Assembly: GCA_038145135.1 (NCBI GenBank)
Contig: JAYQPD010000004.1
Coordinates: 1 to 46,717 of the forward strand
Reading direction: 5' to 3'
DNA: 46,717 nt
Source of the DNA: a bacterium
Lineage (GTDB): Bacteria > Patescibacteriota > Minisyncoccia > Phycocordibacterales > UBA918
The notes beneath the pieces were generated by a model that saw nothing but the letters and a program-made list of their open reading frames with translations, ran no database searches and was not told where the DNA came from. Position 1 is the first letter of the stretch. Each line of letters opens with the position of its first letter. The position numbers and the translations under genes were made by a program. This document shows positions 1 to 46,717 of this stretch, one piece after another.

Positions 1-228
1 CTGCGCAGCAAGAAAAGTGGCGACAAGGTATACCGGCTTCTGTAAGAAGTTTCGTTTAAATATTGTGCTGGGAGCACATTGGAAAACGAAAAACGACCTT
101 GCCTGCCATCTTTTCTGCGCAGCAAGAAAAGTGGCGACAAGGTGTACTGCTCCTGTAAGGAGTTGAGTTAATATGCTGGGAGCATATTAAAAACGAAAAA
201 CGACCTTGCCTGATATTTCTTGAGGAAC
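1..228 (+). repeat. Two tandem ~114-nt noncoding repeat units (1-114, 115-228); the array is cut by the left window edge
   Basis: An identical 29-nt head, ctgcgcagcaagaaaagtggcgacaaggt, sits at 1 and 115. Both units share the 3' core ..gctgggagca.att..aaaacgaaaaacgaccttgcctg (58-105 and 169-212). Stop codons close all three + frames within 166 nt. Confidence 0.9.
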
Positions 229-493
229 GAAAAGAAATATCGACAAGGCTGAAATGCGGAGCATTTCAGAAGGTTGTCGACAGATTCGACCAAAGGGAGA
301 ATATGTCAAACAACCTGAACAGAATCCGTAAGCAAGCTTCCTGAAACTTCATTCGCATGTTGTGTAAATATATTTCCACACATACTCACTCGTTTCAGTA
401 GGATTTACTGCTTCTGTAAGCAGAGCTTGCTGAAACGGCGCTCGCACTTTATAGAAAAGTGAACTTTTCTATAAGAGCTCTCTTGTTTCAGAA
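229..493 (+). other. Hairpin-dense noncoding segment between repeat copies
   Basis: Stems read directly from the sequence: 212-241 (gatatttctt/aagaaatatc, 10 bp); 241-279 (cgacaa/ttgtcg enclosing ctgaaatgc-gga-gcatttcag); gcaagct 332-338 with agcttgc 424-430; ctgaaac 341-347 with gtttcag 392-398; ctgaaac 430-436 with gtttcag 485-491; 449-474 (ttatagaaaag/cttttctataa, 11 bp). Confidence 0.7.
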
Positions 494-561
494 AGAAGGT
501 TTCGTTTAAATATTGTGCTGGGAGCATATTAAAAACGAAAAACGACCTTACCTGATATTTC
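494..561 (+). repeat. Third (partial) copy of the repeat 3' core
   Basis: agaaggtttcgtttaaatattgtgctgggagcatattaaaaacgaaaaacgaccttacctgatatttc closely matches 45-105 and 169-220. Confidence 0.9.
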
Positions 562-663
562 AAACATATCACGCAACAAAGTTGGCTGAACCTTTCTTGT
601 ACTATACCCATATCTTTCATACTACTTACACTACCTCTTGCTATACTTACCTATATAGATCGT

Positions 664-1680
664 ATGAAGTGGCACTCACTTTTCTTTGCGCTGTGCTTTC
701 TGGTGTTTTTGTTGCCGCATACAAGCGAAGCTGCGACTCTGTACATGGATCCGACCGAGACCCATGCCTACCGTGCGGATACGTTCAGCGTTGAGGTGCG
801 TGTCGATACCGATGAGGATGAGTGTATCAATGCGGCTGATGCGGTCATTACCTATGACCCTTCCATAGCCGCCGCTGATGTGTCGCTTGGAGATTCGATC
901 TTCACGCTCTGGGTAGAACGTCCGACGATAGATCAAGAGAAACACACGATAACGTTTGCTGGAGGTATTCCAAATGGTTACTGTGGTCGTATACCAGGCG
1001 ATCCTCGTCTTACGAATGTGATCGCGAAGATCATCTTTAGGGTACCTGGATTCTCTGTTGGTTCTGGAAGTACGAACGGTATCGCAAATATCTCTTTCGA
1101 TCCACAGACCCACGTATACCTCAATAGTGGTGATGGGAGTATGGCGCCACTACGGACCTTCGGCACTACAGTGCATGTCGATCAGAAGGCAGGAAGTTCC
1201 ATAAGCGATGAGTGGCGTACCGAGGTATCTAACGACGATGCGCCGCCAAGTCCATTCTCGATCGAACTCGTCCAAAACGACTCCGTCTTCAGCGGTAGAC
1301 ACTATATAGTCTTTTCAACGACCGATAAGCAATCTGGTCTCGATCACTACGAAGTGTTCGAAGAGCCACTTGATGAGATATCGCTCTTTAGATGGGGCGA
1401 GCCTGATGCCGTTTGGGAGCGTGCAGAAAGTCCGTACGTACTGAACGACCAACGGTTACGGAGTGTCATTCGGGTGAAGGCGATCGATAAAGCGGGCAAT
1501 GAACAGATCGCGATCTACGCTCCAGAAGAGGCAGCTCGCGTCATAGATCCACTCACCGCAGTGCTCGCACTATCAATCGGCGTGCTCGTTCTTGTACTTA
1601 TTGTGGTCTTCGGGCTCTTTATGAGACGCCGATTCATTACTCGTCACACACATGAAGAAGATCATGTTGAATCTGAATAG
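664..1680 (+). CDS. Membrane-anchored surface protein with an N-terminal cohesin-like domain
   Basis: Signal peptide MKWHSLFFALCFLVFLLPHTSEA. Cohesin-like pattern TLYMDP..FSVEVRVDT..INAADAVITYDP..LWVERP..ITFAGGIPNGY. Ig-like module ending VKAIDKAGNE. C-terminal TM helix LTAVLALSIGVLVLVLIVVFGLF followed by RRRF. TATATA lies 6 nt upstream of the ATG. Confidence 0.8.
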   Translation: MKWHSLFFALCFLVFLLPHTSEAATLYMDPTETHAYRADTFSVEVRVDTDEDECINAADAVITYDPSIAAADVSLGDSIFTLWVERPTIDQEKHTITFAGGIPNGYCGRIPGDPRLTNVIAKIIFRVPGFSVGSGSTNGIANISFDPQTHVYLNSGDGSMAPLRTFGTTVHVDQKAGSSISDEWRTEVSNDDAPPSPFSIELVQNDSVFSGRHYIVFSTTDKQSGLDHYEVFEEPLDEISLFRWGEPDAVWERAESPYVLNDQRLRSVIRVKAIDKAGNEQIAIYAPEEAARVIDPLTAVLALSIGVLVLVLIVVFGLFMRRRFITRHTHEEDHVESE

Positions 1681-3412
1681 CTACATTCAGCACACCTTGC
1701 TGAGTCGATGTATTGTTCTCTGTGTAGTGCTGAGTGGTGTGTTCCTGTATGCACAAGCTGCGTCTGCGGCAACACTCTCACTCACTCCACCGACCGGTGT
1801 GTATTCTGTGGGAGGCACGTTCTCAGCGCGTGTCGTTGTGAATACTGGAGGAAAGCCGATCAATGCTGCTGAAGGTGAACTGACCTACAATCCAAAAGAA
1901 CTCCAAGTGGTTGGTGTCTCGAAAGGTGGATCCATCTTCAGTCTCTGGACCATTGAACCAAAATATTCTGGAGGGAAGATCTCCTTTGGTGGCGGATCTC
2001 CCTCCGGATATACCGGTTCGAATGGAACTGTGGTATCTATCACGTTTCGCGCGCTCGGAGCAGGTACCCCTAAGGTGAACTTCACCTCAGGATCAGTGCT
2101 TGCCGCTGATGGGCAGGGAACGAACGTTCTCTCCTCGATGCAAGGAGGTACGTATACTGTAAATGCAGCAACAGCAGTACCTGAACCAGAATACATAGCG
2201 CCGGCAAATACACCGGGCATGCCTGATATTACTTCTTCAACGCATCCCGATCCTGACGCGTGGTACACCAACACGACCGCAAAACTCTCGTGGGGGTTGC
2301 CGTCTGGAGTGACCGCAGTTCGCATGCTCCTTGATGAGAGTCGTGGCACCATACCGACAAATGTCTATGAACCACCGATCCGAGAGAAAGAACTCACAGA
2401 ACTCGAGGGTGTTTCGTACTTCCATCTTCAGTTCAAGAATGCTGATGGTTGGGGCAAGGTTGCTCACTATCGCCTCGCTGTTGATGCTGTGCGCCCAGAG
2501 TCCTTTGATATCACGCTCGAATCAGGTGATGAAACCAACCCGAAGCAGCGTCTTATATTCAACGCGAAAGATGCCGGCTCCGGAGTGGCGTACTACATGG
2601 TGCAGATCGACGGCGGTGAACGTGCCAAATGGGTAGATGAACAGAAGGATGGTGTCTACGAACTTCCACTCCTTGATCCAGGTGATCACACGGTGGTTGT
2701 TGAGGCGATCGATCATGCGGGCAACGGACTCGTCGCATCGATCAGCTTTACGGTAGAAGCGTTCGAAGCGCCCGTATTCACTGACTACCCAAGTGAGATC
2801 AGTGAGCGCATCATTCCAGTCGTGAAAGGAACTACGCGGCCGCGTGCGCATGTGTTTGTGTCGCTCCATAAGCGCGGAGCTGGAGAAGACGAGGTTATGG
2901 CCATTGAGCGGGAGGTGACGGCAAACGATAACGGAGAGTTCACCTTCGTTGCAGATGGCCGCCTCGCCATTGGGTCCTATGAGGTAACGGCACGTGCAGT
3001 TGATGAACAAGGTGCGCAGAGCTTGCTGAGCGACCCAATCTCTATCGCAGTACAGGAATCGGTCATTAAGTCAGCAGGAGCTACACTTATTACCATACTC
3101 TCAGTCACCGTGCCGCTCGTCGCACTCATCGTACTTCTCATTCTTCTCGTCCTCTACGGGCGCAACCGCATCCGGTCACTCCGCTCACGTGTCATAAAAG
3201 AGACACTTGAAGCCGAGCGATCAGTATCGCTTGAGATCGGTGGAGTGATAGACGATATCAATGAGCGCATCGAAGCACTGGGTGTTGGGCGAAAAGGTAA
3301 GATCACTAAATCAGAGATCGCGCTCCTCGATGCCATCCAAAAAGAGATCGTGGAGGTTCGTAACCGTGTGGAGAAAGAAGTTAAGGATATTGAGCGCGCA
3401 GCAAAGAGCTAG
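1652..3412 (+). CDS. Membrane-anchored surface protein with a cohesin-like domain, Ig-like modules and a cytoplasmic coiled-coil tail
   Basis: Signal/anchor CIVLCVVLSGVFLYAQAASA. Cohesin-like TLSLTPPTGVYSVGGTFSARVVVNTGGKPINAAEGELTYNPKELQVV..LWTIEP..ISFGGGSPSGY. Ig-like modules (..VVVEAIDHAGNG.., ..YEVTARAVDEQGA..). TM helix LITILSVTVPLVALIVLLILLVLY. Charged helical tail. It overlaps the previous CDS by 29 nt; an alternative ATG lies at 1664. Confidence 0.8.
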   Translation: MKKIMLNLNSYIQHTLLSRCIVLCVVLSGVFLYAQAASAATLSLTPPTGVYSVGGTFSARVVVNTGGKPINAAEGELTYNPKELQVVGVSKGGSIFSLWTIEPKYSGGKISFGGGSPSGYTGSNGTVVSITFRALGAGTPKVNFTSGSVLAADGQGTNVLSSMQGGTYTVNAATAVPEPEYIAPANTPGMPDITSSTHPDPDAWYTNTTAKLSWGLPSGVTAVRMLLDESRGTIPTNVYEPPIREKELTELEGVSYFHLQFKNADGWGKVAHYRLAVDAVRPESFDITLESGDETNPKQRLIFNAKDAGSGVAYYMVQIDGGERAKWVDEQKDGVYELPLLDPGDHTVVVEAIDHAGNGLVASISFTVEAFEAPVFTDYPSEISERIIPVVKGTTRPRAHVFVSLHKRGAGEDEVMAIEREVTANDNGEFTFVADGRLAIGSYEVTARAVDEQGAQSLLSDPISIAVQESVIKSAGATLITILSVTVPLVALIVLLILLVLYGRNRIRSLRSRVIKETLEAERSVSLEIGGVIDDINERIEALGVGRKGKITKSEIALLDAIQKEIVEVRNRVEKEVKDIERAAKS

Positions 3413-3470
3413 GTATGCATCAGCGACATACTCTAAAAATAGGTCTGGACACGTGTTAGTATAGTACTCT

Positions 3471-4136
3471 ATGCCACTCGCCCCACAAGCTCGACAGATA
3501 CTCATAGCGGCCGGTATAGGCGCGCTTATCACACTCGTACTTGCCTCAGGGTATATTGCACATCGCCTGAGTCAGTACAAGCTCTACACTGAGAGTATGC
3601 TCGAGAATATAGCTGGGAGCTACCTCAAAGCGGCAGTGAGCGCTGACAGGACCGAGGTAACTGAGCAAAGCCAAGAAGCTGTGTCTGACTGTGCTTCGAG
3701 AGGCACGTTTGACGAATTGCTCTCGCGCCTCCAATCGCTTAGCGCGAGCGAGCGAAAAGAGCTCGATGTACTTTTTCCTCAATGCGCCGACTACTATTAT
3801 CGGCTCAAGCTGTTCCACATCGACCACCTCAATACGTTGCTTCGTGAGTACACACTTACCCTTGAGCATCGAGATCATATCTACGCAGAAGATGATCATT
3901 TTGCAGAAGTACGAAGAGACATGGAGGCGATTATACGTGGCGAAGAGGAACGAAAGACTGCGATGCAAGAACAGATCTCAGTGCAACGAGATATCATTGA
4001 AGCTATGAAACAGGGAAGTATGGACGACCCCGCGCTTACCGATCGCATCGGAGTGGTTAGTGCAGAGCTTGGTACTGCAGATGCTGCAGTCGATAGTGCA
4101 CGAGCACAGCTTTCGAAAGCACTCGAGGGAGAGTAA
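3471..4136 (+). CDS. Hypothetical N-terminally anchored helical/coiled-coil protein
   Basis: 221-aa ORF with one N-terminal TM helix (ILIAAGIGALITLVLASGYIA), then charged helical sequence. TATAGT lies 5 nt upstream of the ATG. No family recognised. Confidence 0.6.
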   Translation: MPLAPQARQILIAAGIGALITLVLASGYIAHRLSQYKLYTESMLENIAGSYLKAAVSADRTEVTEQSQEAVSDCASRGTFDELLSRLQSLSASERKELDVLFPQCADYYYRLKLFHIDHLNTLLREYTLTLEHRDHIYAEDDHFAEVRRDMEAIIRGEEERKTAMQEQISVQRDIIEAMKQGSMDDPALTDRIGVVSAELGTADAAVDSARAQLSKALEGE

Positions 4137-4192
4137 AACACGCCGCTCTGCTATCCCCGTACGGGGTATTTCGGGCGGCACCAGGGTGTTTT
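4135..4192 (+). terminator. Composite GC-rich hairpin directly after the 3471-4136 stop codon
   Basis: aaaacac (4135-4141) pairs with gtgtttt (4186-4192). gccgc (4142-4146) pairs with gcggc (4175-4179). The inner hairpin is cccc-gtac-gggg (4155-4166). Confidence 0.55.
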
Positions 4193-4206
4193 GCTAGAAG
4201 AGGAGT

Positions 4207-4235
4207 GGAGAAACATGCTCCCAGCATGTTTCTCC
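4207..4235. terminator. Perfect 13-bp hairpin with a CCC triloop
   Basis: ggagaaacatgct-ccc-agcatgtttctcc. There is no downstream T-run. On the minus strand it reads ..atgctGGGagcat.., the same core as the hairpins at 64-78, 171-188 and 514-528. Confidence 0.4.
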
Positions 4236-4264
4236 CGCGCACTCATTTAGGGCGACTATTCATA

Positions 4265-4291
4265 CCCACCGCAAAGCGGATGGGCATTTTT
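4265..4291 (+). terminator. Rho-independent terminator-like hairpin with T-run
   Basis: cccaccgc-aaa-gcggatggg (one bulged A), followed by ca-ttttt. Confidence 0.6.
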
Positions 4292-4512
4292 CTCGCCTGT
4301 CAGTAAACTGCATTTTTGTTCGTCCGTTTGATTTGGCAACGTATTCGCTCCTAGCGGACGACAAGAACGACCCATCCATTCGATAGAAGAAGTGGCAAGT
4401 TTTGCTATCCACGCCCGCATACAGATCCGAATTAAGGAGAACGCTGAGGGGTGGTATGCTAGAAGAGCGGAGATACCAAGATGTTCTCGTCTTCCGTTTG
4501 TATAATTACATC

Positions 4513-5268
4513 ATGCAGCGTTACCTCGAGGAACTGAAGCGTAGGATCCGCATACGAAAGCACAAGGTGACCACGCTCCACTATATGTTTCCGCTCATGG
4601 CGGCGACTTTCGGTATACTTGGTGCCACCTACCTGGCTGACGTTTCCTCTTCATATGTCATTTTGACCCCGAATCCTACCTACGTAGAGGCAGGTGATTC
4701 TGTTGAGGTGATCGTAGAGGCTGTCGCGCACATCCCGGTCAATACCGTCGATATCGAAGTGGCCTTTCCTTCAGATCTTAAAGTGACCGGTGTTGAAACT
4801 GGTGGTTCTGTCATTACGCTCTGGACCACCGAGCCAAAACCTGAGGGAAATAAGGTGGTGTTACGAGGCGGTGTCTATCGAAAGGGCTTCATTGGGCGTC
4901 ACACGATCGCACGCATTAATGCAAAGGCAGTAACTGCTGGAAATGCCGATGTACTTGTCAGAAACAGCATCTTTCTTGCAGGGGACGGAAAAGCAACCCC
5001 GATCGCTATTAACTCATCAGATAATCAAAAGGCAGCGATACAAATAGGTACCGCCACTGGTGTAGCCGGACACACCACAGCACTCACCGGTAAGGTCGCG
5101 GTATCAATAATTACAGATATCGATGGTGATAAAGATGTCGATTTCAACGATATACAGGTATTTATGAACGCGTGGAGGACTGGTATAGCTATCTACGACT
5201 TTAGTGGCGATGGAAAAATGACCTTCAGAGACTTTGCGATCATCCTTGCCGATGCGTTCTTCAAATAG
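4513..5268 (+). CDS. Membrane-anchored protein with a cohesin-like domain and a C-terminal dockerin-like EF-hand pair
   Basis: TM helix MFPLMAATFGILGATYLA. Cohesin-like VILTPNPTYVEAGDSVEVIVEAVAHIPVNTVDIEVAFPSDLKVTGVE..LWTTEP. Two Ca-loop-like segments, DIDGDKDVDFND and DFSGDGKMTFRD, each followed by a short helix. Start chosen at ATG 4513 (TATAAT 4501-4506 plus 6 nt). Alternatives are ATG 4456 and the track's TTG 4402. Confidence 0.7.
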   Translation: MQRYLEELKRRIRIRKHKVTTLHYMFPLMAATFGILGATYLADVSSSYVILTPNPTYVEAGDSVEVIVEAVAHIPVNTVDIEVAFPSDLKVTGVETGGSVITLWTTEPKPEGNKVVLRGGVYRKGFIGRHTIARINAKAVTAGNADVLVRNSIFLAGDGKATPIAINSSDNQKAAIQIGTATGVAGHTTALTGKVAVSIITDIDGDKDVDFNDIQVFMNAWRTGIAIYDFSGDGKMTFRDFAIILADAFFK

Positions 5269-5311
5269 GGCATTTAAAGTCAAAAAGTAGAACTCAAACG
5301 CTATCACCCTG

Positions 5312-5330
5312 ACCCCTACTAGGGGTTTTT
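5312..5330 (+). terminator. Rho-independent terminator after the cohesin-dockerin gene
   Basis: cccct-act-agggg followed by ttttt (5326-5330), 44 nt after the stop codon. Confidence 0.7.
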
Positions 5331-5438
5331 AATGTGTCAGGACGGCAGATATTGAGGGCCCAACTGGGACTCCAAGGTCTCAAGTTGTGGTGTGGATAAC
5401 TGTGTATATTTTTGTGGATAAAGTGTGACTTAGAGAGG

Positions 5439-5496
5439 TATAATATGGGGGAAAGTAATTTCTCGAGGGTCGAGAAATTATCTCGAGGCACGAGAT
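5439..5496 (+). promoter_or_regulatory. TATAAT -10 box followed by two adjacent palindromes (candidate operator or 5'-UTR structure) ahead of the HTH gene
   Basis: TATAAT at 5439-5444. Perfect 11-bp inverted repeat taatttctcga-ggg-tcgagaaatta (5456-5480). Second hairpin atctcg-aggca-cgagat (5480-5496) ends at the ATG and contains the only GAGG near the start. The TCTCGAGG half-site is repeated at 5461 and 5481. Confidence 0.5.
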
Positions 5497-5904
5497 ATGG
5501 CTAAAAACAAAGATATATTTGAGATAGCTGAATCTGAGATCCCAGATGGCTTTTTGACACTGAAAGAAGCTGCTGCGCTTACCAAATATACCCCCGATTA
5601 TATTGGCCAGTTGGTGCGCTCCGGCAAGATAGAGGGGCGACAGATATATAGCAATGTTTCTTGGGTCACGAGTGAGGCATCGCTCCGTGAATATCTTGGG
5701 TCAAAGGGTAAGGACGCACCGCTCACCGAGATGCCACATGCTGATCTCCCAGAGTTTGCACGTCCCCTTCTGTATATCGTCATCGGCTGTTCTGTCTTTT
5801 TTTTGATCATCCTGATCCACGTGCTTTCAGTTTCAATTGACCACCTGATCACTTCTTCGTATGAGGACGATGTCCCGGCAGTAACTACTTCTCTTGGCCT
5901 ATGA
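5497..5904 (+). CDS. Membrane-tethered helix-turn-helix (excisionase/MerR-like) protein
   Basis: LTLKEAAALTKYTPDYIGQLVRSGKIEGRQ resembles the HTH of the excisionase/MerR superfamily. C-terminal TM helix LLYIVIGCSVFFLIILIHVLSV. The stop overlaps the next start (ATGA at 5901-5904). Confidence 0.65.
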   Translation: MAKNKDIFEIAESEIPDGFLTLKEAAALTKYTPDYIGQLVRSGKIEGRQIYSNVSWVTSEASLREYLGSKGKDAPLTEMPHADLPEFARPLLYIVIGCSVFFLIILIHVLSVSIDHLITSSYEDDVPAVTTSLGL

Positions 5905-7925
5905 CTCGCATTCGTACCACTACTCGATCGAACAGAAGAGACACCATTCACTTGGCACGTACTTCTTCTGCACGTGGTTCTAATGCATCCTTCTCTTCCA
6001 GAACGCTTTCATCATCTCGTACCTCATATGTCTCATTTTGGTTTGCGCTACTATTAACCCTTTCTTTTTTGCTCTCTCCTGTCTCAGATGCGTATGCTGC
6101 TGCTTCTGACGTGGTAAGTGATGAGACACAAACTGATGCTGTAGTGGAGAATGACCCTGTTGAAGAGAGTGTTGTCTCTGTAGCAGCTGCAGAACCTGCT
6201 GTTGAAGAGGTAGATTCTCCTACTGATGAGGTGTCAGCGGATGAATCTCCAGTAGTAGATGATGTAGTAGGTGAAACTTCACAATCACCTGAAAATGAAG
6301 ACCCTCAGAGTGAAGAAGTACTAATAAACACGGTGGGTGATGTGACTACTTCAGAGTCTGTTACTTTGGAACCACTAGGCACTGAAGTACCAGAACAAGA
6401 GACTCTAGTTGCTGATTCAGCTTCAACAACACCTGAAGTGACGGTGTCTACCGATGAGTCAGTACCCACTATGGGTTCGACTACAGACACTGACCGAACG
6501 GCAAGTACTGAGAACACTGATGCTGAAGATTCTTCCCTTAACGATGCGATCCTAAACGAGAGCCCATCAGCGCCAGAGGTGCTTGGAACATCGACTACCG
6601 AAACTAATGTCAACGAACCCACTGTGGTCCCCGATACTGTTGCTTCAAACGAGGTGATCGTTCCCACACCACCATTGCCGGAAGAGGTCGTGGCGACTAC
6701 AAGTGACATTGTGCTTACAGACGACACTGCATCAACTACCGATGATGCTGCATCATCTACTGAACCGCTCCCGTTTGTGATCAATAACATTGTGAGCGAC
6801 AACCGTATTACTTTTGGCACTAATGAATGTGTACCGGTCGGTGGTGGAGCATTCCATTGTGTTGAACGCGATAAGGCGACCGAAGCAGTCGGCGGAGAGA
6901 ACTCACCGGTATTTTCAGCCCCGGATAAAGATGGTGACCTTGAGATCTACATAAAGGAGAATGGTACATTCCGTGCACTCACCAATAACCTGGTTGACGA
7001 TGATGCGCCGGCACTCGACTCTCGTGATGGGTACATCGTGTGGCAGTCACTCATCGATGATCGGTATCAGATCATGAGGTATGACCCAAAGACAGAAGCG
7101 GTAACTCAGTTGACCCACGGATCTGTGAACAGTATGGAACCAGCGGTCTATGAGGGCGAGGTGGTATATCAAGCTTGGCGTGGAAACGACTGGGATATTG
7201 TGCTCTCTGATGGTGACCATGAGGAAGTACTCACCGATAACGATACCCATGACATTGCGCCTTCGATAACAGAGGATTACATCATGTGGCAATCTGACGA
7301 GGAGGGTGAGTGGGTGGCTAAAGTTTACGACCGAAAAACGAAGGATATTGAGACAGTTCATGGCGTGAAGGGGGGTAACGTTGAAAACCCACGGATGGTA
7401 ATGGTGTTCGATAGCCGTGCAGAGAATGGGGATGTGAAGACCATGGGGTACGACCTCAAGCGAGGGGAGCTGGTTCCGCTTGCCGCAGTGCCTACACCAC
7501 TTCCGCGTGAGATACCGGTACCTGAACATCAAGAAGAAGAGAAGGCGTTGATACAAGCACCGACCACTACTCGTATCGAGACAAAAGCAACCACCACACC
7601 TGATGTTTCAGGAGCTGGAGGTGACCCCGATCCCGAACCAGCCCCACGTGATACCGTGGTTGAAGATGGAGCATCAACTACTCCTGCAGTTTCAGACAGT
7701 GTGACTGATGTTGATATGCGTCCAACTACTACACAACAAGATGAATCTGCTGACCTAACGATCGCGGGAGTGACTGAGGGGGCGACAGATACGTTCGAGG
7801 CTGAACTGACACTTGATCTGTCGACACCTACAGACGAGGTCGAACCGCCAGTTCCTGATCTGGTGATCGAGTCGGTACCAGTGAGTGAATATGTTTCGAC
7901 CACAACTTCAGAGACTGGTGAATAG
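5901..7925 (+). CDS. Membrane-anchored, highly acidic Thr/Ser/Glu/Asp-rich protein with a TolB/PD40-like beta-propeller region
   Basis: Arg/Ser-rich N-terminus, TM helix FWFALLLTLSFLLSPV, and about 230 aa of acidic low complexity. Repeated blades follow (..DGDLEIYIKENG.., ..DGYIVWQS.., ..GEVVYQAW.., ..EDYIMWQSD.., ..WVAKVYD..), then an acidic tail. Confidence 0.65.
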   Translation: MTRIRTTTRSNRRDTIHLARTSSARGSNASFSSRTLSSSRTSYVSFWFALLLTLSFLLSPVSDAYAAASDVVSDETQTDAVVENDPVEESVVSVAAAEPAVEEVDSPTDEVSADESPVVDDVVGETSQSPENEDPQSEEVLINTVGDVTTSESVTLEPLGTEVPEQETLVADSASTTPEVTVSTDESVPTMGSTTDTDRTASTENTDAEDSSLNDAILNESPSAPEVLGTSTTETNVNEPTVVPDTVASNEVIVPTPPLPEEVVATTSDIVLTDDTASTTDDAASSTEPLPFVINNIVSDNRITFGTNECVPVGGGAFHCVERDKATEAVGGENSPVFSAPDKDGDLEIYIKENGTFRALTNNLVDDDAPALDSRDGYIVWQSLIDDRYQIMRYDPKTEAVTQLTHGSVNSMEPAVYEGEVVYQAWRGNDWDIVLSDGDHEEVLTDNDTHDIAPSITEDYIMWQSDEEGEWVAKVYDRKTKDIETVHGVKGGNVENPRMVMVFDSRAENGDVKTMGYDLKRGELVPLAAVPTPLPREIPVPEHQEEEKALIQAPTTTRIETKATTTPDVSGAGGDPDPEPAPRDTVVEDGASTTPAVSDSVTDVDMRPTTTQQDESADLTIAGVTEGATDTFEAELTLDLSTPTDEVEPPVPDLVIESVPVSEYVSTTTSETGE

Positions 7926-7983
7926 TGTGTATAGGCGCCGCCTTTTGAGGACTGTCCTATGCGAAAATAGAAGGGTAATGGGA

Positions 7984-10900
7984 ATGCGAAAGATATATAG
8001 TTTCGCGCGCTTTTTTGTGTCACTTACTGTGATGAGTGTACTGGTATTTTGGAATGTGTTCTCAGTACCATTTTCACCACTTCCATTTGGCCCGAAGGTT
8101 GCAGAGGCAGCACAGGCAAGTATTGATACAACGGCAAACTCGAATGGGAGTATGCAACTGCATGCAGGTCCACAGACGGTGTTCACGAGTGATCAGACTG
8201 GTTATAAATTCTATGTGGACTCTGGCGGTGATTGTGTGTACTCAAAGACGACCAACGGCGGTACTTCGTGGAATACTCCGGTCCAGATCGACTCACAGAC
8301 AGACTGTATCGGGATTGCGGTATGGTATGACAAGTGGACACCGAACGACACTGGGACAACGATCCATATTGCTACGATCGACTCATCAAGTAACAATGAC
8401 AACATCTTTTATAACGCACTCGATACCACGACCGATACACGACTTACCGGTGCGGCTGCGATCAATACCGACCCAGGCAACGTGCAGACCTACACGCTTG
8501 TAGCTGGCGCGAACTATCCTTCGATCACCAAAGCGACCAATGGAACACTCTATGTATCAGTCGATGACCGTACTGACTCAGCGGTGCTCCGCTGCTCTAC
8601 CACGTGTGGTACGGGAACCAACTGGACTGAAGCAGGAACGAGTCCTCAGGATGCACAAAACGACTTCTCAATACTTGTCCCATTGGTGAGTGGTAACGTG
8701 ATGATCATCAATCGTGACATTTCTGCGGGTGTGATCCGCTCAAAGATCTGGTACAACTCGATCAGTGCGTGGACAACAGCGTGGACCACTATCGATGCTG
8801 CGGCGACCGATAACGGCACGTATCCAGTCGGTCTTTCAGCCACTATCTCAACTTCAACTTCAGCTGCAACGAGTACAGTGTATTTGGCCTACACTGCTGA
8901 TAACACAACGCTGGGCACCGATGACGATGTGCGCGTCGGCGTGTATTCGAATTCCTCGTGGTCTACGGTAACACCGGTCCTTAATGACGCCAAAGGCATC
9001 ACCAGCGCTTCTATCGGACGTGACGAGAATTCAGGATCGATCTATCTCGCATATACTGCGCGCACAACGCCCGGTACCGCGAGTACGGGTAACGTGTACT
9101 GGAAGGTGAGTACCTCATCTATCAGTTCTTGGTCTGCTGAGCAGGGCCCGATCAATACTTCGTCAAACGACATGTATGGTGTTGATCTCAATGCACGTAA
9201 CAACCACCGCATTTACGCAACATGGTATGGAAGCACCGGAGCCACGGTGTTTGGTAATACGGTCGCAGACTTGACCTACGGCGTCATGGTATCGACGACC
9301 AAGTCACAAAATACCGAGGTGAGCGCCCCAAAGACCAACTACTACATCGGCGGTGTGTTCTCACTTCAGGAGCAAGTGAGTTCGCGCAACGTAACTGGTA
9401 TTACGATCGGAGAGAATGGGACCATCAACGGTACCTCAAGTGTTGCCAATATCAAGCTCTACTATGAAATGGACAACACCTATCCGTATGATTGTGCGAG
9501 TGTGCAGTATGATGGGGGCGGTGCAGAGTCCCAGTTTGGTGGTACCGATGCCAATGGATTCTCTGGAGCAGACGGCATCTCGTCATTCACCGGCTCGAGC
9601 GTGACCGTCTCGACCACGAGTGCTATGTGTGTATATGTGGTCATGGATATTTTGGACGCTGCGGTTGATGGTGCGACTCTCAATGTCTATGTGCCAACAC
9701 CATCGACCGGTGTAACCGTTACTGATGGTGGTGAAGTGACCCCAACTACAGACCTCGATATGAGTAGCTTTACCACGGTACGAAATGACTACCTGGTACA
9801 GACTGGTTACCACTGGAGGAATGACGACAACACTGAACTCCTTGCAACATCAAAGACCGGTGGCATTGAGAACACTGCGCTTTCTGCGCTTCAACAGGGA
9901 AGTCAGGCACGTCTTCGTGTTCAAATATCGAACACAGGTGGCACCACCTCGCCCTCATCACAGTTTCGCCTTGAATACAGTCGCGCGACCACTACCTGCA
10001 GCGCTGCCTACCTCTGGACCGATGTTGGTTCCACCACTGACGATTGGGATATGTATGATTCGATCCATCTCACCGACAACGACAGCACGAATGATATTGG
10101 AACTTCAACCGGTGGCGTTACGAATCCTATTGGAAAGACATTCCTCACCACTAACTATGGCGTGAAAGATGCCTCATCGACGGCAACTGCGGTGACGCTA
10201 ACCTCAAGTCAGTACACTGAGCTTGAATACTCGGTGGTCCCAACCGCATTCGCAACCGAAGGTAACACGTACTGTTTCCGCGTAACGAACGCCGGCACCA
10301 CACTGCAAAGCTACTCACAGTACCCCCGTGCCACCATCTCTGCTGACGTTAACGTGAGCGCGACCGGTACTGCGGCAACCTCAAAAGATATTCCGACCTC
10401 GAATGTGTACTTTGGAGGAGCGTACGTTATTAAAGAGAATACTTCCTCGCGTAGTGTGACCTCGATCACACTCACAGAGAACGGTACTGTCGATGCCCAA
10501 AACGACTTAAGCAACATCAGGATCAAATACGATCTCGACACCTCAAACCCTTACGATTGTGGATCAGAGTCGTATAGTGGCAGTGAGCTGCAGTATGGTG
10601 CTACGAGTAGCAGTTTCTCCAGTGCAAACGGTACATCCACCTTTACGGGCTCGGTCAGCATTACCACGACACAAACACTCTGTCTCTATGTGGTAGCTGA
10701 TATCAATGAGACTGCTAATAATGGTGATACGGTCAACATAGTCGTTAACAATCCATCGAATGATGTTGTGGTAAGTGGTGGCGGGTCAGTCTCGCCGTCG
10801 GCAACTCAGGACATCACGGGGTCAACAACCCTTGCCGGTGCTATCCTCTCGCAGACGCACTACCATTGGAGAAACAACGACGGTGGCGAATCGACCTCGA

Positions 10901-13900
10901 CCTCGGCAACGCTCGGAGTAGAAGACACACCACTCGACTCACTCCCCACAGATACTCCGATACGACTTCGTCTTCAGGTATCAAATAGTGGCTCGACCTC
11001 GACACCATCAACTGCGTATCGACTCATGTATGGCGCGAAAGTGACAACCTGTAGTGCAGTAGGTACCTGGACGGATGTCGGGTCCGCGACAGATGCGTTC
11101 GATATGTACAACACGATCAATCTCACTGACGGAAACAACACTACAGATATCGGAACCAGTACTGGCGGTGTCTCAAATCCAGGTGGAAAAACACTTCTCA
11201 GTTCTAACTTTGGTGTCAAAGATACTTCTTCATTGGTGGCATCCACTTCGCTCACCACCTCACAGTTCACCGAACTGGAATTTTCGATCGTGAGCTCGAG
11301 CACCTTTGCTGGCTTTGATGTTCCGTACTGCTTCAAGGTAGTGAAGGGGACCGGGTCTGATCTGGATACGTACAGTTCCTATGCAGAGCTCACGACCGCA
11401 CCAAAACGTGACTTCAAGGTCCAGCGCAACTTTGTCACGATCCCTGCCTTTGCCTCATCTGCAACTATTACTGCTGGCTCTAACTACGACGCACCGTCTG
11501 CGTCAACGAGCGCGTTCATACGCATCACGAACTCAAGTCAAACCGGCGCGGGAAACAGTACCGGTGGTGGTAACCAGAACGCTGACGACGCGACTGCGTA
11601 CATTTCGGATCCATCGAATATCAAGAACAGTATAACGTTTGTGCGTTCTTCAACTGCGAACACTGAGACGCGCGTGTACTGGGAGATCGTTGAGTACATT
11701 GGGTCTGCGGGAGGCGATAATGAGATCATAGTGCGCGATCAAAAGACACTTACCTATGGCACTACCGCTACACAAGCGACAGGTACACCGTCAGCTGGTG
11801 TTGTGGATGATGCGGATATCGTGGTGTTCATCACTGGGCAGGGTTCACCCGATACGACGCGTACCAACTACGAGTCATTGCAGTCTACCTCTGCGTGGGA
11901 TAGTGCGACCGATCAACCAGCGTTCACACGCGGTGATCATGGTAATGATGCGGTGACCGTAAGCTATGCGGTCATTGAGTTCATTGGTCTCAACTGGCAG
12001 ATCCAGCGTGTTGAACATGCTTATGCAGCAGCCGGTATCACTGAAACAGAAAACATTACTTTGGTTAATGACCGCGCACATACGTTCTTGCACACACAAA
12101 AACGTGTCGGTGCGGGACTTAACGGTGTAGATGAGTTTGGTGCTCAGGTGACGCTCTCGTCAGTCGGTGTGGTTTCGTTCTGGCTTGAGCCGGGAGCGGG
12201 CACTACAACCGGACAGACCTCCGTTGCATGGGTCATCGAGAATTTGCAAACAGGCACGGGGCAGATGCTGGTCACACGCTCGGGGGCCGACATCACTGGC
12301 GGTACCTCTCCGCTCACCGTTTCGATCCCGATCGAGACGACTGTCGACGGTGTCGATAACACGTCGATCTTTGTCAACGATTCGAGTTCTGGTACCGGTA
12401 CCACATTTCCACAACCAATAGTTGGCGCGATGATCTCATCGACCACGCACTACATACTTTGGAGAAGCGATACCGGTTCGACACTCACCTATAAGACCGA
12501 GGTGGTTGAGTGGCCAGTACTCGCGCTCACGTACCAACAGAACTATTACCGACTCTATGTCGATAGTAATGACATCACCCCAACCGATCCATGGCCAGTT
12601 GGCGGGACCGCCGACCTGGGAGAGAACACGGCGCTCACCGCAGCAGACGAGCCACTTAAAGAGGGAGACGTTATTCGTATCCGTATGTCCCTGATCGTGA
12701 AGAACGCGACCATGCCGTCACTCACGCAGGCATTTCGACTGCAGTATGCTGCTCGTGATACGACGTGTAGTGCGGTTGCGAGTTCCGGTTGGTACACTCT
12801 TGGTGATACCTCATCGAGTACTATCTGGCGAGGCTACAATAGCGGCGGTATCACCGATGGTGCGACCATCAGCCCACTCACACTTTCTCCCTCAGATGTT
12901 GGTGGAACAATCGAGGAGACAAACGACTCAGCGGTGAACCCAAATAGCGCGGATGAGCTTCAGGACGTTGAATATGATTGGGTGGTGGAGCAAAACGGTG
13001 CACTCGGTGAAACAACATACTGTTTCCGCATGGTGCGCAACGACGGCACAGAACTCCAAGCATATAATTATTATCCACAGATACGTACTGCCTCGTTCAA
13101 CCCCGCTACCCAGAACTGGCGTTGGTATGGAGATGAAGGAAGTGAGACGCCCGCCACGTCACTGGCAAGCGAGAATACCTCACCTATCGATGTCGTGAAT
13201 CAGGATGTCATCAAGCTCCGCGTGACCGTCAAAGAACTCAATAACATCGGTCGCGATGACATACGATTTAAACTTCAGTATGACGAGACTGCAAATTTCT
13301 CTGACCCCATTGATGTGGTTGCATCGTCGACCTGTACTGCAACTTCTACCTGGTGTTATTCCGATGGAGGTGGCGCCGACAACGGTGTGATCTCAAGTTC
13401 AACACTTTCTGACGCCGATTCGTGTATTGCAGGCGTAGGCACGGGGTGTGGTACCCACAATGAATCATCAGTGTACCTGACTGGTTTCAGACAAGAGGGG
13501 AGCGCTGCCACAGAGTACGAGTTCACGATACGTCATGCCGGAGCTCGCGTAGGTGCCGTGTACTACTTCCGGCTGTATAGTTTGACCCACAGTATCCCAG
13601 TACCCACCAACAGTGGGGAGACCTATCCGTCACTCATTACCCAAGGTGGAGATCTGATGTTCACCTTGACCGGTGTTGCAACTTCGACGGTTGTCGAGGG
13701 AGTAACGACCGACGTTGGCACGACACCGACCACCATACCGTTCGGAGATTTCTTGGGGAACGCGACCAAGACCGCAGCGTACCAACTTGAGGTGAATACC
13801 AACTCGACCGAAGGTTACTCTGTGTTCCTCTACACCCGTGCGGGTCTTTTGTCAGCAAGTGGTGATCAGATCGATCCGATCACTGCGTCTAATACAGCAC

Positions 13901-14166
13901 CGCAAGCATGGGACTCAGCATGTATCGGCAGTTCGCTCGGGTGTTTCGGATACCACGCTGGTGATGATACGCTCTCTGGAGGTTCGACGCGCTTTGCTCC
14001 TGACAATACGTTCGCCGCTCTTGAGTCGACACCGCGTGAAGTGGCGCATGCCGATATTCCTATCGATGATATTGTGACCACGATATATCGGATCCGTATA
14101 AAGGACGGCCAGCCTGCGGGTATTTATGAGACAAATCTGGTGTATATTGTAGTACCATTCTTCTAG
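7984..14166 (+). CDS. 2060-aa modular secreted surface protein: Asp-box-like propeller region, duplicated beta-sandwich modules, C-terminal WxL-like segment
   Basis: Signal/anchor FFVSLTVMSVLVFWNVF. Asp-box-like TTNGGTSW. Tandem X-Y modules (X: ..NIKLYYEMDNTYPYDC.. / ..NIRIKYDLDTSNPYDC..; Y: YHWRNDDNTE...LRVQISNTG...FRLEY...TYCFRV, four copies). C-terminus reads LMFTLTGV..IPFGDF..YQLEVNTNSTEGYSVFLY...PAGIYETNLVYIVVPFF. Start moved to ATG 7984 (aaggg 8 nt upstream); the track start at 7885 overlaps the previous CDS. Confidence 0.75.
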   Translation: MRKIYSFARFFVSLTVMSVLVFWNVFSVPFSPLPFGPKVAEAAQASIDTTANSNGSMQLHAGPQTVFTSDQTGYKFYVDSGGDCVYSKTTNGGTSWNTPVQIDSQTDCIGIAVWYDKWTPNDTGTTIHIATIDSSSNNDNIFYNALDTTTDTRLTGAAAINTDPGNVQTYTLVAGANYPSITKATNGTLYVSVDDRTDSAVLRCSTTCGTGTNWTEAGTSPQDAQNDFSILVPLVSGNVMIINRDISAGVIRSKIWYNSISAWTTAWTTIDAAATDNGTYPVGLSATISTSTSAATSTVYLAYTADNTTLGTDDDVRVGVYSNSSWSTVTPVLNDAKGITSASIGRDENSGSIYLAYTARTTPGTASTGNVYWKVSTSSISSWSAEQGPINTSSNDMYGVDLNARNNHRIYATWYGSTGATVFGNTVADLTYGVMVSTTKSQNTEVSAPKTNYYIGGVFSLQEQVSSRNVTGITIGENGTINGTSSVANIKLYYEMDNTYPYDCASVQYDGGGAESQFGGTDANGFSGADGISSFTGSSVTVSTTSAMCVYVVMDILDAAVDGATLNVYVPTPSTGVTVTDGGEVTPTTDLDMSSFTTVRNDYLVQTGYHWRNDDNTELLATSKTGGIENTALSALQQGSQARLRVQISNTGGTTSPSSQFRLEYSRATTTCSAAYLWTDVGSTTDDWDMYDSIHLTDNDSTNDIGTSTGGVTNPIGKTFLTTNYGVKDASSTATAVTLTSSQYTELEYSVVPTAFATEGNTYCFRVTNAGTTLQSYSQYPRATISADVNVSATGTAATSKDIPTSNVYFGGAYVIKENTSSRSVTSITLTENGTVDAQNDLSNIRIKYDLDTSNPYDCGSESYSGSELQYGATSSSFSSANGTSTFTGSVSITTTQTLCLYVVADINETANNGDTVNIVVNNPSNDVVVSGGGSVSPSATQDITGSTTLAGAILSQTHYHWRNNDGGESTSTSATLGVEDTPLDSLPTDTPIRLRLQVSNSGSTSTPSTAYRLMYGAKVTTCSAVGTWTDVGSATDAFDMYNTINLTDGNNTTDIGTSTGGVSNPGGKTLLSSNFGVKDTSSLVASTSLTTSQFTELEFSIVSSSTFAGFDVPYCFKVVKGTGSDLDTYSSYAELTTAPKRDFKVQRNFVTIPAFASSATITAGSNYDAPSASTSAFIRITNSSQTGAGNSTGGGNQNADDATAYISDPSNIKNSITFVRSSTANTETRVYWEIVEYIGSAGGDNEIIVRDQKTLTYGTTATQATGTPSAGVVDDADIVVFITGQGSPDTTRTNYESLQSTSAWDSATDQPAFTRGDHGNDAVTVSYAVIEFIGLNWQIQRVEHAYAAAGITETENITLVNDRAHTFLHTQKRVGAGLNGVDEFGAQVTLSSVGVVSFWLEPGAGTTTGQTSVAWVIENLQTGTGQMLVTRSGADITGGTSPLTVSIPIETTVDGVDNTSIFVNDSSSGTGTTFPQPIVGAMISSTTHYILWRSDTGSTLTYKTEVVEWPVLALTYQQNYYRLYVDSNDITPTDPWPVGGTADLGENTALTAADEPLKEGDVIRIRMSLIVKNATMPSLTQAFRLQYAARDTTCSAVASSGWYTLGDTSSSTIWRGYNSGGITDGATISPLTLSPSDVGGTIEETNDSAVNPNSADELQDVEYDWVVEQNGALGETTYCFRMVRNDGTELQAYNYYPQIRTASFNPATQNWRWYGDEGSETPATSLASENTSPIDVVNQDVIKLRVTVKELNNIGRDDIRFKLQYDETANFSDPIDVVASSTCTATSTWCYSDGGGADNGVISSSTLSDADSCIAGVGTGCGTHNESSVYLTGFRQEGSAATEYEFTIRHAGARVGAVYYFRLYSLTHSIPVPTNSGETYPSLITQGGDLMFTLTGVATSTVVEGVTTDVGTTPTTIPFGDFLGNATKTAAYQLEVNTNSTEGYSVFLYTRAGLLSASGDQIDPITASNTAPQAWDSACIGSSLGCFGYHAGDDTLSGGSTRFAPDNTFAALESTPREVAHADIPIDDIVTTIYRIRIKDGQPAGIYETNLVYIVVPFF

Positions 14167-14169
14167 CGT

Positions 14170-15201
14170 ATGTCCCTCAACCTCCCACTACGTCATGTGC
14201 GCATCAATCTAGTATTCCTAGGAATTTTTCTCCTTCTGCCATTCAAAGCGGTGTTTGCGGACACACATACTGTCTCGCCGCTCATTGTCGACTTCAAAGC
14301 CGAAGCACGCACGATCGAGCATCGCACCATCACAGTGACCAATGGTGATTCAGGTGGCCGCGTCGACATTTTTCCGTTGGTCAACAATGTAACTGTTGGG
14401 GAAAGTGGCGGTGTCGAGGAGTTCATTTCTCCCACGATGACCGACCGAAGTACTAATCCGTCGAGTTGGATCGAGATACCAAGAAGAGCACTTGAACTTA
14501 AGCCTGGTGAAACAGGTACGGTCGACTTTACGCTTCGGATCGCACCGAAGGTGATGCCGGGTGTGTACCATGTACTTATCTCATTCGCAGCCGGACATAA
14601 CCAAGTTGAAGCCGAACGTAAGGTGGCTGCTGGGGTAGCCCCCGGTGTGATGGTCAATATCACCATTGAAGACAGATCGGTTGAGCTCCTCTCACTCACA
14701 CGCTTTTTGGTCGATCGCTTCATTGTTTCAAACGACAACGAAGCGATCTCATACGTTGTTGAAAATACTGGTGATGATCAACTGATCCCTTCTGGCTCCG
14801 TCATTATCTACAATCATCGCGGGGAGGAGGTTGGCTCAGTACCGGTCAATGCAGAAGCGGCAACAGTCCACCCAGGTGAGACGCGTACCTTCACCACAGC
14901 ACTCCCTATCGATGGGCTGGTCGGAAAGTATAAAGCGTACCTTGCGCTCAATTATGGCAATACACAGCGCGCACAACTTCAAGATACGACCTTCTTCTAT
15001 GCACTGCCATGGAAGAAACTCCTCGTCCTGTTCGGAGGAATACTCCTGGTCGCACTCGCACTCGCACTTCTCGCACATAAGCGTTTTGCTGGTGACGAAG
15101 AGGACTTCATTGATGATGACGGCGAGTATCTACCACTACACGTTCGCGAGACCGTATCGCAACCAGTACATCACGATATCGATATGAAACCGCGCATATG
15201 A
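14170..15201 (+). CDS. DUF916/DUF3324 (CscA)-like cell-surface protein with a C-terminal TM anchor
   Basis: Signal peptide; TVSPLIVDFKAEARTIEHRTITVTNGDSGGRVDIFPLVNN..; ..LKPGETGTVDFTLRIAPKVMPGVYHVLISF; second beta-domain ..VHPGETRTFTTALPIDGLVGKYKAYLAL; TM helix LLVLFGGILLVALALALLA followed by HKRF. Confidence 0.65.
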   Translation: MSLNLPLRHVRINLVFLGIFLLLPFKAVFADTHTVSPLIVDFKAEARTIEHRTITVTNGDSGGRVDIFPLVNNVTVGESGGVEEFISPTMTDRSTNPSSWIEIPRRALELKPGETGTVDFTLRIAPKVMPGVYHVLISFAAGHNQVEAERKVAAGVAPGVMVNITIEDRSVELLSLTRFLVDRFIVSNDNEAISYVVENTGDDQLIPSGSVIIYNHRGEEVGSVPVNAEAATVHPGETRTFTTALPIDGLVGKYKAYLALNYGNTQRAQLQDTTFFYALPWKKLLVLFGGILLVALALALLAHKRFAGDEEDFIDDDGEYLPLHVRETVSQPVHHDIDMKPRI

Positions 15202-16853
15202 CCATACGATCACCCATCAAATACTTTTCGTACGTCCTCATACTGTTTGCGGTCCTGTTTCTAGTATGGACTGTTTCGCTTCCTCTTGCCCTTGCACAGG
15301 AGCGCCAGTCGCTCTCGGTGACCCCGCCCTTTGCGCAGATGTCACTTACACGAAGTGGTGCGTTTAAGAGCTACGTGAAGATCATCAACCCAAACAGTTT
15401 TCCGCTTACTGTCTACGTGACGCCAGTCAACTTCGCAACAGCAGATGAAGCTGGGCATCCAAAATTCATTCCGCTCATTGATGAAGAGGCCGACAAAGGA
15501 ACGTTCGCCGGGTGGATCAAGGTGACGAGCGAGCCGATCACTATTGCTCCGGAAACCTCAAAAGAAGTCGATTACACGATCACAGTACCTGAAGACGCGT
15601 CGCCCGGAGGGCACTTCGCTGCACTTCTGATCGGCACACAGCCACCCAAGATCGACGGTGAAGCCGCAGCCCTCAAAACATCACAGGTGGTGACTGCGCT
15701 CCTTATGGCACGCGTTGAGGGAGAGGTGGTAGAGGCGGGGAGTATTCGAGAGTTTTCAGTCAGCCACTCCTTTGCGGGAACGCCACGTGCTGATTTTTCA
15801 CTGAGGTTTGAAAACACCGGTAATGTGTACTTACAACCGCAGGGCGATATTACGGTCTTCAATATGTGGGGCACAGAGCGCGGATATATCCCAGTCAATC
15901 AAAAGACCAACTTTGGAAACGTTCTCCCGAACAGTATCAGAAAGTTTGAATTTTCATGGGAAGGAGAACCGTCCCTCACCGACATAGGAAGGTATAAGGC
16001 AGTCGCGAGCTTGGGATTTGGTGAGAATGGAAGACAGTCGGTCGGTCGGATCGTATATTTTTGGGTCATACCAGTGAAGGCGACATTGATCACACTCTGT
16101 GTGCTCGTTCTGTTCGCACTTTTCATTACGTTCTCCATCCGCCTCTACATTCGCCATGCACTTAAGCTTGCTGGCTACGAGGAACGTGTGCAACGTTCAC
16201 AACCCCCTCTAGATAGACGATCGCGTCCCGAACCAACCCGCACAGTCCGACATGAAGCACGTATCACCAGAACGGTCATGACTGCACCACTTCGTGAAGG
16301 TGTGCTCGATCTTCGTAAGGCGGTGAGAAAACAGGATGGTGTAGTGAGTGAAGCACGCGGCATCTTGGGATTTGTGTCGGAGTATCGTATGTTCTTGGCT
16401 GCACTCTGTATCGCACTACTCGGGATCGCACTCATAGTCTGGTATGTCCTTGATGCGCGGAGTGCGAATAGGCCATACGAGATCACTGTGAAGAATGATG
16501 GCGGTGCGACCACTATCACCTCAGAAGAGATGGAGTCTGCTCGAAGTACGAATGAGCTTCAGAGAACTAAGACTGAGGTCAAGTCTGACGTTGCCATTGT
16601 GAACGCTAGTGGACTATCTGGTACAGCGTCCCAGGTAGTCGAACGTTTGAAACAGTCTGGATATAGCGTCACAGATGTATCGACCGATGCTGATGGAAGG
16701 GACTCAAGTGTGATCATTTTCAACGCTGGCGTGGCTCGCGAGGCGACCGCACTCTCGGAGTTGCTTGACGGCATGATACTCTCAGCACGTCCACAGGGGG
16801 AAGAAACCGATCCAAGTATACTGATTATCATCGGTCGCGACCGTGCGAATTGA
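15198..16853 (+). CDS. DUF916/DUF3324 (CscA)-like surface protein fused, past two TM helices, to a LytR_C-like domain
   Basis: LSVTPPFAQMSL..FKSYVKIINPNSFPLTVYVTPVNFAT..ITIAPETSKEVDYTITVPEDASPGGHFAALLIG. DUF3324-like ..NVLPNSIRKFEFSW..IGRYKAVASL. TM helix LITLCVLVLFALFITFSI and a second TM helix FLAALCIALLGIALIVWYV. LytR_C-like VAIVNASGLSGTASQVVERLKQSGYSV..VIIFNAG..ILIIIGRD. ATGA overlap with the previous CDS. Confidence 0.7.
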   Translation: MTIRSPIKYFSYVLILFAVLFLVWTVSLPLALAQERQSLSVTPPFAQMSLTRSGAFKSYVKIINPNSFPLTVYVTPVNFATADEAGHPKFIPLIDEEADKGTFAGWIKVTSEPITIAPETSKEVDYTITVPEDASPGGHFAALLIGTQPPKIDGEAAALKTSQVVTALLMARVEGEVVEAGSIREFSVSHSFAGTPRADFSLRFENTGNVYLQPQGDITVFNMWGTERGYIPVNQKTNFGNVLPNSIRKFEFSWEGEPSLTDIGRYKAVASLGFGENGRQSVGRIVYFWVIPVKATLITLCVLVLFALFITFSIRLYIRHALKLAGYEERVQRSQPPLDRRSRPEPTRTVRHEARITRTVMTAPLREGVLDLRKAVRKQDGVVSEARGILGFVSEYRMFLAALCIALLGIALIVWYVLDARSANRPYEITVKNDGGATTITSEEMESARSTNELQRTKTEVKSDVAIVNASGLSGTASQVVERLKQSGYSVTDVSTDADGRDSSVIIFNAGVAREATALSELLDGMILSARPQGEETDPSILIIIGRDRAN

Positions 16854-16885
16854 TGTGATAGAATGATCGTGTAAAGGATTATTCA

Positions 16886-17377
16886 TTGATCCCATTCACT
16901 ATGAACCAGCGTGCACTTATCATAGCCGTCGTCGTCTTCGTGCTCGTCGTCGCCGGTATGTTTGGTTATGCGTATATGAAGAAGCAAGAGCTTGCGCCAG
17001 CACCAACTCCATTTGTCGAGACCCCAACCCCTGAAGATGAGTCACCGATGCGGGTTGACGCAGTCCACTTCTTTAATGATGGGCAGCACACCATCGTCGG
17101 GGAGTTATTGCTTCCAACCCCGTGTCATCTCATCAAAGATGATGTTACCGTTGGTGAGTCAATGCCGGAGCAGGTAAAGATCGCGCTTTCACTCATCAAC
17201 AATGCAGACACCTGCGCGCAGGTCCTCACGCCGCAACGCTTCAGTGTGTCGTTCACTGCCTCACAGTATGCTGTCATTACCGTGACTGTAGATGGCAAAC
17301 CAGTGACTCTCAATCTTCGAGATGCCGGGCCTGATGAAAGCCCCGACACGCTTGATGAATTCTTCTTCAAAGGGTAG
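16886..17377 (+). CDS. Hypothetical N-terminally anchored small protein
   Basis: TM helix ALIIAVVVFVLVVAGMFGYAY. TTG at 16886 has aaagga 7 nt upstream and an extended -10-like tgaTAGAAT at 16856-16864. An alternative ATG lies at 16901. Confidence 0.55.
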   Translation: MIPFTMNQRALIIAVVVFVLVVAGMFGYAYMKKQELAPAPTPFVETPTPEDESPMRVDAVHFFNDGQHTIVGELLLPTPCHLIKDDVTVGESMPEQVKIALSLINNADTCAQVLTPQRFSVSFTASQYAVITVTVDGKPVTLNLRDAGPDESPDTLDEFFFKG

Positions 17378-17389
17378 TACGCTATCACC

Positions 17390-17929
17390 ATGGAGCTTAC
17401 ACGAAGGCATATCTTTGGAGTAGCAGCACTGATTGTCTTCTCAGGTCTCATGCTCTACGGTGCATTTATGTTGCGTGAGTATTTGGGCAATAGAAATACT
17501 GCTCAGAGTGAAGTGATCCGAACACTTTCTGTACCTGGACTCTCGCTTGAGAGCGGAGGTTCACTGGATCTCGGTACGCTTAATGGCCGTGTCGTTGTCG
17601 TGGTGTCGTGGGCGACATGGTGCCCGTCATGTCATCAGCTTCTTCAAGATCTCGACCGTGCTAAGGAACGGTTTGGCGACAAGCTCGAAGTGGTGGCGGT
17701 TGATCGTGCAGAAGAGCCACAGGTCGTTCGTGATTACCGAAAAGCTTTTCCACTTCCTGGACGTATTACGTACGTGACCGATCAAGATGACGCGTATTTT
17801 AATACGATCGAAGGACGGTCCATGCCTGAGTTGATCATCTATGATCAGGAAGGCGGTGTGGTAGAACACCGGATCGATGTACCATCATTCGATGTGTTGA
17901 TGACGCGCCTCGATGGTCTCATCGACTAA
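17390..17929 (+). CDS. TlpA/ResA-like membrane-anchored thiol:disulfide oxidoreductase (thioredoxin fold)
   Basis: N-terminal TM helix, then VVVVVSWATWCPSCHQLLQDLD with a CxxC motif in the typical thioredoxin context. Confidence 0.8.
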   Translation: MELTRRHIFGVAALIVFSGLMLYGAFMLREYLGNRNTAQSEVIRTLSVPGLSLESGGSLDLGTLNGRVVVVVSWATWCPSCHQLLQDLDRAKERFGDKLEVVAVDRAEEPQVVRDYRKAFPLPGRITYVTDQDDAYFNTIEGRSMPELIIYDQEGGVVEHRIDVPSFDVLMTRLDGLID

Positions 17930-17947
17930 TCACGTAACCAATAATCC

Positions 17948-19219
17948 ATGACGCCCTACGAGCAAATACTGTCGCATATTACGACTGCACTTACTGCGCT
18001 TTCCATACCAGAACATGAAGCGTCGCGTCTCATGACACCAGATGCTATTCATATCAAAGAGCTCACGGTAGAGACCGCTCGCGGCACAGAAAGGTTTGAT
18101 GCATTTCGAGTACAGTTCAACAACGCACGTGGCCCGTATAAAGGTGGAATTCGCTTTCACCCCGACGCAAACGAAGACGAAGTAAAGGCGCTTGCGGCAG
18201 CGATGGCAGTGAAGTGTGCGGTCGTCAACATACCGCTTGGCGGTGCGAAGGGTGGTGTGATGTTCGACCCAAAGAATTATTCACAGGAGGACATCGTAAA
18301 GATAGCGCGTGCATATGCGCGTGCAATGGCAGATCACATCGGCGTAGATCGCGACATTCCTGCTCCCGACGTCTATACCACTCCTGAGATCATGGCAGTG
18401 ATGCTCGACGAGTACGAGCTGGTGAAAGGGAAGAGTGAACCGGGCATGATCACCGGTAAACCGATACTCGTTGGTGGCTCCCGTGGCCGCGGTGAAGCGA
18501 CCGCACAGGGTGGCGCGTATGTGCTCGAAGAATTCGTCCGCTCCATTGAACGTATCCCACACGAGATGCGTGTGGGAGTGCAGGGGTATGGAAACGCTGG
18601 TCGCACGATCGCTCATTTGCTCGCGCGCGACGGCTATCGCATCACCGCACTCTCAGATAGTCGAGGCACCATTTTTCATAACGATGGACTCGACCTTGCA
18701 GTGATCGACGAGATCAAGCGTGAGTACGGTTCTGTTGCCGCACATCCAGATAGAATACCTGGCGCGACCGTCCATGGCAGCACCGATGTGCTTACACTCG
18801 ATGTCGATGTTCTCATTCCTGCAGCGCTCGATAATCAGATACGTCCAGACAATGTACGCGACATTAAAGCAGATATCATTTTAGAACTCGCCAATAATCC
18901 GACAACACCAGAAGCGGATGACCATCTGTATCAGAAAGGCGCCACAGTCATTCCTGATGTGCTCGCAAACGCAGGCGGTGTGACGGTGTCGTACTTTGAG
19001 TGGGTACAAAATCGCACTGGCCTATACTGGACAGAAGACGATGTCAAGGGAAAACTCAAAGAGGTGATGACCACTGCATACCGTGATGTCATTGCGCTCT
19101 CTGAAGAACAAAAGATCTCACAACGCCAGGCTGCGTACCGTCTCGCACTTCACCGACTTCATGAGGCGATGAGACTGCGCGGGAGGTATTCGGTAGAGTC
19201 AGATCACTTTCGCAACTAG
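17948..19219 (+). CDS. gdhA: Glutamate dehydrogenase (Glu/Leu/Phe/Val dehydrogenase family)
   Basis: GPYKGGIRFHP and IPLGGAKGGV catalytic motifs. Rossmann glycine motif VGVQGYGNAGRTIA. 423 aa. Confidence 0.88.
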   Translation: MTPYEQILSHITTALTALSIPEHEASRLMTPDAIHIKELTVETARGTERFDAFRVQFNNARGPYKGGIRFHPDANEDEVKALAAAMAVKCAVVNIPLGGAKGGVMFDPKNYSQEDIVKIARAYARAMADHIGVDRDIPAPDVYTTPEIMAVMLDEYELVKGKSEPGMITGKPILVGGSRGRGEATAQGGAYVLEEFVRSIERIPHEMRVGVQGYGNAGRTIAHLLARDGYRITALSDSRGTIFHNDGLDLAVIDEIKREYGSVAAHPDRIPGATVHGSTDVLTLDVDVLIPAALDNQIRPDNVRDIKADIILELANNPTTPEADDHLYQKGATVIPDVLANAGGVTVSYFEWVQNRTGLYWTEDDVKGKLKEVMTTAYRDVIALSEEQKISQRQAAYRLALHRLHEAMRLRGRYSVESDHFRN

Positions 19220-19231
19220 AACACCCAAAAA

Positions 19232-19269
19232 GTGATAAAAAACCCTTATCGTCAAGGGTTTTTTATCAC
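19232..19269. terminator. Strong, bidirectional-looking intrinsic terminator after gdh
   Basis: Perfect 16-bp stem gtgataaaaaaccctt / aagggttttttatcac with loop atcgtc. The arms themselves carry the A-run and T-run. Confidence 0.85.
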
Positions 19270-19314
19270 CAGCGTGACATTTTCAGTGGGGGTGCAGATG
19301 ATACTATATATGTG

Positions 19315-22300
19315 ATGAGGGAAAAGTATCTGCGGATACATCTTTTTTTGGTGATATTCTTTCTTTTCCTGTGGGTTGTTGTTCCCGGATCCTCTACCTT
19401 CGCTGCGATCAACGAACAGATCAATTTTTACGGAACACTTAAAGATACAAGTGAAAATCCACTCACCGGCACCTACGATATGGTGTTTCGTTTTTATGAT
19501 GCACCAACCGGCGGAACACTTCTCGATACGAGTACACACACGAGCGGCAATGGCAACCCGGTAACGGTAACCAATGGCGAGTTTTCGGTCGTACTTGGTT
19601 CGGGGACCGGCAATGCGCTTGATGGTATTGATTTTTCGAGTAACTCAATCTACGTAGGCCTTACGATCGGCGCTGATTCAGAGATGTCACCCCGTGAGCG
19701 TCTCGCTGCTGTGCCGTATGCGTTCAATAGCGATAAGGTGGACGGATACGACGCAGTCGATCTCCTTCGTGGAAATGCGAGTGGTACTATCTCAGCTTCA
19801 GAAACCAGTACGCTCCTTACGATCACACAAGCAGGTTCAGGCGACATCCTGAACTTGATCGATGGCTCGACAGAAGTATTCACTGTTTTGGATGGTGGCA
19901 ACGTTGGTATCGGTTCATCTTCACCATCTACACGCTTGAGTGTAGCTGGAAGTGCATACATCAACGGCGGTCTCACCATCACAAACATCACCGCGACCGG
20001 CACCTCAGCACTCACCACTCTTACCTCAACCTACGCATCGACCACAAACCTCACCGTCGCTGGAACGCTCTACGATTCCGCAAATTCAGCCGGCACCAAC
20101 GGCTACGTCCTCCAAACGACTGGTAGTGGTGTCGCCTGGGTCGCGACCTCTTCACTAGGACTTGGGGGCGCAGGAGCATCTACCTACCTCGCTCTCACTG
20201 ACACCCCAGGTTCCTTCACTTCATATTCGATCCCGTATACCAACAGCGGCGCAACAGCACTTCTCCACTCATCAACTTTCGTCTTCGATGGCACCCGTCT
20301 TGGTGTAGGAACGAGTACACCATACTGGACCGCTCAAGTCGCCTCAGCGACCACACCCTATCTCGCCCTCACCAACATGGCAGGCAGTTCAGGCAATAAA
20401 CACTGGCTCCTCTCTAACAGTGGTGACGGCATCTTCCGTATCGGAAGGGCTACTGATGCACTCACCAGTACCTCAACTGCACTTCTCATGGATCTGGTTG
20501 GCCACAATTTCATGGTGGATACTCAATCGGGTACTACATCGAGCACCTTCAATATCGGAATTGGATACCAAGCTCTTTTGAGTAATGTCTCAGGTCACAA
20601 TAACGTTGCTGTCGGACAACAAGTATTAAAACTTAACTCAACAGGATTTGATAACGTGGGAGTTGGTGACACTGTCTTGTGGAAGAATACCAGCGGAAGT
20701 AACAATGTTGCTGTCGGTCTGACTTCACTCATCAATAACACAACAGGAAACTTCAATACAGCACTCGGCGCGTACTCAGGTATCAATATCACAACTGGTC
20801 ATTCGAATGTGATCATTGGCGATAATTCGTACGGTGAGAATCTAACTACTGGCTCGGGTAATATTGGACTCGGCACACATACATACTTCCCAAGCGCGAC
20901 CTCTGACCTCCAGCTCGTTATCGGCAACCTCATTTACGGTACACTCCCCGCAACGTCAACATCCTTCCAACTTCCAACGACTGGGGCGGTAGGAATTGCA
21001 TCAAGCTCGCCGCGCGCTCTGCTTGCTGTGCATGCAAACTACGGCTACGCTGAAAGCTCACTTTTTGAGATAGGTTCGTCGACAGCTTCTGCTACCACAA
21101 CCCTTTTTAGGATCTCCAACACCGGTGTCATTACCTCGAACGCAGCTGCAACGTCAACATTTGCGGCGGGTATCAATGCGACCGGTCTTCAAAGTACCTA
21201 CCTCCGTCTTTCGGGAGCCCTCTACGATTCCGCAAATTCAGCCGGCACCAACGGCTACGTCCTTCAAACGACTGGTAGCGGTGTCACCTGGGTCGCCACC
21301 TCATCACTTGGCTTCGGGTCAGGGAACGGTACCGTGAATACTGGTCTCACCGGATACTTCGCGTACTATACTGCTGACGGTACTACGGTAGATGACCAGG
21401 CCACCCTATACCTCTCAGGTTCTAACATAGGCATCGGTACCACAACCCCGACCTCACTCCTCACGGTATATGGAGACGTTGACGCCAGTGCACCAAACGC
21501 CGGGTATAAGATCCAAGGACAACGAGTGCTCTACGCCTCGAGTACCAATCTCTCAACAGTGGTAGGTATTAGTGCGGGATCACTTTTGGATACAAGTGGG
21601 TTACGCAATACTGCAGTGGGATACGAAGCACTCACTGCTGCAACTTCTTCCGACAACAATACTGCGATCGGCTATCAGTCGATGTACTCAAACACCTCAG
21701 GGTTCTACAACCTTGCTGCAGGTGCGTGGTCACTTTACTCGAATACAGGCGGAAGGTGGAATACGGCACTTGGCGCCGGATCATTGACCAACAACAACAC
21801 TGGTGACGACAATGTTGCTGTTGGCGCCGACGCACTTTCCTATAGCACAACTGGCGTTGGCAATACAGGTGTGGGATCGGGCGCTTTATTTAAAAATATT
21901 TCTGCTACTAGTTCTGTTGCGGTCGGTTACTACGCCGGGTTCGGTTCTGGCAGTTCATACTCTAATCAGGGAGGTACCTTTATTGGTTACAAGTCAGGCT
22001 ACAATTCAAGCGACAACTCAGACTACAACACCTTCCTCGGGTACCAGAGTGGATACAACGTCACTACTGGCTCAAACAACATCCTGATCGGTGCTGCTAC
22101 TTCATCAACAGCAATTGCGAATCTCACGACTGGTTCACAGAATATTCTGATCGGCAACAACATTTCACTCCCATCTGCAACCGCAAACGGTCAGCTCAAT
22201 ATTGGAAATCTGATATACGGCACTGGTCTCGATGGAGTTGGCTCAACGCTTTCTACAGGAAACATAGGCATCGGTACCACTTCACCACATGCTCGACTCT

Positions 22301-25300
22301 CGGTTGACACCACATCACTTGGTACGACGAGTGCGTTCCTTGTTGGATCATCGACAGGAACACAGTTTGACGTTGATGGAGAAGGGTTTGTAGGCATCAA
22401 TGAAAAGGCTCAGGATTATCTCTCGATCAATGCAAATCAGGGTGCGGGCGGTATTTACCTACACGGCTCAACCAACGGATCTATCTATAACGTCATAGAA
22501 AACACTAACACTGGCTCAAGTGCGTTCGGAGAATTCCTCACCTACAACGACCGAACGTCATACTTTAAGGCAGGTATTGGGTCGAGTGGCACCACCGCTG
22601 GTGTCTACGCTGACCGTGCCTACCTTTATGCTGGTAACGGCAAATCCGCTGGTCTATCTCTCATTGCTGCCTCATCATCCGCTGACATCCGCTTCTTCAC
22701 AGGAGGGGAGACTGCAGGTGATGAACAGATGCGCCTCACCTCTGCTGGATATCTTGGACTTGGAACCACTACACCAGAGACCTTTATGTCGATCGCGGGA
22801 AATGGTACTACGGCCACACATCTTGAACTGGTAAATACTAATACATCAGGGTGGTCTGAACTTGATTTTGGGAATACGACCGCAACGCACGGGCTTGCGG
22901 GAATATACCTCAATGGTGCGAGTGAAAGTAGTGGTGGTGGCACTAATTCATTCAATATTTTCACCAATGGTGCATACCCACTCATACTCTGGACCAACAA
23001 TCAGGATCGTCTACACATCACGTCAGGAGGTCAAATAGGCATCGGCACCACCTCACCGCATGCTCGACTCTCTATCGACACAACATCACTTGGCACCACA
23101 AGTGCGTTCCTCATTGGGTCATCAACAGGTACCCAGTTCGTGGTTACTAATAGTGGAGATGTCGGTATTGGCACAAGAACACCACAACATTACGATGGTT
23201 ACACTTCACTCACTATTGGTGGAAGCGGATATGGCAACATTGATCTCTTAAATAATGATGGTACACGAGGATTGAGTGCGTATGTTGGCAAAAATACAGG
23301 AAAGAACTACACAGAATTCGATTTCTATAAGGCAGCTGGAACAATAGATGGCTACTTTGGCTATTACGAACAAGATGGTATCTATCTAGCTGGCAGCTCT
23401 GTCCCTGTCCATCTCGCCAATGGAGACACTCCACGATTAACACTCGCAACGAGCAGCAAGATCGGTATTGGTACCACCACTCCTAACTGGGAACTTCAGA
23501 TCGCGACCGCCACCACCCCATACCTCGCCCTCACCAACATGGCAGGTGCCACCGACAAGAAACACTGGCTCCTTTCTAACAGTGGGGATGGCATCTTTAG
23601 GATAGGCACATCGAACGATGCGCTCACCAGTACATCTACAAAGGCGCTCATTGATTCAGCTTTAGGCAATGTTCATTTAGGATTCCAAACAGGCACATCG
23701 ACAGGCACTAACAACGTTGCGATAGGGGACTATGCACTCTATGGCAACACCACTGGTTTTGCCAATATTGCACTCGGGTTTGAATCGCTCCTCGTTAATA
23801 CTACAGGCTACAGCAACATATCTCTTGGGTATCGTGCGCTTAATGAAAGTACCACTGGGTCAAATAACAATGGAATTGGTTCAAGTGCTCTGGGTAGTAA
23901 CACGACTGGGTTCGACAATAACGCAATTGGTGAAGCTGCAATGGAGTTCAATACAACAGGCTCTTTCAATAATGGATTTGGATATCAAGCCCTCTGGGGT
24001 AACACCTCTGGTTCAAGTAATATCGGTATTGGACGATGGAGTGGTGCGAACAACACAACTGGTATCGGTAACATTGCGTTTGGTGAGCGTACCTACTTCC
24101 CCAGCGCAACAGGGAATAGACAGCTCAATATCGGAAATTTGATCTGGGGAAGCCTTCCTGCGACCACCACCGCCTTTGCATATCCGACCAGTGGCGCTAT
24201 CGGTATCGGCTCAACCTCACCAAATGCGCTGCTTTCGATCCACTCACATAGCTCATCCTTTGGTGACCTCCTCAGCATTGGTTCATCGACGAGTGGTGCG
24301 GCGACCTCAACCTACTTCGTGGTGAAGAGTGATGGGAAGGTGGGGATAGGCACTACTTCTCCCAACGCGGTACTCTCGATCGATCCAGGTCAGAACTATT
24401 CAGCATTTGAGATCGGCTCATCGTCGGCTACCACCTTCCAGGTCGGTCGCCTTCAAGGTGCAACATATGTTGGTATTGGTGAGTCTGCACAAGATTATCT
24501 ATCCATCAACGCATCAAGAGGGAGTGGGGGTATCTATCTCCATGGATCAGCGAACTCAAGTATTTATGTACAAGTTGAAAATACAAGTTCCAACTCAGCA
24601 GCGTACGCTGAGTACTATGCAGTGAACGATACAGGCACTCAAGCAACATTCGGCATAGGCTCAAGTAATGCTACTGCTGGTGTGTACGCAGGTCGTGGAT
24701 ATCTATGGTCTAACGTTGCTAAGTCAGCCGGTCTTTCCCTCGTCGCTGCCTCTACCTCAGCAGACATCCGCTTCTTCACAGGAGGGGAGACTGCGGGTGA
24801 TGAGCAGATGCGTATCACCTCAGCAGGTCTTCTCGGCGTAGGAACCACCAGTCCTATTGCAGGGTTCGCGGTTCAAAATGACGGTTCAAGCGGCTGGGAG
24901 GCGTTCTTCAAGTCAACACAAGCTGGTCCTTCTTCTGTCGATATTGGGCTCCAGAGTTCTGGTAGTCAGGTCTGGGATCTCTATGCAGACACCTCAGGAT
25001 ATGTCGGCTTCTATGATGTGTCGTACAACACAACGCCCTTCTCGATCGCTAATAATGCACCCGATTATTCATTCATCATCCAGAGTACCGGGAAGGTCGG
25101 TATCGGCACCTCATCACCAGCGCAAGAACTTTCCGTGGCAGGTGACATCTACTTCACTGGCGGTCTCTATGACAGTTCGGGTAGTATTGGTGCGTCATCA
25201 ACTATCCTCATGAGTACGGGAAGTGGTGCACGCTGGTTTGCTACCTCATCACTTGGCTTCGGTTCAGGCAGCGGCACTGTGGACAGCGGTTCGCTTGGTC

Positions 25301-28300
25301 AGCTCGCATACTACGCAGCTAACGGTACTACGGTCTCAGGTTCATCAAATCTCTTTCTCAATACTTCCAATACCACTTTTGGTATCGGCACCACGTCCCC
25401 ACACGCTCGCCTCTCGGTTGACACCACCTCACTCGGGACGACGAGTGCCTTCACTGTCGGTTCATCAACCAAGACATTATTTAAGATTGCTAATAACGGA
25501 AATGTGGGGATCGGTACCACCTCGCCGACCGAACTCTTGCACGTAGCGCTCAGTAGTGAAGATACTGATGTTGTGGGACTATTTGAGGCTGATAATTCCT
25601 GGAACGCTTCATATATCCAGTTCAAAAATAATGGATCGAGCGTAGGAGGAGAATATATTGGTAGTGCTGGAGCGACACTTGGTCTGTGGACGAACAATAC
25701 AGAGCGATTGACTGTAGGAGCGACTGGCCTCGTTGGTGTCGGTTCAACTTCACCAAACGCACTCCTCTCTGTGCACGCAAACAGCGGTAGCGTTGGCGAC
25801 CTCTTTAACATAGGATCATCAACAAGTGGTGCGGCGACCTCTACCTACTTTGTGGTGAAGAGTAATGGTCGTGTGGGTATAGGTACTACTACTCCTGCTT
25901 CACCGCTCGATCTCTACTCAATCGATACTTCGTTCAACAACGCGGCAGATACTCGGAACACGATAAATGCATTGACATTTATCACACCAAGTTCGAATGA
26001 AACGGTTACGACCAACTACACCACACGTCGCCGAAACGCCGGTATGTTCCAGTCGATCATCCCTGCATCAAACTCAAAAACGGTTTCATCAATTAATGGA
26101 GTGTTTGGCTACTCAGAGAATAGCAGTACCCAGAGTGTTGGTGCGCTTGAAGGTGCTATCGGATTCGCATATAACAAAGCAAACGCAACAGTTCATTTAG
26201 TGACCGGTATCGCTGCATCGGCTGAAACCGATGCAGGGATTATTGACCAGTTGATAGGTTTAGATTCATGGACAGGTGCGTATGGTGGTACGGTCAATAA
26301 GAACTACGGAGCCTACATCTCTTTAGATAATACTGGGTCAACCATTGGAAATCGCTACGGTCTCTTTTTGGCTACACCGATTGGAACTGCAACCAACACC
26401 GATTACGGCATCTACCAGGAAGGTACGCAGGACAACTATTTGGGTGGCAAACTCGGTATCGGCACCACCTCACCCCAAGATATTTTTGTCGTTGATGATT
26501 CTTCAACCTGGTATTCATACCCAACACTGCGTGTAAGTAGTAGCTCAGCAGGATATTCTGAAGTCGGCCTCAGATTGCAAACTCATGATGGTGAGAATGG
26601 ATACATTATTTATGAAACTCAAGGCGGTGGACTCAATCTTTGGAGTTCTGAGACCAAACGAGCTATGACCTTAAAGAGTTCGGGCAACATCGGCATCGGC
26701 ACCACCTCACCGCATGCTCGACTCTCTATCGACACAACATCACTTGGCACCACAAGTGCGTTCCTCATTGGGTCATCAACAGGTACCCAGTTCGTGGTTA
26801 CTAATAGTGGAGATGTCGGTATTGGCACAAGAACACCACAACATTACGATGGTTACACTTCACTCACTATTGGTGGAAGCGGATATGGCAACATTGATCT
26901 CTTAAATAATGATGGTACACGAGGATTGAGTGCGTATGTTGGCAAAAATACAGGAAAGAACTACACAGAATTCGATTTCTATAAGGCAGCTGGAACAATA
27001 GATGGCTACTTTGGCTATTACGAACAAGATGGTATCTATCTAGCTGGCAGCTCTGTCCCTGTCCATCTCGCCAATGGAGACACTCCACGATTAACACTCG
27101 CAACGAGCAGCAAGATCGGTATTGGTACCACCACTCCTAACTGGGAACTTCAGATCGCGACCGCCACCACCCCATACCTCGCCCTCACCAACATGGCAGG
27201 TGGTGACTACCAAAAGCACTGGCTCCTCTCTAACTCAGGTGATGGTGCCTTCAGGATCGGTACTGCTTCAAACAGTCTCACCTCGACGACCACTGAGCTC
27301 CTTATCGACAGCGCACTCGCGAACTTCAGAGTGGGCAGTACCATATCTGGTACTTCATATGGTACCTATAACGCAAGTATCGGTTTTGATGCGCTCACCT
27401 CGGTCACGTCAGGAAGTAACAACATTGCACTTGGTCAGACCGCACTCAATAAGACAACTTCAGGCTCGTACAACGTGGGTCTAGGATATGCTGCGCTCTA
27501 TAACAACACTGCTGGTCAGTACAACACAGCACTTGGATACAATGCACTCAATGCCACTACGTTTGGTGACAACAACATTGGCATCGGTAACTCTGCACTC
27601 AGCGCGAACACTAGCGGAGCTAACAACATCAGTATCGGCAAGATCAGTGGTGCAAACGTAACAACGGGCTGGGGCAACATCGCTCTTGGTGAACGCTCGT
27701 ACTTCCCCAGCGCAACAGGGAATAGACAGCTCAACATAGGAAACCTGATCTACGGTTCTCTCCCTGCAACCACAACCGCCTTTGCGTATCCGACCAGTGG
27801 TGCGCTCGGTATCGGCTCAACCTCACCAACCGCACTGCTTTCACTCCATGCCAATACAGGCGCGAGTTACACAAATCTCTTTACCGTTGGTTCATCCACA
27901 GCTTCTGCTACTACCACACTCTTCAATGTAGCAAGCAATGGTGGAGTGGGTATCGGCACGACCTCGTCTTCCGACTTCCTCACTATTGATGCTGGCACTG
28001 GTGTATCGGGAGGACTCTCGATATGGGGAAATGTGAACAATTCTGTATATTCTTACCTTTACAACGCCAATAGTGGTTCAAATGCCTACGCAGACTTCTG
28101 GTCAGAGAACAACAGAGGGTCACTTGCTGACTTTGGTATTGGTAGTTCAGGGACCACCGCAGGCGTCTATAACGACCGAGCGTATCTATACGGAGGAGGA
28201 GGTTTCTCAAACGGTGTCTCAATCGTTGCAGCATCAACATCAGCTGACATCCGCTTCTTCACAGGAGGGCAGACTGCAGGTGATGAGCAGATGCGCCTTA

Positions 28301-30801
28301 CCTCTTCTGGATATCTTGGACTTGGAACCACTACACCAGAGACCTTTATGTCGATCGCGGGAAATGGTACTACAGCCACACACCTTGAACTGGTAAATAC
28401 TAATGCATCAGGGTGGTCTGAACTTGATTTTGGGAATACGACCGCAACGCACGGGCTTGCGGGAATATACCTCAATGGTGCGAGTGAAAGCAGTGGTGGT
28501 GGCGCTAATTCATTCAATATTTTCACCAATGGTGCATACCCACTCATACTCTGGACTAACAATCAGGATCGTTTACACATCACGTCAGGAGGTCAAATTG
28601 GCATCGGCACTACCTCACCACACGCACGTCTCTCGGTTGACACCACCTCACTCGGTACGACGAGTGCGTTCCTCATAGGGTCATCAACAGGTACCCAGTT
28701 CGTGGTGACGAACAGTGGTAATGTGGGGATTGGTACGTCATCGCCAGACAATATTTTTAGTGTTGTCTCCCCCTACACATACCCTCAATTCGTATCTACC
28801 AATGAATGGGCTGGTATAACGATAAAAACTCTAGCTGCGGGTGGAGGTAGTGAGCTGATCCTTAGAGGACCGTCTGGTTCATACGATATCTACTACAACG
28901 AGACTGATCAGTCATTACGATTCTGGAATGGTGTTACAGACAAGATGACGCTTACCAATGGCGGCAAACTCGGCATCGGTACCACCACACCAAACTGGCA
29001 ACTCCAAGTCGCCTCAGCCACCACCCCATACGTCGCCCTCACCAACATGGCAGGTGCGAGCGGAAAGAAACACTGGCTTCTCTCTAATAGTGGTGACGGC
29101 ATCTTCCGTATCGGCCAGGCCACTGACGCCCTCACGAGCACCTCAACTGCATTCCTCATAAACACGACAAATAGCAATTTCTCTGTCGGTGCACAAGCTG
29201 GTACGTCAACTGGCTCCTATAACGCCGCTATTGGCTACCAAGCGCTCTACTCAAACACTGCCGGCACCAACAACGTCGCGATCGGGCAGGTGGCACTCTA
29301 CTCAAACTCCAGTGGAGACTACAACACCGCGATCGGCAACCGAGCACTTCTCACCAACACTTCTGGTGCAAGCAACCTCGCTATTGGTGAAGATGCTCTC
29401 TATGCAAATACTACTGGATCGTACAACCTTGGACTTGGCTGGCAAGCCCTGACCTCAAATACTACAGGTCGATACAATGTTGGTTTTGGCTATAACACAC
29501 TTGCTAACAACACGACCGGACAAGAAAACGCTGCTATGGGCTCACACGCACTCCGCAGTGTATCAACCGGTTCATACAACACTGGCCTTGGCTACTCTGC
29601 AGGGTACAACCTCTCCGGTCACGCAAACACCGTGCTTGGCAAGAACGCTGGGTACAACCTCACCACATCGCAGGGAAGTGTGGCCCTAGGTTCTGATACG
29701 TACTTCCCAAGTGCAACCACCAACCGCCAGCTCAACATAGGAAACCTGCTCTACGGTTCTCTCCCTGCAACTTCAACTGCCTTTGCGTACCCAACCAGTG
29801 GTGCCATTGGTATCGGCTCCACCTCACCAACGGCACTGCTTTCGATTCACTCAAACAACAGTGCGATGGGGAACCTCTTTAACATCGGTTCATCGACGAG
29901 TGGTGCGGCGACCAGTACCTACTTTATGGTGAAAAGCACTGGCCAAGTAGGTATAGGCACTACATCTCCGAGTGCTCAGCTTACTACCACCGGTACCGTG
30001 CAGTTTGCCGGCATCACTGGCGGCGCACTCTCGACGGACGCAAATGGTAACGTGACCGCATCGTCTGATGAACGACTGAAGCACATTCAGGGTGAGTTTA
30101 CCCGTGGACTGGATGCGCTTATGGGTATCACTCCTATTATATATAAGTGGCGTGACGAGACTGGGTACGATACTGAACACGAATACACTGGCTTCTCAGC
30201 TCAGAATATTCAAGAATTCATCCCTGAGGCGGTAATGACGAATAAGAGTGGCTTCCTCTCGCTCTCTGATCGTCCAATACTTGCAGCAGTCATCAATGCG
30301 ATCAAAGAAATGCGTAAGCGATTTGTAACGGACGAACTCTGTGTAGGCGACACCTGTATCACAGAAGCTGAGCTCAAAGACCTTTTGGATTCTAGAAACA
30401 TTCAACCATCATCAAGCAGTTCACACTCTAACGCTTCAAACACAACAACTACTACGACCACTTCTACATCGGGCACTCAAACGACAGGTAGCGGGACCAC
30501 TACATCAAGTGTGTCTAACACTGATGGTACGGCATCGAGCACAACTGGCGATACTATCTCAGAAGTAGGTACCACCGGAAGTACGACACAGAACGATACC
30601 ACTACGGATACGGTAAGTGGGGACGTCGGAGCTACCGGTACAGCTGAAACACCAACTGATCCTGTAGTCGATGAAACTATCACCCCGGTCTCTGACCCAA
30701 TTAAGGACACCACTCCACCTGTTGAGGACATGCCGCCATCAACGGATACGACTACTACAGATCTCGGAGCTGAAGTGATTAGTGATGTGCCAGGTGTGTG
30801 A
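19315..30801 (+). CDS. Giant 3828-aa fibre/adhesin-like protein with tail-fibre-type repeats and an S74 intramolecular-chaperone domain near the C-terminus
   Basis: Signal peptide LFLVIFFLFLWVVVPGSSTFA. Conserved fibre N-domain (INFYGTLKD..GTYDMVFRFYDAPTGG..PRERLAAVPYAFNSDKVDG). Many G(I/V)GT(T/S)SP turns. Five blocks of about 17-aa N.A.G..AL..NT.G repeats (~20548-20940, 21601-22220, 23710-24150, 27367-27755, 29218-29757). S74-like SSDERLKHIQ...GITPIIYKWRDE...GFSAQNIQEFIPEAV...ILAAVINAIKEMRKR at 30061-30400. Thr/Ser-rich tail. Confidence 0.85.
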   Translation: MREKYLRIHLFLVIFFLFLWVVVPGSSTFAAINEQINFYGTLKDTSENPLTGTYDMVFRFYDAPTGGTLLDTSTHTSGNGNPVTVTNGEFSVVLGSGTGNALDGIDFSSNSIYVGLTIGADSEMSPRERLAAVPYAFNSDKVDGYDAVDLLRGNASGTISASETSTLLTITQAGSGDILNLIDGSTEVFTVLDGGNVGIGSSSPSTRLSVAGSAYINGGLTITNITATGTSALTTLTSTYASTTNLTVAGTLYDSANSAGTNGYVLQTTGSGVAWVATSSLGLGGAGASTYLALTDTPGSFTSYSIPYTNSGATALLHSSTFVFDGTRLGVGTSTPYWTAQVASATTPYLALTNMAGSSGNKHWLLSNSGDGIFRIGRATDALTSTSTALLMDLVGHNFMVDTQSGTTSSTFNIGIGYQALLSNVSGHNNVAVGQQVLKLNSTGFDNVGVGDTVLWKNTSGSNNVAVGLTSLINNTTGNFNTALGAYSGINITTGHSNVIIGDNSYGENLTTGSGNIGLGTHTYFPSATSDLQLVIGNLIYGTLPATSTSFQLPTTGAVGIASSSPRALLAVHANYGYAESSLFEIGSSTASATTTLFRISNTGVITSNAAATSTFAAGINATGLQSTYLRLSGALYDSANSAGTNGYVLQTTGSGVTWVATSSLGFGSGNGTVNTGLTGYFAYYTADGTTVDDQATLYLSGSNIGIGTTTPTSLLTVYGDVDASAPNAGYKIQGQRVLYASSTNLSTVVGISAGSLLDTSGLRNTAVGYEALTAATSSDNNTAIGYQSMYSNTSGFYNLAAGAWSLYSNTGGRWNTALGAGSLTNNNTGDDNVAVGADALSYSTTGVGNTGVGSGALFKNISATSSVAVGYYAGFGSGSSYSNQGGTFIGYKSGYNSSDNSDYNTFLGYQSGYNVTTGSNNILIGAATSSTAIANLTTGSQNILIGNNISLPSATANGQLNIGNLIYGTGLDGVGSTLSTGNIGIGTTSPHARLSVDTTSLGTTSAFLVGSSTGTQFDVDGEGFVGINEKAQDYLSINANQGAGGIYLHGSTNGSIYNVIENTNTGSSAFGEFLTYNDRTSYFKAGIGSSGTTAGVYADRAYLYAGNGKSAGLSLIAASSSADIRFFTGGETAGDEQMRLTSAGYLGLGTTTPETFMSIAGNGTTATHLELVNTNTSGWSELDFGNTTATHGLAGIYLNGASESSGGGTNSFNIFTNGAYPLILWTNNQDRLHITSGGQIGIGTTSPHARLSIDTTSLGTTSAFLIGSSTGTQFVVTNSGDVGIGTRTPQHYDGYTSLTIGGSGYGNIDLLNNDGTRGLSAYVGKNTGKNYTEFDFYKAAGTIDGYFGYYEQDGIYLAGSSVPVHLANGDTPRLTLATSSKIGIGTTTPNWELQIATATTPYLALTNMAGATDKKHWLLSNSGDGIFRIGTSNDALTSTSTKALIDSALGNVHLGFQTGTSTGTNNVAIGDYALYGNTTGFANIALGFESLLVNTTGYSNISLGYRALNESTTGSNNNGIGSSALGSNTTGFDNNAIGEAAMEFNTTGSFNNGFGYQALWGNTSGSSNIGIGRWSGANNTTGIGNIAFGERTYFPSATGNRQLNIGNLIWGSLPATTTAFAYPTSGAIGIGSTSPNALLSIHSHSSSFGDLLSIGSSTSGAATSTYFVVKSDGKVGIGTTSPNAVLSIDPGQNYSAFEIGSSSATTFQVGRLQGATYVGIGESAQDYLSINASRGSGGIYLHGSANSSIYVQVENTSSNSAAYAEYYAVNDTGTQATFGIGSSNATAGVYAGRGYLWSNVAKSAGLSLVAASTSADIRFFTGGETAGDEQMRITSAGLLGVGTTSPIAGFAVQNDGSSGWEAFFKSTQAGPSSVDIGLQSSGSQVWDLYADTSGYVGFYDVSYNTTPFSIANNAPDYSFIIQSTGKVGIGTSSPAQELSVAGDIYFTGGLYDSSGSIGASSTILMSTGSGARWFATSSLGFGSGSGTVDSGSLGQLAYYAANGTTVSGSSNLFLNTSNTTFGIGTTSPHARLSVDTTSLGTTSAFTVGSSTKTLFKIANNGNVGIGTTSPTELLHVALSSEDTDVVGLFEADNSWNASYIQFKNNGSSVGGEYIGSAGATLGLWTNNTERLTVGATGLVGVGSTSPNALLSVHANSGSVGDLFNIGSSTSGAATSTYFVVKSNGRVGIGTTTPASPLDLYSIDTSFNNAADTRNTINALTFITPSSNETVTTNYTTRRRNAGMFQSIIPASNSKTVSSINGVFGYSENSSTQSVGALEGAIGFAYNKANATVHLVTGIAASAETDAGIIDQLIGLDSWTGAYGGTVNKNYGAYISLDNTGSTIGNRYGLFLATPIGTATNTDYGIYQEGTQDNYLGGKLGIGTTSPQDIFVVDDSSTWYSYPTLRVSSSSAGYSEVGLRLQTHDGENGYIIYETQGGGLNLWSSETKRAMTLKSSGNIGIGTTSPHARLSIDTTSLGTTSAFLIGSSTGTQFVVTNSGDVGIGTRTPQHYDGYTSLTIGGSGYGNIDLLNNDGTRGLSAYVGKNTGKNYTEFDFYKAAGTIDGYFGYYEQDGIYLAGSSVPVHLANGDTPRLTLATSSKIGIGTTTPNWELQIATATTPYLALTNMAGGDYQKHWLLSNSGDGAFRIGTASNSLTSTTTELLIDSALANFRVGSTISGTSYGTYNASIGFDALTSVTSGSNNIALGQTALNKTTSGSYNVGLGYAALYNNTAGQYNTALGYNALNATTFGDNNIGIGNSALSANTSGANNISIGKISGANVTTGWGNIALGERSYFPSATGNRQLNIGNLIYGSLPATTTAFAYPTSGALGIGSTSPTALLSLHANTGASYTNLFTVGSSTASATTTLFNVASNGGVGIGTTSSSDFLTIDAGTGVSGGLSIWGNVNNSVYSYLYNANSGSNAYADFWSENNRGSLADFGIGSSGTTAGVYNDRAYLYGGGGFSNGVSIVAASTSADIRFFTGGQTAGDEQMRLTSSGYLGLGTTTPETFMSIAGNGTTATHLELVNTNASGWSELDFGNTTATHGLAGIYLNGASESSGGGANSFNIFTNGAYPLILWTNNQDRLHITSGGQIGIGTTSPHARLSVDTTSLGTTSAFLIGSSTGTQFVVTNSGNVGIGTSSPDNIFSVVSPYTYPQFVSTNEWAGITIKTLAAGGGSELILRGPSGSYDIYYNETDQSLRFWNGVTDKMTLTNGGKLGIGTTTPNWQLQVASATTPYVALTNMAGASGKKHWLLSNSGDGIFRIGQATDALTSTSTAFLINTTNSNFSVGAQAGTSTGSYNAAIGYQALYSNTAGTNNVAIGQVALYSNSSGDYNTAIGNRALLTNTSGASNLAIGEDALYANTTGSYNLGLGWQALTSNTTGRYNVGFGYNTLANNTTGQENAAMGSHALRSVSTGSYNTGLGYSAGYNLSGHANTVLGKNAGYNLTTSQGSVALGSDTYFPSATTNRQLNIGNLLYGSLPATSTAFAYPTSGAIGIGSTSPTALLSIHSNNSAMGNLFNIGSSTSGAATSTYFMVKSTGQVGIGTTSPSAQLTTTGTVQFAGITGGALSTDANGNVTASSDERLKHIQGEFTRGLDALMGITPIIYKWRDETGYDTEHEYTGFSAQNIQEFIPEAVMTNKSGFLSLSDRPILAAVINAIKEMRKRFVTDELCVGDTCITEAELKDLLDSRNIQPSSSSSHSNASNTTTTTTTSTSGTQTTGSGTTTSSVSNTDGTASSTTGDTISEVGTTGSTTQNDTTTDTVSGDVGATGTAETPTDPVVDETITPVSDPIKDTTPPVEDMPPSTDTTTTDLGAEVISDVPGV
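22681..23037 (+). repeat. Module A of a second, ~97% identical intragenic repeat pair (partner at 28243-28599)
   Basis: Hand alignment gave 12 mismatches in about 365 nt. Offset 5562 bp, in frame. It encodes ADIRFFTGG.TAGDEQMRLTS.GYLGLGTTTPETFMSIAGNGTTATHLELVNTN.. Confidence 0.85.
23038..23548 (+). repeat. Copy 1 of a 511-bp perfect direct repeat inside the giant gene
   Basis: Base-by-base reading found it identical to 26692-27202. The offset is 3654 bp (1218 codons, in frame). It encodes GIGTTSPHARLSIDTTSLG...PYLALTNMAG. Confidence 0.9.
26692..27202 (+). repeat. Copy 2 of the 511-bp perfect direct repeat inside the giant gene
   Basis: Identical to 23038-23548. The identical shadow ORFs in the track (23060..23251 = 26714..26905; 23213..23449 = 26867..27103) are a by-product. 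Confidence 0.9.
28243..28599 (+). repeat. Module A' (partner of 22681-23037)
   Basis: See the partner entry. Here the module is not followed by the 511-bp repeat, so the arrangement is mosaic. Confidence 0.85.
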
Positions 30802-33158
30802 TGAAATGGTCAAACCACAGAAGAACAATACGCGTACTCATGACCTTGTTTGTGGGTGTGTTTCTGGTGTTTAGTCCACAGGTGAGCTTTGCAGACCTCT
30901 CAAGTGAGAATTTCACAGTTGGAAACCCAGTGATCACTCCCATTGGTATCACGAGCACTTCTACATCTGCCAGTTACCAACTTACTCCTGAGTATGGAAA
31001 TGTGTACCACTATGATGTTGCCACTACTCCAACCACTACGGGATCATCTGGTGGCGGTGGGGGGAGTACTACTAACAAACCACCACCCGAGGTGGTCTTA
31101 GCACCATCACCTGACACATCAGTTCTCATCGGTCCCAAAAACGTACTCATAGGCGAGCAAGTAGTGCTTGTGCTTCTCCTTAAGGACGAGAATGGTGTAA
31201 CCATTTCTGCAGAGGAACAGGATGTGGTGTTTACTGTGACTGGCGCAAATGATGGCGCCCCGGTGAGTAACTACCTGGGAGGTGGTATGTACCGTGCGAC
31301 GTACAGTGCTTCACATATAGGTGTAGATCAAGTCACAGTTCGACTTAATGGTGTAAAGATCACACAGGATTCTGACGGTGTAAGTGACGGAACACTTAAC
31401 ATAACCATCTCAGCAGTAACAGAGACCGTCACACCACCCGACACCACAGTTCCGAGCGAAGTGACGGATGACGGTCAGGACGTTGCCACTGACGATGGTA
31501 GTGATGATCAGAGCGGGACAGAAATTGATCCGTACCTTGAGTCAGGCATCACGGCATCTTGCCATCCGATCTTTACGTGGGATGGCAACAGTTCTGTACT
31601 GATTTCCCGTAGAACAGACAATTCATCTCCAACGATCGTGGCACGAATTGGCCCCAAAATGCCGTGGTTCATTGAGGTGCATGATGTACGTGGTGCTCCT
31701 CATGTCATCTATCACTTTAGTTTTTCAAACGGGCATAATGAAGAGGTGTGGTTCTCAAGATCTGACTTTGATGGTTGTGTTCAGGATGCAGGCGGGCTGG
31801 TGAGAGAAGACATAGACAATGACGGGAATGACGAATACTTTGTGGACGGGATCTATCTTGATGGAGACGGAACAACAGTACCTGTTGCCACATCGCCCTT
31901 TGGCTTACTGCTCGATTCACGAAAAACGGGACTCTATGACCTGTTTTGGAACCCGAAGCAGGGTACCTCAGAAGTCATTGAAGCGGGCGATAGGTTCTTT
32001 GTGTCCGATGCATCTATAAGTAGAACTCAAGAGTATGCTCGCATCACTGAATTGTTGTATACGGTGTCACTTGATGACAATGCTGGAGCCTTTGTCGTGC
32101 CCGTTGTTTTAGCGACACAGTTGACCACGTTTAACTCGGCTCCACTCCCGAGAGAAAAACTAACCTTACGAACGGTTGCCAACACGGTGGGGAGAATCGT
32201 CGTGCCACCAATTGTGGGCTTAGTGAGTACAGTTATGGACCACAAAACAGCTGTCGGCGTAGTCGGCGCAACTGGTGGTGTAATGATCTCACTCTTCTCA
32301 CTTGCCCGTGTACCATTTTCTTTTAGCAACTTTGGTAATCTCTTTGCACGCGGTTGGACTGGATTCATTGGGCTGTTCTTCTTTCGACGAAGACATCGTG
32401 CGTGGGGTACTGTATACGACAGTGTGACCAAGGCACCAGTCGATCCTGCGTACATTGAGCTATTTACGCCTGAAGGTAAAAAAGTTGCTGAGGCCATCAC
32501 TGACCTCGACGGACGTTACGGGTTCCTCGTCCCAGAAGGTACGTACGTCATGAACGTTATGAAAGCACACTACCAGTTTCCTTCACAGAAGACGGTATTT
32601 GCTGGTCATGATGTGATCTACAACAACTTGTATCTAGGTGGAACCTTTCAAGTGGGTGGAGTGGTGGCTCATGATGTGCCGGTCGACCCGATCGCATTTG
32701 ACTGGAACCAATGGGAAAAGATGCGTACCAACCAAACCCTTTTCATCCATCGTTTTGACCCCCTCATCGCACAGGTTACTATAGTGTTATTTTATTTTGG
32801 TTTTGCTTCAGTGCTCTGGCAACTTTACGTCACACCAGGAACGATCCTTTACCTCCTTACTGGTCTGTATACCGTACTTCTACTCATCCGATTCTTCGTA
32901 GGGAAACCGCTGCTCTACGGCACACTGAAAAGAAGTACTGTACCGCTTGCGTTCGCTATAGTTCGCGTTTTCCGTGGCGAGATGGAAGTTACAAATAAGG
33001 TGAGTGATATGTATGGAAGGTATGTGGCCCTCGTCTCACCCGGGACCTATACCATAACGATCGAGGAGCGCGTGAGTGAGAATGAGTACCGTCCCGCGCT
33101 TACTCAGGTAGTGACGACAAAAGATGGCGTGATAGATGCAAATTTCGCCATTCGCTAA
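30801..33158 (+). CDS. Polytopic membrane protein with an N-terminal Ig-like (Big_1-like) domain and two carboxypeptidase-regulatory-like domains
   Basis: Signal peptide VLMTLFVGVFLVFSPQVSFA. Ig-like ..VVFTVTGANDGAPVSNYLGGGMYRATYSASHIGVDQVTVRLNG. Several TM helices after about aa 470. CarboxypepD_reg-like WGTVYDSVTKAPVDPAYIELFTPEGKKVAEAITDLDGRYGFLVPEGTYVMNV and ..IVRVFRGEMEVTNKVSDMYGRYVALVSPGTYTITI. The ATG overlaps the giant gene's stop (TGATG); an alternative GTG lies at 30798. Confidence 0.7.
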   Translation: MKWSNHRRTIRVLMTLFVGVFLVFSPQVSFADLSSENFTVGNPVITPIGITSTSTSASYQLTPEYGNVYHYDVATTPTTTGSSGGGGGSTTNKPPPEVVLAPSPDTSVLIGPKNVLIGEQVVLVLLLKDENGVTISAEEQDVVFTVTGANDGAPVSNYLGGGMYRATYSASHIGVDQVTVRLNGVKITQDSDGVSDGTLNITISAVTETVTPPDTTVPSEVTDDGQDVATDDGSDDQSGTEIDPYLESGITASCHPIFTWDGNSSVLISRRTDNSSPTIVARIGPKMPWFIEVHDVRGAPHVIYHFSFSNGHNEEVWFSRSDFDGCVQDAGGLVREDIDNDGNDEYFVDGIYLDGDGTTVPVATSPFGLLLDSRKTGLYDLFWNPKQGTSEVIEAGDRFFVSDASISRTQEYARITELLYTVSLDDNAGAFVVPVVLATQLTTFNSAPLPREKLTLRTVANTVGRIVVPPIVGLVSTVMDHKTAVGVVGATGGVMISLFSLARVPFSFSNFGNLFARGWTGFIGLFFFRRRHRAWGTVYDSVTKAPVDPAYIELFTPEGKKVAEAITDLDGRYGFLVPEGTYVMNVMKAHYQFPSQKTVFAGHDVIYNNLYLGGTFQVGGVVAHDVPVDPIAFDWNQWEKMRTNQTLFIHRFDPLIAQVTIVLFYFGFASVLWQLYVTPGTILYLLTGLYTVLLLIRFFVGKPLLYGTLKRSTVPLAFAIVRVFRGEMEVTNKVSDMYGRYVALVSPGTYTITIEERVSENEYRPALTQVVTTKDGVIDANFAIR

Positions 33159-33210
33159 GCCAAGTTGCACCGCAGCTGTCAGTAGTGGTGAATGGGTGTA
33201 AAATGCTTGC

Positions 33211-34371
33211 ATGGAACCTCTCGCAACGCGCATTCGCCCTAAGACCCTCGACACGTTCGTGGGCCAGTCCCATCTCGTGGGTGAGGGGAAGCCACTTAGG
33301 GTAGCGATCGAGAATAAAACTCTTTTTTCGTACATCCTCTGGGGTCCACCGGGGGTGGGGAAGACAACACTCGCCAGGATCTATGCTGACGCAATGGGAG
33401 CGGAGTTCTTTGAGCTCTCGGCAGTTTCAGCGGGGAAGGCTCAGGTGCGTGATGTTATTGAGACACAGACAGGTGGAAAACCCAAAGTGCTCTTTCTTGA
33501 TGAGATACATCGCTTCAACAAGGCGCAACAAGATTTTCTTCTGCCATTTGTAGAGAATGGTACGCTGACACTCGTGGGAGCAACCACTGAAAATCCATCG
33601 TTTGAGGTTATCTCTGCACTCCTCTCACGATGTCGAGTATTCGTACTTGAACCACTCACTCCTCCCGAACTCCGCGAGATAGTGAACCGCACCGGTTTTG
33701 AGGTTGACGACGATGCGATGGAGTGGCTCGTCAATATGGCGAATGGCGACGCGAGAAAAGTTCTTGGCATACTCGACCAAACGCACGAACTCTACGGAAG
33801 TATCACTACCACACACCTCACCGAAGCAGTTCAATCGAAGCATCTTCGCTACGACCGAAAGGGTGAAGAACACTACAACACTATCAGTGCGTTCATCAAG
33901 AGTATGCGCGCTTCGCAACCAGATAGTGCACTGTACTATCTCGCTCGCATGTTGGCTGCCGGTGAAGATCCACTGTTTATCGCACGTCGAATGGTCATCT
34001 TTGCAAGCGAAGATGTTGGTATGGGACAGCCGACTGCTCTCGTGGTTGCAAACGAAGTTTTTCGAGCGTGTGAGATCATCGGCCTTCCAGAGTGTGGTCT
34101 CAATCTGGCTCATGGAGTGACCTACTTAGCGACTGCCAAGAAAGATAGGCGTGCTCACGACGCGTTTCGACTTGCGGAGGCCGATGTGGCACGCACCGGC
34201 AACCTCGACATACCACTCTTCGTGCGGAATGCTCCGACCAAGCTCATGAAGGATATTGGGTACAGTAAGGGGTACGAGATGTATACGGATGAAGACATGC
34301 GTCCAGAATCACTTCGGAAGAAGACCTACTACCCACAACCAGTGAAAAAGTCTCCACAACAGGAGACATAG
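33211..34371 (+). CDS. rarA: Replication-associated recombination protein A (MgsA/RarA AAA+ ATPase)
   Basis: LATRIRPKTLDTFVGQSHLVGEGKPL; Walker A GPPGVGKTTLA; Walker B VLFLDEIHRFNK; ATTENPSFEV; C-terminal MgsA-type helical domain ..ALYYLARMLAAGEDPLFIARRMVIFASEDVG. Confidence 0.9.
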   Translation: MEPLATRIRPKTLDTFVGQSHLVGEGKPLRVAIENKTLFSYILWGPPGVGKTTLARIYADAMGAEFFELSAVSAGKAQVRDVIETQTGGKPKVLFLDEIHRFNKAQQDFLLPFVENGTLTLVGATTENPSFEVISALLSRCRVFVLEPLTPPELREIVNRTGFEVDDDAMEWLVNMANGDARKVLGILDQTHELYGSITTTHLTEAVQSKHLRYDRKGEEHYNTISAFIKSMRASQPDSALYYLARMLAAGEDPLFIARRMVIFASEDVGMGQPTALVVANEVFRACEIIGLPECGLNLAHGVTYLATAKKDRRAHDAFRLAEADVARTGNLDIPLFVRNAPTKLMKDIGYSKGYEMYTDEDMRPESLRKKTYYPQPVKKSPQQET

Positions 34372-34388
34372 GGTGGTATTATGAACGT

Positions 34389-35426
34389 ATGAAAGAAAAA
34401 TTCATTGAACAGGCATTTTTCTTTATACTCCTTGCTTTCGGTGCGTATTTGGTATTTCAGATCCTATTACCGTTCATGCCGGCACTGGTGCTTTCAGCGA
34501 TCATCGCTACGGTATGTTATCCACTCTATCTGAAGATCAAAAATCTTCTTCACATGAAGAGCAATGGGTTTCCGGCACTCCTCGCAACACTCACAGTATT
34601 TCTTGTTGTGGTTGGCCCCATCGCGTTTGTGGCCTATCTGATCTTTCTTGAAGCAGCATCCTTCTATTCAGCCCTTACTACTGGACGTTCTATATCGATC
34701 GCGCCGACACTTACCATGGCTCAGGATATGGTCGATCGTTTCTTGCCAAACGCTCATATCGACCTCACGCTCTATGCGGAGCAGGGAGCTGGCTGGGTAG
34801 TAAACTCGATGGGAACGGTCTTTACCTCTACTGCGACCTTAGTACTCACACTTTTCATTGCATTCATCGGACTCTACTATCTCTTCAAGGATGGTGACCG
34901 ACTCATGAAGCTCATCATTCGACTCTCGCCACTTCCTGAAAAGGCAGATGCAAAGATAATCGACAGACTTGCGCGCTCTATTCGCTCAGTTCTTGTGGGT
35001 AGTCTCGCGGTGGGACTCATTCAGGGAACCCTTACAGCTATTGGTTTTACGATCTTTGGTGTCCCACAAGCGGTGCTGTGGGGCATGGTTGCATCCCTCG
35101 CGGCACTCATCCCTGCGGTCGGTACCTCACTCGTACTCATACCAACTGTCATCTTCTTGGTCATTGGACAGTCATATACTTCAGCGATCGGTGTTGCGAT
35201 CTGGGGAACGATCATTGTTGGTCTGGTAGATAACTTCCTCGGCCCCTACATAATGAGTCGCGGAGCAACCATGCATCCATTCCTTGTCCTTGTGTCAGTA
35301 CTTGGAGGCCTCTCACTCTTTGGACCTGTTGGCTTTATTCTCGGACCGGTTGTGATGAGTTTTATGATCGCATTACTTGAGATCTATGAGACCTACCTCT
35401 CATCCAGTTCGAAGGCCACTAAATAA
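34389..35426 (+). CDS. AI-2E family transporter (PerM/UPF0118-type permease)
   Basis: 345 aa, about 8 TM helices. Typical motifs: YLFKDGDRL, ..SIRSVLVGSLAVGLIQG.., ..LIPAVGTSLVLIP.., ..DNFLGPYIMSRGATMHPFLVLVSVLGG. Confidence 0.8.
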   Translation: MKEKFIEQAFFFILLAFGAYLVFQILLPFMPALVLSAIIATVCYPLYLKIKNLLHMKSNGFPALLATLTVFLVVVGPIAFVAYLIFLEAASFYSALTTGRSISIAPTLTMAQDMVDRFLPNAHIDLTLYAEQGAGWVVNSMGTVFTSTATLVLTLFIAFIGLYYLFKDGDRLMKLIIRLSPLPEKADAKIIDRLARSIRSVLVGSLAVGLIQGTLTAIGFTIFGVPQAVLWGMVASLAALIPAVGTSLVLIPTVIFLVIGQSYTSAIGVAIWGTIIVGLVDNFLGPYIMSRGATMHPFLVLVSVLGGLSLFGPVGFILGPVVMSFMIALLEIYETYLSSSSKATK

Positions 35427-35431
35427 TTCTT

Positions 35432-35881
35432 ATGCCATCACCAGATAAAGCGTTTATAAACAACTTCCTCAAGATAAACGGTGTCAGTGCTGATGCGACC
35501 GATACTGAGATAGCATCAGTTCTTAAGGGAGCAAAATGGTCTGATGAAGAGGTAAAGACTGCTATTTTGATACTTCGAGGCATTGTTGATGATACCGGTA
35601 TCGTTGCGGTCACTAAGCACGATACGACGCTCTTTAGTCCAGAACTCAATCTTTCTTCCAAACAACTCTCACGCCTTCTTGGTGTTGATGTGGTGGTCGA
35701 CCCTTCGGTGATCAAAGACCGGAAAACAGGGCAGTATGTAAAGAAAAAACGCGCTCGAGACGAGGTTGCCCTCTGGACGATAATCCTTCTCCTCGCAACC
35801 ATTCTCGCACTCGTTGTCGCATGGCTCCTCCTCTTTACCATGAAGATCGGGCCATATCGCGAGACCGTGCAGTGGTTCTAG
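35432..35881 (+). CDS. Hypothetical tail-anchored protein
   Basis: 149-aa ORF with a single C-terminal TM helix (LWTIILLLATILALVVAWLLLF). TAAATA lies 6 nt upstream of the ATG. No family recognised. Confidence 0.55.
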   Translation: MPSPDKAFINNFLKINGVSADATDTEIASVLKGAKWSDEEVKTAILILRGIVDDTGIVAVTKHDTTLFSPELNLSSKQLSRLLGVDVVVDPSVIKDRKTGQYVKKKRARDEVALWTIILLLATILALVVAWLLLFTMKIGPYRETVQWF

Positions 35882-35897
35882 ACAATTTAGTTTTCCG

Positions 35898-35926
35898 TTG
35901 CAAAATATTGTAAAACCACGTAGTAT
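35898..35926 (+). promoter_or_regulatory. Sigma70-type promoter for the capA-like operon
   Basis: TTGCAA (35898-35903), a 17-nt spacer, then TAGTAT (35921-35926). The ATG lies 9 nt downstream, so the leader is at most a few nt long. Confidence 0.6.
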
Positions 35927-35935
35927 GCGCTATCT

Positions 35936-36952
35936 ATGCATGTCGGGAAGCGCCTACTATTTATATGTATACTTTTTGCCCTCGGTTCAACTGTAGCGGT
36001 GTATACATTTGCGTACCATACCTCCTTCGCGTTCATTAGCGACTTCTCACGCTCAGAGTCAGAATCAGTGCTGTTCGTCGGTGATGTGATGCTTGGTCGC
36101 GCAGTAGAAGATAAGATCAATGCAATTGGTCCAAAATTGTTTGATGGTGTTCGCTCGCTTCAAAAAAGCGCTACGCATGTGGTGTGCAATTTTGAGTCTG
36201 CAATGGCAATCCCACATGTTCGCACTCCCGACTTCGGCTTTCAATTCTCAGTGTCTGAAGATGCTGTTGCGTTACTCTCTGATGCGGGCGTGACCCATGC
36301 GAATCTCGCTAACAACCACGCACTCGACTACAATGAGGACGGCTATACAAACGCCTACCGAATACTCCGTGAACACAACATCACTTCATTTGGCGCTCCC
36401 AAGGATACGACTGCGTCATCGACCACCATCTTTACAGTAAACGGGGTAGCGATCGGATTGATCGGCATTCACGCGGTCTGGGGTGACCCAGATCGTGCGG
36501 TGCTGGCGAAGTCATTGAGTGAATTAAGTCGCGTTACTGATCGGCAGATCGTCGTGGTGCACTGGGGGATCGAGTATGAACCTACACACTCTAAGGCGCA
36601 AGAAGAGCTTGCAGAGTTCCTTGTATCAAATGGAGCTGATGTGATCATCGGACATCATCCTCATGTCATACAGGATATCGCACTCGTTCGGGGGGTACCG
36701 GTCTTCTACTCACTCGGTAATTACGTCTTTGATCAGTACTGGGGAAGCGATGTAACTACTGGATTGGCTGTACGGATGACAATGGTGACTGACTCACTTC
36801 GCTTCGAATTGGTACCAATCAGCATTACTCGAGCCGTACCACACGTACTTGAAGGTGACGAGCGGACAACCGTACTCACTTCACTCGCTAAACGTTCAGA
36901 TATACAACTTTCCGGAGATATAGCGCGTGGTGTTATTGCGGTAAAATACTAG
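35936..36952 (+). CDS. CapA-family (poly-gamma-glutamate capsule synthesis, metallophosphatase-fold) protein
   Basis: N-terminal TM helix, then VGDVMLGR, CNFESA, LANNHALDYNEDG, VVHWGIEYEPTHS, GHHPHVIQ and YSLGNYVFDQ, the characteristic CapA/PGA_cap motif series. Confidence 0.85.
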   Translation: MHVGKRLLFICILFALGSTVAVYTFAYHTSFAFISDFSRSESESVLFVGDVMLGRAVEDKINAIGPKLFDGVRSLQKSATHVVCNFESAMAIPHVRTPDFGFQFSVSEDAVALLSDAGVTHANLANNHALDYNEDGYTNAYRILREHNITSFGAPKDTTASSTTIFTVNGVAIGLIGIHAVWGDPDRAVLAKSLSELSRVTDRQIVVVHWGIEYEPTHSKAQEELAEFLVSNGADVIIGHHPHVIQDIALVRGVPVFYSLGNYVFDQYWGSDVTTGLAVRMTMVTDSLRFELVPISITRAVPHVLEGDERTTVLTSLAKRSDIQLSGDIARGVIAVKY

Positions 36953-37024
36953 CCAGCCGTAGCACGCGACGGTCCATCTCTCTACTTGCAAGTTGCCATA
37001 AATGGCCTATCATGGCCAGTACCT

Positions 37025-37564
37025 ATGAAACAGTTATCTCAAAACGAAGCAATCAGCATTTTTGCGGCTCTGTTGGTGCTCGGATTCCTCTTTTTCGGCT
37101 CCTATACCAATCTTTTCTTTACTCGTACCGATACGACTGCAGCGCCACAAGATGATTCTGTGGTCACTGTCGTCGATTCAAAGTCTCAGTCTGCAAACGC
37201 TGCTGAGGCACTTAAATCTGCCACAGACAGCTCCGGTAAGCTCGTAAAGTTGGTTGTTGAGGATATTACAGAAGGCACCGGTGCGCCAGTAAAGAATGGC
37301 GACACCATAACCGTGCACTACACCGGTACGCTCCAGAACGGTACCCGCTTTGACGACTCAACACTCCGCGGTGAACCCTTCACCTTTACTGTAGGTGAGG
37401 GTAAGGTGATCACCGGATGGGACAAAGGTGTAGTTGGCATGAAGGTGGGCGGGGAGCGAGTACTCGCTATCCCTCCCTCTATGGGATATGGCGATCGTGC
37501 ACTCGGACCTATTCCGCCAAATTCAGTCCTGCTGTTCTCGATCAAATTGCTTGAGATACAATAA
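37025..37564 (+). CDS. Membrane-anchored FKBP-type peptidyl-prolyl cis-trans isomerase
   Basis: TM helix ISIFAALLVLGFLFFGSY, then GDTITVHYTGTLQNGTRFDDS..FTFTVGEGKVITGWDKGVVGMKVGGERVLAIPPSMGYG. Start set at ATG 37025; the track start TTG 36986 is also possible. Confidence 0.88.
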   Translation: MKQLSQNEAISIFAALLVLGFLFFGSYTNLFFTRTDTTAAPQDDSVVTVVDSKSQSANAAEALKSATDSSGKLVKLVVEDITEGTGAPVKNGDTITVHYTGTLQNGTRFDDSTLRGEPFTFTVGEGKVITGWDKGVVGMKVGGERVLAIPPSMGYGDRALGPIPPNSVLLFSIKLLEIQ

Positions 37565-38820
37565 TGGCATCAGCGATATCCTTCAAAGAAGTGACAAGGC
37601 TCCCTGGCACGCTCGGTCGTGCTGGGGAGCTTTCGACACCTCATGGTGTGGTCAGCACGCCAGCCTTTGTGACTGTAGGCACCAAAGCAACAGTAAAGTC
37701 ACTCACACCTGACGACCTAAACTCGTATGTAGGTAATCAGATCGCTCTCGCAAATACGTACCATCTTTTTTTGCAGCCAGGTCACGAGGTGATCAAGGAA
37801 GCGGGTGGACTCCACTCGTTCATGAATTACGATAAGCCACTCATGACCGATTCGGGAGGATTCCAGGTCTTTTCACTCGGTGCGGCGTTCGGGAAAGGGG
37901 TGACCAAGTTCGCCAAGGGGGAGGATGGGGATGTAGAAAAGGAAGAAACAATTGAGAGGGAAGCACGTCCTACTGTGTATTCTAAAGAAATTGCTGCAGC
38001 GCACGGCAAGTTGTGCGTAGTGGATGAAGAGGGTGTTACCTTTACCTCCCATATCGACGGGTCTATGCACCGCTTCACTGCTGAGCGTTCTATAGAGATC
38101 CAGCAAGCACTTGGCGCCGACATAATCGTTGCGTTTGATGAGTGCACTTCACCTACAGCTGATTACGCGTATCAGAAAGAGGCACTCGAACGAACACATC
38201 GCTGGGCGAAACGCTCTGTCATGGCACATCGCCGAGATTACGAAGCGGTCAAAAAACAAGGTATCTATGGCGTAGTTCAAGGGGGAAGACACCTTGACCT
38301 ACGGAAGGAGAGTGCAACAGAAATGGCACGGCTCGATTTCGATGGGTTCGGTATCGGGGGTTCGTTCTCGAAAGAAGATCTTGGGGAGTCACTCCGCGTG
38401 GTGAATGAGGTACTACCAGCAGATAAACCACGACACCTCCTCGGCATAGGAGAACCAGAGGATATCTTTATGGGTGTCGAGAATGGGTGCGACACTTTCG
38501 ATTGTGTTGCACCGACACGTATTGGGCGAACTGGAACGATATATACCACTGGTGAAGGTAAACTTGATCTACGAAAAGCTACGTTTACCCGTGATCTCGG
38601 GAAGCCTGATAGCGCGTGTACGTGCTATACCTGTACACACTTCACACGTGCATACATAAACCATCTCCTTAAAGCAGGAGAGATGCTCGGCCCTCACCTG
38701 TGTTCGATCCATAATCTACACTTCATCGTAGTGCTTACCGACGGCATCAGGCAGTCTATACTCGACCAGACCTACGAACAATTCAAAGTACAATTCCTCT
38801 CCCGCTACCTTTCTCTGTAG
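37564..38820 (+). CDS. tgt: tRNA-guanine transglycosylase (queuine tRNA-ribosyltransferase)
   Basis: TPAFVTVGT, LMTDSGGFQVFS, VAFDEC, GVVQGG and LLGIGEPEDI motifs. Zn site CTCYTCTHFTRAYINHL. TAATG overlap with the FKBP gene. There is an insertion of about 40 aa (..KFAKGEDGDVEKEETIEREARP..). Confidence 0.9.
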   Translation: MASAISFKEVTRLPGTLGRAGELSTPHGVVSTPAFVTVGTKATVKSLTPDDLNSYVGNQIALANTYHLFLQPGHEVIKEAGGLHSFMNYDKPLMTDSGGFQVFSLGAAFGKGVTKFAKGEDGDVEKEETIEREARPTVYSKEIAAAHGKLCVVDEEGVTFTSHIDGSMHRFTAERSIEIQQALGADIIVAFDECTSPTADYAYQKEALERTHRWAKRSVMAHRRDYEAVKKQGIYGVVQGGRHLDLRKESATEMARLDFDGFGIGGSFSKEDLGESLRVVNEVLPADKPRHLLGIGEPEDIFMGVENGCDTFDCVAPTRIGRTGTIYTTGEGKLDLRKATFTRDLGKPDSACTCYTCTHFTRAYINHLLKAGEMLGPHLCSIHNLHFIVVLTDGIRQSILDQTYEQFKVQFLSRYLSL

Positions 38821-38842
38821 GACACACGTGTATCACACCTCT

Positions 38843-38882
38843 TGTGTATTTATTTTATGCGGCCGCATAAAATAAATACACA
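38843..38882. terminator. Perfect 40-nt palindrome (20-bp arms) centred on GCGGCCGC after tgt
   Basis: tgtgtatttattttatgcgg|ccgcataaaataaatacaca, every position checked as complementary. It lies 23 nt after the tgt stop codon. There is no classical T-run. Confidence 0.55.
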
Positions 38883-39000
38883 CAGAACAGCGTGTATAAG
38901 AACTTTCTTCGAAACATCGTTGGTGGAGTCATGAACATCCTCTGGTGTGTTCTCCACAATCTCGCGGTGCCGCTCAAGATCTACTGCGTATAATGTGACT

Positions 39001-40467
39001 ATGACCACACTCAATTCTGCCGCCCATAGGGTTTTGGCAGTTCTAGTGCTCGCAGTACTTTTATCAATGTCCTTGGTAACACTTTCTCATGCACAAGAAA
39101 GTGAAGTAACGAGTCATACACAAACTACCACTGAGGATAGAGCTCCGGACGGAACTCCTCCACCTGGACCTTCACTTGCTTCACGTTCTATCCCTAGCGA
39201 GCTCCAATCATGTTTTGATTTCTATAGATTCGGTAGTACACCGGTTACGTTAAGTGGACGACTCCACGAGGTCATGCAAGGGGCGACCATGGGCTTGGTT
39301 GGCTCAGTTGAGAATCAGAACGACTATGAACTTCGTGATGTCGACGTCATACTCAAGCTCTTCAGGAAAAGTGAAGTATTGGGTAAGAACCCCAACGGCC
39401 CCGACGTTGTTGACGAATTGGTGCCGATCCGTGGGGCAACCCTTAAACCACACGAAGTACTTCCGATAAGTGTCACCTATACCGTACCCCAGACATTTGA
39501 ACCTGGTGAGTATCAGATCGCTTCGTTTGTTACTTCCGAAAAGAGGTTCAACTCGTTAGGACTTTCATTTACTGACGATATCATCGGCTCCGTCTATGAT
39601 TTTGAGGTCGTTGGTGAAGATATTGGTGCGGTTCGTTTTGTAAAAAATGCCGTTACAGTGGGAGGAAAACCCCATTTTTTCGCTGCATATCCACCTTCTG
39701 TCGAACTAAATGAACATGGTGTAGATGTCACTGCAGCCATACTGAATACCACGGTACGGAAGGCAACGTCTGTACTTACCTGGACATTATACACTTGGGA
39801 TGGACTTCGTGAGGACAATGTTATTGAACAAAAAACTGAACAAATTATTGTTGCTCCTGGCCAGCAAATACAGGTCAATTTCCATGCCGCTGACGCCACT
39901 CAGTCGATGTATTATTTGAAAGGTGAGCTTAAAAATGCTAACGGCACAGTATCTCTTATCGGTGTTCGCTTTGCAAATGCTAACGTGAACACTCCGCGGT
40001 TGAACTCTGTTGGGGTAACTGAAACAGATACTACTTACGGTACGGCATTTGTATGTGCTCACAACATTGGCTCTGGGAATGCTAAAGATGTCGATCTTGA
40101 GTTGTCAGTCACCGCTCAACGATTTCTTGACTCGTTCGTTGGTCCACTTTCGATCACAAAGCAGTATCATGGAGACCTATCGGGTGATATCGCTGCACTT
40201 TCGTTAGCAGTGACAGATTCATTTAAGCATCGCCCATTCACACTCACAGCAACCCTTAAGCAATCTGGAGTGATAGTAGATCAGATCACTTACGATTATC
40301 CGTGCACGAGTAATGATCAGTGTGACACCGAATTTTTGACCTTTATAAATACCTACGCACTGCATGTCGCCACTGTTGCAGTTGGTGTGTTGTTGTTTGT
40401 CATCTTCATTATCCTACGTAAACGTCGCCGTACGTTTGAACCTCAAAACTATTCAGAAAATATATGA
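39001..40467 (+). CDS. Hypothetical secreted protein with a C-terminal TM anchor
   Basis: Signal peptide VLAVLVLAVLLSMSLVTLSHA. Beta-rich body. C-terminal TM helix HVATVAVGVLLFVIFIIL followed by RKRRR. TATAAT (38989-38994) lies exactly 6 nt before ATG 39001; the track's upstream extension (38947) has no support. Confidence 0.65.
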   Translation: MTTLNSAAHRVLAVLVLAVLLSMSLVTLSHAQESEVTSHTQTTTEDRAPDGTPPPGPSLASRSIPSELQSCFDFYRFGSTPVTLSGRLHEVMQGATMGLVGSVENQNDYELRDVDVILKLFRKSEVLGKNPNGPDVVDELVPIRGATLKPHEVLPISVTYTVPQTFEPGEYQIASFVTSEKRFNSLGLSFTDDIIGSVYDFEVVGEDIGAVRFVKNAVTVGGKPHFFAAYPPSVELNEHGVDVTAAILNTTVRKATSVLTWTLYTWDGLREDNVIEQKTEQIIVAPGQQIQVNFHAADATQSMYYLKGELKNANGTVSLIGVRFANANVNTPRLNSVGVTETDTTYGTAFVCAHNIGSGNAKDVDLELSVTAQRFLDSFVGPLSITKQYHGDLSGDIAALSLAVTDSFKHRPFTLTATLKQSGVIVDQITYDYPCTSNDQCDTEFLTFINTYALHVATVAVGVLLFVIFIILRKRRRTFEPQNYSENI

Positions 40468-42224
40468 TCTACGAAAAATATACTACCGTGGTACTTTCAC
40501 TCTTCTGTGCGTTATTTCTCTTCTCCCCGCTCTCTGCGTCGGCGCTCAGTAAGACATGGACGGAGAATCTCGGTACGGATTGGGCGTACCACATGTTTAC
40601 CTACGGTTGGATGAGGGGGCTTCTTAAACCAACGGTAAATATAACGTATGATGTCCAAGTAATTAACGCGGATGTGGGCACAGTAGTACCTCCCAATGCA
40701 TCTATACCAGTAGGTACCAATCTTACGCTTAAGTTCACACCGCATACCTCAGAGCATATTTACTGGTTTGGAACGGGGGCAGGGCACGATTCACCTTACG
40801 GTGATTGGGTTGTGGGTGCAACACCTCCACCAGAAACTCAAGCATGTGAAGATAAAGATTATGTCGGGGATGTTCCGTCAGATGATCCAGAGTACGATGC
40901 GGTTGAGCCATACAAGGTCTATATTCCGTTCAATGTAAATCCACCAGTGAAGACCATTACAGACCTTGATGGCTTAAGTTGTGGCGAACTCTCCACAGCG
41001 GGTGAGCTCAACTGTACCGTTACCTCACCAGGAAATTTCACGCCCGTCTTCAATTTTAGTGACACATACGGCACGTTCTATTATCAGTACTTGGGATGGA
41101 GTGGTAGTACCAAAGAAACAAAAATGGGCTATTATTGCCACATTCAGGATGCTGATGAAGGTATGCGGGTCGATATAAGCATTGGTGATAAGTATGGTTC
41201 GTGGAGTTGGGGCTACCGGGATTCAGTGGGTACAAACAGAGTCAAGGTTCCAACGGTGAAGATACCGTATCCACTCACTGCAACAGAGACATCGTCAGAT
41301 AAGCCTATGACCCCTACAGTGAAGACAGATGCAGCATGTCTCGATTATTCGTTCACACTTACCTCAATCAGTCCAAGAGGAGAAGACTTGCGCTATGGAA
41401 TTGACTGGAACAACAACGGCACTGTGGATGAGTGGGTGCCAGCGTTAGGTTATGTGCCAAGCGGTACCTCGCAAGTGGTCACGCGCACATGGAACACCCC
41501 GGGACAAAAAACATTTAAGGTCATTTCAGAGGACGCCCAAGGTCTTGCCTCCGGAGCAGCCACCGTTTCTGTCACGGTACCGGAAGATGATCCGTGTGAA
41601 CCATTAGGTGTTCAGTTAAATGCGGCTCCTTCAACGATCAACAAAGATGATACGACAACGCTTGAATGGTCAACCACCGGAGATCCAGATTCATGTACTG
41701 CGTCTGCTTCACCAGCTCATGATGTGTGGAATGGGTCTGTGTCAGCGTCAGGCGGCTTAAAAGGTGTTAAACTTTCAAAGACAACATGGTTTACAGTGAC
41801 CTGTGAAAAGGGCGGAAAGACCGTGACAGATAACGCCCAAGTGACTGTAGAGTGCACTTCTGACCTTGTCTGTATCGGTGGCAATACACTTCATGACAAC
41901 AATGATTGTGTAGCAGATATCGCCTGCAGTTGTTCTCTCACAGGTGTTTCTTGTGACGGCTCAGGTGGAGCATCGATCTCTGTGTACCCACCGCGCGTCA
42001 AACGGGGCAACACCACGCAAATTCATTGGATCACAGAGAGGGCAGGTATTTGTTCGATCGCCTCAGTTCCCGCTGATGGGAAGACCTACACTGTGTCGGG
42101 CGATCAAGATAAGACTGTCGAATCTGGTCCTATCAACTACGAAACAACCTACACGCTCGCTTGTACAAGTGCAGACGAAGCTAAAGCAACGGTCAAGGTA
42201 CTCCCGAGTTTTGACGAGATCTAA
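40464..42224 (+). CDS. Hypothetical secreted protein with a PKD-like module and two Cys-containing Ig-like modules
   Basis: Signal peptide VVLSLFCALFLFSPLSASA. PKD-like RYGIDWNNNGTVDEW...FKVISEDAQGLAS..VSVTV. Two modules of pattern L.A.P..I......L.W.T....SC.A / ..Y.L.C (..TTLEWSTTGDPDSCTAS..WFTVTCEKGG..; ..TQIHWITERAGICSIAS..TYTLACTS..). ATGA overlap with the previous CDS. Confidence 0.65.
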   Translation: MIYEKYTTVVLSLFCALFLFSPLSASALSKTWTENLGTDWAYHMFTYGWMRGLLKPTVNITYDVQVINADVGTVVPPNASIPVGTNLTLKFTPHTSEHIYWFGTGAGHDSPYGDWVVGATPPPETQACEDKDYVGDVPSDDPEYDAVEPYKVYIPFNVNPPVKTITDLDGLSCGELSTAGELNCTVTSPGNFTPVFNFSDTYGTFYYQYLGWSGSTKETKMGYYCHIQDADEGMRVDISIGDKYGSWSWGYRDSVGTNRVKVPTVKIPYPLTATETSSDKPMTPTVKTDAACLDYSFTLTSISPRGEDLRYGIDWNNNGTVDEWVPALGYVPSGTSQVVTRTWNTPGQKTFKVISEDAQGLASGAATVSVTVPEDDPCEPLGVQLNAAPSTINKDDTTTLEWSTTGDPDSCTASASPAHDVWNGSVSASGGLKGVKLSKTTWFTVTCEKGGKTVTDNAQVTVECTSDLVCIGGNTLHDNNDCVADIACSCSLTGVSCDGSGGASISVYPPRVKRGNTTQIHWITERAGICSIASVPADGKTYTVSGDQDKTVESGPINYETTYTLACTSADEAKATVKVLPSFDEI

Positions 42225-42249
42225 GTAGGTCACAAAGGTCAGAAACCCA

Positions 42250-42276
42250 AAAACACCGTCTTACTGGCGGTGTTTT
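42250..42276 (+). terminator. Rho-independent terminator
   Basis: aaaacaccg / cggtgtttt 9-bp stem with loop tcttactgg. The T-run is part of the 3' arm. It lies 25 nt after the stop codon. Confidence 0.7.
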
Positions 42277-42292
42277 GGTATACTGATGTGTC

Positions 42293-44329
42293 ATGACCTT
42301 TACCCTCAGATCAGAACACAAACCAGCCGGCGACCAGCCAGGAGCTATTTCCGCGCTCGTGTTGGGATTCAACTCTGGTAAGAAGCACCAGACACTCCTT
42401 GGTGTCACCGGCTCGGGAAAGACCTTTACCGCAGCAAACGTGATACAGGCTCTTGGTAAACCAACACTCGTCATAGCACACAATAAGACGTTAGCGGCAC
42501 AGTTGGCCCAAGAATACCGCGACTTTTTTCCTGATCATGCAGTGCACTACTTTGTCTCGTACTACGACTACTATCAGCCTGAGGCGTACATGCCAACCTC
42601 TGATACCTACATCGAGAAAGAAGCACAGATCAATGAGGAGATCGATCGACTGCGCCATGCGTCGACACAAGCACTGCTAACGAGGAGAGACGTGATCATT
42701 GTTGCATCTGTTTCGTGTATCTACGGTCTTGGTTCGCCAGAAGAATATGAAAAGGTGCATATGCGCATCGAGAAGGGGACAGTGACCAATCGTGCAGACC
42801 TTGTACGAAAGCTCGTTAATCTCTATTTTGAGCGAACCAATGCCGATCTCACACCTGGCACGTTCCGTGCAGTCGGGAACACGGTCGAGATCATGCCGAT
42901 CAACGAACGCGTCATTTATCGCATTGGTTTTTCCGCTCTGGCGGTGTCGAGCATCACCAAGATAGATGCAGTGACGCGAGGGATCATGGGAGAGCCCGAT
43001 GTATTCTTTCTCTTTCCAGCAAAACACTTCGTCACACCTGAGGATGAGCGAAAGCGTGCTATTGCCGATATACAGCACGAGCTCAAGGCGCAGCTGTCTG
43101 TATTTGAAAAGGGTGAAAAGCTCCTTGAGTATCAGCGGCTTAAGCGTCGTACCGAACACGACCTCGCACTTATCAAAGAGGTCGGGTATTGCAATGGTAT
43201 TGAGAACTACTCGCGTCACTTTGATGGCAGAAGTGAAGGTGAGCCGCCTCACACACTCCTTTCATACTTTCCTCATACACCCGAAGGTGCACCCGACTTC
43301 CTTACGGTCATTGACGAATCTCATGTGACCATCCCTCAGCTTGGCGGTATGTATGCCGGTGATCGTTCTCGAAAGGATACCTTGGTTGAACACGGGTTTC
43401 GTCTGCCGTCAGCAAAAGATAATCGTCCGCTCACCTTTGACGAGTTTGAAGCGAGCGTGGGTCAGGTACTCTATACCTCTGCGACACCAGGGAAGTACGA
43501 ACTTGAGCACTCGAAAGAACCACACGGTCAGATCGTTGAGCAGATCATTAGACCAACAGGCCTTGTTGATCCCGAGATCAGCGTGCGACCGATCAGTCAA
43601 TCAGAAGGTGGAGCGTTTCCTGGGCAGGTGAAGGATTTCATTGAAGACGCAGTTGCGACCATTGACCGAGGTGCGCGTGTACTTACCACAACACTCACGA
43701 AGCAAATGGCAGAGGACCTTGCTGATTTCTTGAAAGATCGTGGTATTAAGGCAGAGTATCTCCACAGCGATGTCACCACAATAGAGCGTATTGAGATCCT
43801 GACCAACTTCAGAAAAGGTGTGTTTGACTGTTTGGTGGGAGTCAATTTGCTGCGAGAGGGACTTGATCTGCCAGAGGTTGAGCTTGTCTCAATTCTCGAC
43901 GCTGACAAAGAAGGATTCCTCCGCTCTGAGACCTCACTCATACAGACGATCGGTCGTGCTGCGAGAAACGTTAATGGAAGGGTGGTGCTCTATGCAGACA
44001 CGATGACGGGAGCACTCGAAAAAGCCATCTCCGAAACTGAACGGCGTAGAGAGATCCAGGTAGCGTACAACACAGCTCACCACATCACGCCGCAGACCGT
44101 GAAGAAAAACATCAAAGACATCACTGCGGAACTACGTACTGAACATCAAAAGACAGTTGATGAGTTAGTGCGTATCGACGAAGACGAGTTCCGCCGCGCT
44201 CCAAAGAAAGTACTTCGTGATAAGCGCGCCCATATGGCCAAAGCTGTGAAAGATCTCGATTTTGAGACAGCGGCACTCCTCCGAGATGAGATATTCCGAC
44301 TTGAAAAGAAATTGGATGAAATGAAGTAG
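42293..44329 (+). CDS. uvrB: Excinuclease ABC subunit B
   Basis: KPAGDQPGAI, Walker A GVTGSGKTFT, FVSYYDYYQPEAY, DESHVTIPQ, helicase motifs ..TTLTKQMAEDL.. / ..LLREGLDLPEV.. / ..QTIGRAARN.., and a C-terminal UVR domain (..DFETAALLRDEI..). Confidence 0.95.
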   Translation: MTFTLRSEHKPAGDQPGAISALVLGFNSGKKHQTLLGVTGSGKTFTAANVIQALGKPTLVIAHNKTLAAQLAQEYRDFFPDHAVHYFVSYYDYYQPEAYMPTSDTYIEKEAQINEEIDRLRHASTQALLTRRDVIIVASVSCIYGLGSPEEYEKVHMRIEKGTVTNRADLVRKLVNLYFERTNADLTPGTFRAVGNTVEIMPINERVIYRIGFSALAVSSITKIDAVTRGIMGEPDVFFLFPAKHFVTPEDERKRAIADIQHELKAQLSVFEKGEKLLEYQRLKRRTEHDLALIKEVGYCNGIENYSRHFDGRSEGEPPHTLLSYFPHTPEGAPDFLTVIDESHVTIPQLGGMYAGDRSRKDTLVEHGFRLPSAKDNRPLTFDEFEASVGQVLYTSATPGKYELEHSKEPHGQIVEQIIRPTGLVDPEISVRPISQSEGGAFPGQVKDFIEDAVATIDRGARVLTTTLTKQMAEDLADFLKDRGIKAEYLHSDVTTIERIEILTNFRKGVFDCLVGVNLLREGLDLPEVELVSILDADKEGFLRSETSLIQTIGRAARNVNGRVVLYADTMTGALEKAISETERRREIQVAYNTAHHITPQTVKKNIKDITAELRTEHQKTVDELVRIDEDEFRRAPKKVLRDKRAHMAKAVKDLDFETAALLRDEIFRLEKKLDEMK

Positions 44330-44391
44330 CTTCCCTATGGTGTGTACATGTCTCGACTGTGCGTGTCACGGGGCTGTTATACTTTCAGTAT

Positions 44392-45633
44392 ATGCCGCCG
44401 ACACAAACCAAGGGTGAGCCGCTTTTGTTTGTACGTATTATCACGTATACGATTGTTGTTGTAGCCGTTGGAATTCTCGCCGTAGCTCTGTACCCATGGT
44501 ATCTCGCGAATCAGATCAAAACTGCAACGATCATCTTCAGCGCCCCACTCTCACTTGAGAGTACCACCGTGTCAGAGAATAGCGCGTTGTTGGCTCTTGA
44601 AGAACATAATTATCAAGCGGGAGACATCACCTTATATTTCACCACCTATGACGACGGTGATCCGAGTGGCGGGTGGGATGAAACAAAAGAGGCAGCTAAT
44701 GCAAAACGTGCCGCTGAGGATTCAACTGTGGTTGCATATTTAGGACCACTTAACAGTGGAGCTGCTAAGGTGTCGATGCCTATCCTTAACGCTGCCGGCA
44801 TCCTTCAGATCTCACCTTCAAATACATGGCCTGGGCTCACAAAACCAGGCTTTCTGACCGGCGAGCCAAGTATCTTTTATCCAAATGGAACACGACACTA
44901 TTTCAGAACTGCTACCACTGACGATCTTCAAGGACCTGCGGGAGCCCGGTGGGCAGAGAAACTAGGATATGATCGTGTCTATGTGGTCGACGATGGTGAT
45001 TCATATGGTGTCGGCATTGCACGACTCTTTGAGCGAGGGTTGCGAGATCGGGGTATCACTGTGGTCAAGCATGAGAGTGTCTCTGCTGATAAAGAAGTAT
45101 ATGAGCGTATAGCAAATGACATTCTTTCTTCTCACGCCAACCTTGTGTACTACGGAGGTATCACACCCAATGGGGGTCCTGAACTTTTGAAGACATTACG
45201 TGATAAGGGTTCACAAGTTGCATTCATGGGACCTGACGGCATCTTCGAACAAGACTTCTTAGATCGAGCCGGTCACCACGCTTCTGAGGGACTTATGCTC
45301 ACTGCGATCGGAATTCCACCCGAATCGGTCGATACGCCAAAAGCCAAAGATTTTGTTATGCGTTACACAAAACGTTTTGGCGGAGCGCCTGACGTCTTCG
45401 GTGCCCTTACCTATGACGCAATGAATGCTGTCATCGAAAGTATAGAGCAAGCAGGGCGTGTCAATCGACGAGACATACTGAACGCCATGAAAGATATACA
45501 GAAGCACGAGGGTGTCTTTGGACCATACTCATTCACCAATGAAGGGGACACCTCGCTCCATCTCATCAGTGCGAATGTGGTGAGGGATGGTGAGTTTGTG
45601 TACGAGGAGACACTCGATACCGTGCATGAATGA
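44392..45633 (+). CDS. Membrane-anchored periplasmic-binding-protein-fold (LivJ-like, type 1 / Peripla_BP_6-like) substrate-binding protein
   Basis: TM helix IITYTIVVVAVGILAVALYPW, then VVAYLGPLNSGAAKVSMPILNAAGILQISPSNTWPGLTK and ..RVYVVDDGDSYGVG.. typical of branched-chain-amino-acid-type binding proteins. Start at ATG 44392 (TATACT 8 nt upstream) rather than the track's GTG 44359. Confidence 0.75.
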   Translation: MPPTQTKGEPLLFVRIITYTIVVVAVGILAVALYPWYLANQIKTATIIFSAPLSLESTTVSENSALLALEEHNYQAGDITLYFTTYDDGDPSGGWDETKEAANAKRAAEDSTVVAYLGPLNSGAAKVSMPILNAAGILQISPSNTWPGLTKPGFLTGEPSIFYPNGTRHYFRTATTDDLQGPAGARWAEKLGYDRVYVVDDGDSYGVGIARLFERGLRDRGITVVKHESVSADKEVYERIANDILSSHANLVYYGGITPNGGPELLKTLRDKGSQVAFMGPDGIFEQDFLDRAGHHASEGLMLTAIGIPPESVDTPKAKDFVMRYTKRFGGAPDVFGALTYDAMNAVIESIEQAGRVNRRDILNAMKDIQKHEGVFGPYSFTNEGDTSLHLISANVVRDGEFVYEETLDTVHE

Positions 45634-46717
45634 CACACTTCAAAACCCCATACCACGCATCCCATTCCGGCAGCGACTGGCGGTACGCTTGTTAACGCCG
45701 CTCGTCTTACTGGTTCTTTCTCTTGTCTCAGTCATCTCTCTTCTGGTGTGGTACAGCTATCGTGGCGATGTTTCTGCAGGGGAAAAGGTGCCGGTTGAGA
45801 TCGCAGAGACAATGAATGAACGCATTGAGAATTTCTACACACTCGAAAAACAAAACCTATCCCTCGCAGTGAGAAGCATCTCCCTCTCCTCATTTGGTGA
45901 GCGCGACCGTCTATTTCTCTCACGCCTAGTGGAGGATGATTCTGCGGTCAATGAGATCGTTCTCACCAACGCAACGGGGACAGTCATATTCAGGACCGTT
46001 AAATCAACCGCACAATCTATTGTTTCAGTCTCGGACCCTGAGTTCATTAAAAGTAGGGATCGTGTCATCGTGTCGAGATCTCAAGACATCACAGAACCAT
46101 ACGTCTCAGAGTACAACACCCCCTATCTCCTTTGGACAGTGCCAATCTACGATAACGAAGGGGCGATTCAAGCACTGCTCACTGCAGTGATCGACGTCTC
46201 GACATTTTGGAGTTTTTCTTCAAGCATTTCATCCACTGATATTCCGAATACCCTGGTCGTCGTGTCCACGAGCGGAGGGGCTGTGCTCGTCTCGAGTCAA
46301 CGAGCCGTTCTCACCGGTCACGAAGATCGGATCAGAGATATTTTGTTCAACCATAGCGGTTCGGGTAGTGTCGAACATTACAGTGGTGTCCTCGGAAGCA
46401 GTGTGGTCGGGAGAGTGCTCGAAGTCAAATCCTTTAACTGGTATGTCATAGCTGAGGTGCCTGTGCGTGAACTTATGGTTGCAACAGAACGAAACATTGT
46501 GATCCTTGTAGGTATGTTACTTCTCATCACACTCCTTGCTGTGTATACATTCTTTTCGTTTGAATTCTACCTGAGTCGTCCTCTCGCAGAGCTTTCTCTC
46601 GGCGTCTATGCACTGAGGCAAGGCAACAACAAGACCAGGATAGCACTCAAGGTCCAAAATGAACTTTCACGGTTTTCTGAGGTTTTGAACATAATGGCCA
46701 AGAACGATGATTGTCCA
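45626..46717 (+). CDS. Sensor protein N-terminal part (TM, Cache-like extracytoplasmic domain, TM, start of HAMP); 3' end lies outside the window
   Basis: It is not in the supplied track because it has no stop codon in the window. Hand translation from ATG 45626 gives 364 sense codons: MNDTLQNPIPRIPFRQRLAVRLLTPLVLLVLSLVSVISLLVWY...NEIVLTNATGTVIF...ITEPYVSEYNTPYLLWTVPIYDNEGAIQALLTAVIDVS...IVILVGMLLLITLLAVYTFFSF..SRPLAELSLGVYALRQGN..ELSRFSEVLNIMA. It overlaps the preceding CDS by 8 nt (ATGAATGA). Confidence 0.75.
   Translation, partial: MNDTLQNPIPRIPFRQRLAVRLLTPLVLLVLSLVSVISLLVWYSYRGDVSAGEKVPVEIAETMNERIENFYTLEKQNLSLAVRSISLSSFGERDRLFLSRLVEDDSAVNEIVLTNATGTVIFRTVKSTAQSIVSVSDPEFIKSRDRVIVSRSQDITEPYVSEYNTPYLLWTVPIYDNEGAIQALLTAVIDVSTFWSFSSSISSTDIPNTLVVVSTSGGAVLVSSQRAVLTGHEDRIRDILFNHSGSGSVEHYSGVLGSSVVGRVLEVKSFNWYVIAEVPVRELMVATERNIVILVGMLLLITLLAVYTFFSFEFYLSRPLAELSLGVYALRQGNNKTRIALKVQNELSRFSEVLNIMAKNDDCP

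Follow-up and report, generated by a model that had tools for sequence, protein, structure and literature searches.

An uncatalogued family of structured RNAs in Patescibacteria and its tandem locus upstream of a surface-protein operon

Introduction

What is the nature of a noncoding, repeated and hairpin-rich region that precedes a surface-protein operon in a 46.7-kb stretch of bacterial DNA (the window, by which the whole of the stretch analysed is meant), and does it act on that operon or elsewhere? Genes for UvrB, TGT, glutamate dehydrogenase and MgsA are found in the window, each on the + strand, and the named homologues of the first gene downstream of the region carry the labels Parcubacteria, Paceibacterota, Kaiserbacteria or Nomurabacteria; the DNA is chromosomal and comes from a member of the Patescibacteria (CPR). 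This group makes up a large share of bacterial diversity and is characterised by tiny genomes; most of its members have not been cultured, and descriptions of noncoding RNAs from it are very scarce. The analysis presented here identifies window 1-569 as a tandem locus, in which one full copy, two or more abridged ones and a partial copy at the end represent a structured RNA family of Patescibacteria that was previously uncatalogued and has no match in Rfam 15.

Results

Coding potential, repeats and folding

Reading of the sequence established window 1-561 as noncoding, repeated and hairpin-rich, and every coordinate quoted in the initial annotation was recovered. Among these are the small stems cttc/gaag (37-40/46-49) and ctcc/ggag (150-153/159-162), each around a TGTAA loop, the stem around a GGG loop, which has the pair G65-C77 in copy 1, A173-T185 in copy 2 and G515.T527 in copy 3, and the hairpins cttttct/agaaaag (110-116/125-131) and gatatttctt/aagaaatatc (212-221/232-241), both of which are followed by CGACAAGG. 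No credible ORF is present within window 1-663, and the tandem copies that had been reported were found again by a repeat finder, with spacings of 114, 107-108 and 342 nt. Thus window 1-33 is 97% identical to 115-147 at a spacing of 114, and a module GUGCUGGGAGCA...AAAACGAAAAACGACCUUGCC is present at 49-114, 157-221 and 499-563. The 21-mer core AAAACGAAAAACGACCTTGCC occurs three times where approximately none would be expected, and the 19-mer core AAGAAAAGTGGCGACAAGG twice against an expectation of 0.02. The repeats are modules of 44-58 nt with 64-97% identity, and the intervening 'spacers' are homologous as well. Because the copies differ by indels the array was missed by Tandem Repeats Finder (TRF), which reported no regular array; with modules this imperfect and spacers that are themselves homologous, a CRISPR array was rejected.

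A tRNA/tmRNA scan of the region gave no match, and a promoter/terminator scan of window 1-800 returned neither a promoter-like site nor a terminator-like site on either strand, so that a cluster of intrinsic terminators was likewise rejected; in the hairpin termed H1 below, the U-rich arm lies 5' and the A-rich arm 3' of the hairpin. The sequence CTTGCTATACT at window 637-647 is promoter-like and, with approximately 95 nt, separates the array from the ATG of the operon. Folding energies were -198 kcal/mol for the + strand (z -6.5 against shuffles) and -219 kcal/mol for the - strand (z -14), and since both strands fold far better than shuffled sequences, folding energy alone cannot choose between them.

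Identification of family members

Loci were fetched around homologues of the cohesin-like gene downstream of the region. Modules clearly related to those of the window were present at the same site in two of them (L011 and L016), one segment being near-identical to window 241-335. A gapped pattern derived from the 241-335-like segment retrieved five further members from a genome collection, in MAGs labelled Kaiserbacteria, Zambryskiibacteriota, Saccharibacteria (two) and Patescibacteria group, along with six chance matches that were GC-rich or coding and were discarded on inspection (L019, L020, L022, L023, L024 and L026). An independent pattern, made of the two CUGUAAG hairpins alone, retrieved 12 true members from a metagenome collection, along with two chance matches to coding repeats that were discarded in the same way (L030 and L033). 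The exact 22-nt window pattern AAAACGAAAAACGACCTTNCCTG had no match in either the genome or the metagenome collection. In viral contigs an 18-mer from the window gave only chance matches in coding sequence and the core pattern of the family gave none; as blastn of window 1-663 against phages and plasmids was also without a match, a phage or plasmid element was rejected.

A covariance model (R1) built from a MAFFT alignment of 12 members, all from genomes other than that of the window, detected 20 distinct loci in Patescibacteria MAGs and metagenomes with scores of 56-174 bits. The 46.7-kb window contains one locus and the other loci (about 300 kb) contain one full copy each, no whole genome having been scanned; many dispersed copies with target-site duplications, the outcome that the initial annotation had named as refuting a functional RNA, were therefore not encountered. 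Part of the sequence invariance described below is accounted for by retrieval with exact patterns, P4 and AAGGYU having been fixed by the pattern for the genome set and the UGUAA loops by that for the metagenome set. Positions fixed in one retrieval set were free in the other, yet are still conserved there.

Consensus architecture and covariation

The family unit is approximately 180 nt in length (about 160-200 nt; L029, at 163 nt, is a compact member) and lies on the + strand. Its 5' half consists, in order, of a GGUGAGA-like start, H1 with a UGGGR loop, a GCAAGA linker, the helix P2 (CCUUGnn/nnCAAGG) which encloses H2, then H3 and an AGA linker; the 3' half consists of the helix P4 (AGGUUGU/ACAACCU) which encloses CGA-H4-UCAU, followed by GAAC, H5 (C-UGUAA-G), UAC and H6 (C-UGUAA-G). 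H5 and H6 are both short, and their UGUAA pentaloop hardly varies; CUGUAAG, GAAC, UAC and AGAAGGUUGU are near-invariant across distant lineages. H1 and H4, which are unstructured in the model, form hairpins of unrelated sequence in most members, while the loops of H1 and H3 are not conserved family-wide and contain GGA or GGG in some members only. The best-conserved part of the unit corresponds to window 243-426, so that what had been regarded as a spacer turns out to be the core of the family. The pairing first proposed for CAAGG, with a later ACCUUG in a helix closing around two hairpins, has also to be revised, since the other genomes support pairing of ACCUUG with the downstream CAAGG, which is P2 around H2.

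RNAalifold applied to the plain MAFFT alignment of 12 members predicted 37 pairs, and compensatory changes are seen at 21 of these. In a model alignment of 19 sequences standard pairs fill 95.2% of cells, against 31-49% when the partners are slid by 1-3 columns; both-sided changes are seen at 26 of the 37 pairs, against 1-8 in the slid controls, and none of 500 shuffles of this alignment attained the observed pairing value. The alignment used for the pair counts was fitted to the model, a caveat that is eased by the agreement of the plain MAFFT alignment. Covariation had been inferred previously from the three copies in the window, and while three copies within one genome are weak evidence, the other genomes now make the evidence strong. 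Pairing of the 5' end with the 3' tail in a closing helix looked real in L029 and L025 but was not significant across members and was dropped; a significant 5'/3' duplex is absent in 16 of 18 members.

Units and parts of the window locus

The left edge of the window cuts an abridged unit of which the 3' part remains (1-49, + strand); its first 33 nucleotides are those that recur at 115-147, and 34-49 was matched by the model as the H6 hairpin. The parts of this unit are the loop and 3' arm of H2 (1-21), the 3' strand of P2, CAAGG (24-28), GUAUAC, and the hairpin CUUC-UGUAA-GAAG (37-49). The first copy of the H1 hairpin (49-95, + strand), delimited by the repeat finder and by sequence reading, has a core stem at 64-69/73-78 around GGG (70-72), with GUUUCGUUU (49-57) and AAAACGAAAAAC (83-94) as the outer arms that extend it; H1 extended in this manner is also found in L011 (2036-2080) and L045 (1883-1927). 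The next abridged unit (65-174, + strand; 27.8 bits, E 4e-8 by cmsearch with filters off) comprises H1, P2 formed by ACCUUG (96-101) and CAAGGU (138-143), H2 (104-136) inside P2 with the loop GCGCAGCA, GUAC, and the hairpin CUCC-UGUAA-GGAG (150-162). It is without H3, P4/H4 and H5, the model positions for H3 and P4 being deleted, and this abridged architecture recurs in L011, L039 and L045 with compensatory changes in P2. The 114-nt units initially proposed thus have a real spacing but are abridged copies, the real unit being that of about 180 nt.

The full-length member (165-426, + strand) matches all model positions, 1-183, with 115.8 bits and an E-value of ~1e-30 (cmsearch). This match to a model built from 12 other genomes, together with the both-sided changes described above, bears out the original proposal of an unclassified structured RNA family on the + strand with selected pairing. 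The 5' part consists of H1 (168-177/181-190) with a UGGGA loop, an A-rich linker (191-203), P2 (204-208/244-248) and, inside it, H2 (212-221/232-241). H3 (249-257/261-269), P4 (271-277/310-316) around H4 (279-307), and GAAC (317-320) occupy the middle, and the 3' part contains H5 (323-327/401-405) with an expanded loop, UAC, and H6 (408-411/420-423) with UGUAA at 415-419. The unconstrained minimum free energy (MFE) fold of 165-500 again gives H1, P2/H2, H3 and P4/H4.

The 3' third of the full copy deviates from the family: the H5 loop is CCGUAAG, and in the model alignment two pairs of H6 are non-canonical and H5 carries a 71-nt insertion. The 3' hairpins carry approximately 150 nt extra as two paralogous CUGAAAC/GUUUCAG hairpins (328-400 and 424-492), for which no homologues were found. 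These are lineage-specific expansions on the + strand: 328-400, with CUGAAAC 341-347 and GUUUCAG 392-398, stands in place of the H5 loop of other members, and 424-498 has CUGAAAC 430-436 and GUUUCAG 485-491, an inner stem at 449-460/463-474, and then GAAG (493-496). Clean insertions in the H5 and H6 loops cannot be the sole reading of the window copy, as thermodynamics favours a nested fold, in which 341-347 pairs with 485-491 and 392-398 with 430-436, at -50.2 kcal/mol against -36.1 kcal/mol for the loop expansions; the nested fold preferred by MFE disrupts H5 in the window copy. On these predictions the 3' third may consist either of loop expansions or of nested helices, and both alternatives are kept open.

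The terminal partial unit (499-569, + strand) is 86-90% identical to copies 1 and 2, and by itself is below the model threshold. It contains an extended H1 with core 514-519/523-528 and the pair G515.U527, AAAACGAAAAAC, the 5' half of P2 as ACCUUA (546-551), and a short hairpin GAUAU/AUAUC (553-557/565-569). An A-rich stretch and hairpin analogous to this terminal part of the window locus are present in L045 at 2213-2265.

The array in relatives

Abridged and full units are present at the same site in L045, L011, L016 and, weakly, L043. In L045, whose neighbouring gene has 65% protein identity, the intergenic region is complete: past two terminators of an upstream 381-aa gene come H1 and an abridged unit, then H1 again with another abridged unit, and after these the H3-P4/H4-H5 core, the A-rich stretch and the hairpin. 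By analogy with L045, only a further 100-150 nt or so of array may be expected to the left of the window, with another H1 and 5' half of P2, and beyond them terminators and a gene of about 380 aa. Compensatory variants of P2 across units and genomes include ACCUUG/CAAGGU, ACCCUG/CAGGGU, ACCGUG/CACGGU, CCGUUG/CAACGG and CCUUUUG/CAAAAGG. L011 has two arrays, 1.7 kb apart, on either side of the upstream gene pair; in L039 a short unit follows the full copy at a distance of about 135 nt; and L035 has a second, diverged copy. In L010, L014 and L046 the element is missing at the site despite conservation of the operon.

Strand and genomic context

The G-T pair of the third window copy (G515.T527) had been taken to indicate that the + strand is the RNA. 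The pair is present, and across the family G.U cells outnumber A.C cells by 29 to 11; 18 of the G.U cells come from one invariant pair, however, without which there are 11 of each, so that the wobble argument for strand is weak. Firmer grounds for the + strand are the terminators downstream of the RNA and its shared orientation with an rRNA operon and with a tRNA gene. Clear terminators on the sense strand, each a GC-rich hairpin with a T-run, are found 14-67 nt past the RNA in L027, L028, L040, L041 and L042, and the RNA follows 23S-5S rRNA on the same strand in L028 and a tRNA on the same strand in L025.

Elsewhere the RNA is located after NusG and L11 (L040 and L041), after FtsZ (L042), after PolA (L027), after RNase Y and HU (L031), or directly before RNase HII (rnhB; L034, assigned by Pfam, and L038, read from the sequence); the surface operon and a glycosyltransferase-like gene are further neighbour types. 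No conserved protein neighbour that would point to a partner was found among the loci. In L027, L040, L041 and L042 the 5' end of the RNA falls at or within the stop codon of the preceding gene, and such members may be co-transcribed and processed, or may be 3'UTR elements instead of separate genes.

Comparison with catalogued RNAs

The failure of the initial annotation to place the region in any known ncRNA class is now upheld by covariance searches. A scan of window 1-1000 with Rfam 15 (4227 covariance models) at E up to 10 gave only three chance-level matches of 15-17 bits; five member loci gave no match on the element at E up to 1, and at E up to 10 the isolated L027 and L028 sequences yielded nothing beyond miRNA- or terminator-like noise. 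No description was found in the literature on CPR/Patescibacteria ncRNA, 6S RNA and the UGUAA pentaloop, including discovery papers of Breaker and Weinberg. 6S RNA was rejected as an identity for the family: the consensus is made of local helices with no rod and central bubble, and there is no match to RF00013. In the Alu domain of SRP RNA, UGUNR is a junction U-turn between helices 3 and 4, whose loops pair together. In the present family UGUAA is found in hairpin loops with covarying stems and not at a junction, and there was no SRP match in the Rfam scans, so that this identity too was rejected. A riboswitch or other cis leader, as suggested by position, was rejected in view of the different classes of flanking gene among the loci and the five members with terminators of their own.

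Discussion

The answer that we favour, and consider probable, is that the window carries a tandem locus of an uncatalogued Patescibacteria RNA family which gives rise to a stable trans-acting RNA with a partner as yet unidentified; the trans role and the transcription are both inferred, there being no expression data. Lying downstream of the preceding gene, the locus would be transcribed from the + strand, whether into a single RNA or into pieces released by processing, and the resulting stable RNA would act in trans and not on the surface-protein operon. The twin UGUAA hairpins and the AAGG/CCUU helices may provide the recognition surfaces for the partner, and the tandem short units would then multiply partner-binding sites as in sponge or scaffold RNAs. 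Our best guess is that the RNA is bound by a protein, possibly a dimer.

The main rival to a trans-acting RNA is a cis element of 3'UTRs or intergenic regions with no trans function, which stabilises or insulates the upstream mRNA or serves as a platform for processing or termination. We regard this as possible though improbable. The members that abut or overlap an upstream stop codon are what it would predict, the array in L045, L016 and L011 begins within the U-tail of the terminator of the upstream gene, a stretch that supplies the 5' arm of an extended H1, and the upstream genes are typically highly expressed ones. The upstream genes are nevertheless mutually unrelated, some members lie after rRNA or tRNA genes or directly before rnhB without an immediate upstream gene, and simple stabilisers have no need of loops and junctions that are near-invariant across distant lineages. 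An equally tentative proposal keeps a trans role and specifies it: the RNA would be the RNA subunit of an unrecognised housekeeping ribonucleoprotein of Patescibacteria, with the UGUAA hairpins acting as a paired T-loop-like dock for another RNA, such as a tRNA elbow, or for a dedicated dimeric protein, the three-dimensional fold not having been assessed. Were this correct, the RNA would be made with transcripts for rRNA, tRNA and ribosomal proteins and would have a role in translation or RNA processing in these reduced genomes, the tandem short units being extra docking modules. We consider it quite unlikely that the family instead represents a known housekeeping RNA, 6S RNA for example, so diverged that current models fail to recognise it. 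The length of ~180 nt, the apparently single copy in most loci and the housekeeping contexts, with inferred co-transcription alongside stable RNAs, would all suit such an RNA; isolated members are nevertheless without a match in Rfam 15 even at E up to 10, neither a rod with central bubble nor a conserved 5'/3' closing helix is present, and UGUAA occupies covarying hairpin loops, unlike the junction UGUNR of SRP Alu.

Two further explanations appear very improbable to us. A cis-regulatory leader of the cohesin/dockerin surface-protein operon downstream, either a riboswitch or an attenuator, is suggested by the location of the array directly upstream of this operon in the window, L011, L016, L045 and L043, and by AAGG and CCUU segments that might pair alternatively, the latter being a reading of the sequence only. 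The varied gene contexts argue against it, as the same RNA is found in unrelated surroundings elsewhere, five times with its own clear terminator, while it is absent at the site in L010, L014 and L046 where the operon is conserved; in the window, moreover, the promoter-like CTTGCTATACT intervenes between array and ATG. A selfish repeat of the REP/BIME or MITE type, in which pairing is kept for a transposase or for DNA hairpins, would be compatible with the tandem partial copies in the window, with the paired arrays of L011 and the second copy of L035, and with contigs of relatives that end in or near the element (that of L001 begins near window 551, and those of L011, L012 and L013 within an element), these breaks arising because of the repeats within the locus. 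Against this reading, only one locus is seen in the window and one full copy in each of the other loci, no terminal inverted repeats or target-site duplications flank the units, and no transposase domain was detected among the ORFs of the window and the neighbouring genes that were scanned, only some of the neighbours having been compared with Pfam. The core and the order of modules are, furthermore, conserved between distant lineages in different housekeeping contexts, a behaviour foreign to selfish repeats, and sense-strand terminators follow the element.

A near-invariant core, strong covariation and rRNA, tRNA and ribosomal-protein neighbours in several lineages make this RNA a candidate for a core function specific to Patescibacteria. 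The covariance model, with its defined helices and invariant loops, provides a testable object for metatranscriptome mapping, phylogenetic profiling in search of a partner protein, and structure work, while the tandem amplification of short units in the lineage of the window constitutes a natural experiment on which modules matter.

The family shares with the orphan bacterial ncRNA classes raiA, OLE, ROOL and GOLLD a combination of conserved sequence and covarying helices, a noncoding nature, restriction to a lineage, a function unknown at discovery and, often, a terminator of its own. It differs from them in lacking a sequence or structure match in Rfam 15, in its phylum, Patescibacteria, and in its architecture, which is a string of hairpins with two enclosing helices and no closing helix. 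The intergenic tandem imperfect palindromes, which break assemblies, are reminiscent of REP/BIME elements, although here there is one locus per stretch examined, where REPs are defined by many dispersed copies, the modules have a single orientation, their order is conserved across distant lineages and no gene for a RAYT-type transposase was identified among the neighbours scanned. There is a resemblance in layout to the CsrB/RsmZ sponges, with their beads-on-a-string hairpins, repeated loop motifs and variation in module number by tandem duplication, and some H1 and H3 loops do contain GGA or GGG; the invariant loops are however UGUAA and not GGA, P2 and P4 are conserved in sequence as is not required of sponge RNAs, and no Rfam match to CsrB, RsmY or RsmZ was obtained. 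The H5-UAC-H6 arrangement, two adjacent short hairpins with identical loops and a fixed linker, has counterparts in dual-hairpin sites for protein binding, such as ANTAR substrates, and in the paired T-loop modules of T-box stem I, RNase P and the L1 stalk, onto which tRNA elbows dock. ANTAR loops differ in being hexaloops with other conserved bases and in overlapping a terminator. The T-loop pentanucleotide, whose U1 and A5 form a reverse-Hoogsteen pair with an intercalated base, has the consensus U-(G/U)-N-R-A, which both UGUAA and UGGGA fit in sequence; two bulged nucleotides usually come after a T-loop, and the 5-nt hairpin loop of this RNA family has none.

The array is followed on its 3′ side by a conserved gene cluster (window positions 664–30801) that is also found in related loci L010–L017 and L043–L046, and which runs from a cohesin-like protein of 338 aa through a Big_13/cohesin protein (586 aa), a dockerin-like protein and an HTH_17 protein to two giant proteins, 2093 and 3829 aa in length. 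The relatives maintain this gene order at 49–65% identity, the order having been compared only through the first giant gene (approximately 2000 aa). A CTTGCTATACT-like motif precedes the cohesin-like gene, 7–17 nt upstream of its start codon, both in the window (637–647) and in the relatives of the window, with occurrences at 128–138 in L012, approximately 9985–9995 in L014, 2346–2355 in L045, where it takes the form TTGGTATACT, and approximately 3115–3123 in L027, where it is placed 3′ of the terminator of the RNA. The motif may represent an extended −10 promoter giving mRNAs with a very short leader; it is present in a single copy in the window, and chance alone would be expected to yield one match in 38 of 100 shuffles.

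Within the array itself, two paralogous hairpin elements of approximately 70 nt each (window 328–400 and 424–492) are both closed by CUGAAAC/GUUUCAG and are each preceded by (C/U)GUAAGCA. Their pairing is possible in two ways, either locally or as nested helices, and no homologues of these two hairpins were seen in the relatives. The contig L001 starts at a point corresponding approximately to window position 551, while L011, L012 and L013 also start inside or right beside the element. These contigs are short-read assemblies from the same or related genomes, and their ends fit assembly breaks at within-locus repeats.

Repeats of other kinds are also present in the intergenic DNA of the relatives. 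Between an upstream gene of 380 aa and the RNA, L016 carries a unit of approximately 63 nt three times in tandem (9110–9290), each ending in ...ccccatctacacggaatcgggtttttcgttttttt; these units look like repeated terminators, and comparable units are found singly in L010, L014 and L045. A different hairpin element (gcgcagcgactattgcgaacttccgtccaagttttctcttttc...), present in two copies in one intergenic region of L014 (7810–8080), is unrelated to the RNA family of the window array.

In L035 the main family copy (3793–3998) is accompanied on the opposite strand by a second, diverged copy (930–1077, + strand, 38 bits), which retains the P4/H4 helix and hairpin together with one UGUAA hairpin whose closing pair is G-C. 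Paralogues of the RNA are therefore present in some genomes.

Among the other loci compared, L028 has group I intron matches (6288–7049, − strand) within its 23S rRNA gene, and L021 has a group II intron D1–D4 match (985–1097) just 3′ of its 16S rRNA gene. In L040 and L041 the RNA lies immediately 3′ of rplK (L11), and the next gene encodes an F420-ligase-like protein rather than being rplA (L1), the gene that usually follows rplK.

Follow-up and report, generated by a model that had tools for sequence, protein, structure and literature searches.

A giant surface protein and two membrane-anchored, chaperone-like proteins encoded together in a Patescibacterial genome: a probable variant of the CPR Pam-type system

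The stretch of DNA analyzed here, which is 46,717 nucleotides in length and is referred to throughout as the window, comes from a genome that, as an earlier reading made from the sequence alone had proposed, belongs to the CPR. Its forward strand carries three tightly packed open reading frames, encoding a giant surface protein and two smaller proteins (P2 and P3). The gene for the giant is separated from that of P2 by a gap of 3 nucleotides, and P2 overlaps P3 by 4 nucleotides, an arrangement that agrees with the single operon envisaged in that reading. The features of the locus are as follows:

5901 to 7925, + strand: 674-aa protein with beta-propeller repeats, lying upstream of the giant and carrying a TM segment as well as a long low-complexity region of acidic character
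7984 (ATG; alternative GTG start at 7885) to 14166, + strand: giant surface protein, 2060 aa
9334 to 11286, + strand: two tandem repeat units of ~350 aa within the giant (segment-versus-whole BLASTP)
13654 to 13674, + strand: candidate linker/donor strand LMFTLTG (AF2 strand E31-37; column conservation in the family alignment)
13726 to 14163, + strand: C-terminal Pam-pilin-like (truncated Ig-like) domain of the giant (NF058581 match, family conservation, fold)
14170 to 15201, + strand: P2, 343 aa
15198 to 16853, + strand: P3, 551 aa
15636 to 15716, + strand: loop and next strand in domain 1 of P3 (residues 147-173, ...TSQVVTALLMARV; pLDDT 60 at 151-160; strand E165-173)
16886 to 17377, + strand: 163-aa TM-anchored protein downstream of P3

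The locus resides in conserved synteny with housekeeping genes, in a neighborhood that includes redoxin, GDH, an AI-2E transporter, TGT and UvrB, and giants of 1704-2062 aa occupy the syntenic position in three related loci (L001-L003). The 674-aa upstream protein is a conserved syntenic neighbor with counterparts of 579-585 aa in those same loci, and is a candidate, rather than an established, member of the system; the 163-aa downstream protein is also conserved in position (157-166 aa elsewhere). No RNA genes were found in the window. Two other candidates were considered and rejected: an ORF pair at 38947-42224, which is unrelated to P2 and P3, and a 221-aa ORF at 3471-4136, which is a helical TM protein and not a small WxL protein. 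A second giant of 3829 aa (19312-30801) lacks the pilin-like domain, the only copy of which in the window is that carried by the 2060-aa giant.

The giant possesses an N-terminal signal/TM segment and is rich in threonine (14.5%) and serine (11.3%), and outside its C-terminal domain it displayed no sequence match in Pfam, NCBIfam or the PDB. Its internal repeats were visible only in a segment-wise search, the self-BLAST of the whole protein having given no off-diagonal matches: residues 451-599 align with residues 806-950 at 44% identity, residues 604-750 align with residues 955-1101 at 56% identity, and an extra copy of the second repeat sub-domain is found at residues ~1544-1626.

The last ~180 residues of the giant, in contrast, correspond to a genuine conserved domain that was recovered in at least 1754 representative clusters at E<=1e-3, was C-terminal in nearly all of the 150 clusters listed, and is found on carriers that range from 79 to 5845 aa in length. 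The pilin-like domain extends to the last residue of the giant, which ends in VPFF, and 141 of 149 family members terminate in F or Y. The domain matched the NCBIfam model NF058581 (CPR_Pam_pilin_C, titled 'Pam pilus system pilin subunit') across model positions 3-148 of 148, with an E-value of 5.2e-9 and a score of 36.3 bits that falls below the cut-off of 55; the same model was matched by 13 of 18 diverse family members, and PamT by 5 of the 18. When an AF2 model of the domain (pLDDT 80) was compared with known structures using Foldseek, the nearest folds were the TasA fiber and the FimA, FimG and CsuA-B pilins, at low TM-scores (0.3-0.4); all of these proteins assemble by donor strands. The motifs that had been quoted from this region (LMFTLTGV...YQLEVNTNSTEGYSVFLY...PAGIYETNLVYIVVPFF) are present in the translation, and the first of them, which conforms to the L-x-F-x-[LI]-x-G pattern of the family, is located a short way before the pilin-like domain and is succeeded by an irregular loop of ~30 residues. 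By analogy, this segment may be likened to the linker strand of the Pam pilins (bioRxiv 10.64898/2026.03.03.709456), its donation to another subunit being a candidate role only.

P2 and P3 are paralogs (BLASTP 1e-17, hhalign 99.1%), of which P3 is much more highly conserved. In P2, a signal peptide and two beta-sandwich domains precede a C-terminal TM helix, located at residues ~284-302 (nt 15019-15075), and the cytoplasmic tail beyond it is short and acidic; P3 consists of a signal peptide and a WxLIP/PapD-like two-domain ectodomain (residues 36-290, nt 15303-16067), followed by a first TM helix (16074-16169), a basic cytoplasmic loop, a second TM helix (16386-16457) and an extracellular LytR_C domain (16590-16841). 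This layout, which was taken from an AF2 model for P3 (pLDDT 82) and from alignment to P3 for P2, upholds the signal peptide, paired beta domains and TM anchor previously predicted for both proteins. The LytR_C domain is absent from most P3 homologs, and P3 additionally displays a weak match to the envelope-integrity protein Cei. Residues 147-173 of P3, in a region where L168, R172 and G175 are conserved, are candidates for supplying a donor strand to the pilin-like domain, by analogy with PamC/D and with WxLIP, a strand of which is modeled as completing the beta sandwich of its partner (PMC10599100).

The sequence-only reading had further assigned to both proteins the CscA-type combination of DUF916 and DUF3324, and the motifs that it quoted (PKVMPGVYHVLISF, PEDASPGGHFAALLIG and NVLPNSIRKFEFSW..GRYKAVASL) all occur in the translations. 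The DUF916 part of that assignment stands, as a remote relationship. The PF06030 (DUF916/PGBD) model scored 19.9 bits against P3, below its gathering cut-off of 27.3, and did not match P2 in the Pfam scan; 21 of the 24 homologs examined nevertheless gave sub-threshold matches as well, with a best E-value of 1.7e-5, and hhalign related the P3 family to a Clavibacter DUF916 protein (96.7% over 266 columns), itself above the Pfam cut-off at 35 bits on PF06030, and to a Deinococcus relative (96.9%). The DUF3324 part did not hold: PF11797 (DUF3324/HBD) gave no match at E<=0.1 in 24 CPR members and was seen only in a Paenibacillus relative (E 0.021); a second Ig-like domain is present structurally in the P3 model. 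A Foldseek search with the P3 model, a check that had been suggested at the outset, returned as its top matches the solved Enterococcus faecium WxLIP (9i1y, E 1e-10) and 9i25_C (WxLIP bound to a long WxL), followed by the chaperones CfaA, CsuC, Caf1M and DraB at target-normalized TM-scores of 0.5-0.57. Sequence similarity to the PapD-family Pfam models was not significant (one member matched PapD_N at E 0.028), and PDB sequence searches with P2, P3, the giant and the profiles A2 and A3 gave nothing useful, an FNIP-repeat match being spurious and caused by the NVLPNS motif. We regard P2 and P3 as real but remote relatives of DUF916/WxLIP.

The association of these proteins with the pilin-like domain was examined in 58 genome loci, 49 of which were assessable. 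In 45 of those 49 Patescibacteria loci, the gene for the C-terminal domain is followed directly (median distance 107 nt) by a P2-like gene, after which comes one resembling P3, with the P2-like gene at the matching position in related loci; because the 58 loci are mostly orthologous, these counts do not represent independent events. The linkage supports the earlier suggestion of a functional connection between P2 and P3 and the domain at the C-terminus of the giant. Weaker 'second-module' domains are followed by a third homolog in 10 of 13 cases and, where examined (L013 and L025), reside on proteins of ~370-385 aa, such that carriers of the pilin-like domain in related loci include ones of PamB size; the pairing of the domain with a chaperone-like gene also recurs with carriers of 256 aa and 370 aa. 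P3-like proteins gave 487 matches, the best 120 of which are 50-61% identical, and the source was a CPR bacterium in every listed match that bore a source name.

The Pam pilus system was described in 2026 in the CPR bacterium Ca. Mycosynbacter amalyticus (Troman et al., bioRxiv 10.64898/2026.03.03.709456) and is represented in NCBIfam by NF058581 and NF058579. Its operon encodes pilins with a truncated Ig-like C-terminal domain and, in addition, chaperones of PapD/FimC type that carry a TM helix at the C-terminus; that PamC/D act as chaperones is itself only predicted in what is an unreviewed preprint (bioRxiv 10.64898/2026.03.03.709456). The same study described PamA (55 kDa) and PamB (39 kDa), a nine-strand N-terminal sandwich, the linker-less arrangement of PamT, and the pili as real filaments by cryo-EM; a link to DUF916/WxLIP is absent from it (bioRxiv 10.64898/2026.03.03.709456).

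Taking together the homologies, folds, topology and gene linkage observed at this locus, we consider it probable that the CPR Pam-type system, in which surface proteins are assembled by donor-strand complementation, is represented here in a Paceibacteria variant; strand insertion, an anchoring role and any polymerization are predicted parts of that account. The 2060-aa protein would be exported by Sec, and its last ~150 residues would fold into a pilin-type domain, a truncated Ig-like one whose groove is left open, with the conserved linker strand ahead of it. P2 and P3, as predicted type-I membrane proteins with two-Ig-domain ectodomains that are homologous to WxLIP/DUF916 and resemble PapD/FimC chaperones in shape, would then insert a beta strand from one or both proteins into that groove, thereby stabilizing the pilin-like domain and keeping it attached to the cytoplasmic membrane, in a cell that has neither outer membrane nor usher. 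The giant might subsequently remain tethered as an adhesin, or might be passed by donor-strand exchange to Pam-type subunits encoded elsewhere in the genome, and through the second TM helix and external LytR_C domain of P3 the complex would probably be fastened to the cell wall.

A true pilus, in which the giant would act as a polymerizing or tip subunit of a Pam filament, P2 and P3 as transient chaperones, and an anchor protein would be encoded elsewhere, is the likeliest of the rival accounts, and we judge it to be rather unlikely. The giant does display the order of a Pam pilin (N-terminal region, linker strand, C-terminal domain) and not the linker-less one of PamT, many related loci add PamB-sized subunits with a chaperone-like gene of their own, and Pam pili have been visualized as filaments; however, the 46.7-kb window contains no second pilin-like domain, a subunit of 2060 aa is far larger than PamA or PamB, and P3, being more conserved than P2 and bearing a LytR_C domain of wall-binding type, is a better fit to a permanent anchor.

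The original proposal, that the locus encodes a divergent WxL/Csc complex, possibly from Firmicutes, in which the WxL domain of the cargo has lost its tryptophans, now appears quite improbable. It draws upon the WxLIP/DUF916 kinship of P2 and P3, upon a Paenibacillus protein that scores above the Pfam WxL cut-off although Y substitutes for W in each of its two motifs (GYTL and FTY), and upon the last beta-hairpin of the giant (AG.Y...h.Y), which aligns locally with the WxL motif-2 region. The identification of the last ~180 residues as WxL-like nevertheless found no support in Pfam, hhalign or Foldseek, and was rejected: PF13731 (WxL) matched neither the giant nor 17 homologs at E<=10, nor 18 further diverse members at E<=1; hhalign gave 2.7% against 5 WxL sequences and 1.2% against 125 WxL proteins, with only the last hairpin aligned, and <1% against the small partner proteins adjoining the Clavibacter and Deinococcus DUF916 genes; and the WxL chain of PDB 9i25 fell outside the top 50 structural matches of the C-terminal domain. 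WxL clusters are defined as containing at least one WxLIP and at least two WxL proteins, usually accompanied by an LPxTG protein (PMC10599100, PMC9772566), and the name of a WxL/Csc locus does not suit a window that holds no small WxL protein, only one candidate cargo domain, and, among its ORFs of 100 aa or more, all of which were scanned by regex, no LPxTG motif. Nor does the locus appear to be a Firmicute system out of its context, in that the listed P3-like matches bearing a source name are all from the CPR; the deep conservation and synteny of the family in Patescibacteria argue against recent transfer, and horizontal transfer from Firmicutes was rejected on those grounds.

That the adjacency reflects conserved gene order only, with P2 and P3 acting as independent envelope or adhesion proteins (for example, as Cei/LytR_C-type wall-integrity factors) that make no contact with the giant, is very improbable: the LytR_C domain and weak Cei match of P3 point in that direction, but the pairing is found again in carriers whose N-terminal architectures are unrelated (256 aa, 370 aa and giants) and in second modules, and LytR_C is missing from most P3 homologs.

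CPR bacteria, which display very large surface proteins, live attached to the cells of their hosts. The pilin-like domain, together with the highly conserved anchored pair that adjoins it in Paceibacteria, is a strong candidate for the principal module through which CPR adhesins are attached; a Pam-type assignment would widen the 2026 description to include a further CPR class and a giant subunit architecture, and both that giant-cargo architecture and the link between the chaperone-like proteins and WxLIP appear to be new. The tie to DUF916/WxLIP suggests that a strand-complementation principle is shared with the WxL systems of lactobacilli, enterococci, listeriae and actinobacteria. A broader and decidedly more tentative possibility is that WxL/WxLIP (Csc) complexes, CPR Pam and the chaperone-usher pili of Gram-negatives might constitute one evolutionary family of donor-strand-complementation machines, the monoderm form of which has membrane-anchored chaperones, and that Paceibacteria might use it as a general way to hang giant adhesins (on carriers of up to 5845 aa) through a permanent complex of chaperone and pilin domain with a LytR_C wall tether, and not to build filaments.

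Among known systems, TasA of Bacillus subtilis (8aur) is the best single Foldseek match of the C-terminal domain (E 4e-4, with a TM-score of only 0.36) and is likewise a donor-strand-assembled fiber of a monoderm; TasA needs no two-domain chaperone, however, and neither a Peptidase_M73 match nor, among the window ORFs scanned, a SipW-type signal peptidase was found. Chaperone-usher pili (Pap/Fim, Csu, CFA/I and Caf1) share the chaperone fold of P3 and the pilin fold of the C-terminal domain, FimH and PapG combine an N-terminal functional region with a C-terminal pilin domain as the giant does, and their pilins also have a C-terminal aromatic residue; those systems employ an outer membrane, an usher and a soluble chaperone, whereas P2 and P3 are membrane-anchored and the Pfam matches of the neighboring genes include no usher families.

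WxL/WxLIP (Csc) clusters occur in Firmicutes and Actinobacteria. Their WxLIP proteins resemble P2 and P3 in possessing a signal peptide, two Ig-like domains and a TM helix, in a remote DUF916 homology that includes the VP.DA.PG.H motif, and in being the best structural match, and there, too, large multi-domain surface proteins carry the partner domain at their C-terminus. They differ in that the partner domain here is without detectable WxL homology and is unaccompanied by a small WxL or LPxTG protein, that two WxLIP-like genes are present instead of one, and that PF11797 is undetected and PF06030 below its gathering cut-off.

The Pam system itself differs from this locus in having two-domain pilins of 39-55 kDa, as opposed to a 2060-aa giant with internal repeats, and in its ATP synthase and CorB neighborhood, which contrasts with the housekeeping genes found here; the window contains no PamA, PamB, PamE, PamT or PamR genes, including the major pilins of PamA/PamB type, and the second TM helix and external LytR_C domain of P3 are further points of difference. 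The two systems correspond in a C-terminal domain of truncated Ig-like pilin type, assigned here by a match below the NCBIfam cut-off and positioned after a strand that is a candidate linker; in a pair of paralogous PapD/FimC-like proteins that each carry a C-terminal TM helix, the PamC/PamD-type architecture having been recognized at the level of fold and domain organization through comparison with the published description; and in their lack of an usher, the Sec signal peptides on all components, and their restriction to the CPR.

The three-gene locus picked out by the sequence-only reading is real, and consists of a giant surface protein followed at once by two membrane-anchored, chaperone-like proteins (termed here P2 and P3):

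7984-14166, + strand: the giant, 2060 aa, with ATG at 7984 (longest frame from GTG 7885)
14170-15201, + strand: P2, 343 aa, 3 nt past the stop of the giant
15198-16853, + strand: P3, 551 aa, with a 4-nt overlap with P2

All peptide strings quoted in that reading were found in the translations of these ORFs. The set had been described as one overlapping operon; the ORFs are closely spaced on the + strand, with an overlap between P2 and P3 and a gap between the giant and P2. The further interpretation, that of a WxL/Csc-type locus such as those of Firmicutes, proved half right: P2 and P3 are relatives of the WxL-interacting protein (WxLIP), while the cargo domain is not a WxL domain and the locus falls outside the published definition of such clusters.

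An exhaustive HMMER search for the C-terminal domain of the giant, using a trimmed 15-sequence profile, recovered 1754 representative clusters at E<=1e-3, of which 881 reached E<=1e-10, and in nearly all of the best 150 the match finished at, or a few residues short of, the last residue of the protein. The carriers span 79-5845 aa (more than 1000 aa in 71 of 149), and F or Y is the last residue in 141 of 149, usually in the form [VT]P.[FY]. Such conservation indicates that the region is a genuine domain, and its strictly C-terminal position and aromatic end are established. A WxL-like layout had been proposed for the last ~180 residues, and was not borne out: the Pfam WxL model (PF13731) matched neither the giant (E<=1), nor 17 close homologs (E<=10), nor 18 diverse members (E<=1), and profile-profile comparison with genuine WxL proteins (including a Pfam-passing Paenibacillus protein and 120 actinobacterial and Paenibacillus relatives) gave 2.7% and 1.2%, with the last hairpin alone aligned. 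WxL identity was rejected on these results; in addition, the WxL chain of 9i25 was missing from the top 50 Foldseek matches of the domain.

The nearest Foldseek match of an AF2 model of the domain (pLDDT 80) was instead the TasA fibre (8aur, E 4e-4); chaperone-usher pilins, among them FimA, FimG and CsuA/B, came next. TM-scores were low throughout (0.3-0.4), and the structural neighbours are donor-strand pilins. The decisive lead on its identity is a match to NCBIfam NF058581 ('CPR_Pam_pilin_C, Pam pilus system pilin subunit'), which aligns domain residues 35-180 with positions 3-148 of the 148 in the model, at E 5.2e-9 and 36.3 bits (under the curated 55). Among 18 diverse domain members, NF058581 matches 13 and NF058579 ('PamT') matches five. 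Ahead of the pilin-type domain of the giant lie a conserved strand, L-x-F-x-[LI]-x-G, and then a long loop.

By sequence, P2 and P3 are paralogs (BLASTP 1e-17; P2 against the P3 family, hhalign 99.1% over 290 columns, TM helix included). The P3 ectodomain recovered 487 matches at E<=1e-3, with 50-61% identity in the best 120; among matches listed with a source name all were from Patescibacteria (Pacebacteria, Minisyncoccia, Paceibacterota), and no listed match carried a Pfam annotation. Invariant motifs of the family include VTPP, PGGH, IREF, RFEN.GNV, NMWG, FGNVLP.S.R.F.F.W, G.Y.A and FWV.P. An AF2 model of P3 (pLDDT 82) places a signal helix before two beta-sandwich domains (~40-290) and a TM helix (293-324), beyond which a strongly basic loop leads to a second TM helix (397-420) and an external LytR_C domain (PF13399, E 2.6e-10); P2 has a single TM helix at its end, with a tail that is short and acidic. 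Most P3 homologs (430-450 aa) are without LytR_C, the usual one terminating ~30 residues past the second TM helix. The domain is limited to a subset of loci: the window (16590-16841), L011 (7657-9303) and L010 (~10909-11151, on a frameshifted long-read contig).

P2 and P3 had also been read as CscA-type proteins bearing DUF916 and DUF3324, of which the first part stands as a remote kinship; DUF3324 (PF11797) was detected in no CPR member. The DUF916 model (PF06030, now WxLIP_PGBD) matches P3 at E 8e-4 with 19.9 bits, where the gathering score is 27.3, and matches 21 of 24 P3 homologs below threshold (best E 1.7e-5). A tblastn search of plasmids with the P3 ectodomain found relatives in Deinococcus (6e-8), an Embleya locus (2e-8) and one Paenibacillus protein, as well as proteins labelled 'DUF916 domain-containing protein' in Clavibacter, Streptomyces, Arthrobacter and Cellulosimicrobium. 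The Clavibacter protein, which clears the Pfam cut-off (35 bits), aligns with the P3-family profile at 96.7% probability (E 3.8e-10, 266 columns) across both domains and the TM helix, sharing a VPEDA.PG.H motif; the Deinococcus and Paenibacillus relatives score 96.9% and 88%. When the P3 model was compared with the PDB by Foldseek, 'WxLIP from Enterococcus faecium' (9i1y, E 1e-10) ranked first and 9i25_C ('WxLIP ... bound to long WxL') fourth, followed by the chaperone-usher chaperones CfaA, CsuC, Caf1M and DraB (target-normalised TM-score 0.5-0.57). P2 and P3 thus belong, as distant members, to the DUF916/WxLIP superfamily, which is shaped like a PapD-type chaperone. This homology of CPR membrane-anchored chaperone-like proteins, of which no account was found in the literature searched, is the most interesting by-product of the analysis.

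The plasmid relatives have neighbourhoods of their own. In Deinococcus sp. NW-56 (L005, 4944-10517) a DUF916-like protein has small secreted proteins on one side and, on the other, a protein of 1013 aa that carries SdrD_B and CarboxypepD_reg domains and whose long middle region is beta-rich; in a diderm, such an arrangement looks like a chaperone-subunit-usher set. The DUF916 genes of Clavibacter, Cellulosimicrobium and Arthrobacter plasmids (L004, L009, L008) adjoin genes for secreted proteins of ~170-215 aa that bear a VTVTD.R...GW motif; glycoside hydrolases (GH43 or LamG) are frequent neighbours too. UniRef names relatives WxL domain proteins, and thus WxL/WxLIP pairs are not confined to Firmicutes. 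A Firmicute cluster on Paenibacillus lautus pAZOPL1 (L007, 6788-12200) has genes for a P3-like protein of 455 aa, an RCC1-repeat protein of 1089 aa and a small WxL protein that clears the Pfam cut-off with Y for W in both 'WxL' motifs (GYTL, FTY), so family membership does not need literal tryptophans.

Three loci found through P3 homologs keep the gene order of the window (cohesin protein, ~220 aa, dockerin-like, ~580 aa, giant, P2-like, P3-like, ~160 aa, redoxin), and their giants (1704-2062 aa) terminate in the same C-terminal domain. A genome scan yielded 58 loci, labelled nearly all as Patescibacteria lineages; in local HMM searches, 45 of the 49 cases that could be assessed had a P2-like gene and next a P3-like one after the domain (median 107 nt), and a third WxLIP-like gene followed 10 of 13 weaker 'second-module' domains. 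Because the loci are largely orthologous, these counts overstate independence, and recurrence over differing carrier architectures is the stronger argument for linkage: the pairing is kept with a 256-aa carrier (neighbour hhalign 98.9%) and a 370-aa carrier (100%, E 4e-40). Within the window the domain occurs on the 2060-aa protein only, and the chaperone-like profile matches P2 and P3 only. The system is native to CPR bacteria.

The second module, downstream of P3 in many related Paceibacteria loci (L025 9353-11658; also L026, L028, L031, L036, L042, L050, L057, L062, L065, L068 and L072), has one or two proteins of ~370-385 aa, with a diverged pilin-like domain at the end, and then the third WxLIP-like gene; the carriers examined, in L013 and L025, are PamB-sized at ~370-385 aa. 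In the window a 163-aa ORF, redoxin and GDH occupy that place.

The remaining gene content of the window (cohesin- and dockerin-like proteins, redoxin, GDH, MgsA, AI-2E transporter, PGA_cap, FKBP, TGT, UvrB) is typical for a small CPR genome; tRNA and Rfam searches of the window gave no match. Upstream of the locus, 664-5268 encodes cohesin-like proteins of 338 and 586 aa, a helical TM protein of 221 aa and a dockerin-like protein of 288 aa, in an order retained in L002 and L003, and may be a second surface-assembly module, of cohesin-dockerin type, beside the Pam-like one. A small HTH_17/MerR-like gene, a putative regulator, lies upstream of giant-protein genes both here (5497-5904) and in the unrelated locus L013 (10674-10853). 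The span 19312-33158 holds a second giant ORF (3829 aa, GTG start), its end overlapped by a 786-aa ORF that carries a CarboxypepD_reg domain. Having no Pam-pilin-like C-terminal domain, the second giant must reach display by another route. Two overlapping ORFs of 506 and 586 aa (38947-42224) have no confident family match and are unrelated to P2/P3.

The homologies, the folds, the Sec signals, the way P2 and P3 sit in the membrane and the tight linkage of the genes are established. On this basis a mechanism can be proposed in which a strand of P2 and/or P3 would fill the groove in the pilin-like domain; once inserted, it would hold the giant adhesin at the membrane, LytR_C perhaps giving an additional tie to the cell wall. 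The candidate donated strand is P3 residues 147-173, a low-confidence loop and the strand after it; these are placed like the WxLIP loop that AlphaFold predicts to become ordered, completing the WxL sandwich (PMC10599100). The giant might then remain a single tethered adhesin, or might, through donor-strand exchange, be passed on and become part of a filament. The latter course would accord with the linker-like strand on the giant and with the PamB-sized subunits encoded by relatives, but the window encodes no subunit besides the giant.

The closest known system is the Pam pilus described by Troman et al., who determined the structures of two filaments from the CPR bacterium Ca. Mycosynbacter amalyticus (bioRxiv 10.64898/2026.03.03.709456). 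Its operon encodes two PapD/FimC-like chaperones, PamC (WP_260763277.1) and PamD (WP_260763284.1), which, unlike classical chaperones, carry a C-terminal TM helix and a strand of which is predicted by AlphaFold to enter the open barrel of the pilin; PamE, a linker-less tip subunit (PamT) and an RbmA-like anchor (PamR, WP_260763282.1) are also encoded, and the system has no usher. WxL, DUF916, Paceibacteria, Parcubacteria and adhesins are nowhere named in that preprint. The window follows the logic of Pam, with a pilin-type domain at the C-terminus, a conserved linker-like strand and long loop ahead of that domain, and two paralogous, TM-anchored, chaperone-shaped proteins encoded after it; it differs in its giant subunit and the absence of standard pilins within the window, in the extra TM helix and LytR_C of P3, and in coming from another CPR class. 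The locus probably belongs with the Pam pilus, as a distinct variant.

Follow-up and report, generated by a model that had tools for sequence, protein, structure and literature searches.

The closest described counterparts of the protein analyzed here are the fibers of the superfamily of mosaic adhesive trimers (MAT) in Bdellovibrio bacteriovorus, which includes an S74 group, e.g., Bd3182 (Caulton et al., Nat Microbiol 2024, PMC10769870). For these fibers, experiments have established display at the cell surface, trimers in crystal structures, and S74 autocleavage (PMC10769870); S74 chemistry in cellular surface fibers has therefore been described and demonstrated since 2024, and the lack of precedent that an earlier note on this DNA had implied does not hold. 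In the literature that we searched, type IV pili are the sole experimentally supported attachment device of Patescibacteria outside the Saccharibacteria, and we found no paper connecting S74 or MAT fibers with Patescibacteria. The window analyzed here, a whole contig of 46,717 nt, contains a gene that we consider likely to encode a chromosomal, Sec-exported fiber of the MAT or phage-tail-fiber type in a small-genome, Kaiserbacteria-like Patescibacterium (table 1). The reading of the product as a cellular, trimeric, self-processing surface fiber is supported, and it gains direct precedent because every sequence hallmark of the Bdellovibrio MAT fibers recurs in this protein.

Table 1. Features of the fiber gene, its upstream region, and the gene that follows it, in positions of the window
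Feature	Position (nt)	Strand	Residues	Remarks
Hairpin, 18-bp stem between A-run and T-run	19231..19270	.		Between gdh stop (19219) and fiber gene
Weak sigma-70-like promoter match	19274..19302	+		GTGACA-17-GATGAT; consensus match only; 1 found versus 0.6 expected
Fiber gene	19315..30801	+	1-3828	ATG at 19315; alternative GTG start at 19312; no internal stop
Sec-type signal peptide	19315..19404	+	1-30	Predicted cleavage after TFA; n-h-c layout
Conserved MAT-type N-terminal beta-sandwich domain (about 118 aa)	19405..19758	+	31-148	Profiles, hhalign, AF2
Fiber shaft	19759..30048	+	149-3578	Mosaic of repeated modules linked by 20-25 capping loops
17-aa repeat block 1	20551..20949	+	413-545	
17-aa repeat block 2	21553..22209	+	747-965	
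511-nt perfect direct repeat, first copy	23038..23548	+		
17-aa repeat block 3	23653..24159	+	1447-1615	
511-nt perfect direct repeat, second copy	26692..27202	+		Offset 3654 nt, in frame (1218 codons)
17-aa repeat block 4	27370..27759	+	2686-2815	
17-aa repeat block 5	29221..29769	+	3303-3485	Within terminal module
Peptidase_S74 intramolecular chaperone/autoprotease domain	30049..30321	+	3579-3669	Pfam, local HMM, profile, AF2
Predicted nucleophile	30064-30066	+	S3584	Motif S3584-D-E-R-L-K3589
Predicted base	30079-30081	+	K3589	Five residues after S3584
C-terminal tail	30322..30798	+	3670-3828	Short hairpin, then acidic Ser/Thr-rich low-complexity region
785-aa multi-pass membrane protein	30801..33158	+		Start overlaps fiber stop (TGATG)

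The ORF listing and translation agree with the single 11.5-kb ORF of the earlier note, an uninterrupted frame of 3828 codons plus stop. Of the two flanking genes named there, gdh is the direct upstream neighbor of the fiber gene, whereas rarA does not adjoin it but is the second gene downstream, with the gene for a 785-aa membrane protein between them. The hairpin that separates gdh from the fiber gene is likely the terminator of gdh, judged from its sequence, so the fiber gene would begin its own transcription unit.

The signal peptide (MREKYLRIHLFLVIFFLFLWVVVPGSSTFA, with A as the first residue after the predicted cleavage site) is the sole hydrophobic segment of the 3828-aa protein and is directly followed by the N-domain. 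This order of leader and domain recurs in 46/46 N-domain homologs examined, and the 41 that are N-terminally complete all have a full signal peptide, which bears out both the signal peptide and the conserved fiber N-domain that the earlier note had read from the DNA alone. An AF2 monomer model of the N-domain, which is presumed to be the cell-proximal, anchoring end of the fiber, is an all-beta sandwich (pLDDT 84.5) with no convincing neighbor among PDB and viral structures, where it yields generic Ig-like matches only; the MAT N-domain is without a significant PDB homolog in the published work too (PMC10769870). The N-domain profile reaches three Bdellovibrio ORFs (L063, L032, and L051) at their N-termini, and comparison with Bdellovibrio N-domains by hhalign gives 92.2% (E 5.9e-7, 105 columns), a remote similarity that emerged after three rounds of profile iteration against a small database; the ORFs compared resemble MATs in their architecture and are not among the 21 named HD100 proteins. 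The N-domain family is large (17,522 cluster representatives), many of its members are multi-kiloresidue proteins, and the named close relatives are from Patescibacteria. Among the 145 closest representatives, 70 have an S74 domain and 34 reach 1500 aa or more, the longest being 3874 aa; several close fiber relatives fall in the range of 2000-3900 aa. The family-wide N-domain alignment is strongly divergent, too much so for pattern scanning.

The shaft is a mosaic of recurring modules. Its capping loops are of the type (N/K)(V/I)GIGT(T/S)xPxxxL; the pattern G[IV]G[TS][TSR][ST]P occurs 25 times (0.003 expected from composition-preserving shuffles), and the capping-loop motif VGIG/N-small-x-x-P-x-x-x-L has 20 matches (0.01 in shuffles). 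Four "HWLLSNSGDG" collar modules (aa 327-420, 1381-1471, 2599-2693, and 3215-3310) and three SINA..GGIYLHG..IRFFTGG modules (aa ~1020-1200, 1715-1880, and 2876-3060) lie in it, as do three copies of the LYDS..S.G motif (aa 252, 636, and 1951), two of which are accompanied by GYVLQTTGSG. The 17-aa repeats form five blocks, with starts near aa 413, 747, 1447, 2686, and 3303, that are evident from lag-17 identity autocorrelation (0.24-0.33) and from 41 occurrences of N.[AGV][ILMVF]G (2.5 in shuffles). The GIGTTSP-type segments, the recurrent LYDS motif, and the five repeat blocks that the earlier note had listed were thus all recovered by counting. Shaft modules match PHROGs with E values of 1e-102 to 1e-25, and alignments with tail-spike or "auto-processing" proteins of the SPO1-like kind cover 84-93% of the terminal module (aa 3215-3702); these similarities suggest that the shaft modules are of phage-fiber ancestry. 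In the PDB, Bd2133 (2.2e-8) and Bd3182 (5e-3) are the sole significant matches to shaft aa 1000-1300, with one further match at E 0.17; a single-sequence PDB search with the collar-plus-repeat module gave no match, and neither did a search of NCBIfam.

Downstream of the shaft, where the earlier note had located a peptidase-S74-type domain at 30061-30400, PF13884 matches aa 3584-3640 (nt 30064-30234, inside that span) well above its curated threshold (E 3.9e-10, 40.3 bits versus a cut-off of 22, model positions 1-57/58), and a local HMM widens the domain to aa 3579-3669. An S74 profile searched against the PDB retrieves the MyRF ICA domain (1.7e-15), Bd2133 (1.5e-13), the tail fiber 8jov (3.9e-13), and also 6f45. 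Alignment of the Ser/Lys dyad, which the earlier note had singled out as a point to check, places S3584 and K3589 on SDERLK in 8jov and SDRRIKK in the phage S16 long tail fiber (6f45), and 38 homologs show no variation at S3584, D3585, L3588, or K3589. The S74 part of an AF2 monomer model of the C-terminus has pLDDT >90; Foldseek matches this model only to 7dc3 (E 8e-5, prob 1.0) and 3gw6 (E 9e-3, prob 0.8-0.93), with TM-scores of 0.3-0.5, modest values that reflect the comparison of a single-chain model with chains taken from an intertwined trimer. A single-sequence PDB search with the C-terminus returned low-complexity noise only, the S74 matches emerging with the profile. The short hairpin of the C-terminal tail holds both of the only two Cys residues of the protein.

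Based on this layout, we propose that the signal peptide would direct export and that the C-terminal S74 chaperone, by homology to endoNF, T5 pb1, and Bd3182, would register three chains that fold N-wards into an intertwined beta shaft. The Ser3584/Lys3589 dyad would then cut each chain at S3584, so that chaperone and tail would come off together as a predicted 244-aa piece (D3585-V3828), leaving a mature fiber of 3554 aa. Scaled at the 0.6-0.72 Å per residue of known fibers, the mature fiber would be roughly 0.2-0.26 µm long, about a cell diameter. The N-terminal beta-sandwich may, more speculatively, hold the fiber on the surface of the producer, possibly via the translationally coupled membrane protein. 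Patescibacteria have no outer membrane, so an anchor of the type used by the Bdellovibrio N-domain may be absent here; the fiber itself has no sortase signal, lipobox, or transmembrane anchor, which makes simple release possible. Binding to surface glycans or proteins on a partner or host cell would fall to the distal tip together with four internal copies of the tip-like collar/17-aa-repeat module, a step that we base on the Bdellovibrio precedent and on the episymbiotic lifestyle of cultivated Patescibacteria; to our knowledge, many Paceibacteria have no demonstrated host.

Given that strong phage relatives exist for every shaft module and for the S74 domain, and that S74 domains are reported from the tail fibers of extracellular contractile injection systems (eCIS) too, the gene might be thought to encode part of a virion or other particle (a prophage or its remnant, a tailocin, or an eCIS tail fiber) rather than a cell-surface fiber. 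We regard this as highly improbable. The 46.7-kb contig carries housekeeping or envelope genes throughout, all on one strand and with uniform GC; Pfam and PHROGs reveal no capsid, portal, terminase, tube, sheath, baseplate, lysis, or integrase gene on it, and Rfam and tRNA scans of it are empty. The statement of the earlier note that phage structural, lysis, and integration genes are missing nearby consequently extends to the whole contig, and its reading of the gene as cellular is strengthened by synteny with Kaiserbacteria genome GCA_020428945.1, whose homolog is likewise huge. The contig's UvrB shares 75-76% identity with proteins from Kaiserbacteria and Paceibacterota, and close homologs of the fiber in three other loci (L001, L086, and L087) likewise lie among cellular genes; judged by gene content and synteny, the contig is cellular and Kaiserbacteria-like. 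A Sec signal peptide is present here and in the complete homologs examined, and we know of none in virion fibers, which are assembled in the cytoplasm. Among the 2.9 million contigs of IMG/VR, one close relative of the N-domain was found, on a plasmid- or ICE-like contig.

Two other readings accept a cellular gene and differ over its length or its function. In one, the ORF is real and its length is an assembly artifact, the 3654-nt cassette between the 511-nt perfect repeats being a duplication, a collapse, or a join of strain variants. The 511-nt exact internal repeat makes this worth weighing, since it leaves the number of cassettes and the fiber length uncorroborated; other internal repeats are 80-99% identical, two independent short-read (Logan) assemblies that carry the identical gdh come to an end at the fiber gene or 783 nt into it, and a run of N breaks the ortholog in a further locus (L004). 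We nevertheless find an artifact improbable, because the frame is intact over 11.5 kb with the repeat offset in frame, unique segments between the repeats (e.g., aa 2221-2340, which have no paralog) need a place, and relatives of 2200-3874 aa occur in independent assemblies; the order A-R-B...C-R-D would be the simplest path that uses all segments. In the other reading, the fiber is not mainly an adhesin but an enzyme-bearing spike (a tailspike-like glycan depolymerase attacking a host envelope), a coat element with a structural or protective role, or a phage decoy. Many S74 proteins are depolymerases, e.g., endoNF, beta-helices of the kind in which tailspikes bear their catalytic clefts are the probable fold of the 17-aa-repeat blocks, and Bd3182 is similar to the P22 tailspike (PMC10769870). 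Pfam, NCBIfam, and PDB sequence searches detect no catalytic domain, however, and in the sole cellular family studied experimentally the MAT tips bind, Bd2439 recognizing GlcNAc and Proteus glycans (PMC10769870), so that we consider a mainly nonadhesive role unlikely.

The 785-aa membrane protein encoded directly downstream is a candidate partner or anchor of the surface fiber. Its sequence combines a signal/TM segment with twin S-x-N-F/Y-x-L/V motifs, a CarboxypepD_reg domain, and some 4-5 hydrophobic segments; no Pfam family covers its SxNY module. In L087, an ortholog (45% identity over 300 aa, E 3e-88) lies directly 3' of a 1546-aa fiber gene, and this pair sits in an unrelated neighborhood. 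Signal-peptide proteins with at least two S-x-N-F/Y-x-L motifs follow 7 of 83 complete fiber genes directly and make up 16 of the 3746 other ORFs of those loci (Fisher p = 3e-7), an association that is not universal and that uses a motif definition set after inspection of the data. A tentative extension, which we hold to be doubtful, is that the fiber and the 785-aa protein form a two-part organelle with length variation: the extracellular N-terminal "S-x-N-F/Y-x-L" module of the partner would dock the MAT N-domain, and recombination between the in-frame 511-nt repeats would switch the fiber between 3828 and 2610 aa. If true, this would identify the anchor of a MAT fiber, at least for monoderm Patescibacteria.

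In terms of significance, the fiber is an unusually long member of the MAT family, the phage-derived fibers with which the predator Bdellovibrio recognizes and seizes prey, and not a new class of organelle or machine. It extends the MAT concept to monoderm episymbionts, the locus offers a concrete, testable host-recognition candidate for Paceibacteria, and the downstream membrane protein provides a lead toward a MAT anchor.

Among known systems, YadA-type trimeric autotransporter adhesins were considered and rejected because no Pfam model of that family (YadA_head, Hep_Hag, YadA_anchor) matches at E ≤ 0.1. The YadA-head-like label that the earlier note had attached to the 17-aa repeats is likewise not retained, as these match phage tail-fiber and tail-spike PHROGs instead. 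The likeness is a functional analogy only, in that both are long and repeat-built, the present protein presumably being a trimeric surface fiber as well, and the 17-aa N.A.G repeats recall head repeats; in place of a C-terminal beta-barrel anchor the protein has an S74 domain and a low-complexity tail, its presumed anchor is N-terminal and its polarity thus opposite, and its host lacks an outer membrane. The MYRF ICA domain (7DC3) matches the S74 region best by profile and by structure, with the VGI(G/N)T..P loop ahead of it included, but MYRF is a eukaryotic membrane-bound transcription factor with which the trimerization/self-cleavage module alone is held in common. Phage fibers (endoNF 3GW6, T5 pb1 4UW8, S16 gp37 6F45, SPO1 gp2.52-like) share the S74 fold and the Ser/Lys motif, and the repeat block of the terminal module is about 40% identical to fibers of Pelagibacter and Methylophilales phages; in contrast to them, a signal peptide and MAT-type N-domain replace the virion-attachment domain in the protein described here, which is two to four times as long and has no phage genome around it.

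The comparison with the MAT fibers is the closest. The present fiber differs from them in its Patescibacterium host, a phylum missing from the MAT host table of PMC10769870, in its length (3828 aa versus about 430-1915 aa in the tables of PMC10769870), in having four to five iterated tip-like modules versus one, in being the only MAT gene on its contig versus 21 in HD100, in the translationally coupled membrane protein gene that follows it, and in the remoteness of the N-domain similarity. As a query, a 102-aa fragment of Bd2133 retrieves four Bdellovibrio loci other than HD100 together with 76 loci from many phyla. What the two have in common is a signal peptide followed by a conserved beta-rich N-domain (about 118 aa here, ~130 aa in PMC10769870), a long shaft with (N/L)VGIGTxxPxxxL capping loops in the form given in Supplementary Fig. 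18 of PMC10769870, a C-terminal S74 domain with SDxxxK, chromosomal genes outside prophages, a mosaic family in which S74 and non-S74 tips are both present, and carriage by bacteria that live on other bacteria.

The earlier note had read the fibre protein as the product of one long ORF with a signal peptide, GIGT-type beta-turn segments, five blocks of 17-residue repeats and recurrent LYDS motifs, and each of these elements is borne out. The reading frame is uninterrupted over 3828 codons from its ATG, and the protein begins with a hydrophobic leader, ending TFA↓A, that is its sole hydrophobic segment. Gly, Thr and Ser account for 40% of the residues, and there are only two Cys. The motif G[IV]G[TS][TSR][ST]P occurs 25 times (0.003 in composition-preserving shuffles) and N.[AGV][ILMVF]G 41 times (2.5 in shuffles); the 17-residue periodicity is strict in the five blocks (lag-17 autocorrelation 0.24–0.33), LYDS..S.G is found three times, and a capping-loop motif has 20 matches. 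Chunked self-comparison resolves the protein into a small set of module types, combined as a mosaic in which every type recurs 3–5 times, with unique segments limited to aa 1–120, ~2221–2340 and >3600.

The proposed C-terminal chaperone domain is recovered by the Pfam Peptidase_S74 (S74) model at aa 3584–3640 (40.3 bits, cut-off 22; E 3.9e-10). S3584, D3585, L3588 and K3589 are invariant across 38 aligned homologues, and a profile of the S74 region of this alignment matches the MyRF ICA (1.7e-15), Bdellovibrio Bd2133 (1.5e-13), a tail fibre of solved structure (8jov, 3.9e-13), further Bdellovibrio proteins annotated as "cell wall surface anchor family" and the S16 long tail fibre. The SDERLK of the fibre, with its Ser/Lys dyad, aligns with SDERLK and SDRRIKK of these matches, as the earlier reading requires. 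An AF2 model of the C-terminus (mean pLDDT 80.9; S74 part >90) has structural matches limited to the MyRF ICA (7dc3) and the endoNF chaperone (3gw6). The shaft matches virion structural, tail-spike and tail-fibre families in PHROGs (E 1e-102 to 1e-25), 84–93% of the length of the last super-module (aa 3215–3702) aligns with SPO1-group Bacillus phage proteins annotated as tail-spike or "intramolecular chaperone auto-processing", and its repeat block shares ~40% identity with fibres of Pelagibacter and Methylophilales phages. Given that the internal super-modules are paralogues of the terminal one minus the S74 domain, the fibre looks, by sequence, like a tail-spike tip module iterated 4–5 times. 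In the PDB, shaft aa 1000–1300 match Bd2133 (2.2e-8) and Bd3182 (5e-3) and nothing else significantly, one further match having an E of 0.17.

The N-domain, claimed to be conserved, directly follows the leader in 46/46 homologues, 41 of them complete with a full signal peptide. AF2 models it with confidence as a beta-sandwich (pLDDT 84.5), for which the PDB contains no significant neighbour. The first 340 aa match proteins of Kaiserbacteria, Yonathbacteria, Pacebacteria and further Patescibacteria, plus Zixibacteria and Kiritimatiellia, among them 494–572-aa proteins composed of the N-domain, a short shaft and S74 alone; matches to domain queries are listed up to ~1.75 times the query length (595 aa for a 340-aa and 351 aa for a 201-aa query), so long multi-domain relatives are hidden from such queries. 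A phmmer search of 1.84 billion cluster representatives returns 17,522 N-domain relatives at E ≤ 1e-3, of which 3,167 reach E ≤ 1e-10. Among the closest 145, 70 carry S74 and 34 are at least 1500 aa long, including proteins of 3874, 3270, 3019, 2780 and 2710 aa from independent assemblies. Since such relatives exist and close homologues are surrounded by cellular genes, the fibre is one of the longer members of a large cellular family, most of it unstudied, and is not unique in length. In other phyla and in metagenome contigs, 2–3 N-domain fibre genes can stand in tandem, as would fit a multigene family that diversifies like the 21 Bdellovibrio proteins discussed below.

Features of the window and of related loci, with positions numbered within each locus
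Feature	Locus	Position	Strand	Remark
Cohesin/Big_13 protein	window	1652-3412
674-aa beta-propeller-repeat protein	window	5901-7925
2093-aa secreted protein	window	7885-14166	+
Hairpin	window	19231-19270		18-bp stem, A-run one side, T-run other; between gdh and fibre gene
Fibre ORF	window	start 19312 (GTG) or 19315 (ATG); TGA 30799-30801	+
511-nt direct repeat	window	23038-23548, 26692-27202	+	inside fibre ORF
785-aa membrane protein	window	30801-33158	+	start overlaps fibre stop (TGATG); rarA next
N run, 4704 nt	L004 (Kaiserbacteria)	11394-16097
Orthologue of 785-aa protein	L087	14643-16340
Twin-motif protein downstream of fibre	L001	11698-12309
Twin-motif protein downstream of fibre	L090	16876-17970
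Twin-motif protein downstream of fibre	L092	10110-10922
Twin-motif protein downstream of fibre	L130, L145, L150, L153
317-aa N-domain protein and gp53-like tail-fibre C-domain protein	L085 (IMGVR_UViG_3300050581_000179)	9923-11766
Tandem fibre genes	L027 (Zixibacteria)	4945-9421
Tandem fibre genes	L099, L121, L136, L155, L156, L167

A fibre belonging to a prophage or an extracellular contractile injection system (eCIS) was rejected because Pfam and PHROGs reveal no cluster of phage or contractile-particle structural genes in the window. The reported lack of nearby phage genes thus extends over all 46.7 kb, one entire NCBI contig, where the unassigned ORFs yield no phage-family match, the tRNA and Rfam scans no match, and GC is flat (0.46–0.53). 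All credible genes lie on the + strand and include those for a LytR_C protein, redoxin, AI-2E transporter, PGA_cap, FKBP and a solute-binding protein, gdh, rarA, tgt, uvrB and several large family-less surface proteins. Among 2.9 million IMG/VR contigs, a pattern scan turned up a single N-domain relative (L085); there the gene is followed by one for a gp53-like tail-fibre C-domain protein and neighbored by genes for ParB/RepB, an NlpC/P60 protein, an integrase and two resolvases, so that the contig resembles a plasmid or ICE more than it does a phage. Membership in the trimeric autotransporter adhesins (TAAs) was likewise rejected: the 17-residue repeats described as YadA-like are present, but no YadA-type Pfam match was found for them.

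The relationships of the contig are seen in its UvrB, 75–76% identical to proteins named Candidatus Kaiserbacteria, Parcubacteria and Paceibacterota, and in a Kaiserbacteria MAG (GCA_020428945.1; L004) with the same gene order: a ~2000-aa protein, a 330-aa protein, LytR_C, redoxin, AI-2E, a 156-aa protein, PGA_cap, FKBP and TGT (22–69% amino-acid identity). The L004 fibre homologue, just after tgt, is 53% identical in its N-terminal region and also very long; it is interrupted by an N run, either a scaffold gap or masking, beyond which the locus continues toward the contig end. The next called gene, which extends to the end of the locus, encodes a 437-aa Laminin_G_3 product, a hint that the tip of this relative may be composite or of a non-S74 type. 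Large surface proteins are numerous on the window contig itself. Another secreted giant has ~190-aa internal repeats (YHWRNDD...TC..W.DVG) and no Pfam, NCBIfam or PHROG family; it is 47% identical to the syntenic ~2000-aa protein over 702 aa, all of that homologue that the L004 locus as compared contains, and lies downstream of the beta-propeller-repeat and cohesin/Big_13 proteins.

The 511-nt repeat within the fibre ORF is perfect and in frame (offset 3654 nt), and short-read Logan contigs with identical gdh end at the fibre gene or 783 nt into it, so that the number of cassettes is provisional. We argue that the gene as assembled is essentially right, since its frame is intact, the repeats enclose unique sequence, and relatives elsewhere are just as long. 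The repeats are a potential recombination substrate for deleting or adding a 1218-aa cassette in frame.

Of the flanking genes named earlier, gdh is indeed upstream, but rarA does not adjoin the fibre gene, being second downstream after the gene for the 785-aa membrane protein. The hairpin could terminate transcription from either direction and, as it separates gdh from the fibre gene, the fibre and overlapping membrane-protein genes are probably their own transcription unit. Besides a leader, the 785-aa protein carries twin S-x-N-F/Y-x-L/V motifs, several hydrophobic segments and a CarboxypepD_reg domain. Its L087 orthologue (45% identity over 300 aa, E 3e-88) directly follows a 1546-aa fibre (N-domain 67% identical) in a neighborhood that differs from that of the window. 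In L001, L086/L090, L088, L092 and other loci, the fibre gene is followed by that of a smaller protein which combines a signal peptide and the twin motif with a C-terminal TM. The motifs in downstream proteins come in 2–3 copies ~20 aa apart, and the module has no Pfam family. Under a stricter definition set after seeing the data, twin-motif ORFs lie immediately downstream of 7/83 complete fibre genes versus 16/3746 other ORFs of the same loci (p = 3e-7). The module may be the membrane dock of the fibre. The N-domain of the mosaic adhesive trimers (MATs), a Bdellovibrio surface-fibre family, is without a PDB homologue and its anchor is unknown (PMC10769870); that the 785-aa/twin-motif protein supplies this anchor is a long shot.

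We infer the biochemistry of the fibre at every step from its architecture and homology. It would be exported via Sec, fold as a trimer from C to N on the template of the S74 chaperone, and cleave itself at S3584. Placed at the endoNF position, which we take to apply here, the cut would fall between S3584 and D3585, with a predicted mature chain of 3554 aa and a released fragment of 244 aa. The N-domain would keep the fibre on the producer, and a partner cell would be bound by the tip exposed at the other end, perhaps with help from the internal tip-like modules; alternatively, though less probably, the fibre would be enzymatic (a depolymerase) rather than adhesive. T4 and T5 fibres extend ~0.6 Å per residue. 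Scaled from these and from Bd3182 (~550 Å for ~760 mature residues; PMC10769870), the mature, presumably adhesive fibre would be 0.21–0.26 µm long.

The PDB matches to Bdellovibrio proteins lead to a comparison with the MATs (Caulton et al. 2024, PMC10769870). B. bacteriovorus HD100 has 21 MAT proteins, all with a conserved ~130-aa beta-rich domain directly after the signal peptide; their fibres are trimeric and bear capping loops such as NVGIGTTNPSGILH, and 13 end in an S74 domain with SDxxxK (PMC10769870). Surface display was demonstrated by microscopy, six tips have crystal structures, Bd3182 is cleaved at S782, a cut that S782A blocks, and the Bd2439 ligand is GlcNAc/Proteus glycan (PMC10769870). 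A Bd2133 shaft fragment as query retrieves 80 genomic loci; they span many phyla, and four belong to Bdellovibrio. A clean N-domain profile reaches Bdellovibrio ORFs, at their N-termini, by iterations 3–4, and hhalign of the non-Bdellovibrio N-domain alignment with three Bdellovibrio N-domains (probability 92.2%, E 5.9e-7, 105/117 columns) lines up the signatures I/L-x-Y-Q-G, G-x-F-x-V-x-I/L-G and S-P-x-x-x-I/L-x-x-V-P-Y/F. With these, the capping loops and the shaft matches, the fibre has every MAT feature that sequence can address. Together with the absence of phage genes, this supports the earlier reading of a cellular, trimeric, self-processing surface fibre, of lower novelty than first held, since it belongs to a known MAT/phage-tail-fibre-like kind. 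The literature searched held no paper connecting MAT or S74 fibres with Patescibacteria. What is new is a very long Patescibacterial member: MATs in the published table are ~430–1915 aa long, whereas the window fibre has 3828 aa, and their hosts are Oligoflexia, the PVC group, Alpha-/Deltaproteobacteria, the FCB group and Omnitrophica (PMC10769870), in contrast to the Patescibacterial host here.
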